Virus record (IMG/VR): IMGVR_UViG_3300032246_002701
Coordinates: 1,512-65,511 of that record
From: a virus
Taxonomy: Duplodnaviria; Caudoviricetes
Strand: one strand, 5' to 3'
DNA: 64,000 nucleotides
A program made the translations under genes and the position numbers. Shown here piece by piece: positions 1 through 64,000 of this stretch. Positions within the stretch are counted from its first letter, which is position 1. Each line of letters begins with the position of its first letter. The notes under the pieces were generated by a model. The model did not search any database. It saw only the letters and a program-made list of their open reading frames with translations, and was not told where the DNA came from.

Positions 1-85
1 GTACAAAATTGAACAGGAAACGTTCGATGATGCTACTCATGCCATCAGTGCTACCAAAATACGCAAGGATATGGGTTTAGAGTAA
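1..85 (+). CDS. C-terminal fragment of a cytidylyltransferase-like (HIGH superfamily) protein, truncated by the window edge
   Basis: Frame 2 reads YKIEQETFDDATHAISATKIRKDMGLE*; ISATKIR is the typical C-terminal motif of this family. Confidence 0.55.
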   Translation, partial: YKIEQETFDDATHAISATKIRKDMGLE

Positions 86-96
86 CCTGTCTCGCC

Positions 97-133
97 CTGC
101 TCTCCCTTAATAAATACATTATTGGGAGAGCAG
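97..133 (+). promoter_or_regulatory. Late promoter core inside an RBS-sequestering hairpin
   Basis: Perfect inverted repeat CTGCTCTCCC (97-106)/GGGAGAGCAG (124-133) encloses TAAATA (111-116); ATG at 138. Confidence 0.6.
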
Positions 134-137
134 TGCC

Positions 138-473
138 ATGCGAGCCACTGAAATTATTAGAACTATTCTAGATGTTATTGATCAAGTTGATTCTGCTCAA
201 TCAGCAGAACCTGAAGTTGTTGCTGTAACCGCTATAGCAGAACCTAGCACCGGTCCACACGGTGACGATGTTAACAGATTTCGTCAAATTTTCGATCTAC
301 TAAGTGCTCAAACTAATCAAGTTTATGACAATAGCCCTGCAGAAGTAGTAGCAGGCATTGATTCAGTGACCTCACATGCAGGTGGGGGGTGGAATGGTCC
401 AAAAAACCCTGCTGACATGCGATCGGACAGTGTAAGTCTGTACCCAAACCATACGCATAAGCCAGGAGTCTAA
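138..473 (+). CDS. Hypothetical virion-associated protein
   Basis: 111 aa ORF, late promoter, MRATEII N-terminus. Confidence 0.6.
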   Translation: MRATEIIRTILDVIDQVDSAQSAEPEVVAVTAIAEPSTGPHGDDVNRFRQIFDLLSAQTNQVYDNSPAEVVAGIDSVTSHAGGGWNGPKNPADMRSDSVSLYPNHTHKPGV

Positions 474-475
474 GT

Positions 476-922
476 ATGGCTATTCTGGTTCAAAGTTTTC
501 TCAACAGTGCTACAAAATTATCCATTGCGGCAACTACAGCAACCACAGTGGCTCAATTAAAAAACTTGGTCAATACTGCTGAAGGTGTTAGCACCGCTGT
601 CATGCAGTTTTATATTGTAGATCCTGTTACCACTACAGCCACGGTGTTGGTCAGTGGCTCTCTGGGATCTTATGGCATCACCACTGCTACTACAATTTAC
701 AGTAGTAATACTATTTCAACATCTACAAATAAAGTGGATAGGCAATTGGCCAAACTAGAACTGGCACAGTTACGTCGTCAAGCAGGCGGAAATACCACAA
801 CCAATTATTATAGACTATACAATGTCTATGATGAAGATTTGCTAGCAGACAAGTATACCAGCAATACCAGCACTGTGGGAACTACCAGCACCTTGGTAAC
901 ACATAGGCCGTGGACCACATAA
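476..922 (+). CDS. Protein with an N-terminal ubiquitin-like (beta-grasp) domain
   Basis: MAILVQS..TTVAQLKNLVNTAEGV..L.SG.LGSYGI..TTI follows the ubiquitin pattern MQIFVKT..DTIENVKAKIQDKEGI..L.DG.L.DYNI..STL. Confidence 0.5.
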   Translation: MAILVQSFLNSATKLSIAATTATTVAQLKNLVNTAEGVSTAVMQFYIVDPVTTTATVLVSGSLGSYGITTATTIYSSNTISTSTNKVDRQLAKLELAQLRRQAGGNTTTNYYRLYNVYDEDLLADKYTSNTSTVGTTSTLVTHRPWTT

Positions 923-925
923 TAT

Positions 926-3900
926 ATGGCACAGGATCGTTACACCAATAATAGTACCGGTTATGAACATCCACAGGAGAGCAATCTCTTAAACATACAT
1001 AAGGCAATGACCTACAATGCTGCTGGTGAACCAGTCTTGCGGGTCTTAACATACAGCAGTGGAGGCGGAATGGATCTAACAGCATTGAGTGTTGTAACAA
1101 CCTCATCATACCTTGGTGGCAGTTTAGCCTATGACAACACCACTGGCGTGTTTACATTTGCTCCGGCCAACGAGTTAAAAAATCTATCAGTGGGCAATGA
1201 TCCCAACGCTGATCCAGCAGATACTAACCTGCAGACTATACTGGGCAGTGTCAATGGTGCTGATATTGTACTAGAACCACTCAACGGCAGTGTGCGTGTA
1301 TCTGCTCTTAAAGTAGGTTCTGGTGGAAACATATTAAACACTACCTTAAACATTGAAGCCTATATCACAACATATGAATTGGTCAGTATAGTTGACTACA
1401 GTACTGGGACCAACGATGCCTTAGTTATTGGTACCTATGGTAATATCAACGGTGTGCTCGCTCCTTGGACTGTGTTTGAACTGGCTTCAGGCATCAGCGG
1501 TATACCTATCAGTGCTATTGAAATCAACGACCGACTAACTGGGGCGGGCATTGTTCCTAGTACAGTTAAAGATCGTGGCGCAGGCGGCCCCGGCGGTGGT
1601 GATACTTCAACTTGGAATACCTATGTCATAGTTAACTTAGATCTAACAGGACTAGGACAAGTACTGCCTTTACCGGGCGCAGTATTTGACCTTACTCGCC
1701 CCTTGAACAAGGCTAACCTGAATATTCAAAGTTCCCAGGGAACAGACATTTTCCTTGACAGTACTGGACTAGGTGATGTTATTGTCAACACCAACATCCT
1801 ACCTGTTACTAACAACATCAGTAGTTTAGGTTCTCCCACTAAACGATGGAAATCAATTTATCTTGGACCGGGTACTATCTATGTCTTTGACGAAACACTG
1901 GGCAAGGATCTTTCTATCGGTGCCCGCGATGGTCTACTCTATGTACAAAACGGTGCTGGATTATCAGTCGGCGAGTTTACATTCATAGACAATCAGATTA
2001 GGATTGCTAACTCTGCTAGAGATATCATCATTGGTTCAACTGGTGCCACAGCCAGTGTAGTGTTCAATCGTGCTATCAAAGTTAAGAACAATCTCGGAGC
2101 ACTGGCTTTTGAAGTTGACAGAAACGGTATCACTTCAATCTTTACGCCCAGCGGCGCCGACCCCAACAAAGGCACACTGAACATCATTGGCACAGTCAGT
2201 GGACTGACACAGCCTCGTGGCACATTATACGATGGCACACTGTTACACCTAACAGCACAAGACGGAAAGAGCAGTCGCATCAGTTCGGATAGTTTTGGCA
2301 CAGGTGTATATCCTTTGTATGCGGGTCGTGCGGCCCGTGGCACAGTCAGTGCTCCTACAGCAGTACAGTTGAACGATATACTATCAAGACTAACAGCCGC
2401 AGGCTATGGCACAAGTCGGTATATGACAGGTATCAGCCGTTTTGATGCTGTGGCCTCAGAAAACTTTACTGACACAGCCTCAGGCACTAAGTTTGTATTT
2501 TCTACTACTCCCGTTGGCAACACGGCTACACAAGTATCAGCCACTGTTGACAGCACTGGCATAACCTTTGCTGGAGCAGTAGATGCCGATGCTGGTATCA
2601 CTTTTAGACTTGGTTCAAGGCTAACTTATTTTCCAACACCTGTAGGGCAAACTAACTATTATCTAAAAAGCAACGGTACTACAATGTCGTGGCAACCATT
2701 GCCGGTTACAGAAAATCCGATCATCTACAAAGGTTCCTGGAACGCAGACAGCAATACTCCGGCATTGAGCACTTCAACTCCTGTGGGATTAGTATCAGGT
2801 TGGGAATTTTCAATCTCTGCCAGTGGCACACAAAACATTGGCAATGGACCACAATACTATGCCGCAGGTGGATTTGTTATATTCAACGGCACCATATGGG
2901 AATACATACCTCCTGTGACTGGGGTTTCCAGCATACAGTTTGACGGTGGATCAGTTCAGACTGGCGTGGTACAGGTTCAAAGTACAGATATTACCAGCAC
3001 ATTGAATACAGGCAGTATTGCCAACGCCAAACTGGCCAACAGTTCAATAACTGTTAACGCAGGTACTGGACTATTGGGCGGCGGCACAGTGGCATTGGGC
3101 AGTAGTATAACATTATCTAACAATGGCGTGGTTGGTGTATCCGCAGGCACAGGCATTGGTGTATCAGGCACGGGCACGGTTACAATATCCAATACTGGTG
3201 TACTGACAGTTACAGGTACTAATCATATTTCAGCCAGCGTGGTCAGCGGCGCTGTCACAGTTACCAGCGATGCTACCATTAACGCTACTAACAATACTAT
3301 AGCATTGAGAGACAGTGTTGGCGGATTAGAAGCCAAAGACTTTACAGCCACACAGGATGCCAGCATCAGAAGTGATCACGGCCCATTCAACTACGGTACA
3401 TTAAGTTACAGTGATACAGGCATTATGGCTGATTTTAGTTACTCAGTCAACAGTTATAATCAAGTTGTACTACAGAATAGAAACGCAGGAGCCGCAGCCA
3501 GTACAAACTACATAGTTAGCAACAACCTAGGCACATCTAGTACCTACTATGGTGAGTTTGGCATGAACTCAAGTGGGTTCAGCGGATCAGGTAGTTTTGC
3601 CCTACCTAATGCTGTTTATCTTGCGGCAGTGTCCAGCGATTTAGTCATCGGTACACTGGGCAACAATAGTCTTCGCATAGTAACCAACAACAGCGGCACA
3701 GATGCTGTCTCAATAAACTCAAGTGGTATTGCTACATTTGCCAATCAAATCGTGGGCAGCATCAGTGGATCAGCCAACAATGTTAGACAGAATCTAACAG
3801 CAGGCACAGGTATATCATTTAGCATGGGCACTACCTACAATGGATCTGCGGCTATAACTATCAGTGCTACCAATACCGCTACAGGCACAGTGACCAGAGT

Positions 3901-4417
3901 CAGTGGCACGGGCACAATCAGTGGACTGACATTAACGGGAAACATTACAACATCAGGTAACCTAACACTAGGCGGAACACTAGACAAGGCCAGCAGTAGC
4001 ACATTTGGTATTGCTCAAGTAGACGGCACAACCATCACAGCCAACGCAGGTGTTATCAGTGCTGTACAGACTGGCGTTGATAGTTTTACTTCTCTAGTTA
4101 CCACACAGATTACCACATTGTCTGTTGATATGACTAACGGTCCAACTATGATATTTTGGCAACCCAGTGCCAACGGCAATAGAGCAATTACTTTAAGTGA
4201 CTTTACCGCAGGACGCAGAGTTAAAATCTTTATTACTCCGCATCGTGCCCAAGACATATTCACATTTACCGGCGTCACAGCCAGTCAGTGTAGTAACGGT
4301 GTAAACACCTTTGTGCTGGGCGGAGGTGGTGTAGCACAGTCAAGCATGATGATTGAAGTATTATCAACTACTACTGCTACTAGCGGCGTATGGATATTTG
4401 GCTTTGGAAGTCAATAA
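926..4417 (+). CDS. Large tail fibre / virion structural protein
   Basis: 1163 aa, G/T/S-rich, AGTGI/AGTGL repeats, LGSPTKRWKSIY and YKGSWNA..NTPAL motifs typical of phage fibres. Confidence 0.75.
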   Translation: MAQDRYTNNSTGYEHPQESNLLNIHKAMTYNAAGEPVLRVLTYSSGGGMDLTALSVVTTSSYLGGSLAYDNTTGVFTFAPANELKNLSVGNDPNADPADTNLQTILGSVNGADIVLEPLNGSVRVSALKVGSGGNILNTTLNIEAYITTYELVSIVDYSTGTNDALVIGTYGNINGVLAPWTVFELASGISGIPISAIEINDRLTGAGIVPSTVKDRGAGGPGGGDTSTWNTYVIVNLDLTGLGQVLPLPGAVFDLTRPLNKANLNIQSSQGTDIFLDSTGLGDVIVNTNILPVTNNISSLGSPTKRWKSIYLGPGTIYVFDETLGKDLSIGARDGLLYVQNGAGLSVGEFTFIDNQIRIANSARDIIIGSTGATASVVFNRAIKVKNNLGALAFEVDRNGITSIFTPSGADPNKGTLNIIGTVSGLTQPRGTLYDGTLLHLTAQDGKSSRISSDSFGTGVYPLYAGRAARGTVSAPTAVQLNDILSRLTAAGYGTSRYMTGISRFDAVASENFTDTASGTKFVFSTTPVGNTATQVSATVDSTGITFAGAVDADAGITFRLGSRLTYFPTPVGQTNYYLKSNGTTMSWQPLPVTENPIIYKGSWNADSNTPALSTSTPVGLVSGWEFSISASGTQNIGNGPQYYAAGGFVIFNGTIWEYIPPVTGVSSIQFDGGSVQTGVVQVQSTDITSTLNTGSIANAKLANSSITVNAGTGLLGGGTVALGSSITLSNNGVVGVSAGTGIGVSGTGTVTISNTGVLTVTGTNHISASVVSGAVTVTSDATINATNNTIALRDSVGGLEAKDFTATQDASIRSDHGPFNYGTLSYSDTGIMADFSYSVNSYNQVVLQNRNAGAAASTNYIVSNNLGTSSTYYGEFGMNSSGFSGSGSFALPNAVYLAAVSSDLVIGTLGNNSLRIVTNNSGTDAVSINSSGIATFANQIVGSISGSANNVRQNLTAGTGISFSMGTTYNGSAAITISATNTATGTVTRVSGTGTISGLTLTGNITTSGNLTLGGTLDKASSSTFGIAQVDGTTITANAGVISAVQTGVDSFTSLVTTQITTLSVDMTNGPTMIFWQPSANGNRAITLSDFTAGRRVKIFITPHRAQDIFTFTGVTASQCSNGVNTFVLGGGGVAQSSMMIEVLSTTTATSGVWIFGFGSQ

Positions 4418-4451
4418 ATAATATCATTGTAAATACACAAAAGGAAAAATT

Positions 4452-4892
4452 ATGAAAGCAGTTCTAGCATTATTAATAGCATTTTTAATACCCGTTGCGG
4501 TTTTAGCACAAAAACAACCACCAGGAGTAATGTACGATGTAGTCATTACCAAAGTGGTGGACGGAGACACTGTGGGGTTTGAAGCCCTTTATCTTCCTGC
4601 ACCCTTAAAGCCAGAACTGCGTCTAAGAGTATATGGCGTGGACACTCCGGAAAAAGGTTTTAGAGCCAAATGCGACAGTGAAGCACAGAGAGGTGCCGCT
4701 GCCACAGAGTTTACTAAAAAACTAGTTAATCAAAGTCAGCGTCGACAAATTGTGCTCATGGACTGGGACAAGTACGGTGGCCGTGTGCTAGGTGATCTAC
4801 TGCTTGATGGTGTGAGCCTTCGTCAACAATTAATCGCCAATGGTTATGCTCGCGAATATTACGGCGAGGCCAAGACCAGCTGGTGTAACTAA
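4452..4892 (+). CDS. Thermonuclease (SNase family) with signal peptide
   Basis: VVDGDT, RLRVYGVDTPE, DKYGGRVLG, LIANGYA motifs. Confidence 0.9.
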   Translation: MKAVLALLIAFLIPVAVLAQKQPPGVMYDVVITKVVDGDTVGFEALYLPAPLKPELRLRVYGVDTPEKGFRAKCDSEAQRGAAATEFTKKLVNQSQRRQIVLMDWDKYGGRVLGDLLLDGVSLRQQLIANGYAREYYGEAKTSWCN

Positions 4893-4895
4893 CAT

Positions 4896-4975
4896 ACCCT
4901 AGGACCGTTTGGGGTTATGTGGCCGGCTGCTGGCCTAACAACAGGACTCGCTACCCTTGTTGTTTCAAGTGAGCA
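4896..4975 (+). ncRNA. Candidate structured RNA (three hairpins plus pseudoknot)
   Basis: GC-rich intergenic tract: ACCCTA/TGGGGT, GGCCGG/CTGGCC, AACAACAGG/CCTTGTTGTT; loop CTCGCT complementary to downstream AGTGAG. Confidence 0.4.
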
Positions 4976-5003
4976 CTCATTAATAATCATATGGAAAAAC
5001 AAC

Positions 5004-5567
5004 ATGAGATTTCGTGAAATATTTGAAGGACAAAATACCACACCTTTTACTTGTTTACAAGCAGTAACTGATATTGTCGGTAAAGAAAATATTTCGTTAG
5101 ATAGAAATTCCATTAAACCGAATCAATTTTTAATTACCAGTGTTGATTTGGATGACAAGTATAATCAAATTGATAAAAAAGATGCTAGTCGAATGTACCC
5201 CCATCAACTTGCAGGAAAAAATAAAGCCATTGCTTTTGCTGCTTTTAGCAGGAGAACTGATGCTGATAATGCACCTAGTCCATTTTTTAAAGATATGCCG
5301 GAACTAGACGAGAAACCTTTTTCAGGAACAATAACAGTCCCTGACATCAATAGTAGGGATGCAGCACATATAGCCAGTGCGGTACACGAAGCGTATCATG
5401 CTTGGATTTTTTCTAGATCTAAAGCAGGCAATCTATATGCTAATGAAAAAATGGTAAATCAACTGGCTGAAAAATGGTTAAAGAAGCACCTTTCCGGAAT
5501 TCAATTACATGCTGCATTAGAAGTTATAACACATAGTAGAATAAGTTATGGTCATAATGAAGAATAA
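5004..5567 (+). CDS. Hypothetical protein with HExxH motif
   Basis: Likely start MRFREIFE at 5004; AVHEAYH followed by NEKMVN. Confidence 0.55.
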   Translation: MRFREIFEGQNTTPFTCLQAVTDIVGKENISLDRNSIKPNQFLITSVDLDDKYNQIDKKDASRMYPHQLAGKNKAIAFAAFSRRTDADNAPSPFFKDMPELDEKPFSGTITVPDINSRDAAHIASAVHEAYHAWIFSRSKAGNLYANEKMVNQLAEKWLKKHLSGIQLHAALEVITHSRISYGHNEE

Positions 5568-5597
5568 TTTTATACTTTATAAACAGTAACACCTTGC

Positions 5598-5605
5598 TAT
5601 AAATA
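5598..5605 (+). promoter_or_regulatory. T4-like late promoter
   Basis: TATAAATA, 5 nt before ATG 5611. Confidence 0.7.
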
Positions 5606-5610
5606 CTACC

Positions 5611-6018
5611 ATGCGAGCCAGAGAATTTACAGCCAACAGTGAAACAAAAGAACAGTTTATGGACATGTTCTCTAAATTCTTGCCTCTAGCAATGCACTAC
5701 ATTGACCTAAAGTCCTTGCCCAAGATGGTTTTTATGACTGATGTTGACAGTCCGGATCAACCTACTTTTGGTATGTACGTTAACAATGAAAATATACTAT
5801 ATGTAGCCTTGGCCAATAGACATCCGGTAGACATACTGAGAACTGTGGCACATGAACTGGTACACTATAAACAAGATACCGAGCATCAATTAAATATTGA
5901 TAGTGGGAAAACAGGTAGCCCTGAAGAAAATCAAGCACATCAAGTTGCAGGCATTGTGATGCGTCATTTTAACAAAAGATACCCCGAATTTCTTAAAAGT
6001 AAACCCATAATCGCATAA
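5611..6018 (+). CDS. Zinc metallopeptidase-like protein (HExxH, ImmA/IrrE-like)
   Basis: LRTVAHELVHYKQ ... EENQAH. Confidence 0.7.
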   Translation: MRAREFTANSETKEQFMDMFSKFLPLAMHYIDLKSLPKMVFMTDVDSPDQPTFGMYVNNENILYVALANRHPVDILRTVAHELVHYKQDTEHQLNIDSGKTGSPEENQAHQVAGIVMRHFNKRYPEFLKSKPIIA

Positions 6019-6022
6019 AGAA

Positions 6023-6046
6023 AAAGCCCTAGTTTCCTAGGGCTTT
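6023..6046. terminator. Intrinsic terminator between convergent genes
   Basis: AAAGCCCTAG-TTTC-CTAGGGCTTT. Confidence 0.75.
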
Positions 6047-6101
6047 ATTATTTCAGGTTTTGTAAAAGGCCAAGCCTCGAATTTGTTATTATATAGTTAT
6101 A

Positions 6102-6368
6102 TTATTTAGTTTTGTTAACAAAGTTGTACATTTTTTCTGCAGTCTCGAGAACTTTATCTAAACCGGGCACTTGTGGCATTTCAACGGTGCTAACCAGTTG
6201 ACCAGTTTTTTCATCACGCTTACTGGTCAATTCCCAGCCCTGCCACTTATATTGAAATTCATTGTAGACTAGTCCGTGTGCCATGCCTAGAATGTCTGAT
6301 CGAATTTCATAACCTGTCTTATTAAATTTAACTTCGGGCATCTTTGGAATCATATTATCGTTTGACAT
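6102..6368 (-). CDS. Hypothetical phage protein
   Basis: Start MSNDN at 6368 after an AAGGAG RBS; GYEIRSDIL motif. Confidence 0.65.
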   Translation of the reverse strand: MSNDNMIPKMPEVKFNKTGYEIRSDILGMAHGLVYNEFQYKWQGWELTSKRDEKTGQLVSTVEMPQVPGLDKVLETAEKMYNFVNKTK

Positions 6369-6491
6369 AGTATTCTCCTTATGTGTGTATGTCTGTGTAA
6401 TGCAGTACAATTACTGCCTACATATTTAGTATATGTGTTTTAGCACTATATAACAACTGGTCTGAAAGAATTTGTCTAGACAAATATGTCC

Positions 6492-6587
6492 TTAGTGCCA
6501 GTGCTTGCTATAGATACTAGATTTATATTCGTAGATAGATTCTGCACAAGTTATAAGAAAATCCCATGCCTGTTTGATCACATCCAT
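6492..6587 (-). CDS. Small hypothetical protein (31 aa)
   Basis: MDVIKQAWDFLITCAESIYEYKSSIYSKHWH, GGAG upstream, overlaps the end of the neighbouring gene. Confidence 0.35.
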   Translation of the reverse strand: MDVIKQAWDFLITCAESIYEYKSSIYSKHWH

Positions 6588-6760
6588 GAGTTTCTCCCGA
6601 TCACTTCTCTATTATAAATTCTAATCCACAGGTCGGCTTCTGCAGCATTCCCAGGATTCTTAGATAGAAGATATTTTTCGAGATCGCTTTGATATCTGTG
6701 ATCAGCATGGTCTAATAACTGATTTATTTTTTCGATTAGTTTAGAAAAATAGTTCAACAT
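6578..6760 (-). CDS. Small hypothetical protein
   Basis: 60 aa ORF with AAGGG upstream. Confidence 0.55.
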   Translation of the reverse strand: MLNYFSKLIEKINQLLDHADHRYQSDLEKYLLSKNPGNAAEADLWIRIYNREVIGRNSWM

Positions 6761-6898
6761 TGTGTGTCCCTTGTAAGTGTAGTGAGCTCGTGACTCAATG
6801 AATATTTATGCTGCGTCGCACAAAGTTGTAGAATTTAAGAATAAAATTATAGTTTCCAAATTTCTTTTAGGATATAAATATTAAAAAAGGAATATATC

Positions 6899-7198
6899 TT
6901 GAAACGGACCACTAAAAGTTTACTTGAAGAATTAAATTCAATTTCTTTCAAGAAAAATAGTGAAAACATTGTTGAAAGTAGGGCCACACACGTTATCAAC
7001 AGTGCTATTAATCTGTTAGGCATAATTAAGGAAAGTTTTCCACCAGAACAGGCTTATGAACTAGAAAGAAGATTTATAAATTCAATAAAGGCAAGCGATC
7101 CCAGTAAATTTACTAGAGGTATTCGTAAATTACGGGACAGCAAGGAAACCGCTCGAGGACTAAAGATCATAGAAGGCAATCTAAAAGATGATGATTGA
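6899..7198 (+). CDS. Hypothetical phage protein
   Basis: TTG start, AAGGA RBS, TATAAATA at 6873-6880. Confidence 0.65.
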   Translation: MKRTTKSLLEELNSISFKKNSENIVESRATHVINSAINLLGIIKESFPPEQAYELERRFINSIKASDPSKFTRGIRKLRDSKETARGLKIIEGNLKDDD

Positions 7199-7278
7199 GC
7201 AAAAAATTTTTCAAAAAGACTAAATAATTGCACTACAGTTTCAGGGTTGAAACTTAACAAGATCAAGGAGATTTTAAA

Positions 7279-7719
7279 ATGGCCAAATTAATTAAAAAGA
7301 ATGAAACAGTCGTAGCACCAGCCTTTAAGAACGGTGTTTCACTGCAGTTTTTTCAACTATCGTTCCCTTCAGACATTTCAGCTAAACTAGATACAGACAC
7401 TGTGTCATATACTGACTCAGCCACAGTTTCTTCACGTAGCCCAGTTGCAGCCGCTCTAGACGCAGTTGCTCAAAGAGCTTCGATTGAGGTCATTGGTAAT
7501 GTTCAGAATCTAACATATGGTACAGGACAAGACCTACGCTTTGCTGTTGCTGCACTAGGCGGTGACTTCCCAACTGATACATATGACGGTGTAAACAGCG
7601 TCACAATGGCTAGTCGCTTACAGACACTAGTCCGTAATGCTAGTACTGGCACCAGCGGTTGGATCCTATATCAAGGAGTTAACCTAGCTCTTAGCACTGT
7701 AACATCAATTACAATCTAA
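7279..7719 (+). CDS. Probable virion structural protein
   Basis: Strong AAGGAG RBS, upstream TAAATA, own terminator, T/S/A-rich composition. Confidence 0.55.
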   Translation: MAKLIKKNETVVAPAFKNGVSLQFFQLSFPSDISAKLDTDTVSYTDSATVSSRSPVAAALDAVAQRASIEVIGNVQNLTYGTGQDLRFAVAALGGDFPTDTYDGVNSVTMASRLQTLVRNASTGTSGWILYQGVNLALSTVTSITI

Positions 7720-7736
7720 TTTTAAAATTAGATATG

Positions 7737-7764
7737 AAAGGCATCTTTTTAGATGCCTTTTTTT
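7737..7764 (+). terminator. Intrinsic terminator
   Basis: AAAGGCATCT-TTTT-AGATGCCTTT plus T-run. Confidence 0.8.
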
Positions 7765-7794
7765 ATGGCATAAATATCGTTAAATAGGTATATT

Positions 7795-8220
7795 ATGCAG
7801 ATAATTGAAATTCAAACCTTAGTAGATATTACAAATACCAAAATAACAAGACCTCGAATTGATCTACAATTTGAACACGATCAGTATAGAAATTTTATAA
7901 CTTTAAAGCAGTGTGTGGAAATTAGATCTATCATCACATATGACACAGATCCTATAATGGAGGTTAAAGACCTCAAAGATCTAGGATTTGGTTCAAAGTT
8001 TAAAGGTAAACAGGCTGTGTGGAGATTTAGGTTCAGTCCAGATCGATCTGGTGTTTATAGTGACAACATTGATGAAATAGGCTGTTTGATCAATGACCTA
8101 CACGAAGTTCCAATCATTAAAAACTTAAAGGAAACTATAAATATAGAAAAGTCCATTTTCGATCTTAAAAATGAAACCACTAAAAACACAATCATTAAGG
8201 CACTCAAAGGCGCAATCTAG
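7795..8220 (+). CDS. Hypothetical phage protein
   Basis: 141 aa ORF after TAAATA motifs. Confidence 0.6.
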   Translation: MQIIEIQTLVDITNTKITRPRIDLQFEHDQYRNFITLKQCVEIRSIITYDTDPIMEVKDLKDLGFGSKFKGKQAVWRFRFSPDRSGVYSDNIDEIGCLINDLHEVPIIKNLKETINIEKSIFDLKNETTKNTIIKALKGAI

Positions 8221-8264
8221 GCAAATTAAATTTTTTATAGGTACGCAAACACTTTCGGAGAGCC

Positions 8265-8504
8265 TTGATGTCTATTCCTACCGATATTGAAAAAGAAAAT
8301 TTAGAAGCACACGTCGAACTTTGTTCTCAAAGGTATGATGCTCTTGAGAAGCGGTTGACCAGTGTGGAAGAAAAAATAGTGACACTACAAACTACTATAG
8401 AAAAAAGTCATTTATCAACTATAAAGGTATTGATAGGCACTGCGGGCACTGTGATAGCCAGTGTACTTGGTGTTGTGATAGTGTTGCTTACTAAAGGCGG
8501 TTAA
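8265..8504 (+). CDS. Coiled-coil protein with C-terminal TM helix (holin/hemolysin-like)
   Basis: LEAHVELCSQRY coiled coil; hydrophobic C-terminus. Confidence 0.55.
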   Translation: MMSIPTDIEKENLEAHVELCSQRYDALEKRLTSVEEKIVTLQTTIEKSHLSTIKVLIGTAGTVIASVLGVVIVLLTKGG

Positions 8505-8507
8505 AAT

Positions 8508-8879
8508 ATGAAAATTTCGGAATTAGTATCAGAACAAACTATAGGCACTACTGGTTCGACTACAGGAACTCCCGGACAAGTAGGCCAAGTAAGTCAAACT
8601 GCTCCAACAACTTCTGCAACTGCAACACCTACAACCGACCCCAATGTACAAAAATTAGCAGCAATGCTAACACAAAATAAAATTATTGATAATGAAAATC
8701 AGGTAAATGATTTTATGGCTGCTAAAACAGCTACTGATACCGGAAAGCCCTTAACACCTCAACAACAGGCGGTCATGGCAAGATTAGGACCTGCAGTTCT
8801 TAAAAATAAAACACTAGATCAGAATTTAGATCTTTTGCTAAAAACAATGTCTGCACAAAAACCTGGTTCTTCTGTTTAA
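8508..8879 (+). CDS. Hypothetical protein, possible head-internal protein
   Basis: MKISELVSE N-terminus; T/Q-rich low-complexity segment. Confidence 0.55.
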   Translation: MKISELVSEQTIGTTGSTTGTPGQVGQVSQTAPTTSATATPTTDPNVQKLAAMLTQNKIIDNENQVNDFMAAKTATDTGKPLTPQQQAVMARLGPAVLKNKTLDQNLDLLLKTMSAQKPGSSV

Positions 8880-8880
8880 A

Positions 8881-9090
8881 ATGAAAATAGTACAATTATT
8901 ATCTGGCATTAAAATTCCTCTCACCAATGAGGAAAAGAAATTTGTTCGCCAACATAAGAATCATATCTTTCTTAAAAATTTAGATGAGCATAATCAATGG
9001 ATCGCTCAGAACCTAGTTCGAAAAGGTGTTTATTCAATAAGTAATGATAATCAAACATTAATTAAGAATTTGAATGAAACCCCTACCTGA
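8881..9090 (+). CDS. Hypothetical protein
   Basis: 69 aa ORF in a tight operon. Confidence 0.55.
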   Translation: MKIVQLLSGIKIPLTNEEKKFVRQHKNHIFLKNLDEHNQWIAQNLVRKGVYSISNDNQTLIKNLNETPT

Positions 9091-9544
9091 TGATCTTTAT
9101 CAAAAAATAGAAATATTAAATCAAACTGTTGTATCTAAACTTCGACAACAGGGCATAATTCTACCTGTAAAAACAAATAGCAGCAGAATTAGAATTGGTA
9201 AATATTTTATTGAAAAAAATAAAAATGGATTTTTTGAAATACTATCACATCGTGGTGAATCGATGGTATCAAATATTAATTTACCACAAACTGCTGCACT
9301 AGTAGCCAACAATCTAGCGTTAGGCAAGTGGTTAGATCGAGATCTAATCGCAGTAGATCAAAAATATGGACACGCATCCTTTGATGAATTAGTTCATCAA
9401 AAGTCGGCAGAACGCAATATTAAACTGCAGAACTATGATAAGGCCGAAATAATGATGATTAAATCTTCAATTGCTCGGCATAAAAAAGAAAACTACAAAA
9501 GATCCATTTCTGCTAGTTTTGAAAAACTGCTAGCGTTTAGATAA
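9074..9544 (+). CDS. Hypothetical protein
   Basis: 156 aa ORF overlapping the previous gene. Confidence 0.55.
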   Translation: MKPLPDDLYQKIEILNQTVVSKLRQQGIILPVKTNSSRIRIGKYFIEKNKNGFFEILSHRGESMVSNINLPQTAALVANNLALGKWLDRDLIAVDQKYGHASFDELVHQKSAERNIKLQNYDKAEIMMIKSSIARHKKENYKRSISASFEKLLAFR

Positions 9545-9574
9545 ATAAAATTAATCGAATCTTTTGGAAAATTT

Positions 9575-11131
9575 ATGAAAACCACTGATTTTAGAAAAAC
9601 AGTCACCAGTTCTCTAGTTAAAGAGAATCTTAATAAAATGTTTGGCCTAAACGTCAATCTGGAAAATTATTCCAGGGAGCAATTGGAAGATTTTCGCAAC
9701 AAACTGCGTACCCGGTTGTTTCAACAAGAAGGGTCTGCAGGTATTAACGATCTGTTAACTAACGAAACATATCAAAAAGACAAAGCAATGTTAGAGTTGC
9801 TCAACACAAGGATTAAAGAAATGCTAGGCGAAGATATCAAAAAATTACGCGACAAAATGATCGAACTCAGCGAAGGCAAAAAAGGCGTTCGTGATGTTAA
9901 ACATACCAAGAAGGCCAAAGGAACTGATCGGACCGGCGATGGTAAGAGCAATTTTGACGATGTGCAAGTCGCTCGAATGACTGCTGGCGGTGTCCCAAAG
10001 AAAACAGCCATTGCAAAGGCTACATCTGATAAATTCACCGAGGCAGCTAAGGGCAAATGCTGCTGCAAAGACAAAGGCAAAGATAAATGCCCAGTACATG
10101 GCAAGATGGATGAAGCCATGATTGACAAAGTAGCACAAAGACAAGCAAAAAAAATTGCACAGCGTACAGCCAAACATGAACCAGGACACACCGGTGGTGT
10201 AAAAGGTAAATGGCCTGGATCTGATAAAAAGGCCGAAAACCCCGGTGGGAATGATGCTCCCAAGGGCGGCAAGGCTCCTACAGGTGATATCTTTGGCCGT
10301 ACTACAGGTGAGGTGCCAACAGGCAACAACGGCACACAGTATCGAGATGGACAAAAGACTAAAGAAGACGTAGAAGAGGCTGCTGAACGCAAAGCCAAAG
10401 TCAAACCTAGTGCAGGTATGACCGCTCAAGAAAAATCTGCTGCGGTTAAGCAGGCCAAATCCGGCAAAGACATGGGAAAACCTGGTAAAGGGTTTAAAAA
10501 GATTGAGAAAGCAGCAGGCGGCGGCAAAAAAGGAAAAAAAATTGCCGGTGCAGCATTCTGGAAAGGTCAAGCCAAAAAAGAAAGCGTTGAAATATTCAAA
10601 CGCAATGTTCGTATAGTCAATGAAAGTTTAGCATATCTAATTCAAGAAGACGAAGAAGGCAAAGCCAAAGCCATTACCGCTGCAGGTGATATCGTTAATG
10701 ATTATACCTCATGGATGCAGCGTGTGGGACAGTATCAAACCAAGAGCATGATCGAACTAGCTGATTCAATTCGTGCAGATTTTGGTGTTACTGAAGCAGA
10801 AACATTTAAGCAATCAGTTGGGCCAGCACTAGCCGCTACATTAGAAACACTGACTGCACAGCGTGAAGCAATCAGCAATGCTGTTGCGGTACTAGCAGGC
10901 GAACAGATGCCAGCAGGCGAGCCTATGGGTGCTGAGCCACCTGCAGCCCCAGCAGAACCAGGTATGGATATGGCTGCACCAGACGAAATGAATCCTGCTC
11001 CTGCAGGAGATGAGTTTGCTGCTAGCGATGCTGCTGCCGGTGCAGGTACACCGGGACGTGAAATGCGTGAAAGCCGCTTTGCTCGTAAACTAGCAGAATC
11101 ACACAGCATTATGAGTAAATTGGCTCGATGA
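9575..11131 (+). CDS. Prohead core/scaffold-like protein
   Basis: Coiled-coil N-terminus, K/G-rich disordered middle, acidic P/A-rich C-terminus, repeated xxE sites (LSE, FTE, VEE, MRE); TAAATA upstream. Confidence 0.5.
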   Translation: MKTTDFRKTVTSSLVKENLNKMFGLNVNLENYSREQLEDFRNKLRTRLFQQEGSAGINDLLTNETYQKDKAMLELLNTRIKEMLGEDIKKLRDKMIELSEGKKGVRDVKHTKKAKGTDRTGDGKSNFDDVQVARMTAGGVPKKTAIAKATSDKFTEAAKGKCCCKDKGKDKCPVHGKMDEAMIDKVAQRQAKKIAQRTAKHEPGHTGGVKGKWPGSDKKAENPGGNDAPKGGKAPTGDIFGRTTGEVPTGNNGTQYRDGQKTKEDVEEAAERKAKVKPSAGMTAQEKSAAVKQAKSGKDMGKPGKGFKKIEKAAGGGKKGKKIAGAAFWKGQAKKESVEIFKRNVRIVNESLAYLIQEDEEGKAKAITAAGDIVNDYTSWMQRVGQYQTKSMIELADSIRADFGVTEAETFKQSVGPALAATLETLTAQREAISNAVAVLAGEQMPAGEPMGAEPPAAPAEPGMDMAAPDEMNPAPAGDEFAASDAAAGAGTPGREMRESRFARKLAESHSIMSKLAR

Positions 11132-11469
11132 GATTGTTTGAAGTTGATGATTCTGCCAGAGAGGTTCTGGCAGTTTTTCAAGGACAGGCTAACAGAGCAG
11201 GGAAAAGTTCAACATTGCCTTTTGCCACTGTGATGAATTTGTTGAAATCTTTTGATCTAGGTATTAGTACACCTAACGGACTAATTGCACTTAAAAATGC
11301 AATAGATCCTGCTGGAGATGTAATCGATGAGATACAAGACGATGGCACTGTAATATTAAAAACCAAAGCAGATAATCCCAATAAAGATCAAGCAGCAAAA
11401 CAACCCGCAGGTCCTAGTGTAGAAAAGATGGCCTCTAGCAACGCTAAAACTTTATCTCCAAAAATTTGA
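11128..11469 (+). CDS. Hypothetical protein
   Basis: 113 aa, MRLFEVD N-terminus, ATGA overlap with the previous gene. Confidence 0.55.
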   Translation: MRLFEVDDSAREVLAVFQGQANRAGKSSTLPFATVMNLLKSFDLGISTPNGLIALKNAIDPAGDVIDEIQDDGTVILKTKADNPNKDQAAKQPAGPSVEKMASSNAKTLSPKI

Positions 11470-11500
11470 TTTAATAATTATAAATGCTATAATTAATAGC

Positions 11501-12229
11501 ATGAATAATAACTATAATCCACCTCCTTTTGTTGAGAGATTCCAATATAAGAATTGTGAGCAGATCAACGATCCCGTAACACGTAAACGAGTTTATCAGA
11601 CCCCTGACGGAGAAACATTACCCAGTGTAACTACTATTCTTAGTTCTACTAAGGATATGACTCACTTGAATGAGTGGCGTAAACGTATAGGTGAAGATAA
11701 AGCAAATCAAATCACTAAAGAAGCGGCCGGGGTCGGGACAGGACTTCATGCTAACTTAGAGCGTTTTCTAATTGGTGAACAACGACAGCCCGGAAACAAT
11801 CCTGTTCACATCAAAGCAAATGCAATGGCCGACGTTATTATCAAAAATGGATTAAAAGATGTTGAAGAAGTGTGGGCAATGGAACAGAGTCTGTACTATA
11901 AAGGACTATACAGCGGAACTACAGATTTGATATGCGTCTACAAAGGTAATCCGTGCATAGCAGATTATAAACAAACTAATCGTCCAAAAAAAGCAGAATG
12001 GGTTGAAGATTATTATCTACAACTTATGGCGTATATTATGGCACATAATAATACATATGGAACTGATATGCGTGAAGGGCACATCTTTATGGTCAGTAGA
12101 GGTGATGATCCCATGAAGCCCGGTGGGGAAATATACCAGCAATTTGATCTGTTACCGCAAGACTTTGACAAGTACCAAGATCAATGGTTGACTAGAGTGG
12201 AGCAATATTATAAGAGCCTGAACGGATAA
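11501..12229 (+). CDS. PD-(D/E)XK / Cas4-like exonuclease
   Basis: LPSVTTIL, GTGLH, YSGTTDL, IADYKQT, YYLQLMAY motifs; TGCTATAAT ends 7 nt upstream (possibly leaderless). Confidence 0.85.
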   Translation: MNNNYNPPPFVERFQYKNCEQINDPVTRKRVYQTPDGETLPSVTTILSSTKDMTHLNEWRKRIGEDKANQITKEAAGVGTGLHANLERFLIGEQRQPGNNPVHIKANAMADVIIKNGLKDVEEVWAMEQSLYYKGLYSGTTDLICVYKGNPCIADYKQTNRPKKAEWVEDYYLQLMAYIMAHNNTYGTDMREGHIFMVSRGDDPMKPGGEIYQQFDLLPQDFDKYQDQWLTRVEQYYKSLNG

Positions 12230-12255
12230 ATATCCCATATAAGGGGATATTTGGT

Positions 12256-13911
12256 ATGGCAATTATAGAAGTCGCCAGAATACAGGTACGTCGTGGGCAA
12301 GAAAAACAAACTGGAGTTCCAACGCTAGCAGGCGGCGAATTTGCTTGGGCTGCTGACACTGAAAAACTATACATCGGTCTGCGTAGAGAAGATGGCGGCA
12401 GCCGTGATGCTAACGTAGAAGTTCTTACAGAACAGCATCTTAGAAATCTATTTGAATTCACAGTTAACACAGTTACTTCTTATGTGTACAGATACGGCAG
12501 TGATATTACAGCCGAAGTTAGTACAGAATACGAAAGAAATTTACTAGACAAATTAGACGACCAAGTCAGTGTTAAAGATTTTGGCATTGAGGGCAACGGA
12601 GTTGACGATGTCACTGCTCTATTAAGAATGACTGTGGATAGGTTGTTTTTGACCACTAGCACCTATCAACCCTATCCTGGAGTTTCGGCGGCTAAAGTAT
12701 TGTATTTCCCTACAGGTGTATACAATATTTCTGACACTATTTTTATACCAAAAAACACCATTATTAAAGGTGAAGGAATTGGTAATACTATTATTAATCT
12801 AACCACTACAGGTACACACGTATTTGAAACTGTAGATTCTAGTAGTATAGGCAGCAGTCTAGGCGGAGATAGTGGGTATGTTCGTTTCCCCTCTATTAAT
12901 AGCGGAGATACACAACCGGATAATATAGTTATAGAAGGAATGACTCTGCAGCACAGCACTTCGAGTACTGTAACAGGTGCACTGAGTCTAATTAAAATAG
13001 CAGCAAGTAGCAATTCTATAATTCGTCGAATTCAGTTTAAAGGAACTCGAGTTGCCGGGGATGCTGTTGACACTGATTATACTGGAATCGAATTATTAGG
13101 CTATGAAGCACTTACTAGTGAAAATGTAAAAATTGAAGACTGCGAATTCTCTGGGTTAACCCACGGAGTAAAATCTAATTATGATATTTTAAATCCAATT
13201 ATTAATGGATCTGTGTTCAAAGATTTATATCGTGGGGTAACTTTTAACGATCCTATAGATGGACTGGCCACAATCGGGCCTAGATTTGCCCGTATTATGA
13301 ACAGTCGATTTGAAAATATCGAAGCAGAAGCAATCTATGTTGGAGAAAATTCTACCAACACGTCGACTAATCATGTTAGTATGCATAATCAGTTTGTTAA
13401 TGTGGGTAATTATAACAGTGCCTGGGGAGAACAAAGCACCACAGGTACCGCGGTAATTACTTTCGAAACTAACAATAACAGCAGTGTTAACGATTACTTT
13501 GATAGAGCAGAATTTCAATTACGAAACGCCGGTAGTAGTTATACATTTAATCCTTTAATTTCAGGAAGTTCAGCCATTGACAGTTCCTATGGTGCAGTAG
13601 TTACTGTTGCACCTACCAGTTCTGCATGTATTTTACGAATTCCTATAACAGAAAGCATACAATGTTTGACAATCAAATATACACTAACAGACGATGCATC
13701 TATAAATCGAACAGGTATATTAAGAGTTAACATAGGTTCTGGGGCAAATCCTGCAGTGAGTATCACAGATGATTATGATTATACCACAAGTGATGGAAAT
13801 GTAGATTGGATCTCAACAGTAGATTCGACATACAAGTGGGTAGAAATAATCTCGAACAATGCCGGTGGAACTACCGTTACTTTAGAATATCAATCCAACC
13901 TATTGCTCTGA
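12256..13911 (+). CDS. Tail-associated protein with Mtd-like N-terminus and pectate-lyase-like beta-helix
   Basis: RIQVRRG..LAGGEFAWAADTEKLYIG; VSVKDFG..GNGVDD; LYFPTGVY; IKGEG. Confidence 0.75.
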   Translation: MAIIEVARIQVRRGQEKQTGVPTLAGGEFAWAADTEKLYIGLRREDGGSRDANVEVLTEQHLRNLFEFTVNTVTSYVYRYGSDITAEVSTEYERNLLDKLDDQVSVKDFGIEGNGVDDVTALLRMTVDRLFLTTSTYQPYPGVSAAKVLYFPTGVYNISDTIFIPKNTIIKGEGIGNTIINLTTTGTHVFETVDSSSIGSSLGGDSGYVRFPSINSGDTQPDNIVIEGMTLQHSTSSTVTGALSLIKIAASSNSIIRRIQFKGTRVAGDAVDTDYTGIELLGYEALTSENVKIEDCEFSGLTHGVKSNYDILNPIINGSVFKDLYRGVTFNDPIDGLATIGPRFARIMNSRFENIEAEAIYVGENSTNTSTNHVSMHNQFVNVGNYNSAWGEQSTTGTAVITFETNNNSSVNDYFDRAEFQLRNAGSSYTFNPLISGSSAIDSSYGAVVTVAPTSSACILRIPITESIQCLTIKYTLTDDASINRTGILRVNIGSGANPAVSITDDYDYTTSDGNVDWISTVDSTYKWVEIISNNAGGTTVTLEYQSNLLL

Positions 13912-13916
13912 TACTA

Positions 13917-14351
13917 ATGTTTACTTTGCCCGTCGAACAACGACTATCTTCGTGGATCGCGCATAGACAGCATCTCGATCAATCCCCAACTCCCTTACAG
14001 GACGTCTGGGATTTTTGGCATACTGCGCCTTTTATACCTCACAATAGAAATGTAGATCCCTACCATCAGCGATCGTGGCCTACACCTTGGGAAATTATAG
14101 AACACAATAAGTATGACGATTTTACTAAAGCACTAATGATCGGGTGGACTTTGAAATTAACCACACACTTTCATGATTCCAAAATTGAGATAAAAACATT
14201 AGTAGACTCTAGTCAATCTAGACAGTATAATTTAATATTTGTTGATGATCGATGGGTTATAAACTATAATGATAATGGTCCTGTACAGTCTTGTGATTTG
14301 TTACCCACACTAAGACTTGAAAACCTAATTGAATTAGAACCCCCAAGGTAA
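13917..14351 (+). CDS. Hypothetical phage protein
   Basis: Likely start MFTLP at 13917; WPTPWEII motif. Confidence 0.6.
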   Translation: MFTLPVEQRLSSWIAHRQHLDQSPTPLQDVWDFWHTAPFIPHNRNVDPYHQRSWPTPWEIIEHNKYDDFTKALMIGWTLKLTTHFHDSKIEIKTLVDSSQSRQYNLIFVDDRWVINYNDNGPVQSCDLLPTLRLENLIELEPPR

Positions 14352-14384
14352 ATATCATCCTATAACGTTAAAAAGGCCGTACAT

Positions 14385-15899
14385 ATGATCACAGTGATCA
14401 AGAGAAACGGGGATCGTGTTCCCTTAGACATCAATAAAATTCAACGCCAAGTTGCTCATTCTTGTAAGGGTATCGACAGTGTTAGTCCTAGCATGATTGA
14501 GATCAAGGCTCAGATTGAGTTGCATGACGGCATGAGCACAAAAACCATTGACGAGTTATTACTCAAAGCCATGGTTGATTTAGTTGATGAATCGGAAAAT
14601 TCTGAGATCAATAATGTAAATTATCAATATGTAGCAGGTCGTCAAAAGGTCAGTATGCTACGCAAAGAAGTATATGGCAGTTATACTCCTCCTGCTATCT
14701 ATGACATTGTAAAGAAAAATGTAGATTTAGGTATGTATACTCCTGAACTACTAGAATGGTATACTCAAGATGAGTGGAATATTATTAATCTGTTTATTGA
14801 TCACGACAAAGACGAAAATTACACATACGCCGCTGTGGCCCAATTGGCAGAAAAATATCTAGTACAGAACCGTGCCACAGGGCAGATTTATGAAACCCCC
14901 CAAGTGCGTTATGCCGTAGCCGCAGCCACAGCATTTCACAATGAGCCCAAAGAAACAAGATTAAAACTAGTCAAAGAATACTACGAGTGTGCTAGCGATG
15001 GACACTTTACATTGGCCACACCTGTACTGGCCGGACTAGGAACTACTACCAAACAGTTTAGTTCTTGCGTTCTTATTTCTAGTGACGATACGTTGGACAG
15101 TATATTCGCAGCAGGCGAAATGATGGCCAAATACGCCTCAAAACGAGCCGGAATTGGCCTGGAAATTGGTCGAATTCGCCCCTTAGGAGCCCCGATTCGC
15201 AATGGAGAAATCAAACACACGGGTCTAGTACCTTTCTTGAAGAAATGGTTTGCAGATCTACGCAGTTGCAGTCAAGGCGGTATTAGGAATGCCAGTTGCA
15301 CAGTTACCTTTCCTGTATGGCATTATCAGTTTGAAGATCTTATTGTGCTTAAAAACAATCAAGGCACAGAGGAGACTCGTGTTCGGCAGATGGATTACAG
15401 TGTGGTAGTCAATGCTCTGTTTTGGCGTCGTTACAAAAACGGCGAAAACATTACACTGTTTGATCCGCATGATGTGCCTGATCTATACGAAGCATACTAT
15501 CGAAATACTGCAGAGTTTGAAAAACTATACCTGCAATACGAACAAGATAAGACAAAGAAAAAGAAAGTTGTATCAGCAAGTGAAATATTTAAAAATGGTA
15601 TTCTTAAAGAACGTACTGATACTGGGCGAATTTATCTAGTTAACATCGACAATGTGATCAATCAAGGACCATTTGACACCACAGTGGACCCGATATATCA
15701 ATCGAATTTGTGTGCCGAGATACTTTTACCAACTTACCCTTTTCAAAGTTTAACTGATGAAGGAGAATTTAAACTAACCCTTGACAATGGGGAAGAAATT
15801 ACCTTGTTAGGAGAACATATGGTTTTATTAAAAGACGGTACTCGTAAAAAAGTTCGTGAATTAACAGAGGATGACGATATTGATAATTTATTAATATAA
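14385..15899 (+). CDS. nrdA: Class Ia ribonucleotide reductase alpha subunit, N-terminal fragment with intein-like tail
   Basis: ATP cone (VIKRNG), ETPQ, TLATP, QFSSCVL, SQGGIR, QSNLCAEI; last 45 aa are non-RNR and Hint-like. Confidence 0.92.
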   Translation: MITVIKRNGDRVPLDINKIQRQVAHSCKGIDSVSPSMIEIKAQIELHDGMSTKTIDELLLKAMVDLVDESENSEINNVNYQYVAGRQKVSMLRKEVYGSYTPPAIYDIVKKNVDLGMYTPELLEWYTQDEWNIINLFIDHDKDENYTYAAVAQLAEKYLVQNRATGQIYETPQVRYAVAAATAFHNEPKETRLKLVKEYYECASDGHFTLATPVLAGLGTTTKQFSSCVLISSDDTLDSIFAAGEMMAKYASKRAGIGLEIGRIRPLGAPIRNGEIKHTGLVPFLKKWFADLRSCSQGGIRNASCTVTFPVWHYQFEDLIVLKNNQGTEETRVRQMDYSVVVNALFWRRYKNGENITLFDPHDVPDLYEAYYRNTAEFEKLYLQYEQDKTKKKKVVSASEIFKNGILKERTDTGRIYLVNIDNVINQGPFDTTVDPIYQSNLCAEILLPTYPFQSLTDEGEFKLTLDNGEEITLLGEHMVLLKDGTRKKVRELTEDDDIDNLLI

Positions 15900-15910
15900 T
15901 TGGTGGGCAA

Positions 15911-15947
15911 TAGTATTTCTAACTAAATACATTAAGGAGAAATACTA
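15911..15947 (+). promoter_or_regulatory. Late promoter plus RBS-sequestering hairpin of the endonuclease gene
   Basis: TAGTATTTCT/AGAAATACTA inverted repeat encloses TAAATA (15924-15929) and overlaps AAGGAG (15934-15939). Confidence 0.7.
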
Positions 15948-15948
15948 A

Positions 15949-16710
15949 ATGAAAAATTATAAAATTTATTGCCATACTATTAATAATAAAAAATACATAG
16001 GTTATACAGAAAAAGATATTGAAGAAAGATTAAATGAACATATTAAGGATAGTAAGAAAGGATCCGAAACTCATTTTCACAGAGCCATTAGAAAATACGG
16101 AAGCGATTGTATAATAACTGAAAAAATAGATGAATCGTTAACAGAAGAAGAAGCCAAATTAAAAGAAATTTATTATATAAATTATTTTGACGCTTATAAA
16201 AATGGATATAATATGACGCCCGGAGGTTCAGGAGGAAATACAAAATCCAAATATTCAAAATCTCAAATGGAAAACTGGAGTTCGAATAGAAAAAGATTAA
16301 GTTCCGGAATGAATAATGGAAACGCAAAACCAAATATTAAAAAAGAGGACATTATTACAGAATTATATAATTTTGTTAGAGATGAAAATAGAATAGGAAG
16401 CAATATACTTAGAAAAGAAATTGATCAATTATTAAAAGAAAAATTGAACATAAGTAGTACAATGTTAAAAAATCGAGGAATTAAAAACCATTCAGAACTA
16501 ATTCGATTAGTTAATGAAAAATTAGGAACTGAAGATAGCATTGAATATGATCCATATTATCGAAGCCCTTCACAAAGACTATATGCTTCGAGATCATCAT
16601 CGACGTGGGCGTGGGTTACTGATGGTTTACAAAATAAAAGAATCAAAGAAGAAGACATAATAATTTTTTTACAAAAAAACAAAGGTTATAAGCAGGGAAG
16701 AAAACTATGA
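15949..16710 (+). CDS. Free-standing GIY-YIG homing endonuclease splitting nrdA
   Basis: KIYC..INNKKYIGYT, RLNEH, AIRKYG, E..YI, GYNMTPGG; C-terminal WVTDG..NKRIK module; very AT-rich. Confidence 0.9.
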   Translation: MKNYKIYCHTINNKKYIGYTEKDIEERLNEHIKDSKKGSETHFHRAIRKYGSDCIITEKIDESLTEEEAKLKEIYYINYFDAYKNGYNMTPGGSGGNTKSKYSKSQMENWSSNRKRLSSGMNNGNAKPNIKKEDIITELYNFVRDENRIGSNILRKEIDQLLKEKLNISSTMLKNRGIKNHSELIRLVNEKLGTEDSIEYDPYYRSPSQRLYASRSSSTWAWVTDGLQNKRIKEEDIIIFLQKNKGYKQGRKL

Positions 16711-17693
16711 AAATAATTAAAAAAGAATGTACCAGAAGAGAAGGTCGTGTGGCCTTATGTACCTTAGGGTCGATCAATTGGGGTGCATTCCGTAACCCGC
16801 AGGATATGAGAAAAGCCTGTCGTGTATTAGTACGCAGTTTGAGCAATCTACTCAACTATCAAGATTTCTTATCAGTACAAAGTCGACTGGCCAATCAAGA
16901 TTTTGAACCACTAGGTGTAGGTATCACCAACTTAGCCTATTGGCACGCTCGACGTAACTTCAAGTACGGTGAAGAGAATAGTCTTGCTGAAGTCAAACGC
17001 TGGATGGAACATCAGGCCCACTACTTAATTGAATCCAGTGTTGAACTGGCTCAAGAACGTGGTGCCTGTGCTCGCAGTGAGCATACCTATTATGGTCGTG
17101 GAGTATTTCCTTGGGAGCGTAGAAATCCTAATGTTAACGAACTAACAGATTTCACACCTAGTCTAGATTGGGAGCCACTTCGTGAGCGTATGAAACAATA
17201 TGGAATTCGTAATGCTACACTAATGGCAGTGGCTCCTGTGGAGTCGAGCAGTGTGGTACTAAACAGCACCAACGGCATTGAAATGCCCATGGAGTTAATT
17301 TCGGTTAAGGAAAGCAAGGCAGGATCGTTTGTTCAAGTGGTCCCAGAATATCGTCGACTGAAAAATCGTTATCAACTGATGTGGGATCAAACTGATTGTG
17401 TGGGTTATTTGAAAACTGCTGCGGTTTTGGCCGCATACATTGATCAAAGCCTAAGCACCAACACTTTCTATTCGCCAAAACATTTTAAAGATGGCAAAGT
17501 TCCCGGAACCTTGATTGCTAAGAATTTAATGTTAGCCTATAGATGGGGAATTAAAACTATATATTATTCACTAATAGATAAAGTAGGTTCTAAAAATGTG
17601 TTAAACACACAGACTTCTAATCAGTCAGAGTTGCAACCAGTTACAGTATATGCTGAGTCAGATGATGAGGATTGTTTGGCCTGTAAGTTATAA
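16707..17693 (+). CDS. nrdA: Class Ia ribonucleotide reductase alpha subunit, C-terminal fragment
   Basis: EGRVALCTLGSIN, LGVG, GIRNATLMAVAP, NSTNGIE, IDQSLS, GIKTIYY, terminal CLACKL. Confidence 0.92.
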   Translation: MKIIKKECTRREGRVALCTLGSINWGAFRNPQDMRKACRVLVRSLSNLLNYQDFLSVQSRLANQDFEPLGVGITNLAYWHARRNFKYGEENSLAEVKRWMEHQAHYLIESSVELAQERGACARSEHTYYGRGVFPWERRNPNVNELTDFTPSLDWEPLRERMKQYGIRNATLMAVAPVESSSVVLNSTNGIEMPMELISVKESKAGSFVQVVPEYRRLKNRYQLMWDQTDCVGYLKTAAVLAAYIDQSLSTNTFYSPKHFKDGKVPGTLIAKNLMLAYRWGIKTIYYSLIDKVGSKNVLNTQTSNQSELQPVTVYAESDDEDCLACKL

Positions 17694-17709
17694 AGGATAA
17701 AAATTTTAA

Positions 17710-18345
17710 ATGTTAGAAACTATATCTGAATTATTTCAGGAGGCTTATCGCCGCAATTGGATTACTGCTCGTGATGGTAATGCCAGTATACGATGGAAGG
17801 ACCGTGATCATTTTTTTATCACACCTTCGGGTGTGCGTAAGAAAACCTTACAACCTGATCAGTTCAAGAAGATTGGTATCATGTACCAACCTGTGGAGCG
17901 TTGGAACTGGACAGAGTTAGATTATACTGATATTAGCAAGAATCTACGACCCAGTGGAGAGATTCCTTTACATTTTGGATTACAAAAGCGCATGGGTCAA
18001 CATAGCGGTGATGTGCGTGTGGTAGTACATGTGCATCCAACCTACTGTATTGCGGCCATGCATGCCGGTATTGACCTAAGTAAGATCAGCGATGCGTTCC
18101 CAGAACTAAATCGTTATACTCGGGTAGCACCCAACGTGGGCGACGTAGCTCCCATCAGTCAAGAGCTTGCTGACGAGTGTCATAAGAATTTAAAGTTAGA
18201 TCGAGATGGTAATATTGCTTATGACATTGTAGGTATTAAAGGACATGGAGTAGTTGCTATTGATACAAGTCCATGGCGGGCGTTTGAACATATCGAGAGG
18301 TGCGAACATATAGCCAAGATCATTTTAGCCAGCGGGAAATACTAA
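17710..18345 (+). CDS. Class II aldolase/adducin family protein
   Basis: DGNAS, ITPSG, PSGEIPLH, VHVHPTY, GHGVV. Confidence 0.85.
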   Translation: MLETISELFQEAYRRNWITARDGNASIRWKDRDHFFITPSGVRKKTLQPDQFKKIGIMYQPVERWNWTELDYTDISKNLRPSGEIPLHFGLQKRMGQHSGDVRVVVHVHPTYCIAAMHAGIDLSKISDAFPELNRYTRVAPNVGDVAPISQELADECHKNLKLDRDGNIAYDIVGIKGHGVVAIDTSPWRAFEHIERCEHIAKIILASGKY

Positions 18346-18397
18346 TTTTACATTTATGCTTTAAAGGATAAATACTTTATCGCAATGAAGGCATAAT

Positions 18398-19090
18398 ATG
18401 AGAAACAGAGAATATATAAAAATTTATAAACAACATTATGGAGAGATACCTAGAGACTCACAAGGAAGATCCTACGACATACATCATATTGACGGGAATT
18501 ACACCAACAACGATATATCCAATCTAGTAGCATTGAGCATAGAAGAACATTTTAATTTACACAAAAAACAAGAGGATTGGGGTGCAGCTTGGTCTGTTGC
18601 AAAAAGATTGAAAGTTAGCCAGCAGGAAAAAAGTGAAATTTCTAGAAATTCAAATTTAGCTCGTGCCAAAGCTGGAACTCACTGGAGTCAAGTAACTAGC
18701 AAGAACGGAACTCACCCATTTCAAAATTTAGAATTTCAAAGAAAAATGATGGATAAATGTTTATCTAATGGAACACACTCTGCTCATCAGACTTGGACCT
18801 GTGAAAAATGTAATAAAACCGGTAAACATATGGTCAATTACAGTAGATATCATGGTGATAATTGTGGAGTAGTTAGTGTGTCGCAAGGTAGAGTTTGGGT
18901 GAATAACGGATTAGTCAGTAAGATGATTAACAAGAATGAGTTGGAACAGTTAAAAACAGAGGGTTGGGTAGCAGGGAGAGGATCAGCAGAATTGACACCC
19001 AGACGTGCAAATGCTAATGGAGCCACAGGCCGGGCTGATCCGTATGTTAGAAAAACAAACAGACCGTATAACAGAAAAGAGAAAAAATAA
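18398..19090 (+). CDS. Free-standing HNH homing endonuclease
   Basis: DIHHIDGNYTNNDISNL..L...EH; CxxC and WVNNG modules; upstream hairpin 18354-18396 encloses TAAATA. Confidence 0.85.
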   Translation: MRNREYIKIYKQHYGEIPRDSQGRSYDIHHIDGNYTNNDISNLVALSIEEHFNLHKKQEDWGAAWSVAKRLKVSQQEKSEISRNSNLARAKAGTHWSQVTSKNGTHPFQNLEFQRKMMDKCLSNGTHSAHQTWTCEKCNKTGKHMVNYSRYHGDNCGVVSVSQGRVWVNNGLVSKMINKNELEQLKTEGWVAGRGSAELTPRRANANGATGRADPYVRKTNRPYNRKEKK

Positions 19091-20190
19091 TGAGCAAAGC
19101 ACAGTATGACATCAGCAAGCAGACTAATTATCTTAAAAGAAAAATGTTTCTAGATCCAGAGGGTCCGGTAACTGTACAAAGATTTGAAGAAGTTAAATAT
19201 CCTAAGATTCAAAAGTTCGAAGAGTTAGCCCGTGGCTTCTTTTGGGTTCCAGAAGAGATCAGTCTCACCAAAGACAAGATGGATCACAAAGAAGCCACTG
19301 AAGCAATTAAACATATCTTTACCAGTAATCTACTACGTCAGACTGCATTAGACAGCATTCAAGGCCGCGCACCTAGCCAAGTTTTTAGTCCAGTGATTTC
19401 AATCCCTGAGTTAGAAGCACTGGTCTGCAATTGGAACTTTTTTGAGACAAACATTCACTCAAAGAGTTACAGTCACATTATTAGGAATGTTTATGGTGTG
19501 CCCAAAGAAGAGTTCAACAAAATTCACGACACGGCTGAAATTGTTAATATGGCTGCTAATATTGGTCGCTACTATGAAGATCTTCATACTCTCAACTGCC
19601 GTAAAGAGTTGGGTCAAGAAGTTGATGAATTTCTTCACAAGCGAGCCATATGGATGGCCCTACATGCATCCTACGCTCTCGAGGCCCTACGGTTCATGGT
19701 ATCATTTGCCACTAGTCTGGCTATGGTAGAAAACAAGATCTATATTGGTAATGGAAATATTATCAGTCTTATTCTACAAGATGAATTACTGCACACAGAG
19801 TGGACAGCCTGGCTAATCAATAATGTGGTCAAGGATGACAGTGATTTTGCTAAATTACAAGAACAGTGTGCAGACGAAGTTTATAAACTATACATGGAAG
19901 TGATTCAAGAAGAAAAAGGTTGGGCAGATTACTTGTTTAAAAAGGGAGTGGTCATTGGATTAAATTCCACAATATTAAAAGACTTTGTGGACTATACCGC
20001 ATTTACTCGTCTTAAAGATATTGGAATTAAATATCTGGAAGATCATCCTAAAACTAGCCCTATACCTTGGTTTAACAAACATGTTAATATTAATAAAAAA
20101 CAAACTGCTCTACAGGAAAACGAAAGTACCAATTATGTTATTGGGGTAATGAGTGATGCTGTAGATTATGATCAATTACCAGATTTATGA
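19090..20190 (+). CDS. nrdB: Class Ia ribonucleotide reductase beta subunit
   Basis: FFWVPEEI, LDSIQ, ETNIHSKSY, LEALRFMVSF, QDELLH, QENESTNY. Confidence 0.95.
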   Translation: MSKAQYDISKQTNYLKRKMFLDPEGPVTVQRFEEVKYPKIQKFEELARGFFWVPEEISLTKDKMDHKEATEAIKHIFTSNLLRQTALDSIQGRAPSQVFSPVISIPELEALVCNWNFFETNIHSKSYSHIIRNVYGVPKEEFNKIHDTAEIVNMAANIGRYYEDLHTLNCRKELGQEVDEFLHKRAIWMALHASYALEALRFMVSFATSLAMVENKIYIGNGNIISLILQDELLHTEWTAWLINNVVKDDSDFAKLQEQCADEVYKLYMEVIQEEKGWADYLFKKGVVIGLNSTILKDFVDYTAFTRLKDIGIKYLEDHPKTSPIPWFNKHVNINKKQTALQENESTNYVIGVMSDAVDYDQLPDL

Positions 20191-20200
20191 GAGAACAAAT

Positions 20201-20371
20201 ATGGCAAAAATACAAGAAGAAATTATTATAATTAAATTAAGCAAATTACAAAAAACTAGTGTAGCCAATTCAGAAAGATTAATTGGTAATGACTTTGCCA
20301 CTAACCTTGAAGATATTGTTCAAGAATTAGTAGGCGATGGTGTTGTAGTTGAAGTTGAAACAGGAGAATAA
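20201..20371 (+). CDS. Small hypothetical protein
   Basis: MAKIQEEIIIIKLSKL..., in operon. Confidence 0.55.
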   Translation: MAKIQEEIIIIKLSKLQKTSVANSERLIGNDFATNLEDIVQELVGDGVVVEVETGE

Positions 20372-20374
20372 ATT

Positions 20375-20620
20375 ATGACCAAAGCGGTAATTTGGAGTAA
20401 GTATCATTGTCCTTTTTGTGATCAGGCCAAATCCCTGCTAAAACAAAAAGGCATAGAGTTTGAAGAACGTAAAATCGGAGATGGTTATACTCGAGAACAA
20501 TTGCTTGAATCTGTGCCCACAGCGAGAACTGTTCCACAAATTTTTATTGACGATCAATTGATCGGTGGTTTTACAGAATTAAAAAAGTTTTTTGAGGAAC
20601 AGGTAGATAATGCCTCTTGA
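20375..20620 (+). CDS. grx: Glutaredoxin
   Basis: CPFC, TVPQIFI, IGGF. Confidence 0.93.
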   Translation: MTKAVIWSKYHCPFCDQAKSLLKQKGIEFEERKIGDGYTREQLLESVPTARTVPQIFIDDQLIGGFTELKKFFEEQVDNAS

Positions 20621-20771
20621 TCCACGAGATCAAAAAATTTCAAATCTGGAACAGCAGGTTAAAAAACTGTTGGATCAGATTAATCGAATGAATCGACAAA
20701 TTAGTTTTCTTGAAAGAGAAAATGCTCGAAGAAAACAAGATGTTAATCAATTAGCAAATAGAAAAGGATAA
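20610..20771 (+). CDS. Small coiled-coil protein (53 aa, not in ORF track)
   Basis: MPLDPRDQKISNLEQQVKKLLDQINRMNRQISFLERENARRKQ... fills the gap exactly. Confidence 0.5.
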   Translation: MPLDPRDQKISNLEQQVKKLLDQINRMNRQISFLERENARRKQDVNQLANRKG

Positions 20772-20773
20772 AA

Positions 20774-21061
20774 ATGCTATTATCAAAACCTATGAAAGCC
20801 GGAGAACCGGTTAGTATCAAACTGATCAGTGGTGAAGAAATTATCGCTAGACTAGAAGAAGAAACTGCGGATGCAGTAAAAATATATAAGCCCTTAATGG
20901 TTACTGTGGGAGCACAGGGTCTGGGCATGATGCCATTTATTTTTTTAAATGGATCGGATATTATTACTATTAAAATGCAACATATCATTGCTATGGGAGT
21001 TGCTAAAAAAGATGCAGCAGATCAATATGTTCAAGGTACCACTGGGATTGCACTCGCGTAA
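20774..21061 (+). CDS. Hypothetical protein, Sm-like fold (T4-like phage family)
   Basis: SIKLISGEEIIA pattern. Confidence 0.6.
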   Translation: MLLSKPMKAGEPVSIKLISGEEIIARLEEETADAVKIYKPLMVTVGAQGLGMMPFIFLNGSDIITIKMQHIIAMGVAKKDAADQYVQGTTGIALA

Positions 21062-21093
21062 ATATATCTACGTAATTTAAAAGGAGATCATTT

Positions 21094-21924
21094 ATGCCAT
21101 TTATTCGCCGACCGGTAGGAAGAAAGTTCGACACTTTACCCGGGGTGCAGGAACTTTACAAAAGTACCAATGTATTTGTAAACAATGTACCAGTTGCACT
21201 ATGGGACATACCAAATGGCACCGGCGGATCTTTTGACGGCGTAGATATTCCCAGTAATCCGTATACTGTTGAATATGCAGGAAATGTTATTAACGAAGTT
21301 GGATCATTTGCCCCCCACGATGACCCGGATAGTACTGTGGTTAACTATGGAATTCCAGATAATACATCTCCGATAATTGAGGGTGCAACAACTGATAATA
21401 CCACTGCTACTAAACTTACTCCAATAGTCTCCCCCACTGTTTGTGGATCTTTTGCAACTGATCCGATCGATTACAACCAACAGTTAACAACTAATTATAC
21501 TATAGGTAGTCTTTCGACTAGAGCCTTTTTCAAACATAATATTGTTGCACAACACGGACTCACAGTTGCGGATATCATATGTAATCTTAAAGCAGTTGCG
21601 GAAATTCAATTGGAACCAATTCGAAAGAAATATCCTGGATTTCAGATCAATAGCGGATTTAGAAAAGGTGACAGCACGAGTCAACACGAGCGTGGGCAGG
21701 CCGTAGATATGCAATGGCTCGGACAGTCTGCAGCGGACTCTTTACTGATTGCTTATTGGATTAGAGATAATTTACCATTTGATCAAATGATTTATGAACA
21801 TGGAAACAATCGAGGAGTTTGGATACATGTCAGTTTCGATAGAAATAAAAAGAAACAAAAAGGTGAACTATTGACCATGCTCAGCGGCAGATATACATCG
21901 GGTTTAACTAATTTTTATGGCTAA
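21094..21924 (+). CDS. Peptidase M15A domain protein (peptidoglycan endopeptidase)
   Basis: INSGFR, SQHERGQAVD, WIHVSF zinc ligands. Confidence 0.85.
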   Translation: MPFIRRPVGRKFDTLPGVQELYKSTNVFVNNVPVALWDIPNGTGGSFDGVDIPSNPYTVEYAGNVINEVGSFAPHDDPDSTVVNYGIPDNTSPIIEGATTDNTTATKLTPIVSPTVCGSFATDPIDYNQQLTTNYTIGSLSTRAFFKHNIVAQHGLTVADIICNLKAVAEIQLEPIRKKYPGFQINSGFRKGDSTSQHERGQAVDMQWLGQSAADSLLIAYWIRDNLPFDQMIYEHGNNRGVWIHVSFDRNKKKQKGELLTMLSGRYTSGLTNFYG

Positions 21925-22028
21925 AAAGAATTTGTGAGAGCATGTGCATGGCACTGAGTATGGTGAGAGACCGGGAGGTAGAGGGGGCCAAAACTCACAA
22001 ATCCCCTCAAATTTTGGTAAAATATCGA

Positions 22029-22057
22029 TTGACACAGCCCAAATTTCTGTGTATAAT
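22029..22057 (+). promoter_or_regulatory. Consensus sigma70 promoter
   Basis: TTGACA-17 nt-TATAAT. Confidence 0.85.
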
Positions 22058-22102
22058 ATACATATAGGCTAATAAATTAACTTACTTTAAAAGGCTAATG
22101 CT

Positions 22103-22249
22103 ATGTACCAGTTTCGAGTTTGGGTTCGTCTTAACCAGTATCAAACTGCTGATATTGTGATTAATGCCAACAATGATTGGGAAGCCAAACTACTCGCAGA
22201 AGGCATGTACGGTCAAGGTAATGTGCTTAATTATACTCGAATTAATTAA
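22103..22249 (+). CDS. Small hypothetical protein (48 aa)
   Basis: MYQFRVWVRLNQYQTADIVINANNDWEAKLLAEGMYGQGNVLNYTRIN; TAATG coupling to the next gene. Confidence 0.6.
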   Translation: MYQFRVWVRLNQYQTADIVINANNDWEAKLLAEGMYGQGNVLNYTRIN

Positions 22250-22749
22250 TGAGTGAAGAAGAGGCTGACAGGTCAAATTTAGCCAAAGGCCAAAATAGTT
22301 TCGATATTGCACCAGGGGGATCTTTGGTGCAATTTTTTAACAGAAACTCCACCCCTTATCCTGTTGAAGTAGGCGGCCCAAAGTTTGACCTGGTCCCTGT
22401 GACCAAACAGAAAGATGTCATGCTCAATGTGGCCAGATTACATGCCCGCCAAGAGTATGATCGAATTATGCAATTGGTTTCAGTGCTGCAAGAACAGGCC
22501 GCTCAAATTAAACGTCGGTTAGATGTAACAGATCAAGTTTACGCAGCGGAATATCAGTTTCAAGTTCATCACGGTAGTTGTTATTGGTTGGCCGTTGACA
22601 CCAGACGGGAAAAGACTATACTATGTCATATGGGTCCTACAGAGTGGAGTACAGGTGCACCTGATCACTACGAGTATTTGGCCCGCGTTAAGTTTTTGGG
22701 AGACCATACTTGGATTGAAGTGGACCATGATGGCAACCCAATATGGTGA
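22249..22749 (+). CDS. DUF2452-like protein
   Basis: PYPVEVGGPKF...AEYQF...MGPTEW...LGDHTW. Confidence 0.65.
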   Translation: MSEEEADRSNLAKGQNSFDIAPGGSLVQFFNRNSTPYPVEVGGPKFDLVPVTKQKDVMLNVARLHARQEYDRIMQLVSVLQEQAAQIKRRLDVTDQVYAAEYQFQVHHGSCYWLAVDTRREKTILCHMGPTEWSTGAPDHYEYLARVKFLGDHTWIEVDHDGNPIW

Positions 22750-22846
22750 ATAAATAAAAGTATTCGTTGAAGGTAGAAGTATAAGGGCAAGACGCGGCTC
22801 TCGGATGCCGCCATCTTCACCAGAAGCACATACGCCGATAGCAGGC

Positions 22847-23179
22847 GACTAAGGCAGCTATGCGAAATCTTAGTTTTATGTGTGCTTCTGATGGAGATGC
22901 CAACTCCACCATAAGGAGATTTTATGAAGAAAACATTTTTATGTGAACTTGAAAAAGATGACAAAGTTTGTAAAGCCATTGTAAGAGCCAATGATATGGA
23001 AGAAGCAGTTAGAAATTTATCACTAAATTGGCGAGTAATTAGCATAAAAGAACATCAAATCTCTTTATGATGAGCCTGACCAGGTTTCGACGTGGTGATC
23101 AGTATGAACCTGGAGAATCGGCAAAGCAGAAGCCGTTAGACTAAGGCAGCTATGCGAAATCTTAGTTTTATGTGTGCTT
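22847..23179 (+). repeat. 41-nt exact direct repeat (22847-22887 and 23139-23179)
   Basis: GACTAAGGCAGCTATGCGAAATCTTAGTTTTATGTGTGCTT occurs twice. Confidence 0.9.
22924..23070 (+). CDS. Small ORF (48 aa) inside a tmRNA-type intervening hairpin
   Basis: AAGGAG RBS; MKKTFLCELEKDDKVCKAIVRANDMEEAVRNLSLNWRVISIKEHQISL. Confidence 0.55.
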   Translation: MKKTFLCELEKDDKVCKAIVRANDMEEAVRNLSLNWRVISIKEHQISL

Positions 23180-23395
23180 TTGGTGAATTAGTAGAAGAAT
23201 TCGGTGAAGGGAACAGAAAAGCATTGCGGACGCGGGTTCGATTCCCGCCTCCTCCACCAAAAGCACATTCTTTGAGGTCTTGGTCGTTACCAGCGTAGCA
23301 AAAACGGCGACAGAGTGTGTTTTTGGAGGGGGAGACCTGGTTTCGACGTGGTGATCAGTATGAACTTGGAGAATCGGCAAAGCAGAAGCCGTTAG
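23078..23395 (+). repeat. 62-nt direct repeat of the tmRNA 5' segment (23078-23139 and 23334-23395)
   Basis: Two copies differing at 2 positions. Confidence 0.9.
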
Positions 23396-23515
23396 GGTTG
23401 GGATTACCCGGCCGTAGAAGCAAATCAAGTAAATGCAAACGATGCATATTTCGGAGAAACACGCCTAGCGGCCTGATCTCTGCGGGGTTTGATCAACCTT
23501 GTTACCAAATAGATC
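23190..23515 (+). ncRNA. ssrA: Circularly permuted (two-piece) tmRNA
   Basis: T-arm and acceptor 3' end GCGGGTTCGATTCCCGC-CTCCTCC-ACCA ends at 23259; intervening hairpin; 5' end GGGGGAG-ACCTGGTTTCGAC at 23328 gives a G3.U70 pair; tag frame 23435-23476 reads ANDAYFGETRLAA*. Outer boundaries are approximate. Confidence 0.9.
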
Positions 23516-23543
23516 AGAAAGGCTCTTTGGGGCCTTTCTTTTT
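23516..23543 (+). terminator. Intrinsic terminator after tmRNA
   Basis: AGAAAGGCTC/GGGCCTTTCT stem plus T-run. Confidence 0.75.
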
Positions 23544-23621
23544 GATTAATATTTGAATATCTAATTGTAACAAATAAGTTTACAAAATTTAATAAATAAA
23601 TGTTTAAAGGAGGGCAAGTTT

Positions 23622-23780
23622 ATGAAACAGTCTAAGTTGGTTTCTAAGTTGTATAAGGCTTGCATCGACCATGATACAGAAACAATTGCTGAACTTCGTA
23701 AAAAAGAGTTCGCCAAGATACTGAAACGTAAGGCCGAGGGAAAAGCATTTACACCTCGATGGACCGTGGTTAAAATTTAA
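23622..23780 (+). CDS. Small basic hypothetical protein (52 aa)
   Basis: AAGGAGG RBS, upstream TAAATA, downstream 14-bp hairpin 23784-23815. Confidence 0.6.
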
Positions 23781-23865
23781 TACATAGATGGGGCTATTTT
23801 GATAGCCCCATCTATTTGTAATTGTATTGTAATGCTATATCGTAAAAGTCGCGATAAATACAATT

Positions 23866-24666
23866 ATGAAAGAAACAAAAAAGTATCGAACAATATCAAT
23901 TTCAGATGTTCATCTAGGTACCAAGGATTGTAAAGCAGAGCAGCTGGTTTCCTTTCTGAAAAATAATGATTGCGAAACACTATACCTAGTCGGTGATATT
24001 ATTGATGCTTGGAAAATTCAACAGAACAGACTAAAGTGGAAACAGAGCCATACAGACGTAATTCGTTGCATACTGAAACAGGCCAAACAAGGCACCAGAG
24101 TAGTGTATGTAGCAGGCAATCACGACGAGTTTCTACGTCCAATGATTCCCTATAATGTTACTTTTGGCAGAATAGAAATCTGCAACCAGACTACTCATTA
24201 TTCAGCGGATGGAAAACAATATCTAGTTGTTCATGGCGATCTCTTTGATGGAATCACGCGATTGGCTCCTTGGATCAGTTTTCTTGGAGATCGAGCCTAC
24301 GATTTTATTTTAGGTGTAAATAGCAGATTTAATTGGATGCGACATCGTTTAGGATTTGGTTACTGGAGCCTGAGTAAATTTCTAAAACGTCGAGTTAAAA
24401 AAGCAGTAGATTTTATGTTTCAATTTGAAAAGACCATTAGTGATTACGCAAAAAAACGCAAGTTTGATGGTGTGATTTGCGGCCATATACATCATGCAGA
24501 AATTAAAGAGATCAATGGTATAATTTATATGAATGATGGAGATTGGGTAGAAAGTTGTACAGCCTTGGTCGAACATTGGGATGGACAGTGGGAAATTATA
24601 ACATGGACCGAGGAGCAAGACAATGTGGTTACTAATACTGTTAGCAGTCAACATCAACAATCATAA
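23866..24666 (+). CDS. plcP: PlcP-like phospholipase C (LpxH-like metallophosphoesterase)
   Basis: ISDVHLG, LVGDIID, AGNHDE, VHGD, YWSLS, ICGHIH, GDWVESCTALVEH. Confidence 0.8.
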   Translation: MKETKKYRTISISDVHLGTKDCKAEQLVSFLKNNDCETLYLVGDIIDAWKIQQNRLKWKQSHTDVIRCILKQAKQGTRVVYVAGNHDEFLRPMIPYNVTFGRIEICNQTTHYSADGKQYLVVHGDLFDGITRLAPWISFLGDRAYDFILGVNSRFNWMRHRLGFGYWSLSKFLKRRVKKAVDFMFQFEKTISDYAKKRKFDGVICGHIHHAEIKEINGIIYMNDGDWVESCTALVEHWDGQWEIITWTEEQDNVVTNTVSSQHQQS

Positions 24667-24799
24667 CGACATTCCGGGAAGAATTGAAATGACCTTTCAG
24701 GATCAACAGACCTGTGTTCAGGCTTTGAATTCGATGACATTTCAGTTAAAATTTGATAGTTTTAAGGTAGTAGGTAAATGCGAACGAAAACAATCTTAA
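24623..24799 (+). CDS. Small secreted hypothetical protein (58 aa)
   Basis: AGGAG RBS; MWLLILLAV..., two Cys; fills the gap between plcP and the GT. Confidence 0.5.
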   Translation: MWLLILLAVNINNHNDIPGRIEMTFQDQQTCVQALNSMTFQLKFDSFKVVGKCERKQS

Positions 24800-25794
24800 T
24801 TATCACAGATAATCTTCCGGATCAAATAAATGGTGTTAATACGACCTACAAAAATCTTGAACCGCATGCGATTCGCGATGGTTATACTGTACATACTATT
24901 CATCCCGGGTGGTTCAGCTATGTTGATTGCCCTAAATATAACGAAGTCAAACTTGCCTGGCCGCGGCATATGGGGGAGAAGATCGAGGAGATTGCTCCGG
25001 ATTATATACATATCGCAACCGAAGGTCCTCTTGGTCTGTGGGCTCGAGCATATCTTTCATTGGCTGATATTCCTCATAATACCGCTTATCACACTCGTTT
25101 TCCCGAAGGGTTAAAGAAATTGTTTGGCTTTCCTGAGAGCCTAACCTGGTTGTTTGTTCGATGGTTTCATAAGCATAGCGGCAAGGTGCTTACTACCACA
25201 GACTCAATGGTAGCAGAATTACGTGCTCACGGATTCAGTGGCGAAGTCATTTCTTGGACGCGCGGCGTGGATCGAGAAATATTTTATCCAAACTTTGACA
25301 AAGAATCTAGTGCAGATACAAAATATCCTGTACTAGTCTGTGTTAGTCGTGTGAGCAAAGAAAAGAACCTAGAAGATTTTTTTGAATTAGATTATCCGGG
25401 CGCAAAGAAAATTATGGTAGGCGATGGACCTATGCGAAAAATCTACGAAAAGAAATATCCCGATGTTGAATTTGTGGGATTTAAAACAGGATCGGATCTG
25501 GCAAACTATTATAGATCAGCAGATGTGTTTGTATTTCCCAGCCGATGGGAAACATTTGGTATAGTGATGATTGAATCTATGGCCTGCGGCACGCCTGTGG
25601 CGGCTTATCCTTGTCAAGGGCCCGAAGATGTTGTAGATGAAGGTATTACAGGCTGTATGAACGAAGATTTAAAACAAGCAGTCAAAGATTCCCTAATGTT
25701 AGATCGTAGAAAGGTTTGGCAAGGTAGTAATCGATGGAGTTGGGAACAGGCATGGCGTATCTTCCGAGACAATTTACTTGATAAAAACATTTAG
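24778..25794 (+). CDS. GT4 glycosyltransferase, Agt-like glycolipid synthase
   Basis: ITD..P.QINGV, HIATEGPLG, YHTRFPE, RGVD, RVSKEKN, FPSRWETFGIVMIESMACGTPV. Confidence 0.85.
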   Translation: MRTKTILIITDNLPDQINGVNTTYKNLEPHAIRDGYTVHTIHPGWFSYVDCPKYNEVKLAWPRHMGEKIEEIAPDYIHIATEGPLGLWARAYLSLADIPHNTAYHTRFPEGLKKLFGFPESLTWLFVRWFHKHSGKVLTTTDSMVAELRAHGFSGEVISWTRGVDREIFYPNFDKESSADTKYPVLVCVSRVSKEKNLEDFFELDYPGAKKIMVGDGPMRKIYEKKYPDVEFVGFKTGSDLANYYRSADVFVFPSRWETFGIVMIESMACGTPVAAYPCQGPEDVVDEGITGCMNEDLKQAVKDSLMLDRRKVWQGSNRWSWEQAWRIFRDNLLDKNI

Positions 25795-25847
25795 ATTTTT
25801 AAAACGACCACAAAGATAGAGTGGTGCTGGATGCTCGTAACCAGTAT

Positions 25848-25875
25848 GAAAGGCTCTTCGGAGCCTTTCTTTTTT
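25848..25875 (+). terminator. Intrinsic terminator
   Basis: GAAAGGCTC-TTCG-GAGCCTTTC plus T-run. Confidence 0.85.
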
Positions 25876-25996
25876 GTCATAAATTTATTAAATTATCATT
25901 GAATATTGTTTATTGAACGTGATAATAAAAGAGTTTTATTTTATCTTAAAATGTTATATAATTAAACTTTATAACTTTCGGAGTCTACTTGTGAGT

Positions 25997-26380
25997 ATGC
26001 ATCTTCACCACCCTAGTCTTTCTCTAAACGGTAAGTATCGTGGCAAGAAAAAGTTTCGAAATGCTGATGAAGCTCGAAAAGCCAGAGAACTCGAAGAAGA
26101 ATGGAAATTTCTTCAAAAGAAATGGGGCATCGGGCAAGATAGTAAAAAGAAAAAACCTGCTGCTATACCCTACGATACTCAACCAAATGTTTATCGTAGA
26201 GAAACTGGGCCCCGTCCTCCTAGCCTAGATTCCGGTGTTAAAGGTGCCGTCACAGTCAAACAGACACCTCACTATACCGGAGAAAATCTAGTCGGCATCG
26301 CCGTTATGCATAAGAGTTGCCTACAGCCTATTTTTAACCAACAGCAGGCAATTGATTCGGCTACCATGCGTCGAGGTTAA
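25997..26380 (+). CDS. Hypothetical basic phage protein
   Basis: YTGENLVGIAVMHKSCLQPIF...MRR C-terminal motif. Confidence 0.65.
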   Translation: MHLHHPSLSLNGKYRGKKKFRNADEARKARELEEEWKFLQKKWGIGQDSKKKKPAAIPYDTQPNVYRRETGPRPPSLDSGVKGAVTVKQTPHYTGENLVGIAVMHKSCLQPIFNQQQAIDSATMRRG

Positions 26381-26383
26381 TTT

Positions 26384-27547
26384 ATGAAAACTACTTTTAA
26401 TGAAAAATTTATAGCATATCTTGCGCTTATCAGCGGGCTGTCGATTTCGGCAGTAGCAATTTATTATTCAGTTTCCGGACTTACTGCTATATTTGCCGCT
26501 GCTGCAATTCCGGTAATTATTATGGGAGTAGTGCTAGAAGTAGGTAAACTAGTGGCTACGGCTTGGCTCAAGCAGAATTGGAAAATAGCACCGCTAGTAT
26601 TTAAAATTTCTCTTTTATCCTCAATTGCTATTCTAATGGCTATTACTTCAATGGGAATTTTTGGATTCCTTAGCAAAGCACACATAGATCAAGGGGTTCC
26701 TAGTTCTGATGTGGCTGCAAAAATCTCATTGTTCGACGAGCAAATTAGAGTCGAACGTGATAATATTGAAGCAGCCCGAGACACCCTTAAACAATATGAT
26801 TTGGGCGTGGACCAACTGATGTCTAGGACCTCAGATGCCAAAGGAGCAGAACGAGCAGTGAATCTTAGAAGGAGTCAACAAAAAGATCGAGCCAAGTTAT
26901 TGTTAGACATTTCCGAATCTCAAAAGAAAATTTCAGAAATTAATGCCGAGCGAGCACCGCTGGCAGCACAATTACGGCAGGTTGAAGCAGAAGTAGGACC
27001 TATTAAATATATCGCTGCATTCTTTTATGGTTCAACTAACCCAGAAATTCTTGAAAAAGCGGTAACTTGGGTAATTATTATTTTGATTATGGTTTTTGAT
27101 CCATTGGCTGTTATTCTGTTATTAGCAGCACAGACCAGTTTTCAAAATTTTCGAACTCGAGAAGACTTGCTATCATTTAATCCCGTTGTGCCTATTAATT
27201 CACAAACAAATCATCAATCAGAACCACAACAATCTGCAGTAATAGATGAATATAAAGAAATATTTCGAACAGATCCTCAAATACAAGAAATTGCACCTCA
27301 ACCGGATATATCATTAGAACAGGATCAACCTACATTGGATCCCATGATTGATCAAATTTCTCTTGAAGAACAGCAAAATACTAATACGGCAGCAAATACT
27401 ATTACTCAAGAAGAGTATACTAAGGTTAGTGAAGAACGAAGACAAGATGTTGAAATCAATCGATGGATAAATTTAGTAAGATCTGGAAAAGTTAAAATGA
27501 CTGATATTCCTAAGAATGTTTTACTAGAAGTAAAGGCCAGAATTTAA
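26384..27547 (+). CDS. Membrane protein with long coiled coil
   Basis: N-terminal TM helices, GFLSKAH, coiled coil, EVGPIKY, VFDPLA TM. Confidence 0.7.
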   Translation: MKTTFNEKFIAYLALISGLSISAVAIYYSVSGLTAIFAAAAIPVIIMGVVLEVGKLVATAWLKQNWKIAPLVFKISLLSSIAILMAITSMGIFGFLSKAHIDQGVPSSDVAAKISLFDEQIRVERDNIEAARDTLKQYDLGVDQLMSRTSDAKGAERAVNLRRSQQKDRAKLLLDISESQKKISEINAERAPLAAQLRQVEAEVGPIKYIAAFFYGSTNPEILEKAVTWVIIILIMVFDPLAVILLLAAQTSFQNFRTREDLLSFNPVVPINSQTNHQSEPQQSAVIDEYKEIFRTDPQIQEIAPQPDISLEQDQPTLDPMIDQISLEEQQNTNTAANTITQEEYTKVSEERRQDVEINRWINLVRSGKVKMTDIPKNVLLEVKARI

Positions 27548-27942
27548 TGGAGGGAAAAATTACATTAATCACACCACCGGATATTTTTGAGAATGATTCG
27601 CACAGTATTCTTTTCATACATCTTTCTGATCAAGACCAAATAGCAGTTAGTGAATGGTTATCTAGATCTTCAATCAAGGAAAATATCAATGTCTATTTCT
27701 ACGATCAAGAAATAGAATTAACTTGGTTGTTTCATGCAATTGCTCGCTGTGATTACACATTTATTGATACCGACAATACGACAGAAACAACCGATGCATT
27801 GAGCGGATATATTCTTGGTAAAAAAAATACATTCTATAAAACTGTTAGTGAAAATAAATCCGCAGTTTATCATTATATAAACCAAAATCGGATAACTAAT
27901 ATTGAATTATTTTTAGAAAAGGCATTTGATGTCAAGGACTGA
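27547..27942 (+). CDS. Hypothetical protein
   Basis: 131 aa, translationally coupled. Confidence 0.6.
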   Translation: MEGKITLITPPDIFENDSHSILFIHLSDQDQIAVSEWLSRSSIKENINVYFYDQEIELTWLFHAIARCDYTFIDTDNTTETTDALSGYILGKKNTFYKTVSENKSAVYHYINQNRITNIELFLEKAFDVKD

Positions 27943-29167
27943 TATTAAACATATCTGCAATTTTTGTAGTAAAAGCAAAGAAGATGTAGAAAAACTGATT
28001 GTAGGAGAACATGTAGCAATCTGCAATGATTGTGTTGATCTTTGTGTTAGCATTCTTAAAGATGAAAAAATCAAAAACTTTCCTAGTGATAAGAAATTAC
28101 TTAATCCGGTATTGATTAAAGATTATCTAGATGAGTATGTAGTCGGGCAAGACGAAGCAAAAATCGCGCTCAGTGTGGCAGTAAGTCAACACTACAAACG
28201 TATTAACAATCCTAGCAAAGATATTGAATTAGAAAAAACCAATGTGCTCATGCTAGGGCCTACTGGGTGTGGTAAAACTATGATGGCCCGCAAAATTGCA
28301 GACTATCTGAAACTACCGTTTGCTATTTGCGATGCTACTGGAATTACAGAAGCAGGATATGTCGGTGATGATGTGGAAAGTATATTAGTTCGATTAATCA
28401 ACGAAGCGGACGGTGATATTGAAAAAGCCAGTAGGGGAATTGTGTACATCGACGAAATTGATAAAATTGCCCGCAAAGGTGAAAATGTCAGTCTTACCCG
28501 AGATGTTAGCGGAGAAGGAGTTCAACAAGGGCTTCTTAAAATGATCGAAGGAACTATAATGCGAGTTCCTATTTCTGGTAAGAGGAAGCATCCTACTTCT
28601 GATATGCAAGAGATCGATACCCGAGGGATATTGTTTATTTGCGGTGGTGCATTTGTGGGCATAGATAAAATTGTTCAGCAGAGAAAAAATGCCCGTTCTA
28701 TAGGGTTTGGTGCTAATATAACATCTGATATTGATTCCTCGTCATTTTATCAAGAAGTAACTACTAAAGATCTTATCAAGTTTGGTCTCATTCCGGAATT
28801 TATAGGAAGATTCGGGCTATGCATTAATGTTGAGGAACTATCAGTAGGTCAATTGGTTCAGGTTCTTAAAGATACAAAAAATAGTCTAATTAGACAGTAT
28901 AAATATCTTTTTGAATTAGACGGTATTGAATTAATTTTTGATCAAGAATCTTTAGAATCAATTGCTATTAAATCTAAAGAATTAAAAACAAATGCTCGTG
29001 GTCTAAAAAACATTATTGAAAAAACCCTGCTTCCCTATCAATTCGATGCGGTTAATCTAGTTGAACGGGGGTTGAGAACAATTCGGATAAGTAAAGGTAC
29101 CATCGAAGGCCACACTGCTGAGATGATTTTTGATAAGAAGAAAAATGAACAACAACAAATCAAATAA
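27929..29167 (+). CDS. clpX: ATP-dependent Clp protease ATP-binding subunit ClpX
   Basis: CNFC..ICNDC zinc domain, GPTGCGKT, GYVG pore loop, IDEIDK, RKH loop, IGF loop, ARGL. Confidence 0.95.
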   Translation: MSRTDIKHICNFCSKSKEDVEKLIVGEHVAICNDCVDLCVSILKDEKIKNFPSDKKLLNPVLIKDYLDEYVVGQDEAKIALSVAVSQHYKRINNPSKDIELEKTNVLMLGPTGCGKTMMARKIADYLKLPFAICDATGITEAGYVGDDVESILVRLINEADGDIEKASRGIVYIDEIDKIARKGENVSLTRDVSGEGVQQGLLKMIEGTIMRVPISGKRKHPTSDMQEIDTRGILFICGGAFVGIDKIVQQRKNARSIGFGANITSDIDSSSFYQEVTTKDLIKFGLIPEFIGRFGLCINVEELSVGQLVQVLKDTKNSLIRQYKYLFELDGIELIFDQESLESIAIKSKELKTNARGLKNIIEKTLLPYQFDAVNLVERGLRTIRISKGTIEGHTAEMIFDKKKNEQQQIK

Positions 29168-29390
29168 GGTCACACTTTTAGGCAATAAAGTAATTGTCGG
29201 TGATATGCCCATTAACACAGCCTTAAGAAAATTTAAACAGAAAGTAGATGATTCTGGAATTTTAGAAACTCTTCGAGAAAAGATGTTTTATGAAAAACCC
29301 ACTTCTGTAAGAAAGCGTAAAAAGGGTGCAGCCCGTGCCCGTTGGTTAAAAAAACTACGCGATCAAGAATTGCCCAAAAAAATGTACTAA
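29145..29390 (+). CDS. rpsU: Ribosomal protein bS21
   Basis: INTALRKFKQKV...GIL...YEKPTSVRKRKK.AA..R. Confidence 0.9.
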   Translation: MNNNKSNKVTLLGNKVIVGDMPINTALRKFKQKVDDSGILETLREKMFYEKPTSVRKRKKGAARARWLKKLRDQELPKKMY

Positions 29391-29397
29391 TTTTTAG

Positions 29398-29426
29398 TTG
29401 ACTAATTTTTAATTCAGATGTATAAT
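29398..29426 (+). promoter_or_regulatory. Sigma70-type promoter
   Basis: TTGACT-17 nt-TATAAT. Confidence 0.7.
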
Positions 29427-29476
29427 ATCTGAATGACAAATAAAGAAAAACTAAACAAAAAGCCGGAGTATAATGC

Positions 29477-30007
29477 ATGCCGCGTCATTGTATGATAGAT
29501 TTAGAGACTATGGCGGTTAGTCCCAATGCTGTAGTTCTCAGTCTTGGTGCAGTACACTTTGATCCTTATAGCAACGGATACAGTAAATCTCTCTATTTTA
29601 AAATTGATCTCGATGACCAAGATAAATTAGGTAGAGAAATTGATCCAAATACATTAGATTGGTGGGCTAGGCAAGATATTGAAATTATGGAAGAAGCATT
29701 CAGCCAAGAAGGTAGAATTTCACTGGTAGATGCTCTAGATCAATTTCACAAATTTGCATGGGGCTGCGATGCGTTTTGGAGCCACGGTGCTACGTTTGAT
29801 ATTGTAATTCTAGAAAACATCTATCGACAACTTAATAAATCACTGCCATGGAATTATTGGCAGATTCGTGATACGCGCACTCTTTTTGATATTGGATTTT
29901 CTCCCGATATGCCTAAAGAGAATAAACATGATGCGTTGCAGGATGCTATTCGACAGTCAGTGGGTGTTCAAAATGTGTATGCAAAACTTAATTTGCATAC
30001 ACAGTAA
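29477..30007 (+). CDS. DEDDh 3'-5' exonuclease (RNase AS / exodeoxyribonuclease VIII-like)
   Basis: MIDLET, GATFD, RDTRT, HDALQDA. Confidence 0.85.
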   Translation: MPRHCMIDLETMAVSPNAVVLSLGAVHFDPYSNGYSKSLYFKIDLDDQDKLGREIDPNTLDWWARQDIEIMEEAFSQEGRISLVDALDQFHKFAWGCDAFWSHGATFDIVILENIYRQLNKSLPWNYWQIRDTRTLFDIGFSPDMPKENKHDALQDAIRQSVGVQNVYAKLNLHTQ

Positions 30008-30433
30008 TCATTTGAACCAACCGATTTTTTCTCCTGAATCCGTTCTTCGTTGCCATTCATCTAAACTTCCAGGAAATCTCCAAGCCCAAAGCGAAACCAA
30101 AAACATTACGATTCCTGTGCCTGCAACTGCTTTCCAGTTGTAGGTAGTAAACCAGATGATTAATAATGAACAGTCCATTGTTAAAAACATAGCCCATTTT
30201 CCAACAGTAGGAAATACTCTCTTTTCTCCCCAGTTGCGTAAAAATGGTCCGAAAAGTTTATGATTCATGATCCAATTATGCATACGCTCGCTGCTACGAC
30301 TAAAACAGAATGCTGCAATCACAATGGGAGTACTCCAGGGTATCCCTGGAGTAATAACTCCTATATAGGCAATACCTAAAAATATTATCCCCAATGTGAA
30401 CCATATCGCTTTCTTAATTTTATTCATGATCAA
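30008..30433 (-). CDS. YbaN/DUF454 inner membrane protein
   Basis: IG..TPGIP.STP...AAFCFSRSS.R.H.W...H..FGP. Confidence 0.85.
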   Translation of the reverse strand: MIMNKIKKAIWFTLGIIFLGIAYIGVITPGIPWSTPIVIAAFCFSRSSERMHNWIMNHKLFGPFLRNWGEKRVFPTVGKWAMFLTMDCSLLIIWFTTYNWKAVAGTGIVMFLVSLWAWRFPGSLDEWQRRTDSGEKIGWFK

Positions 30434-30497
30434 ACATCCTTTTAAATATTTATTCGTTTGATTTTTTAGGCAAATTTTGTTAAAGTTAAACTGAGGT

Positions 30498-30797
30498 ATG
30501 AAAAAACTAGAAAATGAAAGTTACGAGTCCTGGGCAAAACGTGTTCGAATGTATGAGCACGGTTATGCTATGCAGCGTATTGCTCAAGGAGAAAACACAG
30601 ATAAGGTACTCGAAGATATGGCCAATCGGCTATTAGAAAAACTACTGCATCCGTTATACGGAGAAATAAAAGAAGCAACTGCTCAAAATTATGATGCGGA
30701 GCAGAGCAAAAAAGAATACACAGAAAAATATTTAAATCTGAGAGGGAATCCAGTTGCTGATCAAATTGACGGTGAAATATTTGACAAACCTGAATAA
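30498..30797 (+). CDS. Stand-alone glutamyl-tRNA reductase dimerisation-domain-like protein
   Basis: R..E...AMQRIAQGENTDKVLEDMANRLLEKLLHP resembles the HemA C-terminus (AL..L..G.D...VL..LA..LTNKLLH.P). Confidence 0.6.
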   Translation: MKKLENESYESWAKRVRMYEHGYAMQRIAQGENTDKVLEDMANRLLEKLLHPLYGEIKEATAQNYDAEQSKKEYTEKYLNLRGNPVADQIDGEIFDKPE

Positions 30798-30888
30798 ATT
30801 TTGTATAAATATATTTGTAGGACGCCGATAGGGTTCTACAATGGGCACGGTGCCCGAAATGATTCTTGCTTATTAAAGGAGAAAAACA
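30781..30888 (+). promoter_or_regulatory. Overlapping sigma70/late promoter and ROSE-like RNA thermometer leader
   Basis: TTGACA (30781)-17 nt-TATAAATA (30804); two hairpins, then TTGCT (30866-30870) facing SD AAGGAG (30876-30881). Confidence 0.6.
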
Positions 30889-31311
30889 ATGAATCAACTT
30901 GCACGTTTTGACACAACTTCATTAAACAAAGCACTTATTGGTTTTGATCGTATTTTCAACGATTTTGAAAATCGCTTTCAGCACTCAACAACCAATTATC
31001 CTCCCTACAATGTTATCAAACACGACGAAAATACTTTCGAAATCGAAGTAGCCGTTGCTGGTTTTGATCGAGAGGATATTACTGTTCAAGTGGATCAAGA
31101 TCAATTGATCATTAAAGGGAAAAAACCCAAAGAGGAAGATACCACGCAGTATCTGCATCGAGGTCTTGCTACTCGAGATTTTGAGCGTTCCTTTACTCTC
31201 GCTGAACACATTGTGGTAGGCGACGGCGAAATGATCAATGGTATTCTAAGAGTTAAACTGACTCGTGAGGTTCCGGAATCTCTAAAACCTCGTTTGATCA
31301 CTATCAAGTGA
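30889..31311 (+). CDS. Small heat shock protein (Hsp20, IbpA-like)
   Basis: IGFDR, YPPYN, AVAGF, YLHRGLA.R.F.R.F.LA, NGIL. Confidence 0.95.
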   Translation: MNQLARFDTTSLNKALIGFDRIFNDFENRFQHSTTNYPPYNVIKHDENTFEIEVAVAGFDREDITVQVDQDQLIIKGKKPKEEDTTQYLHRGLATRDFERSFTLAEHIVVGDGEMINGILRVKLTREVPESLKPRLITIK

Positions 31312-31324
31312 GTTAAATAACTCA

Positions 31325-31347
31325 GGGGGGAAAATACCCCCCCTTTT
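31325..31347 (+). terminator. Intrinsic terminator
   Basis: G6/C7 stem followed by TTTT. Confidence 0.6.
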
Positions 31348-31358
31348 AAAAATAAATT

Positions 31359-31664
31359 ATGACTATTGCTCCTACTCTAGAAAAACAAAATAACACAACA
31401 GATAAATTTAAAGATCCAGGAAAGTATAAAGTTATACTCTGTAACGACGATGTTACACCCGTAGATTTTGTAATTTCTCTTTTGATATCTATTTTTAGAC
31501 ATACAGAAACTTCTGCTGTAGACTTAACCTTAAAAGTTCATAACACAGGGAGTGCCGTAGCAGGGATATACTCTTATGAAATTGCAGAACAAAAAAGATC
31601 AGACGCGCTAAGTTTGGCTCGTAATCAAGGTTGGCCTTTGATAATTAAAATAGAATCAGAATGA
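31359..31664 (+). CDS. clpS: Clp protease adaptor ClpS
   Basis: YKVILCNDDVTPVDFV, VHNTG, EIAEQK, WPL. Confidence 0.92.
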   Translation: MTIAPTLEKQNNTTDKFKDPGKYKVILCNDDVTPVDFVISLLISIFRHTETSAVDLTLKVHNTGSAVAGIYSYEIAEQKRSDALSLARNQGWPLIIKIESE

Positions 31665-31672
31665 GGTAAGAA

Positions 31673-32227
31673 ATGAGCCTAAAAGAACTGACCGCTGAAA
31701 AACACAAATTAGCAGAGACCACTCCATTCATGAAGGCAGTGTTTGCAAGAACACTGCCCTTTGAACTATGGATAGATTGGACTTATCAAAAGGCCTTGTT
31801 CTACCATGTACTAGAAGGTATTGCAGGATCAAGGTTATTACTAACCGATCTTCCAGATATTCGTCGAGGTTATAAACTACAGCAAGACTATCAACAAATG
31901 CTCAATGGTGCACCGTTTACACATCTACATAAAAAGTCTGTATTGGACTATCACAGTTATTTGCTGTCATTGACCGAAACTAAAGATGTTATGGCTCACT
32001 TGTATACTTGGCACATGGGTGATTTGTATGGCGGGCAAATGATCAAGAAAATTGTTAACGCTCCGCACAGTAGTTTAGATTTCGCCGATCCTCTTACGCT
32101 TATGACCAATATGCGAGCCAAGTTGGATGACAGCATGGGAGCAGAAGCAAACAGAGCCTTTGATTGGGCTATACGCATGATGAGGGAATATGACAGCAGT
32201 TTGGAACAAGATACAGCAGTTGGCTGA
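31673..32227 (+). CDS. hemO: Heme oxygenase
   Basis: LKELTAEKHKLAE proximal His; AHLYTWHMGDLYGGQMI; EANRAF. Confidence 0.9.
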   Translation: MSLKELTAEKHKLAETTPFMKAVFARTLPFELWIDWTYQKALFYHVLEGIAGSRLLLTDLPDIRRGYKLQQDYQQMLNGAPFTHLHKKSVLDYHSYLLSLTETKDVMAHLYTWHMGDLYGGQMIKKIVNAPHSSLDFADPLTLMTNMRAKLDDSMGAEANRAFDWAIRMMREYDSSLEQDTAVG

Positions 32228-32858
32228 ACAGATAGAACTAAAGTTCGAGCAATCCGGCGAACAGTACTCAAGTACAGAACATAACTATAACTGGTATAAC
32301 AGTTTATACTCAAGCCCTCGATACCGCAGGGCTCATGTAGAGATTGTAGATAACAGGCAAACACACAAAATCTACATTCTGCACTCCACTGTATTTGCAC
32401 ATTTCAATGATCCTAGCCCAATTTGGGGCTTTGATGCGGTATGTGGCCCAAATAAAATCACAGGTGCGTTTCATGATTTTAGTGCTGCAGGAGACCCCGA
32501 TCACCCTATGATCAAGTGGTTTGCTGCCGAGTCTGCTCAGTTAGAATGGAACAAACCCAGAGAATTACCTGTTTGGGCTCGGCAAATATTCACTCCGCAC
32601 ATGATCGCTGCAGGCAATGTAAATGATGGTGCTGAATTAGATGCATTGTGCGACATGGCACTACGCAGCCTAGACTACTACTTGACCAACGTAGGTAATA
32701 CGCAGACCGCAGGTGCGGATTATCATATGGCACAAAACCGGTATTGTTATTATCAAAAACAGAATCCACATGTGATAAAAAGCATGGTTGCAATGGGCGT
32801 AGAAGAACCAACTATGAATCAGTTTGTCAACGAAATCTTATTCCCCGAAGTGGTATAA
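32190..32858 (+). CDS. pcyX: Ferredoxin-dependent bilin reductase, PcyX/PcyA-like
   Basis: YRRAHVE, ILHSTVF, PIWGFD, GAFHDFS, RELPVWA..IF, QNRYC..QKQNPH; adjacent to heme oxygenase. Confidence 0.8.
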   Translation: MTAVWNKIQQLAEQIELKFEQSGEQYSSTEHNYNWYNSLYSSPRYRRAHVEIVDNRQTHKIYILHSTVFAHFNDPSPIWGFDAVCGPNKITGAFHDFSAAGDPDHPMIKWFAAESAQLEWNKPRELPVWARQIFTPHMIAAGNVNDGAELDALCDMALRSLDYYLTNVGNTQTAGADYHMAQNRYCYYQKQNPHVIKSMVAMGVEEPTMNQFVNEILFPEVV

Positions 32859-32868
32859 ATATTCTATT

Positions 32869-34401
32869 ATGAGAGCACGAGAATTCTTATTAGAGAAACA
32901 CCTTTCAAAAAGAGATTTTTATGTTAAATCTCGATTGGAAGATCTAATTAATAGACTAGAAAACAACCTACCTTTTATCGATGAAAAAACCAAGAGACCA
33001 TTTAATTTTGGGGTGCCAGACAGCACTCCGGGAAACGAGATCTCTAATTTAATCGACGAATTAAAATCTCTTCTAAATTTATATACTGTATCCAAAAAGG
33101 GTAAAGAGGAAATTGAAGCAAGCCAGTTAGAAAAATTATTACCAGACACCCTACTAGGAAAAAAATGGTCCGAAATACACAAAGATTCTGGATTTGGTAG
33201 AAAAACTACAATAGGATCTGTGGTTGAAGGATTAGTAGCAATAGCCATATATACCAAATTTATTAATAGACAAGTAAAAAGTATCGACACCTCCGACGTC
33301 CTAGACACAATAGAAGAGCTTAAACAAGCAACACCGGTCGAAAATAAAGGAAGAAAATCTATAAGTATTTCGATTTCTCAACCTAATGTGGCAGACTTAG
33401 TTGGAGAATCTGCTGACAGTTTTGAGCTAACACTAGAACTAACACAGCTGACACTAGACAAAATATTAAACATGAATCCTGGTGATGCAGAATGGGGTCG
33501 ATTGTCTAGTGCAATTAATTATGTTAACACAGAATCTGATGTGAGAAAATATAACAAGTTCTTTTCAACTAATGGCGTAAGAGACCCGATTGATATTCGA
33601 GTAAAAGGTCTACAAGGGGCTAAAACAGATGTAGAAGTAACACGGAACGGCAAACCACTTAGGCATCTTAGTATGAGTGTTAAGGCTGGTAGTTCTAGGT
33701 ATGATCAGGCCAGTGGATCTACTGAAGAAGGTAATATTAAGTTTTTTGATATTCTAGGATTAACTGCCGAAGAAGCCGAAGCAGGGATGAAAGAAGTTGA
33801 TTTCTTAAAAGTTATACCTAAAGATTATTCACCAAAGGATCGAGCTTCTCTTGTAAATAGAAATTTTTACAGTGTTAAAAAATTATATTCGTATGCTGCT
33901 AATTTATTATCGACAAAATTAAGAGGAGACAACGACGCCTTAGAAACAATTTTTATTCAGAAGTTGTTTTCTAAATTAATAAATTCTATAACTGGAAAAA
34001 CAAAAATAATATATGTTGATTTTGATACAACGGGTACATATAATAAATTAAAGCCCGAACTAATTAAAAATCTTTCAGCACACATAAATCTAGATGTAAC
34101 AGGAAACGACAGCGGGAATATTTCTTTTTACGATAGAGATTCCGGTAGAACTTTATTTCATGCCAGAGTTACAAAACAACAGACTGGCAGAATTATTCAT
34201 GTATTTGAATTAGACAGTCTGCTAGATATGGTCAGAGAAGTTCAACAAAAAATAAACAAAGCTCCAGAAAAACCTGAGGAAAAAGAAGTTCCGCCAATCT
34301 CTCCGCAACAACCAGTACAGCAACTATCCCCCGGAGTTCAAAATCAGCAGGCCGCCTTAAATGTCAGTCAACAGCCCATGGGGCCTGAACCAAAACAATA
34401 A
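32869..34401 (+). CDS. Large hypothetical protein, possibly with a PD-(D/E)XK-like domain
   Basis: TATAAATA at 32854 then ATG 32869 (MRAREFLLE); KTDV...SMSVK segment. Confidence 0.55.
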   Translation: MRAREFLLEKHLSKRDFYVKSRLEDLINRLENNLPFIDEKTKRPFNFGVPDSTPGNEISNLIDELKSLLNLYTVSKKGKEEIEASQLEKLLPDTLLGKKWSEIHKDSGFGRKTTIGSVVEGLVAIAIYTKFINRQVKSIDTSDVLDTIEELKQATPVENKGRKSISISISQPNVADLVGESADSFELTLELTQLTLDKILNMNPGDAEWGRLSSAINYVNTESDVRKYNKFFSTNGVRDPIDIRVKGLQGAKTDVEVTRNGKPLRHLSMSVKAGSSRYDQASGSTEEGNIKFFDILGLTAEEAEAGMKEVDFLKVIPKDYSPKDRASLVNRNFYSVKKLYSYAANLLSTKLRGDNDALETIFIQKLFSKLINSITGKTKIIYVDFDTTGTYNKLKPELIKNLSAHINLDVTGNDSGNISFYDRDSGRTLFHARVTKQQTGRIIHVFELDSLLDMVREVQQKINKAPEKPEEKEVPPISPQQPVQQLSPGVQNQQAALNVSQQPMGPEPKQ

Positions 34402-34512
34402 ATACTGTTATAAAAACTTTCTATTTTTGTTGACCTATCGACAAACAATGCTATATAATATAGCGTGACTGAGAAATTATTCTCGGATATCTAAATATAA
34501 AAAGGAAATTAA

Positions 34513-35226
34513 ATGAAAAAACTATTTTTTACACTTTTAATGATGGCAGGTGTATCTTCTGCTCAGGCTCAATTTACCGCTAATGCCGGTCTAACAACAG
34601 ATTATCGATTCCGTGGTGTTAGTCAAACACAGAATGGACTAGCGATTCAGGGCGGAGTTGATTATGCTCATTCGAGCGGACTCTATGTCGGTAACTGGAA
34701 TAGTTCAGTCAGCAGCGAACTTTATAACCGCGGGGCTGGAATTGAAAGCGATCTTTATGCAGGTTTCAAAAAAGAAGTTACAAAAGGTGTTACTGTTGAT
34801 GTCGGCACAATGAATTATCTGTATTCCAAAGCATCTAATCCTGGTGGGCCGTCTTTTAATACCAACGAACTGTATGCAGGAGTTTCTTTTGGTCCAGTAA
34901 CCGGTAAAATCAGTTACGCACTCGGTGATTACTTTGGCATTGCCAATAGTAAAGGTACAATGTACTATCAAGGTGATGTAAACTATCCCTTAACGAACAA
35001 AATCGTAGGGAACTTTCATATCGGTCGCACTGATATTAAAAACAACGGCAGTCTTAATTACACCGACATCAAGATCGGTGCTACTTATGATTTAAATAGT
35101 TGGATGATTGGAGGACATTTTTATACCAATCAAAACAAGGGATCTAGTTTTGATGGATTTAATACTGTTTCCGGCGAGAAACTGTATAAAAATACATTTG
35201 TAGTCTCTGTCGCTAAGTCTTTTTGA
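34513..35226 (+). CDS. TorF-family putative outer-membrane porin
   Basis: Signal peptide, TTDYRFRGVSQT, AIQGGVDY, GLYVGNWNS, E.DLYAGF, C-terminal Phe; sigma70 promoter about 34430-34459. Confidence 0.88.
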   Translation: MKKLFFTLLMMAGVSSAQAQFTANAGLTTDYRFRGVSQTQNGLAIQGGVDYAHSSGLYVGNWNSSVSSELYNRGAGIESDLYAGFKKEVTKGVTVDVGTMNYLYSKASNPGGPSFNTNELYAGVSFGPVTGKISYALGDYFGIANSKGTMYYQGDVNYPLTNKIVGNFHIGRTDIKNNGSLNYTDIKIGATYDLNSWMIGGHFYTNQNKGSSFDGFNTVSGEKLYKNTFVVSVAKSF

Positions 35227-35237
35227 TTTTTAAAAGA

Positions 35238-35263
35238 TTAAAAGGCCCATATGGGCCTTTTAA
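35238..35263. terminator. Intrinsic terminator
   Basis: TTAAAAGGCCC-ATAT-GGGCCTTTTAA. Confidence 0.75.
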
Positions 35264-35309
35264 GAAATTCGTATAACATCAATCATCAATATCTTTAGAT
35301 ATATAATTC

Positions 35310-36161
35310 ATGAATCATTATTTAGATCATAATCGTCTAATTAAAATATCTAAATCGTATTCGACATACAAAAAAATCAAAGTAACCCCGTTAACTCCTG
35401 TGATCGGAGCAGAAATAGATAACATCGATCTGTCAATGAATATAAGCGATGAGCAATTTAATGAAATTACTCAAGCAATCACTGATCATCTGGTAATTTT
35501 CTTTCGAGATCAGCATCTAAATATAGATCAGCATAGAGAATTTTCTAGACGATTTGGAGAATTATATGTTCATCCCTTTTACAAAATGAAAGACCATCGA
35601 GATATTTTCCCGATTAAACCAAATGAGAATAAACTAACTGTCCCAGGGAGGATTTGGCATAGTGATGTTTCTGCTTCTGCACAGCCTCCGTCGATCTCAT
35701 TGCTTCTAATGTATGAATCACCCGAACTCGGAGGTGATACAGTTTTTTCTAGTACATATGCAGCATGGGAGACTTTATCTGAACCAATTCAAAAAATGCT
35801 TATTGGGTTAAGGGCATTGCATTCAACTCAAGGTGCTCACGAACCAGATAAAGATCAACCAGATTTTTCTTTTTCTCATCCCGTTGTTAGGACTCATCCT
35901 ATAACAAAAAAGAAATCTCTTTTTGTTAATAGACTTTTTACTACGTATATTGAAGGTTTGTCCCCTCCAGAAAGTGATGCAATTCTACAAATGTTATATC
36001 GACATATCGAACTTGATGATTTTAAGTGTAGATTTTCATGGAAGCCGGGGTCTTTGGCGATTTGGGACAATAGATGTACTCAACATTATGCTATTTGGGA
36101 TTATTATCCAAACAATCGATACGGGCATCGATTTACTGTATCTGGTGAAGTCCCAAATTGA
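35310..36161 (+). CDS. TauD/TfdA family 2-oxoglutarate/Fe(II) dioxygenase
   Basis: IGAEI, FFRDQ, WHSD, GGDT, HPVVRTHP, WDNRCTQHYA. Confidence 0.92.
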   Translation: MNHYLDHNRLIKISKSYSTYKKIKVTPLTPVIGAEIDNIDLSMNISDEQFNEITQAITDHLVIFFRDQHLNIDQHREFSRRFGELYVHPFYKMKDHRDIFPIKPNENKLTVPGRIWHSDVSASAQPPSISLLLMYESPELGGDTVFSSTYAAWETLSEPIQKMLIGLRALHSTQGAHEPDKDQPDFSFSHPVVRTHPITKKKSLFVNRLFTTYIEGLSPPESDAILQMLYRHIELDDFKCRFSWKPGSLAIWDNRCTQHYAIWDYYPNNRYGHRFTVSGEVPN

Positions 36162-36210
36162 TTTTATCATGCCTAAATAAAAAAACAGAACACACACATA
36201 AGGAGAGAAA

Positions 36211-36660
36211 ATGTCTGTTACAATTAAAAATCTTGAAAGTGCACTGGCCGGTGAAAGCCAGGCACATGTCAAATATCGTTATTTTGCCCGTATTGCTCGA
36301 GCAGAAGGATTTGAAGAAGTTGCTAAACATTTTGAGCATACCGCCGATCAAGAACTGCTACATGCATGGGGACATCTAGAACTGCTAGTTGGCAAGCCTT
36401 CAACTAAAGAATGCCTGCAAATGGCTATTGATGGCGAGACTTACGAGTTCACAGAAATGTATCCGCAGTTCCAGGCCATTGCCGAAACCGAAGGACTGCA
36501 TCATGCCGCACAAATTGCCAAGGAACAAATTCAAGAAAGCCAAGAACATGCTGCTCAGTTCATGGACGTTTTGAACAAAGCAGAAAAGCGTTTTTCAGCA
36601 CTCAAGAGAGTTGAAGAGCGTCATGCTAATGCATATAAACAAGTACTAGGAGGGCTATGA
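36211..36660 (+). CDS. Rubrerythrin
   Basis: AGESQA..KY, EG, QE..HA, GETYE..EMYP.F, ESQEHA, EERHA. Confidence 0.92.
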   Translation: MSVTIKNLESALAGESQAHVKYRYFARIARAEGFEEVAKHFEHTADQELLHAWGHLELLVGKPSTKECLQMAIDGETYEFTEMYPQFQAIAETEGLHHAAQIAKEQIQESQEHAAQFMDVLNKAEKRFSALKRVEERHANAYKQVLGGL

Positions 36661-36794
36661 TGAAACCGGAATATGTATGTGTTATTTGCGATCATGTCCA
36701 CGATGAAGAGACTGAAGGTAAATGGGAAGATCTACCCGATGACTTCATGTGCCCAGAATGCGGCGGAATGAAGATAGATTACGAACAACGATAA
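36657..36794 (+). CDS. Rubredoxin (not in ORF track)
   Basis: MMKPEYVCVICDHVHD...WEDLPDDFMCPECGG; two CxxC. Confidence 0.9.
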   Translation: MMKPEYVCVICDHVHDEETEGKWEDLPDDFMCPECGGMKIDYEQR

Positions 36795-36862
36795 TTATAA
36801 ATAGATTTGCATCAATTGTTAAAATTTTGTTAAATAATTAATATTAAAAGGAGATCTCAATC

Positions 36863-36991
36863 ATGAAAAAATTAATTCTAGTATTAGCATCATTAGTTAC
36901 CGCGTTTGCAATCACAGCTTGTGGCAAGTCCAGCGATGATTTTTGCAGCAAGCCTGAAAACAAAAGCACAGGTTCTTGCATCGGAGGTTAA
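36863..36991 (+). CDS. Small lipoprotein (42 aa)
   Basis: AAGGAG RBS; MKKLILVLASLVTAFAITAC lipobox; terminator at 37002-37028. Confidence 0.7.
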   Translation: MKKLILVLASLVTAFAITACGKSSDDFCSKPENKSTGSCIGG

Positions 36992-37058
36992 TTAATAGTA
37001 TAAAAAAGCCCCTTTTGGGGCTTTTTTTATATAAATACCAATGTAATAAACTAAAATA

Positions 37059-37427
37059 ATGGAAATATTAACATTACTGTTGCTACTGCAGATCAAACAT
37101 TGTTATGCAGATTTCATGATACAGACATATGCTCAAACTGTGCGTAAGGGCATTTATCGTGATCTAGTGGGAATCAGTCATACAATGGATCACATTACTG
37201 CTACTTTAGTTGCTTTGTTTCTATTTTCAATTTGGCATCCTGTTGCTCCTTTAACTATATTATGGATAGCATTACTCGAAGGAATTGCTCACTATCATAT
37301 TGATTGGATCAAAGTGCGCTATGGCTGTAAGGATAATACCAAACCGGTCTATTGGGCAGAATTTGGTCTAGATCAACTGTCTCATCAATTGTGCTATATT
37401 TTGATAATTGGTTATCTTTTGGTGTAA
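37059..37427 (+). CDS. DUF3307-like membrane protein
   Basis: H..ADF..Q, HYHIDW.K, GLDQ..H; TATAAATA at 37030. Confidence 0.8.
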   Translation: MEILTLLLLLQIKHCYADFMIQTYAQTVRKGIYRDLVGISHTMDHITATLVALFLFSIWHPVAPLTILWIALLEGIAHYHIDWIKVRYGCKDNTKPVYWAEFGLDQLSHQLCYILIIGYLLV

Positions 37428-37491
37428 TCTACTGACTTAACCAGTTCGCAGTTCTTCTTAAATATTTAAGGAGAATACATCGGAGCGAACA

Positions 37492-37977
37492 ATGATCAAA
37501 ACTCTAGCAGCAATGGTGGGATTTATTCTTATTTCAAGTTCTGCACCACTACATGCAGAACTTGTCCACCAATTTAAAAGTCCATCTTTCAATGGCCAGG
37601 GCTGGAGCAGCCATGTTCTAACCATTGACAGTATTGAAAAAAACCGTAAAGATGCGATTGAATCTCAGAAAAAATCTGACGAAGCACGGGCATTATCTGA
37701 AGCACAAAACACACCATTGAATAGATTTTTCAATCTTTTTCAAGGGCAAGTATATGCACAACTGGCTAACCAATTAACTGATAGCCTATTTCGAAATGAT
37801 TGTAAAAATGCTCAAGGTACAATTCCAGGTTGTATAGGACCTACTACTGGAACATTTACACTAGACGGAAATACCGTGACCTGGCTCAAGAATAACAACG
37901 AAGTTACATTAACAGTGGTGGATGCAAAAGGCACAATAACCACAATGCGAGTACCTATCGCAAGTTTTGCATTTTAA
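37492..37977 (+). CDS. csgF: Curli assembly protein CsgF-like
   Basis: Signal peptide, ELVHQFKSPSFNG, F...Q.QVYAQL, G.ITTMRVP. Confidence 0.8.
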   Translation: MIKTLAAMVGFILISSSAPLHAELVHQFKSPSFNGQGWSSHVLTIDSIEKNRKDAIESQKKSDEARALSEAQNTPLNRFFNLFQGQVYAQLANQLTDSLFRNDCKNAQGTIPGCIGPTTGTFTLDGNTVTWLKNNNEVTLTVVDAKGTITTMRVPIASFAF

Positions 37978-37986
37978 GGACTATAA

Positions 37987-38802
37987 ATGAAACTATCAAA
38001 ACTTTTACTAACTTCTTTGATGTCATTTATGTTAATCGGATGTAACACTGTACGACCTTTGCAGGAAATATCAATTACTGATCAGCCTGTAGTTTCGACA
38101 ACTATATCTAGAGAATTTTCTCGTGCTCCTAGGCCTGCAGGCCCTCCTATAGCAATTGCGGTTTATGGGTTTAAAGATCTAACAGGACAGCGTAAGCCGT
38201 CCGCTAATCTAAGTTTATTTTCAACGGCCGTCACTCAAGGTGCCGAGTCGTATTTGATTAGAAGTTTACAAGAAGTAGGAAACCGCCAATGGTTTACTGT
38301 AGTAGAAAGAGTGGGCCTGGATAATCTACTAAAAGAACGGCAGATGATCAAACAGACTAGAGAAATCTATGATGGTGCTAATGCCAAGGCATTACCCCCG
38401 CTTACACTGGCTGGCGTGATATTAGACGGTGGTATCATCGACTATAATACTAATACTCGAACTGGAGGTACTGGGGCTCGATGGTTAGGTATAGGCCCAA
38501 GCACACAGTATACACAAGATCTTGTAGTGATCAGTCTAAGATTAATCAGCGTTCAAACTGGAGAAGTTTTGACCACTGTAACAGTTGAAAAAAATCTTTT
38601 GAGTACAGCAGAAAGTTTAACAGTAATGAAGTTTTTTAATCAGGCAACTCGTGCCTTTGAATTTGACAGCGGCCAAACATACAACGAGCCGACTACATAC
38701 GCATTAAGATCTGCTATTGAACAGGCCGTTTTAGAATTGATCAGTAGCGGAGAAAAAACAGGTTTATGGAAAACTATTCAAAATAACACTAGGAGTAAGT
38801 AA
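37987..38802 (+). CDS. csgG: Curli secretion channel CsgG
   Basis: Lipobox LIGC, VY.FKDLTGQRKP, STAVTQGA, WF.VVER.GL.NLLKERQMI, TGGTGARWLGIG, NEP. Confidence 0.93.
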   Translation: MKLSKLLLTSLMSFMLIGCNTVRPLQEISITDQPVVSTTISREFSRAPRPAGPPIAIAVYGFKDLTGQRKPSANLSLFSTAVTQGAESYLIRSLQEVGNRQWFTVVERVGLDNLLKERQMIKQTREIYDGANAKALPPLTLAGVILDGGIIDYNTNTRTGGTGARWLGIGPSTQYTQDLVVISLRLISVQTGEVLTTVTVEKNLLSTAESLTVMKFFNQATRAFEFDSGQTYNEPTTYALRSAIEQAVLELISSGEKTGLWKTIQNNTRSK

Positions 38803-39590
38803 TGAAAAAAATAGTATTAGCATTAGCATTAGGAATAGCATTTTCAGCAAGTGCACAGACTCAGGTTGCAGCCCCAATTGCTCCTGCTGTACCTAGTACA
38901 GTAACAGTTAGTCCAAATGCTGCAGCAGCACTAGCCAGTCAATCAACAAATCGTGTGTTTATTGATCAAAGCGGTATTAATCCCGATGTTAATATAACAC
39001 AGGACGGATCAGGTAATCGAGTGGGCAATATTAACCGCCCTATGTATCTTAGAGGTGCTGATCAAAAGGTAGTCACTATTCAAGAAGGTACTAACAATCA
39101 AATTGACCTTTCGGTAGTTAATCCAAGTGTAGGCGAGACTGTAGGGGCCACTGTTACTATTCGACAGTTAGGAAATAGTAATTCAGTTGACGCTGCTTGC
39201 GGGTCGGGTACTGCCAGCGATGGGATCACTAATCTTTCTGGATGTAAAGACGCTAATCTAAATTGGAAATTTGACGGTAATAGCAACAGTTTACAATTTC
39301 GCGGTACAGGTGATTCGCTACGCAGCTCTATCGATGTTGCTGGAAATGGCAATATTTTCATTGTTGACGCATTAGGCAACAACCAAAGTCAAACTATTAC
39401 AGTTTTAGGAAACGACAACACTTTTAATCTAAAACAGAACAGCACAGGTGCAAGCGGATCGAGCATTCTTATTGATCAAAATGGAACCGGTGCTATCTAC
39501 AATATACAGCAAAGCGGTAATATTGACAATGTGGTCAATATCAAGTCTGTGGCCACAGGTGGATCATTTAATATTTTACAGAAAAACTAA
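38802..39590 (+). CDS. Curlin-like repeat secreted protein
   Basis: Signal peptide; repeats IDQSG, ITQDGSGN, IQEGTNN, IRQLGNSN, IQQSG. Confidence 0.75.
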   Translation: MKKIVLALALGIAFSASAQTQVAAPIAPAVPSTVTVSPNAAAALASQSTNRVFIDQSGINPDVNITQDGSGNRVGNINRPMYLRGADQKVVTIQEGTNNQIDLSVVNPSVGETVGATVTIRQLGNSNSVDAACGSGTASDGITNLSGCKDANLNWKFDGNSNSLQFRGTGDSLRSSIDVAGNGNIFIVDALGNNQSQTITVLGNDNTFNLKQNSTGASGSSILIDQNGTGAIYNIQQSGNIDNVVNIKSVATGGSFNILQKN

Positions 39591-39599
39591 GGAATATCT

Positions 39600-40661
39600 G
39601 TGAAATGGCTTACTATAGTTTTACTATTGATCAGTAACTGGGCTTGGGCCGATATCGGCTCAGTTACTGATCTTTTAGGCACGGCCATAATCAAACGAGG
39701 TCGAGAAACTATAACACTAGTTAACGGTACAGTAGTAGCACTCAACGATAAAGTAGAAACAAAAAACGGTAAGGTAAAAATAACATTCAAAGATAATACC
39801 ACAGTATCTGTAACAGAGAATAGTAGCCTAGTTATTGATGATTTCGTCTATGATCCTAAAAGCAACTCGGGCAAACTGAACCTAAAAGCAGCCAGCGGCA
39901 CAGTTCGTTATGTTAGTGGTGCTATCGCACATAACGATCCTAAATCAGTAAACATTAAAACACCTACAGCAGCCATCGCGGTACGAGGCACTGATTTTAT
40001 CATGAGTGTTAACGAAATTGGTTCTAGTATGATCATATTAATGCCTAACTGCGAAGATGATGTAAAATGTGGAACTGGGGAGATTGATGTAGAGAGCGGA
40101 TTTAAAATGGTTAATATGAATCAGGCATTCCAGGCGACTATCGTTGAGACTTTAGGAGCGGAACCCAGTCCTCCCATGATAGTTAATCTTATTAATTCCC
40201 CGATAGGAAATAATCTGCAGATAATACCTCCAAAGACTACAGGAGGAGTTAGTATTGTGTCTGCTGCTAGATCTGCTGCTGATAAGACAGGATATCGAAA
40301 AGACCAAGGAAACAAAGATTCTGAAGAGCAAGAAAAATCGGCAGCGGCAAACTCTAACGCACAGCCAAAGCAGGAACAGACCGAGATCATAATCGAACCT
40401 CCTGCCGGTGAAGAAAAGATTACCGCAATCAGCACAGGTATTCCATATCTATATTCTCTCTGGAAAGATCGATCAGAACAACAACAGATCGGCTGGTTAT
40501 ACGAAGTACTAAGTCCTAGTCTCAAAAATTATGTAAATATTGTAGTTCCTGCATCTAATCGAGCAGAAATAATTGTTACACAGAATTCAGAAACTAACAG
40601 TTATTCTTTTGGCCTTGATAAACCCGTAGGCAGAATTGTAGTTAATCAAACATATAGATGA
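39600..40661 (+). CDS. FecR-domain periplasmic protein
   Basis: D.VET..G...I.F.D.T......NS.L.IDDFVYDP; IKTPTAAIAVRGTDF. Confidence 0.85.
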   Translation: MKWLTIVLLLISNWAWADIGSVTDLLGTAIIKRGRETITLVNGTVVALNDKVETKNGKVKITFKDNTTVSVTENSSLVIDDFVYDPKSNSGKLNLKAASGTVRYVSGAIAHNDPKSVNIKTPTAAIAVRGTDFIMSVNEIGSSMIILMPNCEDDVKCGTGEIDVESGFKMVNMNQAFQATIVETLGAEPSPPMIVNLINSPIGNNLQIIPPKTTGGVSIVSAARSAADKTGYRKDQGNKDSEEQEKSAAANSNAQPKQEQTEIIIEPPAGEEKITAISTGIPYLYSLWKDRSEQQQIGWLYEVLSPSLKNYVNIVVPASNRAEIIVTQNSETNSYSFGLDKPVGRIVVNQTYR

Positions 40662-41158
40662 AACATATTTTACTTTTAATTCTTATGTTTTCACAGATCT
40701 GTTTAGCAGCAGACAATTCTGTCTATATAGATCAAAGACCCGGCAGTGCTGATAATTCTATCACTATAGAACAAACAGTTCATAACTCCGGAAAAAACTC
40801 CACCGATATAACTATTACTGGAATAAGCAATAATGGTACAGTAAATCAAACTGCTAATTCCTCTGCTTATCATAATTTTACAGCAGTGATTACAGGAAAT
40901 ACAAACACATTCAATATTACTCAAAGTGGAAACGCCGGACATGTTTTAGAGTTAACATTGTCGGGTAATGGTCATTCTGCTACTGTTACACAACAGGGTA
41001 ATAATAGTCACCAGGCCAATGTAACCTTGATCAATGCCGGCGGTGCATCTAACTTAAATCTCAATCAGCAAAGCAATACTGGACAAAACTACAGTCTAAT
41101 TCAACAGTGTGCTAATTCTGCAGGTTGTTCAGTGTCAGTAACACAGAGCGGTCAATAA
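40658..41158 (+). CDS. Curlin-like repeat protein (CsgB/CsgA-like)
   Basis: Signal peptide; N/Q/G-rich repeats ITQSGN, VTQQGNN, LNQQ, VTQ. Confidence 0.75.
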   Translation: MKHILLLILMFSQICLAADNSVYIDQRPGSADNSITIEQTVHNSGKNSTDITITGISNNGTVNQTANSSAYHNFTAVITGNTNTFNITQSGNAGHVLELTLSGNGHSATVTQQGNNSHQANVTLINAGGASNLNLNQQSNTGQNYSLIQQCANSAGCSVSVTQSGQ

Positions 41159-41166
41159 ATAACTAT

Positions 41167-43218
41167 ATGAAAAAAGTTTTTCTCAATCCTTGGATGGCCG
41201 CAATAACACTGTTGCTGGTATTGATTATTCGTGTGCTAGATCCCAGTTTTGTTGAATCAGTTAGGCTACGTTATTTTGATCAGTTGGTTACTAGTCAGCC
41301 TATACAGGATATACCAGTTAATGTAGTAAACATAGATGAACAGACACTAGATCGATTCGGTCAGTTTCCATTTCCTCGAGATATCTATGCTAAAATTATT
41401 CGAACCCTTTATGATCGAGGTGCTGGTCTAGTTGTATTCAATGTGCTAATGCCCGAGCCAGATCGATTTAATAAAGATGCTGAATTAGCATTGACAATAG
41501 AAAAAAATCCTGTTGTATTGCCTACACTGGGGCATACTAAACAAAAGAACACCAGTCGAGAACACTTTGCCACTGTGGTCGGTCAAGACCCTGCAGATAG
41601 GATTGTAGAATATCCCGGATTAATTGCCAATGTAGAACGACTGGAGCAGGCTGCGGCTGGGGTAGGCATAGTTAACACCTTTCCCGAGATTGACGGAGTA
41701 GTTCGCCGAACTCCCCTAATCATAATGAGTCAGGAAAAACTATATCCCAGCCTAGCACTAGAAACTCTACGTGTGGCTGCTGGCGATAATGCCTTTCAAG
41801 TTAAAATCGGTCATGAAGGTGTAGATGCTGTACGTGTTCCCAAGTTTGGAAAAATTACCACAGATGCGCTGGGAAGAATTTGGATTGACTGGAGTCAACA
41901 GGCCAAACAGTATAGTCTTGCTCAACTGCCCGAAACCTTCAATGGTGAAATAGTTATTGTGGGTGTTAGTGCAGCAGGATTGGTTAATCCAATAGCGACT
42001 GCTCGTGGAGAAGTGTGGCCGCAGGATGTTCAGGCTGCTGTACTTGGCACAATGTTGTCAGGTACCACAATACAGCGGCCTGAATGGGTAGAGCAGGGAG
42101 AGATCGTGTCCCTGTTAGTTGCTGGATTTTTAGTGATATTTTTAGGGAGATGGACTTATGCATTTATTCCAGTTATTGCTGTTCTTGGGGCTAGTCATTT
42201 TATCGTGCTACATATATACGCCCAGTACCACTACCTCGTCGATATTACGTGGTTTATTTGCGGTACTGGTTTGGTATATGCTCATGCCTATACTGTAAAG
42301 TTTGTCAGTGAATTTTTACAGAAACAACAGATACGCAAACAGTTTCAAAGTTATCTCAGTCCAGACCTAGTGGCCAAGTTGGTCAAAGATCCTAGTTTAT
42401 TAAAACTGGGCGGCGAAGAAAAAGAACTAAGCATAATGTTCACAGATGTACGCGGGTTTACCAGTATCAGTGAGCACTATGGTAAAGATGTACAGGGTCT
42501 GACTAAAATTATGAATCGTTATATGACTGCGATGACTCGCAGGATTCTAGAGAATGATGGCACATTGGACAAATACATCGGTGACGCACAGATGGCATTT
42601 TGGAATGCACCATTGGACGAAACACAACACTGTAAAGATGCAGTTAAAGCAGCATTGGAAATGCTTGTAGATTTAAGGAGTTTTAATGAAGAAATTAGCA
42701 AGGAAGGTATTCCTGCCTTTGGCATGGGCCTTGGCATTAATACTGGGGTTGTTGTGGTTGGTAACATGGGTAGCGAACAAAGGTTTGACTATACTTGTCT
42801 TGGAGATGCGGTCAATCTTGCTTCCAGACTAGAAGGTCAAAGCAAGAACTACGGTGTAGATATCGTTCTAGGTCCTATTACAGCAGAACGATTAGGTGAT
42901 ACATATTTCACAGTACACTTAGATAAAATTGCTGTCAAGGGTAAGAAACAGGGTGTAGACATCTATACGGTATTTTATAATCCCAAAGATTCCGATGCTG
43001 CCGAATGGCGCCGATGCAAGAAGGTACACAACAATATGTTAAATTGCTATCGAGAAAAAAATTGGGATTTAGCAGCCAGTTTAATCCCTGGACTAAAAGG
43101 TGCGTTTAATGGCGGGTTAGATCACTACTACGACATATGGTTAGAGCGCATTGAAGAGATGCGTGTTAAGGATTTACCCAACGATTGGGATGGAACTTAT
43201 TATGCTACCGGTAAGTAG
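41167..43218 (+). CDS. CHASE2-domain class III adenylate/guanylate cyclase
   Basis: IDE.TL...GQFPFPR, DGVVRR, three TM helices, FTDVRGFT, DKYIGDA.MAFWNAP, GINTG, GDAVNLASRLE, VKGK. Confidence 0.93.
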   Translation: MKKVFLNPWMAAITLLLVLIIRVLDPSFVESVRLRYFDQLVTSQPIQDIPVNVVNIDEQTLDRFGQFPFPRDIYAKIIRTLYDRGAGLVVFNVLMPEPDRFNKDAELALTIEKNPVVLPTLGHTKQKNTSREHFATVVGQDPADRIVEYPGLIANVERLEQAAAGVGIVNTFPEIDGVVRRTPLIIMSQEKLYPSLALETLRVAAGDNAFQVKIGHEGVDAVRVPKFGKITTDALGRIWIDWSQQAKQYSLAQLPETFNGEIVIVGVSAAGLVNPIATARGEVWPQDVQAAVLGTMLSGTTIQRPEWVEQGEIVSLLVAGFLVIFLGRWTYAFIPVIAVLGASHFIVLHIYAQYHYLVDITWFICGTGLVYAHAYTVKFVSEFLQKQQIRKQFQSYLSPDLVAKLVKDPSLLKLGGEEKELSIMFTDVRGFTSISEHYGKDVQGLTKIMNRYMTAMTRRILENDGTLDKYIGDAQMAFWNAPLDETQHCKDAVKAALEMLVDLRSFNEEISKEGIPAFGMGLGINTGVVVVGNMGSEQRFDYTCLGDAVNLASRLEGQSKNYGVDIVLGPITAERLGDTYFTVHLDKIAVKGKKQGVDIYTVFYNPKDSDAAEWRRCKKVHNNMLNCYREKNWDLAASLIPGLKGAFNGGLDHYYDIWLERIEEMRVKDLPNDWDGTYYATGK

Positions 43219-43516
43219 AATTTTATTTTTATCTTGTTTGATTGCAATGAGCAATGTTTATGCACAAACAGAGCACAGCATAGAACCTAAGATTCCCCTT
43301 AAAAAACCCGAACCGCCTATCCCTGCTCCGCCGCCTGCAATGATGATTAAGCCTATCCCTGCTCCGCCGCCTGCGGGATCAGCACCACCTAGTTTAATAA
43401 AAAAACCATTTCGTGTGTGTAGTGAGACACAAACTCCAGCAAATGACAATTGTGTCCAATTAGAGCCTACTGCTGCCGGAACCATAAGAGGGCATACAGA
43501 TGACGCTGATGAATGA
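43202..43516 (+). CDS. Proline-rich secreted hypothetical protein
   Basis: Signal-like N-terminus; PIPAPPPA twice (24-nt repeat at 43315-43338 and 43351-43374). Confidence 0.5.
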   Translation: MLPVSRILFLSCLIAMSNVYAQTEHSIEPKIPLKKPEPPIPAPPPAMMIKPIPAPPPAGSAPPSLIKKPFRVCSETQTPANDNCVQLEPTAAGTIRGHTDDADE

Positions 43517-43645
43517 CATTCTTGAAGAAGTATATGGACCGTGGTTAGACGAATACACTAGAGTAGTTTTACTTTGCTATTTCTGGCCTTCGTTTCTAAT
43601 GGGCAACCTAGAGTCTATGCTGCCAAAAGATCTGTCAAAAGCATT

Positions 43646-43921
43646 TCAAGCATAGGTTTCTTGTTGAGGAGTATAATTTTCTTGGTGTACTAACTCCCCT
43701 TCGTCATTGTAAATCTTAACAAGATGAACTTTTTTTGACCGCATTGATGCAAAATTTTTTGCTTCTAAAAAAGACTCAACCCAATATTCTTCAGTGGTCA
43801 AAACCCCATTCTTCCAAACCTGAGTTCTTAGTCTGAACTTTTCTCTATTGTCGCCCTGTTCTTGCTTATGATGCCCTCGATCGTGATCGTGATCGTTTTT
43901 TTTATTTTTATGATCTGACAT
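43646..43921 (-). CDS. Hypothetical protein with His-rich N-terminus
   Basis: MSDHK..DHDHDRGHH; AAGGA RBS. Confidence 0.55.
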   Translation of the reverse strand: MSDHKNKKNDHDHDRGHHKQEQGDNREKFRLRTQVWKNGVLTTEEYWVESFLEAKNFASMRSKKVHLVKIYNDEGELVHQENYTPQQETYA

Positions 43922-43925
43922 ATTA

Positions 43926-44984
43926 TTAGTCCTTTGTATTAAAGTAGTCAAACCAAACGTCTAATGTTTTATCGGTATAATTTTTTAGGCTTATTTGGTG
44001 TGCCCATATATTTAACCTTGGAAATTTATAAGCCATCATCAGTTTATTTGAAATATTTTTACTGTCAGTTGGATCTGCATTGAATACTGGTATAGCCCAG
44101 GGAATTTCTTTACTGCCTACTAACGGTACACCTTGAGAAATAATATCTGCACCTACTATATTGAATGTTTCACTAAAACTTACTTGTAGACCTATATCCA
44201 TACTGGCACATATCTTAAGGAAATCTTCTCTAGGACACCATTGATGATTTATTAATTCGTGTCCTGAACCGTGTATCTGTTGGAAAAACCCTCGAATATT
44301 ATTAAGAACAGGCTGTCCCTGCATTTCAATACGGCCAGCATTAATGTGAAATCTTAATTTTTTACCGATTCTTTCTGCAAAATCCAATGCAGCAAATATT
44401 TGAACCATGTGATTTTTTAGTGGTCGAACGGCACCGAAACAGCCAATGTCTATAGTATCCTTGTTTCGATTAAATGATTTTTTTACATAATCTTGCGGAT
44501 AAAAATTTGGCAAATAAATCACCTTTTGATTAGTAGTTTTTTTATCCCAATTATTTAAATGCTGCAAATACAGTCTGACTTCTCTTAAAAATCTCGGAGC
44601 ATTGCAGGCTAAAACTATATTTTTAAACCTACTATAATCACCTAGCCAATCCATAGCCATACCTTCGCCGGCCATAAATGGTGTTTCGCTATGCAGTCTT
44701 ATGATCCATTTTACTTTTGGATGAAGTCTCTGTAGTATTTCAAATTTAGTAGGAACAACCCATAGTGCTTCAATAATTACATGAGTAGGGCGAAATGCTG
44801 TAACTTCTCTGTCAATATCGTTATTATCTTTGACCACAATTAGTTTTGAGTCGATTCCGATATTGTTTAACATATCATTAACAAAACTTGCTGAATTATA
44901 AAGACCTGTACTAAGTCCTATATGAGAATGTACAATGGCACTATAGTCTTCTCTACGCTTAAGAATAAAGAGCACTCTTGACAT
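43926..44984 (-). CDS. GT-B fold glycosyltransferase-like protein
   Basis: IGCFGAVRPLKNH; SFSETFNIVGAD...GVPLV. Confidence 0.7.
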   Translation of the reverse strand: MSRVLFILKRREDYSAIVHSHIGLSTGLYNSASFVNDMLNNIGIDSKLIVVKDNNDIDREVTAFRPTHVIIEALWVVPTKFEILQRLHPKVKWIIRLHSETPFMAGEGMAMDWLGDYSRFKNIVLACNAPRFLREVRLYLQHLNNWDKKTTNQKVIYLPNFYPQDYVKKSFNRNKDTIDIGCFGAVRPLKNHMVQIFAALDFAERIGKKLRFHINAGRIEMQGQPVLNNIRGFFQQIHGSGHELINHQWCPREDFLKICASMDIGLQVSFSETFNIVGADIISQGVPLVGSKEIPWAIPVFNADPTDSKNISNKLMMAYKFPRLNIWAHQISLKNYTDKTLDVWFDYFNTKD

Positions 44985-45047
44985 ATTATTTTCCCCGAGT
45001 TGGTTATGCAATCTACTTTATTTAATCTTTTTTATGTTACAATCCAA

Positions 45048-45752
45048 TTACAATTTTATTTTTGCCAGTCCAAGGAATTCAAATATACGTAGGTATATCC
45101 AGCCAATGTCAAATTCCCACCATTTATGGCTAAGTTTAGCACTGGCCGGATCGGCATGATGATTATTGTGTAACTCTTCTCCTCCGATTATTATACCCCA
45201 GGGAATTATATTAGTAGACCGATCATCGGTATTGGTGTTCCTATATCCCCACCAGTGTCCTAACCCGTTAATTACTCCGGCCGCCCAAAAAGGAATCCAA
45301 ATCATTTGAACTGACCAAACTAAAATGCCCCACCATCCAAAAAGAACAAGATCCAAGATCAACATTAAGGCAATGCCTAGGTGTGGATATGGGGTATAAA
45401 CGTTTCTTTCTATCCAATCATCAGGAGTTCCCTTTCCAAAATTCATGATCATCTTGGAGTTTTTTCCTGCTAGATGATAATATCGAACACCTTTGAGAAG
45501 AATATTCCAAATACCATACACATGAGGGCTATGGGGATCTCCGGAAATGTCAGTATCTTTATGGTGCTTACGATGTATAGCCACCCATTGTTTAGTGATC
45601 ATTCCTGTGGTTAACCATAACCATGCTCTCATAAAATGACTCAAAATAGGATGGAATTCAACCCCTCTATGAGCCTGGCTTCTATGGAGATAGAGTGTAA
45701 CTGAGATAATAGTGATGTGTGTCATCACCAGTGTTGATAGAATTGTTAGCAT
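45048..45752 (-). CDS. Delta-9 fatty acid desaturase (DesA-like)
   Basis: His boxes LHRSQAH, HRKHH, HNNHH; DPHSP; EFDIGW. Confidence 0.92.
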   Translation of the reverse strand: MLTILSTLVMTHITIISVTLYLHRSQAHRGVEFHPILSHFMRAWLWLTTGMITKQWVAIHRKHHKDTDISGDPHSPHVYGIWNILLKGVRYYHLAGKNSKMIMNFGKGTPDDWIERNVYTPYPHLGIALMLILDLVLFGWWGILVWSVQMIWIPFWAAGVINGLGHWWGYRNTNTDDRSTNIIPWGIIIGGEELHNNHHADPASAKLSHKWWEFDIGWIYLRIFEFLGLAKIKL

Positions 45753-45759
45753 CTAGTAT

Positions 45760-46083
45760 TTAACCAGATCCGCCGGCGGCTTCTTTTTCTTCATCGGTTT
45801 TTGGCATACTATTAATCTGTTCATCAGCAATAATACGCTCTTTTTCGATAGTTTTACCTCGAAGTTGTAGAACAGTTTCTACCTTTTGATTCAATCTTAT
45901 CATGTCATTATCTAACATACGAATGCGATCAATAAGAGCAATCAGTGTACTATTAGCCTGGCTAATTACAGGCTTAACTTCTTTGGTTACCCACCCCCAC
46001 ACATAATATACAAAATAACCAAGTCCACCTGCAGCAATAATTGGAAAACCATACTTATTAATAAGATCTGCAATGTTTTCCAT
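45760..46083 (-). CDS. Membrane/coiled-coil protein (YvrJ/holin-like)
   Basis: YGFPIIAA N-terminal TM; paralogue of the adjacent gene. Confidence 0.6.
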   Translation of the reverse strand: MENIADLINKYGFPIIAAGGLGYFVYYVWGWVTKEVKPVISQANSTLIALIDRIRMLDNDMIRLNQKVETVLQLRGKTIEKERIIADEQINSMPKTDEEKEAAGGSG

Positions 46084-46084
46084 A

Positions 46085-46360
46085 TTAGTCTTTCCTTTGG
46101 TCTATTTGTTCTGCACGACTAATTCGATCATAATCTGGTTGTAGTCCCAGAGCATGACTAACCTTGACATCAATACGTTGAAGTTGATTGGTCATAGTAT
46201 CAACCCTTGCATCTAATCCCTTAATAATGCTGCCCATTCCGTTGACACTAGAAGTAACTCCAGCCAATATAAATTTTAGTGTAAGAAAAACAAAATATCC
46301 TGCGGCCAGTGCTGCTGCAATAGGAAACCCTACTTCGGATACTAATTTTAAAAAATCCAT
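46085..46360 (-). CDS. Membrane/coiled-coil protein (YvrJ/holin-like)
   Basis: VGFPIAAA N-terminal TM. Confidence 0.6.
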   Translation of the reverse strand: MDFLKLVSEVGFPIAAALAAGYFVFLTLKFILAGVTSSVNGMGSIIKGLDARVDTMTNQLQRIDVKVSHALGLQPDYDRISRAEQIDQRKD

Positions 46361-46440
46361 GGTAGTTTCACTCCTGTATGCTACTATTTACAGAGGAAAT
46401 AAATATTTAAAAATACATATATAATGGATAGGATTATAAT

Positions 46441-47064
46441 ATGAAAGTAGGAATAGTATTAACTGGGATATCTTTTTTAAATATCCCCGAGGCAGTTAAT
46501 CGAGACTGGAGATTAAACAAAGACAATCTAAATCAAAATTTAATAAATTCGTTTGCTAAATCAAATGATGTAAGTGTATACGTCGCAACCTACAATCATT
46601 CTTCTTTACCTGAACTATTAGATTTTTATAAACCTAAGAAAAGTTTAATACTACCGTTTGAAGGTGCTCATCAGAGAACTACCTATATCGAAAGTATGAA
46701 ACAACTAATCACAGAAGATCTTGACTTTATTGTTAGTACTAGATTTGATATTCATTTTAATTCGAGAGTCGAAGAATGGTATTTTGATTACGATAAATTT
46801 AACTTTATTTTTAGAGAAATAGAACCCCATTGGACTAACGATCAATTCACCGGGGACGTATTATACGGTTTTCCAAAAAAATATTTGGCAAGTTTTATAG
46901 AATCTATCACGAGAGAGCACCAAACACCGTATAGAGACGGACCAGATCTTCATCCAGTATATAGGCACCTATCAGCATTAATAGGATTGCCTAATATAAA
47001 GTTTTTGTTTGAAGGTACACACAACAGTAATAGAAATCCTTTTTATGATCTTGTAAGATCTTAA
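46441..47064 (+). CDS. Hypothetical glycan-locus protein (possible glycosyltransferase)
   Basis: MKVGIVLTG...YKPKK...DFIVSTRFD; paralogue of 62627-63328. Confidence 0.55.
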   Translation: MKVGIVLTGISFLNIPEAVNRDWRLNKDNLNQNLINSFAKSNDVSVYVATYNHSSLPELLDFYKPKKSLILPFEGAHQRTTYIESMKQLITEDLDFIVSTRFDIHFNSRVEEWYFDYDKFNFIFREIEPHWTNDQFTGDVLYGFPKKYLASFIESITREHQTPYRDGPDLHPVYRHLSALIGLPNIKFLFEGTHNSNRNPFYDLVRS

Positions 47065-47068
47065 TTTG

Positions 47069-47692
47069 TTAAATTTCTACTTCTAAAATTTTATTAAAAA
47101 TTTTATCCCAAGTAACATCCCATGTGCCTTCTACTGCACAAAGATGTGCTCCGCTATTTAAGACCCCTTGTCGACCTATAGAACTATCCTCTATAATTAT
47201 AGTATTTGAAGGGATTGATTTTTGCGAAATCATGCATTTCCAATATACTTCCGGATATGGCTTAGGATATACTACGTCCTGACTAGTATACCAACTGTCA
47301 ACATATTCAATAATTCCGATATGTAACATCGCCAATCTTGCAGACTGACGAATGCTATTTGTAGCAACTGAAATATTATAATTTAAATTTTTTAATCTCT
47401 GACAAATATCAATTAACTTATCGTCTCTAGGCAACTGCTTAATATATTCGAGAGTTAACTTCTGTTTGTTTTTCCAAACTGTTTCAAATTGATCCCTCGG
47501 TAGCCCTTTATTTTTTTCTAATAATTCTAATTTCTTATCAGTATTAAGTTCTCGATAAATTTTAAAATTTTCCTCTTCACTTATAACGAATCTAGGATCT
47601 AAATTTTCTAATGCCGAGTTTAATGCACGATAGTGTAAAAGGTCACTGTTGATTAATACACCGTCTAGATCAAAAATAATAAGTTTGTTCAT
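47069..47692 (-). CDS. HAD-family phosphatase
   Basis: IFDLDGVL, ATNS, KPYPE, IEDS..G. Confidence 0.9.
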   Translation of the reverse strand: MNKLIIFDLDGVLINSDLLHYRALNSALENLDPRFVISEEENFKIYRELNTDKKLELLEKNKGLPRDQFETVWKNKQKLTLEYIKQLPRDDKLIDICQRLKNLNYNISVATNSIRQSARLAMLHIGIIEYVDSWYTSQDVVYPKPYPEVYWKCMISQKSIPSNTIIIEDSSIGRQGVLNSGAHLCAVEGTWDVTWDKIFNKILEVEI

Positions 47693-47695
47693 AGA

Positions 47696-48652
47696 TTACC
47701 AAACAAAGTTCTTTTTATAATATTCTACAATTTTTTCCAATTCATTATCAAAGTCGGCTTTTGTTTTCCAACCTAGTTTTTGTAATTTGATATCATCAAT
47801 GGAGTATCGAACATCTTGTCCGTGTCTAGCCGAGTCAATTACATACTCTTGTACATTAGTATCACCGTTGAACAACTTAAGAATTTTTTTAACCACATCA
47901 ATATTTTGTAATTCAAAATTTCCGGAAATATTAAAAATCTCATTAACAACTCCACTGTTAATAATTGTTATAATAGCCTCGGCAGTGTCGTCGGCATGCA
48001 GCCATGTTCTGATCGGCAAGCCCTTATCATGAAGATCGATCTTTCTTCCGATACTTAGATATTTGATCGATTTAGGTATAAGTTTTTCAACATACTGGCC
48101 TATACCATAATTGTTAGTAGGTCTCACAATAATATAAGGAATCTTGAAAGTCCTTGCCCAGGCTAATATCAGCATGTCTGCTGCTGCTTTGGTGGCACTA
48201 TATGGATTACTAGGTTTAAGAAGATCGCTTTCTGAATGACTTCCTTCCGCTATATCGCCATATACTTCATCTGTTGAAAAATGCAGCAGCGTGGGCATTT
48301 TGAAATGACTTTTTTCTTTGATTAATTTCAACAGATGGTGAACTCCGTTTACATTACTTTTCAAAAAAACATCACTAGAAACAATACTATTGTCTACGTG
48401 AGTTTCAGCAGCAGTATTAATTACATAATCACAATCATATAATCTATCAAGATCATTGATATCTGATTTAATAAATTTAAAATTAGAATTGGAGTTAAAT
48501 TCATCTAGAAAATTTTCATTACTAGCATATGTAAATTTATCTACTCCTATTACATACCATCCTTTTTCTAAACACTTACGGGTAACGTGAACTCCAATAA
48601 AACCCAGACATCCGGTTACATATACAATTTTTTTCAATTCATTTATCCCCAT
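47696..48652 (-). CDS. dTDP-glucose 4,6-dehydratase (RmlB-like)
   Basis: VTGCLGFIG, DKFTYA, AAETHVDNSI, STDEVYG, PSNPYSATK, NNYG. Confidence 0.92.
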   Translation of the reverse strand: MGINELKKIVYVTGCLGFIGVHVTRKCLEKGWYVIGVDKFTYASNENFLDEFNSNSNFKFIKSDINDLDRLYDCDYVINTAAETHVDNSIVSSDVFLKSNVNGVHHLLKLIKEKSHFKMPTLLHFSTDEVYGDIAEGSHSESDLLKPSNPYSATKAAADMLILAWARTFKIPYIIVRPTNNYGIGQYVEKLIPKSIKYLSIGRKIDLHDKGLPIRTWLHADDTAEAIITIINSGVVNEIFNISGNFELQNIDVVKKILKLFNGDTNVQEYVIDSARHGQDVRYSIDDIKLQKLGWKTKADFDNELEKIVEYYKKNFVW

Positions 48653-50324
48653 CTATTAATTTTCCAATAATCCCAATACTAGTAGTCATGGGTTCTATAT
48701 AATTTATTGTTTCAACTGGCGAAGTCTCGAACCCGTGCTTTGATAAAAGATTTGTTAATCCAGTTTCTGTAAAAAGATTTATGTGCTCATAAAAATTATA
48801 TTCACCATCAAAATGTTTAGAAAATTCTTTAGGAACTTCTACATAAAGATACCCGTCGGGTTTTAAAAACTTTTTAATATTCTGCATCGAATTGTTAATG
48901 TCACTAACATGTTCTAATACATGAGTGCAAATAACCAAATCAACTTTTTGATCTTTGATCGGTTCAACATCTATTTCTCTTTCTCTTTCTTCAACTTCGT
49001 AGACATACTTTTTGCAATTTTGAAATGCATTTGGAATCATTAGTCCCGTATCTCCACCAAAATCTAATACACTGGTGATTGATTTAATATCAAGATATCG
49101 GCCGATAATCTGTTCTCGATTGTTACGACATTGGTTGACATTTTCTTCTCCATGATACCATTGAGAAAAATTTATAATTCCAGGACCTTCGGATTGAGCA
49201 CGACTTTCAAGATATTCTCCATCCATATAATCCTTATAGTAATCTGCTTCAGATTTTAAACTAAATCGATAACTAAATCCAGCATAATCACAATCTCGAC
49301 AATGATTAATAAATCCTTGTGGTTTTGGAGTATGAGGATTTAATCTGAGGAAACGATTTAGTGTCCATCGATCCATTGTTGCTCTGTGTTTGTTGAGATT
49401 TTTGCTGCCACATACTGAACAGGAATCAATATTAGTTATTAATTCTTTGTATATAAATTTTTGATATTTTTCTAAATTTTCTAGAATATAGGAAGGATGA
49501 GTTTCAGAAGTAGGATCAACAATCTTATGTGGATAATCTCTAAACATTCTTTCAAGTGCTTCGTACACAGTCATATGATCGTATTTTAGATTATCTCCAA
49601 AATATCTATCTCGGGAGTGTGCCCAGCTCTTTTGTTTAGTAAGTACCTTTTCTCCATCTGTGTCATCGAGGAATGTAAAATGCCACCCTCCGTTTTTAAT
49701 AAACGGATGCGTTGCCATATTTTGATCTCTTAATGTAGTAGGGAGAACTTTTTTAAAATTACCAAACTCTGTAACTATGCCTGCTACATGCTCGGACCAA
49801 TGTTTATGTAAAATATTGAATTTATAAACAAATAAATTGCAATGGAATGAGATTACCGGTCGAAGGCCATTTTTATTATATGACTTGTCCGCAAATATAG
49901 TTAGTGCCTCTTCAAAGGCAGATTTTTTAATTATCTCATCAAGGCATGAAATATAAACGATATCGTCATCCTTGGCTCCATCATCAAGCATTACTTTATA
50001 AAGATAGTTAGCCTGGAAATGATCTCTTATCCAATCATCTGTTTCCATGTAAGGTCCTCGATCCTTGACACATTCATAATCAAGAAGAAGTTCTCCGTAC
50101 TTGTCTATTTCATCTTGAAAATTATCAAATTTAACATAGATCAATTTTTCAGAGTATGGTTTGAATCTTTCATGATCAAAATTAAAGGGTTTCGGATCCC
50201 CAGTGTGTGTCTCACCTGCTTCGATGACAATAAACTTATCAACAAAATTCCAGTGCTGGTTTAATCTGATTTCGAACAGATCATTTTCATTTAAAAACAT
50301 ACAGCAATCATAAACCATAATCAT
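48639..50324 (-). CDS. GT17-like glycosyltransferase fused to a class I SAM methyltransferase
   Basis: YDCCMFLNE.D...IRL, THTG.PK, GGWHF; C-terminal CxxC, LDFGGDTG, HVLEH, YVEVP, EHIN.F. Confidence 0.8.
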   Translation of the reverse strand: MIMVYDCCMFLNENDLFEIRLNQHWNFVDKFIVIEAGETHTGDPKPFNFDHERFKPYSEKLIYVKFDNFQDEIDKYGELLLDYECVKDRGPYMETDDWIRDHFQANYLYKVMLDDGAKDDDIVYISCLDEIIKKSAFEEALTIFADKSYNKNGLRPVISFHCNLFVYKFNILHKHWSEHVAGIVTEFGNFKKVLPTTLRDQNMATHPFIKNGGWHFTFLDDTDGEKVLTKQKSWAHSRDRYFGDNLKYDHMTVYEALERMFRDYPHKIVDPTSETHPSYILENLEKYQKFIYKELITNIDSCSVCGSKNLNKHRATMDRWTLNRFLRLNPHTPKPQGFINHCRDCDYAGFSYRFSLKSEADYYKDYMDGEYLESRAQSEGPGIINFSQWYHGEENVNQCRNNREQIIGRYLDIKSITSVLDFGGDTGLMIPNAFQNCKKYVYEVEEREREIDVEPIKDQKVDLVICTHVLEHVSDINNSMQNIKKFLKPDGYLYVEVPKEFSKHFDGEYNFYEHINLFTETGLTNLLSKHGFETSPVETINYIEPMTTSIGIIGKLIDGDK

Positions 50325-51123
50325 CTCTTTTCTTAAAATATTTTTTAAAACTTTCTTCCAATCCTAGCAAATTAATCCCTAACGATTTTAAATTATCAGG
50401 ATTTCCGTTGTAATTTTTTGAACTCTCTGAGAGTATAAAAATTCTTTTGTTAATATTATTTGTATTACAAAAAAGTCGAGCTGCATCGCTTATCTTGTAT
50501 TTTTCTTCATAAGAACAATTACAATCTTTTATTTTCCAATCATTTTCTATGCAGTTCTCAACGACTGTTGATAAATCTTGTATGCTAAAATAATCAAAGT
50601 ATCTATCATTATCTATTTTTAGTTCTTGAGTAGATGAAATAATTCTAGGAAATAGTCTTGTTGATTGCTCTCCGAGGCCGAAACAATTAAAAATACGCAG
50701 AGTATAAAAATTATTTTTTTTATAGCATAGTCTGCTTTTTATGTTTTGACCAAATCCATAACTATCTTTGGGTAGTCTATCAAAAATTAAATCTTCGGAT
50801 GCGTTATTAATGTCAGTCTCTCTATCAAATTCTGCACCGGATCCTGTATTAATGAACTTACCAAAATAATCGGAATTATCGTAAAAGTTCATAAAGATCC
50901 CTAAATTATTTCTAACATCATGTAACGAATTATTATCAGTCATCACCGCTGCACAATTTAATATAACATCAAATTTATGAACTTTTAAAAAATCTTTAAC
51001 TTTATAGGGATCGAGCAAGTCTAATACATCACGAGTAATCGGAGTAATTTGATACTTAGAATCAAAATATTGAGAAAGAGAAGATCCGACAAAACCTCGT
51101 GATCCTAATACAGCTACTTTCAT
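50308..51123 (-). CDS. NAD-dependent epimerase/reductase
   Basis: GSRGFVG, GSGAEF, LRIFNCFG. Confidence 0.85.
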   Translation of the reverse strand: MKVAVLGSRGFVGSSLSQYFDSKYQITPITRDVLDLLDPYKVKDFLKVHKFDVILNCAAVMTDNNSLHDVRNNLGIFMNFYDNSDYFGKFINTGSGAEFDRETDINNASEDLIFDRLPKDSYGFGQNIKSRLCYKKNNFYTLRIFNCFGLGEQSTRLFPRIISSTQELKIDNDRYFDYFSIQDLSTVVENCIENDWKIKDCNCSYEEKYKISDAARLFCNTNNINKRIFILSESSKNYNGNPDNLKSLGINLLGLEESFKKYFKKRDDYGL

Positions 51124-52895
51124 ATCTTAACAATCATTTCTCTATCTAGTTCATCCTGGCTTAAGAACGGACTCATATCATGCAAACCTCCTTGCTTCCC
51201 GTTAGGTTTCATTGCTTGAGCAGGTTGAACATCCAATGTGTCTTGACTCATAAACTCAACAATTACAGAAGTATTAGAATGAATTAGGTTACCCATTTGA
51301 GAGTCTAATTCGTTATTGCTAGAAATCTTAATATAAGGGATTTCGAATGCGGCCGCTACCTTAGAAATGTCTGCAAAATAAATTCCTGTGCCGGCACTAA
51401 CTCCCCATTGCCTTCCACTAAACATTCTATTTTGGGTTTGTTTAATACTCATGTATCCGTCGTTGTTAATTACAAAAATTTTAACAGGAATATTGTGCTG
51501 CTTGATAACTGCAAGTTCTTGCATATTGGTATAAAAACTACCCTCGCCAATGACCAGTACAATGTTTAGATCTGGATCAGCGAAATGAACCCCTACACTT
51601 GCCGGAATAGCATACCCCATATCTCCCTGGGCGGCCTGGGCCATGTACCTAGTATTCTTTTTAAATTTGCCGTTGGTAGAAAGAATATAGCACGGTTGTC
51701 CGGCATCGACGATAAAACAATCTTTTTCAGACATATTACGATTAATGCTTTCGACTATTTCATAAAGGTTTAATCCTCCCTCATCAGATCGATGAATGCT
51801 GGGATTATAAATGGGCCAAATATTTTTCCAATGTAATGCTTTTTCTGACCATTCCTTAATATCATATTCAGATCGATTTTCTAATGCTGTCTTGAGAAAC
51901 TCACTGACATCACAATTAATTGCCTGATCTACCTTAAAGATATCTTTTTTCAATTCACTAGGATCAATGTCTATCATGATCTTGGTACTTGCAGGACTAA
52001 AAGTTGTTGCGTCATATCCAATATGAGTAACATTCATAGAACAACCAAGGATGACTAAACAATCAGAATTCTGCATGGCAAAATTTGCAGATCGATTACC
52101 TTTAATTCCCATCATGCCAATATTTTGAGGATGTTCGTATTCGATATTATCTCGAGTTAAAAAGTTTGTGACAAATGGAATTTTATAGAACTCTACAAAT
52201 TCTCTAAATTCTTTACGACAATCAGCAATCGTAATTCCGTTGCCGGCAACAATAACAGGACGTTTAGAACTAAAGATCGTTTTCAGAGCAGACAGTATTT
52301 CATCTTTATGATCAATTAATTTAGTTTCTTCAACTAAAAATTCTCTATATCCTTCCGGAATTTGTGCGGCCTGTAAATTACCCGGAACATCAAACCAAAC
52401 AGGACCAGGTCGACCACTAGTAGCAATATGAATTGCTTTTTCTAATTCATAAGGAACATCTTCAGCACGTTCAATCATAACGGCATATTTTGTCATGCCC
52501 GATACAGCACCGACATTGTCAAAATCTTGAATTCCATATTTTCTTAAATTAAGTCTACGTTCTTTATTGATCAATTTGGCCATGTTAAATGTCTGTGTAT
52601 TTCCACTAAGAAACAATACAGGAACACTTTCTTGGTAGGCATTAAGACAACTGGTCATTACATTAGTAACTCCGCAGCCTGCAGTGACATTGCACACTCC
52701 TAGCATTCTATTGGTTCGAGCTGACCCAGTTGCAGCATGACCGGCACCTTGCTCATGATGAAAAGCAACGAACTCTATATCAGGATGACTAATGAAACCA
52801 TCGTTAAGTCCTGCAGTACTTCCCCCTACTAATCCGTAAACTTTTTTTATGCCTAATTGATTTAATCTATTAGCGATATAATCACAAACTCTCAC
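51120..52895 (-). CDS. Thiamine-diphosphate-dependent enzyme (acetolactate synthase / YerE-like)
   Basis: GTG start; HHEQGAG, GRPGPVW.D.P, MGYAIPA, GEGS...N ThDP motif, NNDGY. Confidence 0.9.
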   Translation of the reverse strand: MRVCDYIANRLNQLGIKKVYGLVGGSTAGLNDGFISHPDIEFVAFHHEQGAGHAATGSARTNRMLGVCNVTAGCGVTNVMTSCLNAYQESVPVLFLSGNTQTFNMAKLINKERRLNLRKYGIQDFDNVGAVSGMTKYAVMIERAEDVPYELEKAIHIATSGRPGPVWFDVPGNLQAAQIPEGYREFLVEETKLIDHKDEILSALKTIFSSKRPVIVAGNGITIADCRKEFREFVEFYKIPFVTNFLTRDNIEYEHPQNIGMMGIKGNRSANFAMQNSDCLVILGCSMNVTHIGYDATTFSPASTKIMIDIDPSELKKDIFKVDQAINCDVSEFLKTALENRSEYDIKEWSEKALHWKNIWPIYNPSIHRSDEGGLNLYEIVESINRNMSEKDCFIVDAGQPCYILSTNGKFKKNTRYMAQAAQGDMGYAIPASVGVHFADPDLNIVLVIGEGSFYTNMQELAVIKQHNIPVKIFVINNDGYMSIKQTQNRMFSGRQWGVSAGTGIYFADISKVAAAFEIPYIKISSNNELDSQMGNLIHSNTSVIVEFMSQDTLDVQPAQAMKPNGKQGGLHDMSPFLSQDELDREMIVKI

Positions 52896-52998
52896 AAATA
52901 CCCTCTTATAGTTATAGTCTTATTATACAGGAATGACTTTTGAATTACAAATATTTATGTGCTATTATAATGACAGTAAATAATTCAAAGGACCTCTC

Positions 52999-53703
52999 AT
53001 GGAAAAACGAGTTTTAATAACAGGAGCAACTAGGGGAATCGGCGAATCGATTGCTCGAAAATTTAAAGAAGAAAATTGGTTCGTCATAGGCACAGGTATG
53101 CATCCTCGAGATAAGCCCAGTTACCTTGATGAGTATTTTTTCTGCGATCTTAACGATAGAAACCACCTAGAACTACTAATCAGCAGAATCAAAGATCTAG
53201 AAATTGACACGTTGGTAAACAATGCTGGAATTAATATCATTAATAACTTTTTAGAAATAAATCCTGAAGATTTTGAAAAGGTGCATTCTGTAAATGTTTT
53301 TGCTCCGTTTCGATTAAGCCAGGCACTACTTCCCCACATGGTAAAAGCACAGTGGGGACGCATCGTTAACATTAGTTCAGTCTGGGGAAAAATTAGCAAA
53401 CAAGGGCGTGCCAGTTATTCTACAAGTAAATTTGGTATCGACGGATTGACAGTGTCAATGGCAAACGAGTTTGCTAGTCAAGGTATTTTGTGTAATTGTG
53501 TAGCGCCTGGATTTATTGATACAGAAATGACATGGACTAATTTAGGAACTGCAGGAGTTGAGAAAATGTTAGAAAATGTTCCAATTAAAAGATTGGCAAA
53601 AGTTGACGAGGTTGCTAATTTAGTTTATATGCTAGGTAGTGATAAAAACACTTATATTTCAGGACAGAACATTGCTATAGATGGAGGGTTTACTCGTGCA
53701 TAA
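52999..53703 (+). CDS. Short-chain dehydrogenase/reductase
   Basis: TGATRGIG, NNAG, YSTSK, PGFIDT, DGG. Confidence 0.92.
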   Translation: MEKRVLITGATRGIGESIARKFKEENWFVIGTGMHPRDKPSYLDEYFFCDLNDRNHLELLISRIKDLEIDTLVNNAGINIINNFLEINPEDFEKVHSVNVFAPFRLSQALLPHMVKAQWGRIVNISSVWGKISKQGRASYSTSKFGIDGLTVSMANEFASQGILCNCVAPGFIDTEMTWTNLGTAGVEKMLENVPIKRLAKVDEVANLVYMLGSDKNTYISGQNIAIDGGFTRA

Positions 53704-54739
53704 TTTTAGCATTCAATCTTATTCCGGACCGTATCAGGTAGAGTTTAATAATTCTTTGATAAACAACAAAGAATTGACTAACTTAGGAAGTCATTTCATT
53801 ATTGATCGAAATATTTTTTCATATCTTGGAGGAAACTTCTTACAACAAATAGAAAAAAAGAATTTCGTTCTAATTGATGCAACAGAAGAAACAAAAAGTT
53901 ATAGAGGAATTGAACCGGTTTTAAGTCAACTTTTAGAGCAGCAATTAAAAAAAGATAGTGTACTAGTAGCAATCGGCGGAGGAATTACACAGGATATTAC
54001 TTGTTTTATTGCAAATACCTTTATGAGAGGCATAAAATGGGTGTTTGTACCTACTACACTGCTATCACAGGCAGATAGTTGTATCGGATCTAAAAGTAGT
54101 ATCAATTTTGGCAAAACTAAAAATATACTTGGATCATTTACTCCTCCCCAGAAAGTCATTATATCAGATCAATTCTTAACTACCCTCGAAGAAAAGGATA
54201 TTAAGAGCGGTATTGGGGAAATTATCAAATTATATCTAGTTAACGGACAACTAGTAACCAGCGACGAAATTAGAAATGATTTAACCAAACATTTATATGC
54301 TACTTTACAAATCAAAAAGAAATACATTGAGCAAGATGAATTCGATGTTGGTGTTCGAAATATTTTGAATTACGGGCATTGCTTCGGCCATGCAATTGAA
54401 AGTTCTACAGATTTTGGAATTCCCCACGGTATTGCTGTTACTATGGGAATGGACATTGCAAATAAATTTTCACAGAACGAAGGCCTGATAACAGAAAAAG
54501 AATACCTAATGATGCACACGGTTCTTTTTAGTAACTATACAGGCTATAACACTGTGCCTGTAAAAATAGATCCTATTTTCACAGCATTATCAAAAGATAA
54601 AAAGAATACAGGCAGTAAGATTAATCTTATTCTGCCTGTAAATGGAACTCTAGAAAAACGTGGATTTGAAAATAATAGTGTGCTAGTAAAATCGATTACT
54701 AACACACTGCGTCAACTGCCTATCAATTTTGTTGATTGA
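53696..54739 (+). CDS. 3-dehydroquinate synthase-like sugar-phosphate cyclase
   Basis: [40 protein letters not shown]; probable GTG start. Confidence 0.88.
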
Positions 54740-55529
54740 GTTTATTCCATCGAGTCTCGAGCATATCAATACGCTTATCATCTTCTGTAAAGATAGAACC
54801 GTAGTAATCACGCTTGTTCTTAAGCCAAAGCAGTTCAAATTGGACTGCTTTTAACAATGCCTTTTCTACAGTGGGCAAATTAATAGCACTACCGTCAAAA
54901 ATCACTTTACGTGTTTCATAACGGCTAAGATGTACTGATTGTACTTCTCGAACTGCATGAATAGCATCAATCGAAATTCCCCCGCCCATTACTAACTCTA
55001 GTCCTGCTTCTTTGCATGCGGTTGCAGTTTCGACCACCATTTGTGTTACATCTTGATTATTGATGTCTTCTCGACCGTTCCGACCCATACTCATAACAAA
55101 ATCAACTCGGCCGAATACCAATCCATCAAGTCCGCCGGGCATCGTGGCTTTTTCGATCATTCCCTTGAGATTATCAAAGCCAGTAATAGTTTCGAGATTG
55201 GTCAAGAATTTTGTTTCTTTTCTTTCTTCTTCTGAATAAATTTTATTTTTGGCATCGATGAATTTCCATAATGCATACGGGGTTTCAACCATTGGTGCAA
55301 TAATGTAATCAACGCCAATTTGTTTAACTTCCATAAGGTCACGCATTGCTTCGCAACCGCCGATTTTAACTGCTAATTTTAAATCTGCTTTTCGAGCAAT
55401 TTCAACCAACCGCAAAAGTTCGTCGGTTCGCGTACCTTCTGCTTCGAACTCGGCCTTTACTGCATCGATTCCAAATTCTTGCTTGCCCTGTTTAAGGATA
55501 TCAAGCATCTGTCTTTCTTTTAAGTTCAT
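54723..55529 (-). CDS. HpcH/HpaI aldolase / citrate lyase family protein
   Basis: [29 protein letters not shown]. Confidence 0.8.
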
Positions 55530-55543
55530 AAGTTCTCCTTTGT

Positions 55544-56860
55544 TTATATGAACAAACTCATAAATCCATCTACTTTTTCTCCAATATAACTAATTTGTTC
55601 CGGAGTAATTACCGGACTAGTTCCATGGAAATAGGTGTTAGTCATTACCTGAGTGGCTACGGGAAAATTATTCTTAGCATCCTGCGGATTCATAATATGA
55701 CTATATGCAGGTTGCAGCATAATATTACCAGCAAAATAAGGCCTAGTCTGAATTAAGTTTTCTTCTAGATAGTCTACAATTTCACTGCGAGTAAATGGTG
55801 CATCTTTTCTAATAGTTAGCGGAAAAGCAAACCAACTAGGATCACTCTTGGCCTGCGCTCGTGGCAGGTGAAAAAACTCTTCATACTTGCTGTAGATATC
55901 AAATAACAACTGATAGTTTCTACGACGCAGAGCATGAATGGCGGGCAGTTTTTCTAGTTGATGTAAGCCCATAGCACTTTGAATTTCGATGGGTTTAAGG
56001 TTAAACCCGATCTCATCATAGACATACTTGTGATCAAATATTTCTCCGGGCATGGTGGGAATCCATTCCTGGAATCGTTTGCCGCAGGTTCCGCATTTAA
56101 GTTTATTGGCTTCGGGTCCCACGCAATAACAACCTCGACCCCATTCTCTAAAACTACGAAGAATGATTTCTTGTTCGTAAGTATTACAGGCTACGAACCC
56201 CCCTTCTCCCATAGTCATATGATGTGCAGGGTAGAAACTGCAAGAAGCCATTTCTCCGAAACTGCCCAGCGGTTTCCCATCATAGGTACTACCTAGCGCA
56301 TCACAGCAATCCTCGAGCAGAACAATGTTGTACTTGTTAACCAACTCCATAACCTGATCCATATTAGGCGGATTACCTAGAACATGGGCAAATGTCATAA
56401 CTCGAATATCATGCTCTTTGATTAGATCCTCTGCTTTGGTAAGATCTAGATTAAGTGTATCTAATTCAATATCCAAGAACACCGGTTCAAAGCCCAATTG
56501 AAGAGTAGGATTCAGTGTAGTAGGAAATCCTGCAATAGGCATCAATACTTTAGTTCCTTTCGGAAAATGATGTCCTCGCTTACTGGTTAAACTAGCCAGC
56601 ATGAGTAGATTACTAGAACTACCTGAATTAGTTAAGATGCCATTTTCCTTACCGAATTGTTTAGGAAAGGCTCTTTCGAATTTAAGGCTCTTATCTCCCA
56701 TAACTAGCCATCCGCCTAGCAGGCTTTCGGCAGCAGATACAAATTCATCGGAATTAAAATACGGGCCGGCATAGTTTACAAAGTCTTTTCCAGCCACCCA
56801 GGTTTTAGACGATTGCTTTTCTTCAATATATTGTTTAATTTGATCTAATATTTCTTTCAC
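55544..56860 (-). CDS. rfbH: CDP-4-keto-6-deoxyglucose 3-dehydratase E1 (RfbH/DdhC)
   Basis: [37 protein letters not shown] (His replaces the PLP Lys), WGRGCYC..C..C Fe-S motif, DHKY. Confidence 0.92.
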
Positions 56861-56863
56861 GAT

Positions 56864-57577
56864 TTATTCCATAATATGTGGTAAAAATGCATTATACAAT
56901 TGTATTCGAACATCTATAGATGTAGCAGGCCAATGTATTAACCAATCGCCCGGATGCCAGTTCCCATCTACCCCAAGTGTATCTCTTTGATCGGTGTAAT
57001 TATATAATTTATAATAAAAACTATTCATGAACCTCTGAGGCATCACTTTAACTACAGATTGATATTTTTCACAAACCTGTAATAGCGGAGATTTAACCCA
57101 ATCCGGTGATGCTGTTACAGGAAGACCTAGAGACAGTGCAATAGCACGTTGTTCAGTATCCCAATGTTTTAAGCACTCTTGTTCTATAGATAGTACATCA
57201 TCTAAAAATTCTAGAGCCTCCGGACTGTTTCTTATCAAAATGCTATCAGCATTAATGCCATTAACATCAACACAAATTATAACATGATAATTGTTATCTA
57301 TGCGATCTTCAATTCGAACTGCAAAGTTAGTAATCATGGTATCGGTGCCAGTCCACCATATCCAATCATACTCCGGATGTTTGGCTAATACTTCTTTGGC
57401 TATATACAATTTTTCAAACCCGGTCATTAGACCATTGGCTTGCTTACTGGTCCAATTGTTTGTTTTTGCATGAGTTGCATATCCATGTCTTGCTGCATAC
57501 TTCAATTTGTTTTGATTCCAGGTGAGATCTGCTAATCTCTGGTAACCTTCATCATGATGAGTTATTAGTGCGTACAT
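56864..57577 (-). CDS. GT34 (GMA12/MNN10)-like glycosyltransferase
   Basis: YAARHGY, WIWW..TD..I.N, N....LIRN, EQ, GD.LIHW. Confidence 0.75.
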   Translation of the reverse strand: MYALITHHDEGYQRLADLTWNQNKLKYAARHGYATHAKTNNWTSKQANGLMTGFEKLYIAKEVLAKHPEYDWIWWTGTDTMITNFAVRIEDRIDNNYHVIICVDVNGINADSILIRNSPEALEFLDDVLSIEQECLKHWDTEQRAIALSLGLPVTASPDWVKSPLLQVCEKYQSVVKVMPQRFMNSFYYKLYNYTDQRDTLGVDGNWHPGDWLIHWPATSIDVRIQLYNAFLPHIME

Positions 57578-59250
57578 TAGAAATAAAATCCATTAATTCT
57601 AGGAAACCATGTATCCCCGTACCCGCCGTGCGGAGTTTTTGTATATTCATAATCAGATCTTATCTCACACCAATAGGTTTTACCAAGACCGATTGCTATA
57701 CTTAATGCCGAACTTTGATTTCCGATAAATTGTTCACACCCTTGAATAATTCTTGCCAGTTCGAGAAGATCTTCTGTCTTGTGATAAGCAACTTTTATTT
57801 TAAAAGATTCTTCAAACTCAGAATGTTCTTTTTCAGTACCGACAAACAATCCATAATCTGCAAGACCATTCTTAATAAAGTCATTCCATCCTGTACCAGA
57901 AGCACCATATAGATGACGTTCAGTTCGATTGATTATAATCGACTTGCCTGGAATTCTAATAGGGTCCACTGGAGTTAACCAAGGCTCAAACAATAGCTTT
58001 TTTCTAAGTTCCGGTTCGTGGATGTTCATACCTTGAGTAAGAGCATAACATTCAGTTTGATTACCTTGCCACCCATTGATCATATGAAATTTGTAATGAT
58101 CACTGAAATCATAATCCAAATGTTCGTCCTTCCATAATGATACATTGTCGAAATAATCTTGTGCCTTTAGCAGAGGTTCGATCATATCATAATCTTGTTG
58201 GGTATATCTTCCTTTGGCAGGACCTGCATCCTTCCAACCTAGAACATTCTGTGCAAAATCGTCGAGTGCATTTAATTTAACATATAAATTACCTCCCCCT
58301 AAAATTTTCATTAGACAAAGGCTGTATATTGTGTCCCCAAATGTACCTATTGTGTAAAAGTTTGATTTCTTCATTTTTTTCCGATTATTAAGCGTATATT
58401 TTAAAATACTCGGATCAGGTTTGCAAGAGATATCTTGCCCATGATCAGCACTACGAACAACTTTTCCTAAATCTTTTTCATAATGATACACCCCAGGTCT
58501 TCTGTACCCGTTTCTTATTTTTTCCCACAAAGGATCAAAATGTCTTTCTATAGCATCCCAATCAGGATTTCCAGGATATGGCGGTTTAAATTTAGCAAAT
58601 CTAGTTATACATTTTGGATTAGAAACAATTTTGTATCCTGCTTGATCGATTTTTTGACCAAGCCAACCTGGTACAACTCTAGAACTCCATTCGATATCGT
58701 CTTCTTGCCCGAACAGTAGATTTTCGTTCATCGGTTGTTCTATCATGACTGATCTACGTGCCACCCAAAAAGATCCTTGTATAGCCATATAGGGAATAAA
58801 ACAATCAATATCCCAGGGTATAACCATAGCAAATGGGAGTTCTGGATATCCCGGTATCGGTCCGGCGCGCCATCCATTGCACCGTTGTCCACCTTGTTCA
58901 GGTAGAGAAAATGTCTGCTGTACACAAATATCCCAATCGGTTCCAAATTTTTCGAACTCATAATACCAATCCGGGTCAAATATATAATAGTCATGCATTA
59001 TTACAACAATTTCATATTGGCTAGCTTGTACTCCTAAATTCTTTTTTCTAGTTAACCAAGGAGAAGGCTTTTGTGTTTCATCAAATGGAATATGGATTGT
59101 GTTTTTTCGGTTGATCGTTGTTGTTAATCCGCCTACAATGATAATTTCATACTGTGGTATATTTGTTTGTTCGATGCTGTCTACCACTCGTAATAGGTTA
59201 GTGTCATCAGTACCTGACGTGGAAATTATAAAAGAAATGCCTGTCATCAA
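57577..59250 (-). CDS. Two-domain glycosyltransferase (GT-A-like plus GT9-like)
   Basis: YEIIIVG, KKNLG...A, MHDY, EDDIEWS; second domain G.FGD.IYSL...FIGNQS...IAIGLG. Confidence 0.7.
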   Translation of the reverse strand: MMTGISFIISTSGTDDTNLLRVVDSIEQTNIPQYEIIIVGGLTTTINRKNTIHIPFDETQKPSPWLTRKKNLGVQASQYEIVVIMHDYYIFDPDWYYEFEKFGTDWDICVQQTFSLPEQGGQRCNGWRAGPIPGYPELPFAMVIPWDIDCFIPYMAIQGSFWVARRSVMIEQPMNENLLFGQEDDIEWSSRVVPGWLGQKIDQAGYKIVSNPKCITRFAKFKPPYPGNPDWDAIERHFDPLWEKIRNGYRRPGVYHYEKDLGKVVRSADHGQDISCKPDPSILKYTLNNRKKMKKSNFYTIGTFGDTIYSLCLMKILGGGNLYVKLNALDDFAQNVLGWKDAGPAKGRYTQQDYDMIEPLLKAQDYFDNVSLWKDEHLDYDFSDHYKFHMINGWQGNQTECYALTQGMNIHEPELRKKLLFEPWLTPVDPIRIPGKSIIINRTERHLYGASGTGWNDFIKNGLADYGLFVGTEKEHSEFEESFKIKVAYHKTEDLLELARIIQGCEQFIGNQSSALSIAIGLGKTYWCEIRSDYEYTKTPHGGYGDTWFPRINGFYF

Positions 59251-59299
59251 TTGTCCCTATAAATAATAATATTAGTATTTAATTCTTAATTTATAGCAC

Positions 59300-60418
59300 A
59301 TGGAAATAATTCAACGTAACCAATGTTTAATCACCGGCAAAAGAGATATAGAACATATCTACACATTTAACCATTTTCCAATTTACATGGGTTGCACAGA
59401 TAACCTAGACCCTAGTTCAGATTTGTTTGCTGATATGAAATGGGGATTTTCTCAAAGCTCAGGTAACGTACAACTAATGGAATTAATAAAACCAGATGTC
59501 TTGTATAGCCAACATCATAATTCCGGAACCATCGGTGAAATATGGCGACAACATCATAGAAAGTTTTACGAATTTATTAGTAAGCACGGGTGTTCAAGTG
59601 CTTTAGAAATTGGTGGTGCTACCGGTTCATTAGCCAATTTATTTTTAGAAAATCAAAAAAATATTAGCTGGACTGTTATAGAACCTTCTTTAAAATTATC
59701 AATCAAAGATCCAAGAATTACCTGCATACAGGGATTTTTTGAAGATTATAATTTTAACTCTACATTCGACGCCGTAGTACATTCGCATCTTTTTGAGCAT
59801 GTATATGATCCTATTAAATTCCTACTAAAAGTAAGAAGTTTATTAAAAACAGGAGACAGTCAGTTTATCGCATTACCAAACATGCAGCATTGGCTAGCAG
59901 AAGGATATAACAGCACGCTGACTTTTGAGCATACATATTATGTAGACGAAAAAGTATTAGAAGCATTGTTAGCAAATGCAGGATTCGTTATAGCAGATAA
60001 AGTTGTGGAACCACATTCCATATTTGTTAGATGTATCAAAGTGGACGAGACAACTTTATCTGCTGCTCCTAGACTTGATTATGTTAAAGATGAATTTATA
60101 AAATATACAAATAGAATGAAACAAGATGTTGCTACCATCAACACCAATATTAAAAATAATAATATTTTTTTGTTTGGAGCACACGTATTCTCTCAAACAT
60201 TGTTAAATCTCGGCATTAATGAAACTCAAGTTTTAAGTATCCTAGATAACGATCCTAAAAAACAAAACAAGAGATTGTATGGTACAAACCTTATTGTAAA
60301 ATCTCCTAACTGTCTAGAAGGTCTACCCAGTCCGATTATTGTGGTTAGGTCAGGCATTTACACAGACGAAATTAAACAGGGAATCCTGAAAATTAATCCT
60401 ACTGCAATTTTTTATTAA
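59300..60418 (+). CDS. SAM-dependent (sugar C-)methyltransferase
   Basis: LEIGGATG, SHLFEH.YDP, FEHTYY, FGA, ILDND..KQ; TATAAATA at 59258. Confidence 0.85.
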   Translation: MEIIQRNQCLITGKRDIEHIYTFNHFPIYMGCTDNLDPSSDLFADMKWGFSQSSGNVQLMELIKPDVLYSQHHNSGTIGEIWRQHHRKFYEFISKHGCSSALEIGGATGSLANLFLENQKNISWTVIEPSLKLSIKDPRITCIQGFFEDYNFNSTFDAVVHSHLFEHVYDPIKFLLKVRSLLKTGDSQFIALPNMQHWLAEGYNSTLTFEHTYYVDEKVLEALLANAGFVIADKVVEPHSIFVRCIKVDETTLSAAPRLDYVKDEFIKYTNRMKQDVATINTNIKNNNIFLFGAHVFSQTLLNLGINETQVLSILDNDPKKQNKRLYGTNLIVKSPNCLEGLPSPIIVVRSGIYTDEIKQGILKINPTAIFY

Positions 60419-61140
60419 TGACTAAAATAAACATAATTATTCCAATGGCTGGGAAAGGCAGCAGATTTCCTAAAGACCAATATTTGCCTAAACCATTAAT
60501 TGATGTCAACGGCAAACCTATGATTGTGCGAGCAATAGAAAGTCTCGATATAAAAGATGCACAATGGCATTTTATTATTCGCAAAGATAATTTTACTGAT
60601 GCTGTTAAAGATATTATATCTAAAGTTGTTGTTAATCCTAGATTTAGCGAAGTTGAAAAAACAACCGAAGGGCCTGCTTGTTCTGCGTTATTGTTTAAAA
60701 AAGATATCAATAACGATCAAGAATTAGTCATTGCTAATTGTGATCAAATTATGGAATGGAACAGTAACTTGTTTTTTCATAATGTTCGATTATACGACGG
60801 TGCGGTAGTAACTTATTATAGTGATACCGATAAAAATAGTTACGTAAAATTAGATCGAAAAGGTAATGCTGTACGATTTGCAGAAAAAGAAGTTATTAGT
60901 AACATTAGCCTTAATGGTGTACATTATTGGAAACAAGGCCGATATTTTGTCGACAGTGCAGAAAAAATGATCGCCGCTGATGATAGAGCTCTAAACGGCG
61001 AGTTCTACATTGCACCAACATATAATTATATGATCCATTCAGGTAAGGTAGTAGGAATACACCACATTCCTAATGAACAACATCACGCTGTCGGTGTTCC
61101 TATAGATTTAGAAAGATTTTTAAAATATGAAAACACATAA
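60418..61140 (+). CDS. Sugar nucleotidyltransferase
   Basis: IPMAGKGSRF...PKPLI, TEGPA, NCDQ, AEK..IS, NGEFYIAPTYN. Confidence 0.88.
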   Translation: MTKINIIIPMAGKGSRFPKDQYLPKPLIDVNGKPMIVRAIESLDIKDAQWHFIIRKDNFTDAVKDIISKVVVNPRFSEVEKTTEGPACSALLFKKDINNDQELVIANCDQIMEWNSNLFFHNVRLYDGAVVTYYSDTDKNSYVKLDRKGNAVRFAEKEVISNISLNGVHYWKQGRYFVDSAEKMIAADDRALNGEFYIAPTYNYMIHSGKVVGIHHIPNEQHHAVGVPIDLERFLKYENT

Positions 61141-61450
61141 TTTAAATGAGTTTTGGCGAGGTTGGTTTATCGGGAACTTTGAACCATCATTGTTGAAAAC
61201 AGACCAATTTGAAGTCGGATTGTTAGCGCACCATAAGGGAGAAGCATGGCCTAAGCATTATCATGCTAGGCACACTGAATATAATCTTCTTGTTAAAGGT
61301 CAAATGAATATTTGCGGACAAATAATTAATTCTGGTGAGATTTTTGTTTTAGAACCAAATGAAATTGCTGATCCCGTATTCTTAGAAGATTGTCTTGTTC
61401 TCTGCATCAAACAGCCTAGTGTACCAGGAGATAAACATGAAGTTCTTTAG
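61127..61450 (+). CDS. Cupin-domain protein
   Basis: GWFIGNFEP, HYH...E...G, PSVPGDK. Confidence 0.8.
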   Translation: MKTHNLNEFWRGWFIGNFEPSLLKTDQFEVGLLAHHKGEAWPKHYHARHTEYNLLVKGQMNICGQIINSGEIFVLEPNEIADPVFLEDCLVLCIKQPSVPGDKHEVL

Positions 61451-62630
61451 AAATAGGGACGAGATTAACAGCAACAAATATTACATTGCTACCTATAAAA
61501 TGGCAAGTTCGGAAAATCTTCGAGAAGCCGCATGGAACTTGGCCATTGGACAAAGTGTAGGAAACCCTAGTGTTCGCAACGAATGGGAGACCGACGAGTT
61601 ATTCGAAAATCATAGTTGCCTTGTGGTTGGAGACGAAGATTTCTTAAAGCATCAAACAGAAGGTATTGTAGAAATTGCTTTTCCTGTGGTTAACACAGAT
61701 TGGGAAACTGATGGTATCAGTCATCTGCTCTGCCAATTAATGGGCGGACACGTCGACATTGATATTATAACCAAATGCCGATTAGTTAAATTAGAACTAC
61801 CCGAGTCAGTGACTAAACATTTCTTAGGTCCGAAATTTGGTCTATCAGGGTTTAGAGCATTAACAGGACAATACGGCAAACCATTATTTGGCAGTATTGT
61901 AAAACCTAAGATTGGTATTACCCCAGAAGTATTGTTAGAAATGGTTAAGCAGATGGTTGACGGCGGAGTTGACTTCATCAAGGAAGATGAGATCATGGTC
62001 AATCCTGCTTGTGCTCCATTGGAACGCAGAGTAGACATAATTTCTAACTACCTGGCCAAACAAAGTCGTAAGATTGTATTCTGTCATACCATTAATTGCG
62101 ATCCGCATGTGTTAGTAGATCGTGTTAAACGTGTTCATGAACTAGGAGGTACAGGTGTTCACATTAACGTATTCAGCGGATTTGGATCTTATAACAGTAT
62201 CCGTAAACTAGATCTACCATTGTATCTACATTATCAGAGCAGTGGCGCAAAGGTTACTACAGATAAGAATCACAGATTTAGTATTGCTTGGCCGGTAATG
62301 TGCCAATTGGCTACAATGATGGGAGCTGATACAATTCAAACAGGCATGGTCGGCGGTTACAGCAATGACGACCCGGAGGAAATCAAACAGTGTATTGACA
62401 TACTTACGGCTGGAAATACGGTTCCTGCTCTTAGCTGCGGAATGCATCCCGGATTAGTTGATCGTGTTACCGAAATTGCCGGTATTGATTATCTAGCAAA
62501 TGCAGGCGGTGCCGTGCATGGTCATCCAGGTGGAACCATCTCTGGAGCTCGTGCTATGCGACAAGCAGTCGACAAAACATATGGGCCGGAATATGATCAG
62601 GCAATTGAGAAATGGGGATTAATAAAATGA
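61437..62630 (+). CDS. RuBisCO-like protein (form IV)
   Basis: GQSVG, GPKFG..G.R, VKPKIG, GGVDFIKEDE, PALSCG, AGGAVHGHPGG...GA.A.RQA. Confidence 0.9.
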   Translation: MKFFRNRDEINSNKYYIATYKMASSENLREAAWNLAIGQSVGNPSVRNEWETDELFENHSCLVVGDEDFLKHQTEGIVEIAFPVVNTDWETDGISHLLCQLMGGHVDIDIITKCRLVKLELPESVTKHFLGPKFGLSGFRALTGQYGKPLFGSIVKPKIGITPEVLLEMVKQMVDGGVDFIKEDEIMVNPACAPLERRVDIISNYLAKQSRKIVFCHTINCDPHVLVDRVKRVHELGGTGVHINVFSGFGSYNSIRKLDLPLYLHYQSSGAKVTTDKNHRFSIAWPVMCQLATMMGADTIQTGMVGGYSNDDPEEIKQCIDILTAGNTVPALSCGMHPGLVDRVTEIAGIDYLANAGGAVHGHPGGTISGARAMRQAVDKTYGPEYDQAIEKWGLIK

Positions 62631-63328
62631 AAATTGCAATTATAATGACCGGGCATGTGAAAGGATGGAAAAGAACTTACGAAGGACTACAAAATCATGT
62701 ATTAAGACATCACGATGTCGATTTTTATTTAAGCACATGGGACGTAGATAATATCGGAAGAAATGGAAACCCCAACCACTATCCTGCAGTTGACATCGAA
62801 CCTGTTGTACAATTATATAAACCTAAAAAATTCAGAGTGGAAAATCATAATAGATATTACCAAAATAGATTCCCTCCGATATCATTTGAAGAAAGAGAAG
62901 ATGACGTTTTTAAAACTAATGCTCACGCAATAGAACACGGTAGATATTGGGTCGAAAGAATGCGCGACATGTGGTACATTATTAAGCAAGGATACCTATT
63001 AATCGACCACCCGGAAGAATACGATCTAATTATGAGATTAAGATTTGATGTAGTTCTCGATGCTATTACTTTTCAACAAACGGATGTTCTGATTTTTTTA
63101 CATGTTGATTTAAATAAAAAAAGTGTTTATGATTTACTTGCTTATGGGACACCTGATTTAATGAAGATATACTCTCATGTCTTTGATCATATAGAATCTA
63201 TGTATAAAAATAACAATATAAATATCGCACATTCAGATGAAATGTTAGGGGAATATCTAATAACATACAATAATATCATTCCCAACGGTGATTCATCAAT
63301 TCGTTTTCATGGAGCCTGGATAAATTGA
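62627..63328 (+). CDS. Hypothetical glycan-locus protein (possible glycosyltransferase)
   Basis: MKIAIIMTG, D.Y.STW, YKPKK, YDLIMRLRFD, D..AYG. Confidence 0.6.
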   Translation: MKIAIIMTGHVKGWKRTYEGLQNHVLRHHDVDFYLSTWDVDNIGRNGNPNHYPAVDIEPVVQLYKPKKFRVENHNRYYQNRFPPISFEEREDDVFKTNAHAIEHGRYWVERMRDMWYIIKQGYLLIDHPEEYDLIMRLRFDVVLDAITFQQTDVLIFLHVDLNKKSVYDLLAYGTPDLMKIYSHVFDHIESMYKNNNINIAHSDEMLGEYLITYNNIIPNGDSSIRFHGAWIN

Positions 63329-63783
63329 AATTAATTGCACATCGAGGACTACTTAAAGGTCCGGATAAAACTCTAGAAAATCACCCAGATCAAATACTCA
63401 AGGTAGTTGAATTAGGGTACGATTGTGAAGTAGATTTTTGGCTTGTAGATAGCAAATTTTATTTAGGGCATGATACCTATCAATATCAGATAGATGAATA
63501 CTTTTTGTCAAGATTGGGCAAGTTGTGGATACACGCTAAAAATTTAGATGCACTACATTGGTTATCGTCTTCTCAACAATCTTTGAATTATTTTTGGCAT
63601 CAAGAGGATGATTTCACATTAACTAGCCAAGGATATATTTGGACCTATCCGGGAAAATTGCTAACTGATCTTAGTATATCAGTTATGCCAGAATGGAATG
63701 ATCCAAATTTTAATAATTTAAATTTTAATTGTTTCGGAATATGCAGCGATTACATTTTAAAAATCAAACAATTACAAAAGTGA
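63325..63783 (+). CDS. PLC-like / glycerophosphodiester phosphodiesterase-fold protein
   Basis: IAHRG, EN, DCEVD, LGHD, WIHAKN, TLTS.GYIWTYPG, GICSD. Confidence 0.8.
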   Translation: MKLIAHRGLLKGPDKTLENHPDQILKVVELGYDCEVDFWLVDSKFYLGHDTYQYQIDEYFLSRLGKLWIHAKNLDALHWLSSSQQSLNYFWHQEDDFTLTSQGYIWTYPGKLLTDLSISVMPEWNDPNFNNLNFNCFGICSDYILKIKQLQK

Positions 63784-63834
63784 TATCTTTAATTTAAGAT
63801 TAACAACTAATTAAATATCTGTATAATTAACCTT

Positions 63835-63872
63835 GCGATCGTGAGTGGAATATGGTGGACCTCCCTAAGTTC
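63835..63872 (+). pseudogene. tRNA-like 5' half without a recognisable 3' half
   Basis: GCGATCGTGAGTGGAATATGGTGGAC resembles a tRNA-Leu/Ser acceptor 5' strand plus D-arm; TATAAT at 63822. Confidence 0.3.
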
Positions 63873-64000
63873 CATAAATACCTCTGAAAATAATTACCAT
63901 CTGCCAAAGTCAACCTCTCCGTTTTCTAATTTATATTGTCGCAGTATGCAATTGAAGGTAGTCATAGGAGTTTCAATATGATTTCTAATCATATGTTCAC

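Follow-up and report, generated by a model that had tools for sequence, protein, structure and literature searches.

The window, by which we mean the whole 64,000-nt stretch of DNA analysed here, represents part of the genome of a large phage. It carries one intact permuted (two-piece) tmRNA gene at about 23186–23541, identified with ARAGORN and Rfam, and upstream of it two partial units and a small protein gene. The locus follows a DUF2452 gene that marks the conserved position of the tmRNA locus; relatives of this gene are encoded in 103 viral-contig stretches, and in several of the best 80 of these 103, which served as our syntenic loci, the tmRNA gene lies directly 3′ of it. An initial annotation had described the region as three consecutive units, each consisting of a CCA end, a long hairpin and a 5′ acceptor strand, and its coordinates and quoted sequences were all found in the window. 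The features are as follows, with the first two units called relic 1 and relic 2 after the interpretation that we prefer.

22249–22749 (+): upstream gene, 166 aa, DUF2452 (Pfam PF10504, E 6.7e-7)
22595–22622 (+): promoter-like site, TTGACA-16-TATACT (11/12 consensus matches)
22750–22822 (+): relic 1, diverged copy of an acceptor piece (repeats, alignment; homologue in the X2 phage)
22823–22892 (+): relic 1, hairpin-type spacer, GAAGCACATA...TGTGTGCTTCTGAT (predicted fold)
22893–22903 (+): relic 1, 5′ acceptor strand GGAGATG (22893–22899) plus CCAA (pairs with CATCTTC)
22900–22911 (+): relic 2, last 8–12 nt of the acceptor piece of another allele, CCAACTCC-ACCA (homology with L115)
22912–23072 (+): relic 2, ORF-type spacer with basal stem TAAGGAGATTT / AAATCTCTTTA (inverted repeat, fold)
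22924–23070 (+): orf48, putative 48-aa protein gene (homologues, dN/dS, predicted fold)
23073–23139 (+): relic 2, 5′ fragment of a coding piece, GAGCCTG plus a copy of 23334–23395 (repeat)
23139–23185 (+): 47-nt duplicate of the 3′ half of the relic 1 hairpin (repeat)
23186–23259 (+), 5′ limit approximate: acceptor piece of the intact gene (RF04321 and RF01850 alignments)
23260–23327 (+): hairpin-type spacer of the intact gene, 68 nt (Rfam alignments, fold)
23328–23541 (+): coding piece of the intact gene, 5′ strand GGGGGAG (ARAGORN, Rfam)
23516–23545 (+): terminator-like hairpin and T run at the end of the tmRNA gene (the RF01850 alignment has this hairpin as its final helix)

The promoter-like site falls within the upstream DUF2452 gene and is a consensus match only. 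No second promoter site of like quality was found on the + strand of 22623–23747, and the site is a candidate start for a transcript that would cover the relics and the intact gene.

The third unit had been annotated as the intact gene, and both programs bear this out. ARAGORN calls a single tmRNA gene, at 23167–23567, and the gene scores 106.4 bits with RF04321 (cut-off 47) and 94.4 bits with RF01850 (cut-off 84), in the permuted order of acceptor piece, spacer and coding piece. The T arm, GCGGG-TTCGATT-CCCGC, has a loop of the TTCGAnT type and is followed by the acceptor 3′ strand CTCCTCC and an encoded ACCA, with the CCA end at 23259; CTCCTCC and GGGGGAG form a seven-bp acceptor stem with G3.U70. 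The spacer is bordered by the arms AAAGCACATTCT / AGAGTGTGTTTT, and its region folds better than shuffled sequences (z −4.1, 0/200 as good). The tag frame (23435–23476) encodes ANDAYFGETRLAA; it has a resume codon, and the tag ends in a hydrophobic degradation signal. An exact 20-nt search of viral contigs with the start of this coding piece as query gave no match. Covariance models at E ≤ 10 found no further tmRNA-model match in 22600–23700; the ARAGORN/Infernal-type scan proposed in the initial annotation thus recovered the intact gene and left units 1 and 2 unscored.

Relic 1 (22750–22903) has the T arm GCGGC-TCTCGGAT-GCCGC and the acceptor 3′ strand CATCTTC, followed by ACCA (CATCTTC-ACCA at 22812–22822). 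Its T-loop had been called damaged, and we agree: TCTCGGAT is 8 nt long and not of the TTCGAnT type. The 7-bp acceptor stem described for this unit does pair at all seven positions, as six Watson-Crick pairs and one G-U in CATCTTC / GGAGATG, and the stem has G2.U71 and A3-U70, that is, no G3.U70. A repeat that the annotation had not reported, 22744–22773 / 23181–23210 (83% identical), indicates that unit 1 is a diverged copy of a whole acceptor piece. The spacer begins and ends with the same motifs as the hairpin spacers of relatives, and the unit folds at −39.1 kcal/mol over 88 nt (z −5.8, 0/200 shuffles as good). Phage Marzo has GGGGATG-CCAAGGTTTCGAC at the position equivalent to the 5′ acceptor strand of relic 1. 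The coding piece amounts to 7–11 nt, and the junction with relic 2 lies somewhere in 22899–22903. Without a model score, a canonical T-loop or G3.U70, and with so short a coding piece, unit 1 does not qualify as a permuted tmRNA gene. The T stem and the 7-bp acceptor stem still pair, both strands being different in sequence from those of the X2 relative, and relic 1 might retain some residual processing, for example an RNase P cut at 22893.

Relic 2 (22900–23139) has the acceptor end CAACTCC-ACCA, which ends at 22911, and in alignment its homology with the metagenome contig L115 begins at TCCACCATAAGGAG. In the predicted fold its 13-bp basal stem sequesters the ribosome-binding site and the stop-codon region of orf48, an arrangement that the initial annotation had also seen (RBS and stop codon of a 48-aa ORF in the stem); the ORF falls at 22924–23070 as described. 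The unit with this stem has z −2.6 (2/200 shuffles as good), and all three annotated hairpins fold better than shuffled sequences. The same spacer architecture is found in the intact genes L083, L090, L098, L108 and L115. The coding-piece fragment, 67 nt long, stops short of the tag reading frame; within it, GAGCCTGAC resembles GGGCCTGA in L115, L086 and L099. The repeat search recovered the reported 62-nt copy of the tmRNA 5′ start as the last part, 96.8% identical, of a 100-nt repeat (23040–23139 / 23296–23395, 80% identical). GAGCCTG pairs with CAACTCC at only 4 of 7 positions, so unit 2 lacks an acceptor stem of its own, and it has neither a T arm nor a tag frame of a permuted tmRNA.

The piece of the first hairpin that had been seen to recur over 41 nt at 23139 extends to 47 nt (22847–22893 vs 23139–23185, 96% identical, the first 41 nt identical). 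The T-arm/acceptor/CCA block is present in three copies, starting at 22801, 22890 and 23238. The end of the 47-nt duplicate forms a 100% inverted repeat of 13–14 bp with 23254–23267, where the CCA end of the intact gene meets its spacer. We considered such a pairing as a general leader-trailer processing stem and rejected it, as it beat all 200 shuffles in the window only, 1 of 18 tmRNA genes (14 bp).

The ORF in the spacer of relic 2 has TAAGGAG 5 nt ahead of its ATG. Its homologues form four clusters of 79–92% identity, its dN/dS is 0.21 against L115, and its product is predicted by AlphaFold2 to adopt a beta-beta-alpha-beta fold (pLDDT 92.9). In L115 the homologue lies within the spacer, between CAGGTCC-ACCA and GGGCCTG, of a tmRNA gene that scores 55 bits with RF04321 and is cut off by the contig end. 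Two further homologues, P0003 and P0004, read on into GPDMVSTG, the translation of the tmRNA 5′ start. With a start codon and Shine-Dalgarno sequence, homologues, purifying selection and a foldable product, orf48 looks like a real protein gene, and we predict that it is translated. No relatives were found in viral contigs by peptide patterns, nor by tblastn in the collection of cultured phages or in the best 80 of the 103 syntenic loci, and neither PHROGs nor Pfam assigns it to a family; Pfam rows for Csm6 HEPN and Huwentoxin (E about 0.03) were discarded as chance-level. The best PDB match is T7 Gp2 (Foldseek TM 0.67, E 0.06, non-significant), and among named Atlas clusters RNA_pol_inhib comes nearest (score 0.81, also non-significant). 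At E ≤ 0.001 Foldseek found no match in PDB and BFVD, and orf48 gave no Pfam match to PF16857 even at E ≤ 10. Inhibition of the host RNA polymerase in the manner of T7 Gp2 is a weak lead only. The fold is common to many uncharacterised small phage proteins.

The initial annotation had proposed that the intervening segment is an exchangeable cargo slot, and had asked for a comparison across related phages, which we find to favor the proposal: the spacers of relatives vary, holding an ORF or a hairpin, and are neither invariant nor free of cargo. Permuted tmRNA genes above the Rfam cut-off were present in 25 of 79 related records from the best 80 of the 103 loci. ARAGORN alone found a tmRNA gene in 5 of the 80, and under-calls permuted genes relative to the Rfam model. 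The usual spacer in this phage group is a hairpin of 53–90 nt, but an ORF with a ribosome-binding site occupies 5 of 16 distinct spacers of syntenic relatives (best 80 of 103), and an ORF is found in at least 16 of 72 distinct spacers among the matches listed, a sample drawn independently of the Shine-Dalgarno sequence. Counted among the matches listed, and in sequences that are mutually related, a small gene of 22–83 aa thus serves as the spacer in roughly a fifth to a third of the genes of this group.

In the ORF-type spacers the CCA end is immediately followed by the ribosome-binding site, and often the stop codon lies 1 nt ahead of the RNase P site; frequently it is the UGA of a conserved UGAU just 5′ of the first base of the coding piece. 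Rfam confirms 15 of the 16 ORF-type loci that were checked as tmRNA. A Shine-Dalgarno sequence after CCA is not a general bacterial feature, since a permuted-tmRNA context was found for 0 of 120 bacterial or archaeal matches listed vs 29 of 120 viral ones. The spacer ORFs are under purifying selection: in a family of 24-aa peptides the variable columns by codon position number 11 / 3 / 18, and pS is 0.17–0.81 vs a pN of 0.02–0.17. Near-identical tmRNA backbones bear unrelated spacers, either a hairpin or different ORFs; in such pairs the acceptor pieces are 81–91% and the coding pieces 85–92% identical, whereas the spacers are only 22–42% identical. The cultured phages XacN1 and Marzo, the two that we checked for an ORF-type spacer, have hairpin-type spacers without an ORF. 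In the literature outside supplementary tables we found no published description of protein-coding tmRNA spacers.

The upstream units can be compared with a 46-kb contig of run X2, a phage about 95–96% identical to the window in both flanks, which has one tmRNA gene. In this contig a homologue of unit 1 (22749–22894) is followed by 36 divergent letters and then by the equivalent of 23367–24000, and relative to it the window has 472 extra or replaced bases. Relic 1 corresponds to the front half, the acceptor piece, of this single gene, whose T arm is TCGGG-TTCAATT-CCCGA and whose acceptor stem is ATGGTCC / GGGCCAT (reconstructed from the differences listed, which leave out 46 others). In run X1, probably the source sample of the window, other contigs have CATCTTC / GGAGATG linked with a normal T arm and with GGTTTCGACG. 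The earlier suggestion of recombination between different ssrA alleles fits these data well: at least three alleles contribute to the mosaic seen here.

Starting from the observed anatomy of the locus, its homologies and the exchange of spacers between similar backbones, we consider it likely that the window holds one functional permuted gene and non-functional remnants of two other ssrA alleles, with the spacer as a swappable module. Recombination between divergent phage ssrA alleles would have left the upstream leftovers: relic 1 would be the front half of the allele formerly resident at the site, relic 2 would derive from an allele with the 48-aa gene in its spacer, and the 47-nt duplicate of the relic 1 hairpin would mark a duplication junction. 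The order of these events is one that we infer, and we derived no single event sequence that explains every junction. The relics, orf48 and the intact gene would share one transcript, of which only the intact gene would be matured by tRNA-processing enzymes at the predicted sites. If orf48 is translated from this long transcript, it would be expressed along with the tmRNA, although the tmRNA gene that first hosted it is broken.

A different reading, that of the initial annotation, is a functional array in which each unit of CCA, hairpin and 5′ strand is cut by RNase P and 3′ enzymes, deliberately releasing several small RNAs and an orf48 mini-mRNA, with unit 1 as the signal at which the orf48 message is cut free. 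Unit 1 does stack a 5-bp T stem on its 7-bp acceptor stem, followed by ACCA, and folds well (z −5.8); its stems differ from X2 on both strands and yet pair, and the leader pairing, 14 bp across the intact gene's CCA end, beats 200/200 shuffles. On the other hand, units 1 and 2 go unscored by tmRNA and tRNA models alike, ARAGORN calls one gene, unit 2 is without a T arm and pairs at 4 of 7 acceptor positions, and unit 1 has a non-canonical 8-nt T-loop and no G3.U70. Nor is the arrangement conserved: relics of a tRNA-like domain or coding piece adjoin only 2 of 53 tmRNA loci, the leader pairing beats its shuffles in 1 of 18 genes, and the X2 phage has one plain gene. We regard such an array as unlikely and the release of small RNAs at 22822 and 22911 as conjecture, and judged by sequence the locus is better described as relics of recombination than as built from cassettes.

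The tandem could also be an artefact, in which the ssrA alleles of co-occurring strains were chained through the 41–62-nt repeats into an order that does not exist; exact repeats longer than the k-mer size make the assembly graph ambiguous there. In the same run, other alleles that share pieces of this locus reach a higher depth (29 at the joint 23236->22808, 22.8 at 22899->23340), and no single Logan contig holds the whole locus. Against this, Logan contigs of X1, whose support is non-independent if this is the source sample, tile 22200–24000 with 0 differences in five pieces of similar depth (13.8–19.4). One of them, record 3 (22858–23168, zero differences), spans the junction of relic 1 and relic 2 and extends 29 letters to the right of the 23139 junction; all contigs are interrupted at the 41-nt exact repeat, which leaves the order of the pieces on its two sides unproven. 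The read-mapping check that had been proposed is answered for the former junction, within one contig. Run X5, from a different study, has 22889–23137 with 3 differences, including GGAGATGCCAACTCCACCA, and argues weakly in the same direction, with 11–15 letters to the left of the relic 1 / relic 2 junction. Runs X2–X20 each contain only small shares of the sampled words, and no RNA run is listed for this stretch. Taken together, an artefact seems to us quite improbable. Still less do we believe that the ssrA fragments are integration scars, att duplicates from integrase-driven insertion as at bacterial ssrA, an explanation to which we give hardly any weight. Events of this kind leave partial gene duplicates. 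According to the text of PMC11915505, tmRNA genes are well-known integration sites of genomic islands. However, the 12 neighbouring ORFs contain no integrase family (PHROGs, Pfam), the extra 472 nt are almost entirely tmRNA-derived apart from one 48-aa ORF, and the fragments are front halves, 5′ starts and spacer halves instead of repeated 3′ ends flanking an island; furthermore, the host record is itself a phage fragment.

The preferred reading, one working gene with remnants of two alleles, would show how cargo moves, with divergent ssrA alleles recombining via their conserved tRNA-like flanks and at times leaving relics. The spacer of the permuted form has so far been treated as throw-away RNA, though tmRNA genes are among the best-catalogued RNA genes. 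Conserved small proteins encoded there, hydrophobic peptides of 22–26 aa and proteins of 38–83 aa, would make it a new place to search for small proteins of phages, with translation signals built into the extension of the acceptor stem; gene callers miss such ORFs or extend them into the tmRNA. Each would be a natural protein gene nested in an RNA gene and bounded by tRNA-processing sites. A bolder proposal, which we find doubtful, is that the mini-proteins form a hidden gene class wired into tmRNA maturation and that relic 1 is a live RNase P signal freeing the orf48 message. If so, RNase P, by cutting at the first base of the coding piece, would leave a spacer mRNA ending 1 nt past the UGA, and peptide output would depend on tRNA-processing enzymes and on the competition between release factor and trans-translation at the mRNA 3′ end. 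In this way a small membrane peptide or host inhibitor of the phage would be tied to the state of ribosome rescue.

The product of orf48, with 48 aa and a predicted beta-beta-alpha-beta fold, might be akin to the small phage inhibitors of RNA polymerase of the T7 Gp2 type (PF16857), though its matches are non-significant and the profile is undetected at E ≤ 10. In the tufB operon of E. coli a protein gene is transcribed together with tRNA genes, and tRNA processing sets its message free. As in such operons, the spacer mRNA would share a primary transcript with a tRNA-like RNA and have ends made by RNase P and 3′ maturation; unlike in them, the spacer ORF lies between two halves of a single RNA gene, inside the acceptor-stem helix, and the basal stem of the excised segment contains its RBS and stop codon.

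Two-piece tmRNAs are common in aquatic phages according to the text of PMC9004378, and that of PMC11915505 describes intervening sequences with a tRNA-Ala gene or a repetitive element inside. The intact gene follows the permuted genes of Alpha- and Betaproteobacteria, cyanobacteria and aquatic phages (RF04321, RF01850) in its order of acceptor piece with CCA, intervening sequence and coding piece, in its tRNA-like domain with G3.U70 and in a tag ending in LAA. In the cited accounts, as far as their text goes, the intervening RNA is discarded, whereas a sizeable minority of the phage genes considered here hold a translatable, conserved small gene, and the window also retains two relic front halves. 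An origin by tandem duplication has been proposed for permuted tmRNA and rRNA genes (Williams 2002, summarised in PMC3978253); in this model, partial tandem copies of ssrA adjoin and the outer segments are lost. The window has such adjoining copies, and the adjacency at 23139 of the start of a coding piece and half a spacer is the kind of junction that the model expects. The copies come, however, from different alleles and not from one duplicated gene, and since the gene was already permuted, we suggest that the array reflects turnover of alleles and not the origin of the permutation.

A repeat search found three T-arm, acceptor and CCA blocks at the locus, and all the elements listed in the initial annotation are present in the sequence at the coordinates it gave. 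The features are as follows; the spacer is the segment between the CCA of the acceptor piece and the RNase P site at the start of the coding piece, and the backbone is these two pieces together.

22595-22622, the only strong promoter-like site upstream of the tmRNA locus
22744 and 23181, a 30-nt repeat, 83% identical
22750-22903, unit 1, a relic
22900-23139, unit 2, a relic
22924-23070 (+ strand), orf48, a 48-aa ORF inside the unit 2 spacer
about 23186-23541, the intact permuted tmRNA gene, tag ANDAYFGETRLAA
23516-23545, a terminator-like hairpin closing the tmRNA gene

Over its last 62 nt, the coding-piece-start copy shares 96.8% identity with the intact gene, a hairpin half is duplicated over 47 nt (96% identical, repeat search), and the 30-nt repeat shows unit 1 to be a copy, since diverged, of an entire acceptor piece. 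The stability of the window hairpins is well above that of shuffled sequence. ARAGORN and Rfam confirmed exactly one permuted tmRNA and called none from the extra units, which had been read as cassettes with processing at their CCA ends; as a permissive Rfam scan of 22600-23700 found no second tmRNA, a function of this kind is not supported. Given the single strong promoter-like site and the terminator-like hairpin, the relics, orf48 and the intact tmRNA probably share one predicted transcript.

The window (GC about 32-47%) is a piece of a large phage genome. Its IMG/VR record of 65.5 kb has a completeness of 18% (CheckV), and it encodes a ribonucleotide reductase, an endolysin, a metallophosphoesterase and a glycosyltransferase in dense, phage-like packing; a 1163-aa ORF at 926-4417 matches no PHROG family at E <= 0.001. 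Misassembly of the array is unlikely. Logan contigs of the sequencing run X1 tile the locus with no differences and at similar depth, and one of them crosses the junction of the two relics and extends 29 letters beyond 23139; X1 is, however, probably the window's own source sample, and its contigs are interrupted at a 41-nt exact repeat. In X5, a run from a different study, 22889-23137 is present with three differences.

Logan contigs from four runs were compared with window 22200-24000. Both flanks of the window's locus are matched at about 95-96% identity by a 46-kb contig of run X2, on which the unit 1 homologue (22749-22894) is followed by 36 divergent letters and then directly by 23367-24000, where the window has 472 nt (22895-23366) in place of the 36 letters. 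This continuity implies that the X2 phage has one gene, of which the unit 1 homologue is the true acceptor piece and spacer; judged from these alignments, unit 1 is the allele that formerly resided at the window's locus. The X2 acceptor piece, reconstructed from the displayed differences alone (46 more lie outside the reconstruction), has a canonical T arm (TCGGG-TTCAATT-CCCGA) and a stem ATGGTCC / GGGCCAT with G3.U70. On further X1 contigs, a normal T arm and GGTTTCGACG are attached to CATCTTC / GGAGATG, so an intact allele of that type co-occurs in X1. This stem (22812-22818 / 22893-22899) has G2.U71 and A3-U70 instead of the expected G3.U70, the alanine identity pair, and is nonetheless attached to normal-looking tmRNA in the co-occurring contigs. 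In several phage tmRNAs scoring >100 bits, a GGCAGTG or GGCAGAG loop replaces the TTCGAnT T-loop; such acceptor pieces occur at related loci (L082, the L086 group and L099) and on a contig of X1 (joint 23236->22808).

Unit 2 is the remnant of an allele bearing an ORF in its spacer. On a metagenome contig (L115), a permuted tmRNA (RF04321, 55 bits; gene cut off by the contig end) has a 72%-identical orf48 homologue placed exactly between its CAGGTCC-ACCA and its GGGCCTG; TCCACCATAAGGAG and TTATGATG-GCCTGA bound the stretch homologous to the window, which includes the ORF. The unit 2 strands flanking the spacer, GAGCCTG and CAACTCC, have lost their pairing (4/7 positions). The orf48 reading frame is intact, with a dN/dS of 0.21 against L115 and 11, 8 and 17 differences at the three codon positions. 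Its homologues form four clusters (79-92% identity), in two of which the frame continues into GPDMVSTG, the translated tmRNA 5' start. AlphaFold2 predicts a beta-beta-alpha-beta fold with confidence (pLDDT 92.9), and the nearest match, a weak one, is to T7 Gp2-like RNA polymerase inhibitors.

The array runs hairpin half, insert, coding-piece start and then through the same order once more, its sole abnormal adjacency being that of a coding-piece start to a spacer half at 23139. It resembles a tandem duplication in which the modules ('acceptor end - spacer - 5' strand') held by the two inner segments have come to differ, and the analysis yielded no unique series of events for it. The suggestion of recombination between ssrA alleles is supported, the X2 phage having one gene and unit 2 being left from another, ORF-bearing allele; the simplest source of the array would be recombination of co-infecting phages via the conserved tRNA-like flanks. 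Relics of tRNA-like-domain or coding-piece sequence outside the gene are rare: apart from the window's locus, L103 is the only one to have them (2/53 tmRNA loci), and at the remaining nine loci with extra matches, these were confined to the 3'-terminal portion of the query sequences. L103, from a related phage, has a complete permuted tmRNA gene and, about 500 nt on, an orphan second coding piece (oriented 2344-2541) with a different tag, the 5' strand GGGCCAT and no acceptor piece. As permuted tmRNA pieces pair in trans, a single acceptor piece might serve both coding pieces there. The weak RF04321 match of 38 bits bears the label L112.

With the DUF2452 gene upstream of the tmRNA as a lead (best 80 of 103 related loci), a permuted tmRNA scored above the Rfam cut-off in 25 of 79 records. 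Their 16 distinct spacers are of two types, 11 without such an ORF (ten hairpins of 64-88 nt and one of only 23 nt) and five with an ORF of 30-83 aa. Most hairpin spacers start with AAAGCAyAyTG and end with CTTTTGAT; the ORF type has a ribosome-binding site directly after the CCA (CCACCA-TAAGGAG-N5-ATG). Among the matches listed, this motif stood in a permuted-tmRNA context in 29/120 from viral contigs and in 0/120 from bacterial and archaeal genomes, and Rfam confirms a tmRNA at 15 of 16 motif loci examined, the exception being L123. With a second probe, independent of the Shine-Dalgarno sequence, at least 116 loci were read, at least 75 with permuted architecture and with at least 72 distinct spacers; among the matches listed, 16/72 distinct spacers had a Shine-Dalgarno sequence along with an ORF of 18 aa or more. 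Backbones 81-92% identical bear spacers only 22-42% identical, from which we infer that spacers are swapped wholesale, and together with the ORF counts this supports the proposal of an exchangeable cargo slot in this phage group.

In the pooled distinct spacers, TGAT forms the four bases preceding the coding piece in 33/41, and an ORF was flagged in 27/41 (one judged spurious, two unconfirmed as tmRNA); 15 of these 27 ORFs end at the TGA of TGAT, 1 nt ahead of the RNase P site. The most frequent cargo is a hydrophobic peptide of 22-26 aa. Six 24-aa variants have 11, 3 and 18 variable columns by codon position and pS of 0.17-0.81 versus pN of 0.02-0.17, the signature of a translated gene. A cysteine-rich 38-aa family (MKYTALCPSCF..., in L362, L415, L434 and L441) continues into the coding piece for 27 nt, and the tmRNA 5' end thus codes for the C-terminus of these proteins. 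L123 (331 kb) and L153 (115 kb) have a 342-nt segment with a conserved 101-aa ORF between a CCA end and the matching 5' strand, a context that is unconfirmed since Rfam at the gathering threshold calls no tmRNA in L123. ARAGORN predicts tRNAs near the DUF2452 gene with a cta anticodon in L050, L051 and L052 and tca in L032; such amber- and opal-reading tRNAs hint at stop-codon suppression or recoding in these relatives.

A full-text literature search found no description of protein-coding tmRNA spacers. The portions consulted of the Melnitz paper (PMC9004378) and of the huge-phage paper (PMC7162821) do not mention them, and in those of the 2025 tmRNA database paper (PMC11915505) the only spacer oddities are a tRNA-Ala gene and a repetitive element.

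What the first reader, a model, noticed from the sequence alone, without database searches (positions are those of the whole stretch)
60418..63783. RuBisCO-like protein embedded in a phage sugar-nucleotide operon
Seen: overlapping nucleotidyltransferase, cupin, RLP, putative GT and PLC-like phosphodiesterase genes. The RLP keeps K175/K177 (VKPK), the carbamylated Lys and acidic Mg ligands (IKEDE rather than KDDE), and the GG..GHP phosphate loop. By eye it has Gln at the H294 and H327 positions (LHYQS, IQTG) and lacks the loop-6 Lys (VGGYS). Established: form IV RLPs do enolate chemistry without CO2 fixation, mostly in methionine salvage or sugar catabolism. Inference: a biosynthetic RLP acting as a ketose-phosphate isomerase/epimerase that supplies an unusual nucleotide sugar; it should not be read as a carbon-fixation gene.
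Basis: partly seen in the sequence, partly recalled or inferred. Interest (0 to 1): 0.7.

Follow-up and report, generated by a model that had tools for sequence, protein, structure and literature searches.

The report
RuBisCO-like enzyme in a sugar-activation cassette
A large uncultured phage carries a non-carbon-fixing relative of RuBisCO that is almost always paired, and sometimes fused, with a sugar-activating enzyme inside surface-glycan gene clusters of phages, SAR11 bacteria, tiny archaea and other microbes, which points to an undescribed biosynthetic job for this enzyme family.

Summary
Window 60418-63783 encodes five overlapping + strand genes: a nucleotidyltransferase (NT), a 107-aa cupin, a 398-aa RuBisCO-like protein (RLP), a GT-A glycosyltransferase (DUF7796) and a 152-aa reduced GDPD-like phosphodiesterase.

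The RLP keeps K175, K177, K201, D203 and E204. It has Gln at H294 and Tyr at K334, so it is not a carboxylase.

Phage RLPs were already reported (Jaffe 2019), with function unknown. What I did not find in print:
- The RLP clade is separate from the one named MtnW sequence in the tree and is not phage-only. It occurs in Pelagibacter, Patescibacteria, DPANN archaea, Legionellaceae, Azospirillum and Nonomuraea.
- An NT lies near the RLP in 51/53 viral and 45/50 cellular loci, and is fused to it in 28 protein clusters.
- Of the 50 cellular loci, 38 carry exactly one of a mini-GDPD, a full-length GDPD or LicD.
- In cyanophages the same NT family is fused to RibB or to a HAD domain instead.

Best reading (0.55): the RLP makes an unusual ketose or ketol phosphate by enolate chemistry, and the NT activates it for a surface glycan. 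The substrate is unknown. This is a new functional variant of a known family.

The parts
60418..61140 (+). Nucleotidyltransferase (240 aa), sugar-phosphate NT fold, 4evw-like family. This is the constant partner of the RLP.
   Evidence: PF00483 22.9 bits (cut-off 21.2) and NTP_transf_3. Family profile against PDB: 4evw at 2.4e-33 over the full length, then Man-1-P GTases and RmlA at about 1e-9 to 1e-7. Near the RLP in 51/53 viral loci and 45/50 cellular loci. Fused to the RLP in 28 protein clusters.
61127..61450 (+). Small single-domain cupin (107 aa) with an HxH...E metal motif. An accessory member of the cassette.
   Evidence: H44, H46 and E51 are invariant in 27 sequences. Cupin_7 in 22/27 and Cupin_2 in 10/27 members. 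PDB profile hits: quercetin 2,3-dioxygenase 5e-7, Cupin_2 proteins, a 113-aa mannose-6-P isomerase 1e-3, KdgF. Present in 39/53 viral and 16/50 cellular loci.
61434..62630 (+). RuBisCO-like protein (398 aa from the ATG; an alternative TTG start lies at 61395). It belongs to a distinct NT-associated RLP clade.
   Evidence: PF00016 8.6e-35. PDB 4nas 1e-38. All NCBIfam equivalogs score far below their cut-offs. Clade support 100 (SH-like) in the tree. Residue map.
62612..63328 (+). DUF7796-family protein (238 aa), predicted GT-A glycosyltransferase of GT6-like fold.
   Evidence: 6/26 family members hit PF25072. AlphaFold model pLDDT 83.2. Foldseek against PDB: alpha-1,3-galactosyltransferase, blood-group GTA/GTB and BoGT6a at E 1e-7 to 1e-5, probability 1.0, TM about 0.45-0.5. 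The family is in 23/53 viral loci, often as several paralogues.
63325..63783 (+). Reduced GDPD/PLC-like phosphodiesterase-fold protein (152 aa), here called 'mini-GDPD'.
   Evidence: Invariant H6, G8, E18, N19, E35, D37, H49 and D50. Profile against PDB: Pyrococcus GDPD 2e-4, N-terminal 52 residues only. Model pLDDT 94.5. The best fold matches are GDPDs, but weak (E 1e-2, TMq 0.33-0.55). Present in 36/53 viral and 23/50 cellular loci. A 53%-identical cyanophage homologue is annotated as a glycerophosphoryl diester phosphodiesterase.
59300..60418 (+). C-methyltransferase-like protein (372 aa), directly upstream of the NT gene and sharing one base with it. Membership in the cassette is tentative.
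   Evidence: Methyltransf_23 5e-11 plus the C-methyltransferase C-terminal domain PF08484. Homologues at 44-49% identity lie upstream of the NT-RibB fusion in S-SKS1 and in 7 of the 11 related viral contigs examined. Seen in only a few RLP loci.
47069..47692 (-). HAD_2 hydrolase (207 aa). It is homologous to the HAD domain that is fused to this NT family in cyanomyoviruses. The link to the cassette is tentative.
   Evidence: PF13419 1.1e-24. 47-50% identity to the HAD halves of the S-CAM9, DSL-LC03 and B23 HAD-NT proteins. Homologues lie directly upstream of the NT in L027-L029 and L047/L048.

Best explanation
The RLP is the 'supplier' enzyme of a small, mobile nucleotide-activation cassette that sits in surface-glycan gene clusters.

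Step 1 (inferred). The RLP uses the retained Mg2+/carbamate machinery (K175, K177, K201, D203, E204) and the retained P1 phosphate site (S379, G381, G403). With these it enolises a common 2-keto sugar phosphate and releases an isomer: carbonyl-shifted, epimerised, or an enol/diketo form. It cannot add CO2, because E60, N123, H294 and K334 are replaced.

Step 2 (inferred, optional). Where the metal-binding cupin is present, it processes this product further.

Step 3 (supported by context, not by assay). The adjacent nucleotidyltransferase joins the product to a nucleotide.

Step 4 (inferred). The activated unit is installed on a glycan by one of two routes: by GT-A transferases of the DUF7796 family, or as a phosphodiester-linked unit by the GDPD-fold protein. 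In Legionellaceae LicD would take that second role.

In the phage the cassette is an auxiliary gene set. It decorates either the infected cell's envelope or the virion.
For: Shown:
- Gene order and overlaps in the window.
- An NT lies within 8 kb of the RLP in 51/53 viral loci, and in 29/30 loci with at least 5 kb on both sides.
- An NT lies within 5 kb in 45/50 cellular loci and directly adjacent in 42/50. Four of the five misses are on contigs cut within 3 kb.
- The RLP-NT fusion recurs in 28 clusters of 523-672 aa at 90% identity, 27 of them 658-672 aa.
- There is one GDPD-RLP fusion, P0149, which is truncated.
- Mini-GDPD (23 loci), full-length GDPD PF03009 (11) and LicD (4) are mutually exclusive next to the cellular RLP-NT pairs. 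38/50 loci have exactly one of them.
- Neighbours are glycan genes: GT2, NDP-sugar epimerases/dehydratases, DegT aminotransferases and methyltransferases in cells. In phages they are a Methyltransf_24/rhamnosyl O-methyltransferase-like gene (30/53 loci) and DUF7796 GT-A genes.
- The same NT family (26-39% identity) in cyanophages is fused to a genuine DHBP synthase (RibB, PF00926 5e-65) or to a HAD_2 domain. Mini-GDPD and DUF7796 neighbours are present there, but no RLP. The NT therefore takes different upstream 'suppliers'.
- Active-site pattern.
- Not MtnW or OiaX by the NCBIfam cut-offs or by the tree.
Against: - No assay exists, and no substrate can be named.
- The order of RLP and NT is not shown. 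The RLP could act on the nucleotide-linked sugar.
- The closest solved NT relatives are sugar-1-phosphate enzymes. An RLP product that carries a primary phosphate would be an unusual substrate for that fold, although LicC- and IPCT-type members do exist (recalled).
- No GDPD-fold enzyme is known to me as a biosynthetic phosphotransferase (recalled). Its role may be hydrolytic.
- The cupin and the GDPD are each absent from many loci.
- One cellular locus with full flanks (L066) and one viral locus (L050) have no NT nearby.
- Some loci labelled 'cellular' are short MAG contigs that could be viral. Some IMG/VR contigs could be cellular.
Confidence: 0.55

Rival explanations
1. The RLP acts after the transferase. 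The NT first makes an ordinary NDP-sugar, and the RLP (with the cupin) then isomerises or epimerises the keto form of that NDP-sugar.
For: The NT's solved relatives are sugar-1-phosphate nucleotidyltransferases. Small cupins and C-methyltransferases commonly act on NDP-ketosugars (recalled), and a C-methyltransferase-like gene abuts the NT. Loop-6 Lys334 is replaced by Tyr, so the active site might stay more open.
Against: No 4,6-dehydratase or oxidoreductase is a constant member of the cassette, so there is no source of a keto-NDP-sugar. No member of the RuBisCO superfamily is known to me to bind a nucleotide-linked substrate (recalled). In cyanophages the NT is fused to RibB, whose product is a small phosphate ester and not an NDP-sugar.
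Confidence: 0.15
2. A salvage or detoxification module for SAM by-products. The RLP, the cupin and a HAD enzyme work like MtnW/MtnX/MtnD, or like the Rhodospirillum RLP plus cupin of the MTA-isoprenoid shunt. They would act on 5-methylthio- or 5-deoxy-pentulose 1-phosphate. A hybrid version has the methylthio- or deoxy-sugar product then used as a glycan unit.
For: The best solved relatives include DK-MTP-1-P enolases (2e-36). The RLP-plus-cupin pairing has a published precedent (listing and abstracts: PMC5893883, PMC4958253). A HAD_2 gene accompanies the NT family. The islands hold many SAM-dependent methyltransferases.
Against: MtnW models score 170 and 141 bits against cut-offs of 409 and 513.6. 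The clade is separate from the sequence named as MtnW. No MtnA, MtnB, MtnK or MtnP-like neighbour was seen among the proteins I scanned. The cupin is missing in 14/53 viral and 34/50 cellular loci. A pure salvage role does not explain the constant NT or the GDPD/LicD.
Confidence: 0.15
3. A catabolic or phosphorus-scavenging module. The GDPD releases a phosphate ester from an environmental or host phosphodiester, and the RLP channels it into central metabolism.
For: GDPD enzymes are normally hydrolytic (recalled). The carriers include streamlined oligotrophs such as SAR11.
Against: The constant partner is a nucleotidyltransferase, which is an anabolic activating enzyme. Neighbours are glycosyltransferases and sugar-modifying enzymes. 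In Legionellaceae LicD, a transferase, replaces the GDPD.
Confidence: 0.05
4. A true CO2-fixing RuBisCO that augments host carbon fixation.
For: Match to the RuBisCO large-chain catalytic domain. K175, K177, K201, D203 and E204 are kept.
Against: E60 is Gly, N123 is Gly and T65 is Asn. H294 is Gln in 116/116 and K334 is Tyr in 116/116 clade members. In the window R295, H298 and H327 are Ser, Ala and Gln. The form III model scores 174 bits against a cut-off of 497. No phosphoribulokinase was seen among the neighbours scanned.
Confidence: 0.01

Closest known systems
Phage 'form IV-like' RLPs of Jaffe et al. 2019 (Mol Biol Evol 36:435, PMC6389311; passages read)
   Same: These are RuBisCO-like proteins on IMG/VR and groundwater phage contigs, some from phages larger than 200 kb. 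They are divergent from other RLPs and group with Beckwithbacteria sequences. My clade also holds a Beckwithbacteria sequence (L072, 47% identity), so this is very probably the same family.
   Different: In the passages I read, that paper left the function open and did not describe the gene neighbourhood. It proposed the family as a phage plus Beckwithbacteria group. Here the family also appears in SAR11, DPANN archaea, Verrucomicrobiota, Legionellaceae and other lineages, always with a nucleotidyltransferase. The paper's supplementary figures could not be seen and may show some gene context.
MtnW/YkrW 2,3-diketo-5-methylthiopentyl-1-phosphate enolase (methionine salvage)
   Same: Same fold. 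It is among the best solved relatives (2oej, 2e-36). The Mg2+/carbamate residues and K175 are kept. The substrate is a monophosphate. A HAD phosphatase and a cupin (MtnX, MtnD) follow it in the pathway (recalled).
   Different: About 30% identity or less. Scores are far below the equivalog cut-offs. It falls in a separate clade. K177 is kept here but is Val in the MtnW representative. H294 is Gln here and His in MtnW. The constant partner here is a nucleotidyltransferase, not salvage enzymes.
Rhodospirillum rubrum DeepYkr RLP (5-methylthioribulose-1-P 1,3-isomerase) with its cupin methylsulfurylase (MTA-isoprenoid shunt)
   Same: An RLP working together with a small cupin. The shunt's product, 1-deoxyxylulose 5-phosphate, is the five-carbon homologue of the RibB product. 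RibB replaces the RLP beside this NT family in cyanophages. The chemistry of the shunt is recalled; only the listing and abstracts were seen.
   Different: No reference sequence was available to test relatedness. The shunt feeds isoprenoid and methionine metabolism and is not known to be linked to nucleotidyltransferases or glycan clusters.
LicC/LicD, TarI-type and IspD-type activation of phosphate esters as CDP-X, followed by phosphotransfer
   Same: A small NT next to a phosphotransferase. In four Legionellaceae loci a LicD-family gene (PF04991, 6e-44) lies beside the RLP-NT pair. The window's NT gives weak hits to IspD, KdsB and inositol-phosphate cytidylyltransferase models.
   Different: The NT's nucleotide specificity and substrate are unknown. 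Its closest solved relative is an uncharacterised Vibrio protein (4evw), followed by sugar-1-phosphate enzymes. In most loci a GDPD-fold protein stands where LicD would be expected.
NT-RibB fusion (SWZG_00042) of Synechococcus phage S-SKS1, and HAD-NT fusions of cyanomyoviruses
   Same: Same NT family (26-39% identity). The companions are similar: a C-methyltransferase homologue, DUF7796 and mini-GDPD. These too are phage glycan clusters.
   Different: The supplier enzyme is RibB or a HAD domain instead of RLP plus cupin. These fusions are themselves uncharacterised. A search for papers mentioning DHBP synthase together with cyanophage found none.

Membership tests
RuBisCO large-subunit superfamily | Match to the catalytic TIM-barrel domain (PF00016) above the gathering score | tested here: met
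   120.9 bits against a cut-off of 30.1. 99 PDB sequences hit at E <= 1e-3.
RuBisCO large-subunit superfamily | N-terminal domain (PF02788) | tested here: inconclusive
   17.0 bits against a cut-off of 20.7 for the window's protein. Pairwise alignments to PDB RLPs do cover residues 16-140.
Carboxylating RuBisCO (forms I-III) | Activation and metal site: K201 (carbamate), D203, E204, plus K175 and K177 | tested here: met
   All five are conserved in 32/32 clade sequences.
Carboxylating RuBisCO (forms I-III) | H294, loop-6 K334, and N-domain E60, T65 and N123 | tested here: not met
   Gln at H294 and Tyr at K334 in 116/116 members. E60 is Gly, T65 is Asn and N123 is Gly. The pairwise HMMER alignment would place a non-conserved His at H294.
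Carboxylating RuBisCO (forms I-III) | Distal (P2) phosphate site: R295, H298, H327 | tested here: not met
   The window has Ser, Ala and Gln, a pattern shared by 41/116 members. Most other clade members have K/R, D and H.
Carboxylating RuBisCO (forms I-III) | NCBIfam equivalog scores (form III TIGR03326; form II NF010002) | tested here: not met
   174 bits against 497, and 93 bits against 489.
MtnW / YkrW DK-MTP-1-P enolase | Equivalog model score (NF007095, TIGR03332) | tested here: not met
   170 bits against 409, and 141 bits against 513.6.
MtnW / YkrW DK-MTP-1-P enolase | Falls in the MtnW clade in a tree | tested here: not met
   In a FastTree of 175 rows the module-associated clade (87 rows) has support 100. 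P0199, which NCBI names DK-MTP-1-P enolase, lies in the other 82-row part. Only one named MtnW row was in the tree.
MtnW / YkrW DK-MTP-1-P enolase | Neighbouring methionine salvage genes (mtnK/A/B/X/D) | tested here: inconclusive
   None appeared among the about 60 neighbouring proteins scanned with Pfam. Many neighbours were not scanned. A cupin and a HAD gene are present, but they belong to other families.
OiaX/OiaT apiose-pathway RLPs | Equivalog model score NF042437 | tested here: not met
   146 bits against 700. Plasmid OiaX genes are only 29-31% identical.
DeepYkr RLP (MTRu-1-P 1,3-isomerase) | Sequence clade membership and activity | not testable with these tools
   No labelled reference sequence or model was available. 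Only the analogy of the RLP-cupin pairing could be noted.
Phage 'IV-like' RLP group (Jaffe 2019) | On phage contigs, divergent from other RLPs, clustering with Beckwithbacteria | tested here: met
   55 IMG/VR loci. Beckwithbacteria locus L072 lies inside the clade.
GDPD / PLC-like phosphodiesterase (p152) | Catalytic His-Arg, Glu-Asn, Glu-x-Asp and His motifs, and a (beta/alpha)8 barrel | tested here: inconclusive
   The motifs are invariant and the profile hits a GDPD at 2e-4, but over 52 residues only. The window's protein has no Pfam hit. At 152 aa it is too short for a full barrel. Fold matches to GDPDs are weak (E 1e-2).
Cupin superfamily (61127-61450) | Motif 1, G-x5-HxH-x3,4-E-x6-G | tested here: met
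   Invariant in 27 sequences. Cupin_7 hits in 22/27 members, though the window's own score (18.1) is below the cut-off of 27. No conserved His of motif 2 was seen.
GT-A glycosyltransferase (p238, DUF7796) | GT-A Rossmann-like fold | tested here: met
   Foldseek E 1e-7, probability 1.0, to GT6 enzymes. The model has pLDDT 83. A DxD-type motif was not examined beyond the near-invariant R144 and D146.
Sugar-phosphate nucleotidyltransferase (60418-61140) | PF00483 above cut-off and the G-x-G-x-R signature | tested here: met
   22.9 bits against 21.2. G12, G14 and R16 are invariant. 4evw hits at 2.4e-33.

The most novel reading that the evidence does not exclude
RLP (with the cupin) is a non-homologous stand-in for RibB. 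It would make a small 1-deoxy-ketose phosphate, of the same kind as 3,4-dihydroxy-2-butanone-4-P or 1-deoxyxylulose-5-P, from a pentulose phosphate. The NT would activate this as an NDP- or CDP-ketol. A GDPD-fold enzyme (LicD in Legionellaceae) would then act as a phosphotransferase and hang it on surface glycans through a phosphodiester. That would be three things at once: a new kind of glycan decoration, the first biosynthetic role for the RuBisCO superfamily, and a new transferase activity for the GDPD fold. It would be shared by SAR11, DPANN archaea, CPR bacteria and their large phages.
Probability: 0.1. Interest if true: 0.85.

Novelty: new variant of a known kind. Interest (0 to 1): 0.68.

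Why it matters
Every RLP function known to me is catabolic or salvage: methionine salvage, the MTA-isoprenoid shunt and apiose degradation (recalled). Several RLP clades still have no assigned function. This clade has a very clear genomic signature: it is constantly paired with, or fused to, a nucleotidyltransferase, and it carries an interchangeable GDPD or LicD partner inside glycan clusters. That signature makes the function directly testable with a few recombinant proteins.

The carriers include some of the most abundant cells on Earth (SAR11), the metabolically minimal DPANN and CPR lineages, and large uncultured phages. The product is therefore probably a widespread but unrecognised component of cell surfaces. 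It would bear on phage-host recognition.

It also corrects a recurring annotation error. JGI names these genes 'ribulose-bisphosphate carboxylase large chain', so they risk being counted as viral carbon-fixation genes.

Tried and rejected
- tblastn of the RLP against 50,697 phage records found nothing. No cultured phage in that collection carries it, so no annotated reference genome could be used.
- blastn of the whole region against phages matched only the 3' end of p152.
- The plasmid collection gave only OiaX-type RLPs at 29-31% identity, which were not informative.
- Foldseek of the p152 model gave no match at E <= 1e-3. I did not run the wider VIA search.
- Naming clusters for tree labels gave few names: 1 MtnW name, 1 further 'enolase' name from JGI, and the rest generic. 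The known RLP subclades (Photo, NonPhoto, DeepYkr, AMC) could therefore not be placed in my tree.
- I considered a complex prediction for RLP with the NT or the cupin and did not run it, because the report does not rest on physical binding.
- I considered that the RLP-NT fusion might be a gene-calling artefact. I rejected this after finding 28 independent clusters. The GDPD-RLP fusion rests on a single truncated protein (P0149) and stays weak.
- Literature searches for RuBisCO-like together with nucleotidyltransferase or glycerophosphodiester returned only irrelevant papers. The search combining RLP with capsule and O-antigen terms was too broad to be informative.
Because of that, the Pelagibacter (L061), Azospirillum (L097) and Nonomuraea (L098) neighbourhoods were characterised only by tblastn with the window's genes.

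Full report
**What is in the window**

Positions 60418-63783 hold five tightly packed + strand genes.
- Nucleotidyltransferase (NT): 60418-61140.
- A 107-aa cupin: 61127-61450.
- RuBisCO-like protein (RLP): 61434-62630. This is 398 aa from the ATG, which matches the 396-397 aa of its relatives. A TTG further upstream is less likely to be the start.
- A 238-aa protein (p238): 62612-63328.
- A 152-aa protein (p152): 63325-63783.

Successive genes overlap by 14, 17, 19 and 4 nt. A C-methyltransferase-like gene (59300-60418) ends on the first base of the NT gene.

The window is the 3' part of a 65,511-bp IMG/VR virus record with an estimated completeness of 18%. The cassette therefore lies 217 bp from the contig end, and further members may be missing.

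**Identity of each gene**

- RLP. It matches the RuBisCO large-chain catalytic domain (PF00016, 8.6e-35). Among solved structures it matches RLPs best: 4nas at 1e-38 and the Geobacillus DK-MTP-1-P enolase 2oej at 2e-36. It is far below every NCBIfam equivalog cut-off: form III 174 against 497, MtnW 170 against 409 and 141 against 514, OiaX 146 against 700.
- NT. It passes PF00483 narrowly. A profile of its family hits the uncharacterised Vibrio 'nucleoside-diphosphate-sugar pyrophosphorylase' 4evw over its full length (2.4e-33), then mannose-1-P guanylyltransferases and RmlA.
- Cupin. It carries an invariant G-x5-HxH-x4-E-x6-G motif and is recognised as Cupin_7 or Cupin_2.
- p238. It belongs to DUF7796. 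Its model matches GT6-type GT-A glycosyltransferases.
- p152. It has the GDPD catalytic motifs and a profile match to a GDPD over its first 52 residues. The model is confident (pLDDT 94.5), but its best fold matches to GDPDs are weak. I read it as a reduced GDPD-like barrel.

**Active site of the RLP**

I aligned 60 sequences: 32 clade members, 26 other RLP/RuBisCO representatives and two form III-like enzymes. The results:
- K175, K177, K201, D203, E204, S379, G381 and G403 are kept in 32/32 clade members.
- E60 is Gly, T65 is Asn and N123 is Gly.

Across 116 clade members:
- The H294 column is Gln in all 116.
- The K334 column is Tyr in all 116.
- The window's viral subgroup (41/116) has Ser295, Ala298 and Gln327.
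- Most other members have Lys/Arg295, Asp298 and His327.

Pairwise HMMER alignments to PDB RLPs put the neighbouring His at H294. It has not been checked on a structure.

The pattern is an intact enolisation machinery and proximal phosphate site, with a rebuilt distal pocket and no CO2-addition residues. This rules out carboxylation. It fits a ketose or diketone monophosphate substrate.

**Relatives and phylogeny**

The family is large.
- More than 120 clusters at 80% identity or above.
- 55 IMG/VR loci at 56-92% identity, on contigs up to 327 kb.
- None of 50,697 GenBank phage records has it.
- It is not phage-only. 50 loci in species-representative genomes carry it. They include a complete Pelagibacter chromosome and many SAR11 single-cell genomes, Patescibacteria including Beckwithbacteria, Woese-, Pace- and Nanoarchaeota, Verrucomicrobiota, Elusimicrobiota, Azospirillum oleiclasticum, Nonomuraea rosea, three Legionella species, Tatlockia and a Francisellaceae bacterium.

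In a FastTree of 175 rows, all 21 viral and 45 cellular sequences, plus 21 metagenomic representatives, form one clade (SH-like support 100). This clade is apart from 82 other RLP/RuBisCO representatives, among them the one that NCBI names DK-MTP-1-P enolase. The window's viral group (18 rows, support 100) is sister to a group rich in Pelagibacter. A gene elsewhere in the window is most similar to Pelagibacter phage Mosig and to jumbo phages. The host is not established.

**Neighbourhood**

Viral loci, n = 53 including the window, ORFs within 8 kb of the RLP:
- NT 51
- cupin 39
- mini-GDPD 36
- a Methyltransf_24/rhamnosyl O-methyltransferase-like gene 30 (absent from the window)
- DUF7796 23

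Among the 30 viral loci with at least 5 kb on both sides, the counts are 29, 25, 23, 21 and 17. A close viral subgroup (RLP 77-80% identical) has the order GDPD-NT-RLP with no room for a cupin.

Cellular loci, n = 50:
- NT within 5 kb in 45, directly adjacent in 42. Four of the five misses are on contigs cut within 3 kb of the RLP.
- Cupin in 16.
- Mini-GDPD in 23.
- A full-length GDPD (PF03009, 5e-23) in 11.
- LicD (PF04991, 6e-44) in the 4 Legionellaceae loci.
- These last three never occur together, and 38/50 loci have exactly one of them.
- Other recurrent neighbours are NDP-sugar epimerases/dehydratases, GT2 glycosyltransferases, methyltransferases and DegT aminotransferases.

**Fusions and swaps**

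- RLP fused to a C-terminal NT occurs in 28 protein clusters of 523-672 aa, 27 of them 658-672 aa, from three data sources.
- One truncated protein joins a mini-GDPD to the RLP (P0149).
- The same NT family in cultured cyanophages (26-39% identity) is fused to a HAD_2 domain in S-CAM9, DSL-LC03 and B23.
- In S-SKS1 it is fused to a bona fide 3,4-dihydroxy-2-butanone-4-phosphate synthase (RibB, PF00926, 5e-65).
- The NT-RibB fusion was found in 8 further viral contigs in full. Two more contigs carry truncated matches, and one has the two parts about 6 kb apart. These contigs have no RLP, cupin or GDPD. A homologue of the window's C-methyltransferase lies upstream in 7 of them.
- The HAD-NT cyanophage clusters do carry mini-GDPD and DUF7796 genes.
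- The window itself has a free-standing HAD_2 gene at 47069-47692, 47-50% identical to those HAD domains.

**Interpretation**

The constant unit is RLP plus NT. The cupin is accessory. A GDPD-fold protein or LicD usually completes the set.

The NT accepts different upstream partners (RLP, RibB, HAD). The simplest reading is that each partner supplies the phosphate ester that the NT activates.
- RibB starts from the 2,3-enediol of ribulose-5-P and gives a 1-deoxy-ketol phosphate (recalled).
- The Rhodospirillum RLP with its cupin gives 1-deoxyxylulose-5-P (recalled; listing and abstracts).
- RuBisCO's own enediol intermediate eliminates phosphate to give a 1-deoxy-pentodiulose phosphate (recalled).

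A related small keto-phosphate is therefore an attractive, but unproven, product for this RLP.

LicD enzymes transfer phospho-X from CDP-X (recalled). LicD and the GDPD-fold proteins are mutually exclusive here. This suggests, but does not show, that the GDPD-fold proteins handle the same phosphodiester step.

Which parts are shown and which are inferred:
- Shown: the gene identities at family or fold level, the residue pattern, the clade, the linkage statistics and the fusions.
- Inferred: every catalytic step and its order.

**Comparison with what is known**

Jaffe et al. 2019 reported about 80 phage 'form IV-like' RLPs from IMG/VR and groundwater data, grouping with Beckwithbacteria, and stated that the function was unclear (passages read). 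The presence of an RLP on a phage is therefore not new.

I found no paper in the held library that links an RLP to a nucleotidyltransferase, a GDPD or glycan synthesis. I found none on the cyanophage NT-RibB fusion either.

The Global Ocean Sampling paper noted novel RuBisCO-homologue groups in marine data (passages read). Some of these may be this SAR11/phage clade. I did not test that.

**Verdict**

The feature is real. It is a new functional variant of a known protein family, with an unusually clear route to experimental assignment.

Noticed in passing
window 47696-56860 (- strand) and 52999-54739 (+ strand): The upstream part of the island looks like a pathway for a branched 3,6-dideoxyhexose. 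It holds an NDP-hexose 4,6-dehydratase-like gene (47696-48652), an RfbH/E1-type 3-dehydrase (55544-56860; NF011936, 437 bits against a cut-off of 423), a ThDP enzyme (51120-52895), SDRs (50308-51123 and 52999-53703), a GT17 + methyltransferase fusion (48639-50324) and a GT34 (56864-57577). The resemblance to yersiniose synthesis is from memory.
   Followed up: partly
window 53681-54739 (+) and 54723-55529 (-): A 3-dehydroquinate-synthase-like sugar-phosphate cyclase (PF01761 + PF24621) lies next to an HpcH/HpaI aldolase-like gene in a phage glycan island. This hints at a carbocyclic or higher-carbon sugar.
   Followed up: no
window 41125-43218 (+): A phage-encoded protein of 697 aa with a CHASE2 sensor domain and an adenylate/guanylate cyclase domain. 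It matches phrog_35576 over its full length.
   Followed up: no
window 45048-45752 (-): A fatty-acid desaturase family gene (PF00487, 7e-13) on the phage contig.
   Followed up: no
window 12256-13911 (+): A 551-aa protein with a pectate-lyase-like beta-helix domain (PF12708, 5e-12). It could be a tail-fibre depolymerase.
   Followed up: no
P0191 (protein): A 583-aa protein with an N-terminal TIR domain fused to a different RLP, outside the clade studied here. A TIR-RLP fusion might be defence-related.
   Followed up: no
P0154, P0169 (proteins): Fusions of an IF-2B family domain (the ribose-1,5-bisphosphate isomerase type) to form III-like RuBisCOs that have all catalytic residues. These would be two steps of the AMP pathway in one polypeptide.
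   Followed up: no
L110 6001-7428 (Synechococcus phage S-SKS1) and L112-L121: A nucleotidyltransferase-RibB fusion conserved in S-SKS1-like cyanophages. It lies near genes annotated as phosphoheptose isomerase and transaldolase. Its function is unknown, and I found no paper on it.
   Followed up: partly
proteins P0323-P0400: The same NT family also occurs as proteins of about 500 aa whose Pfam hits are all nucleotidyltransferase families (PF00483, PF01128, PF12804). In Zymomonas and Azospirillum NCBI names them 'glycosyltransferase family 2 protein'.
   Followed up: no
L075-L082 (SAR11) and L083-L095 (DPANN): In these loci two different NT paralogues accompany the RLP. In SAR11 they flank it. 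In DPANN one is adjacent and a second lies 2-5 kb away on the other strand.
   Followed up: no
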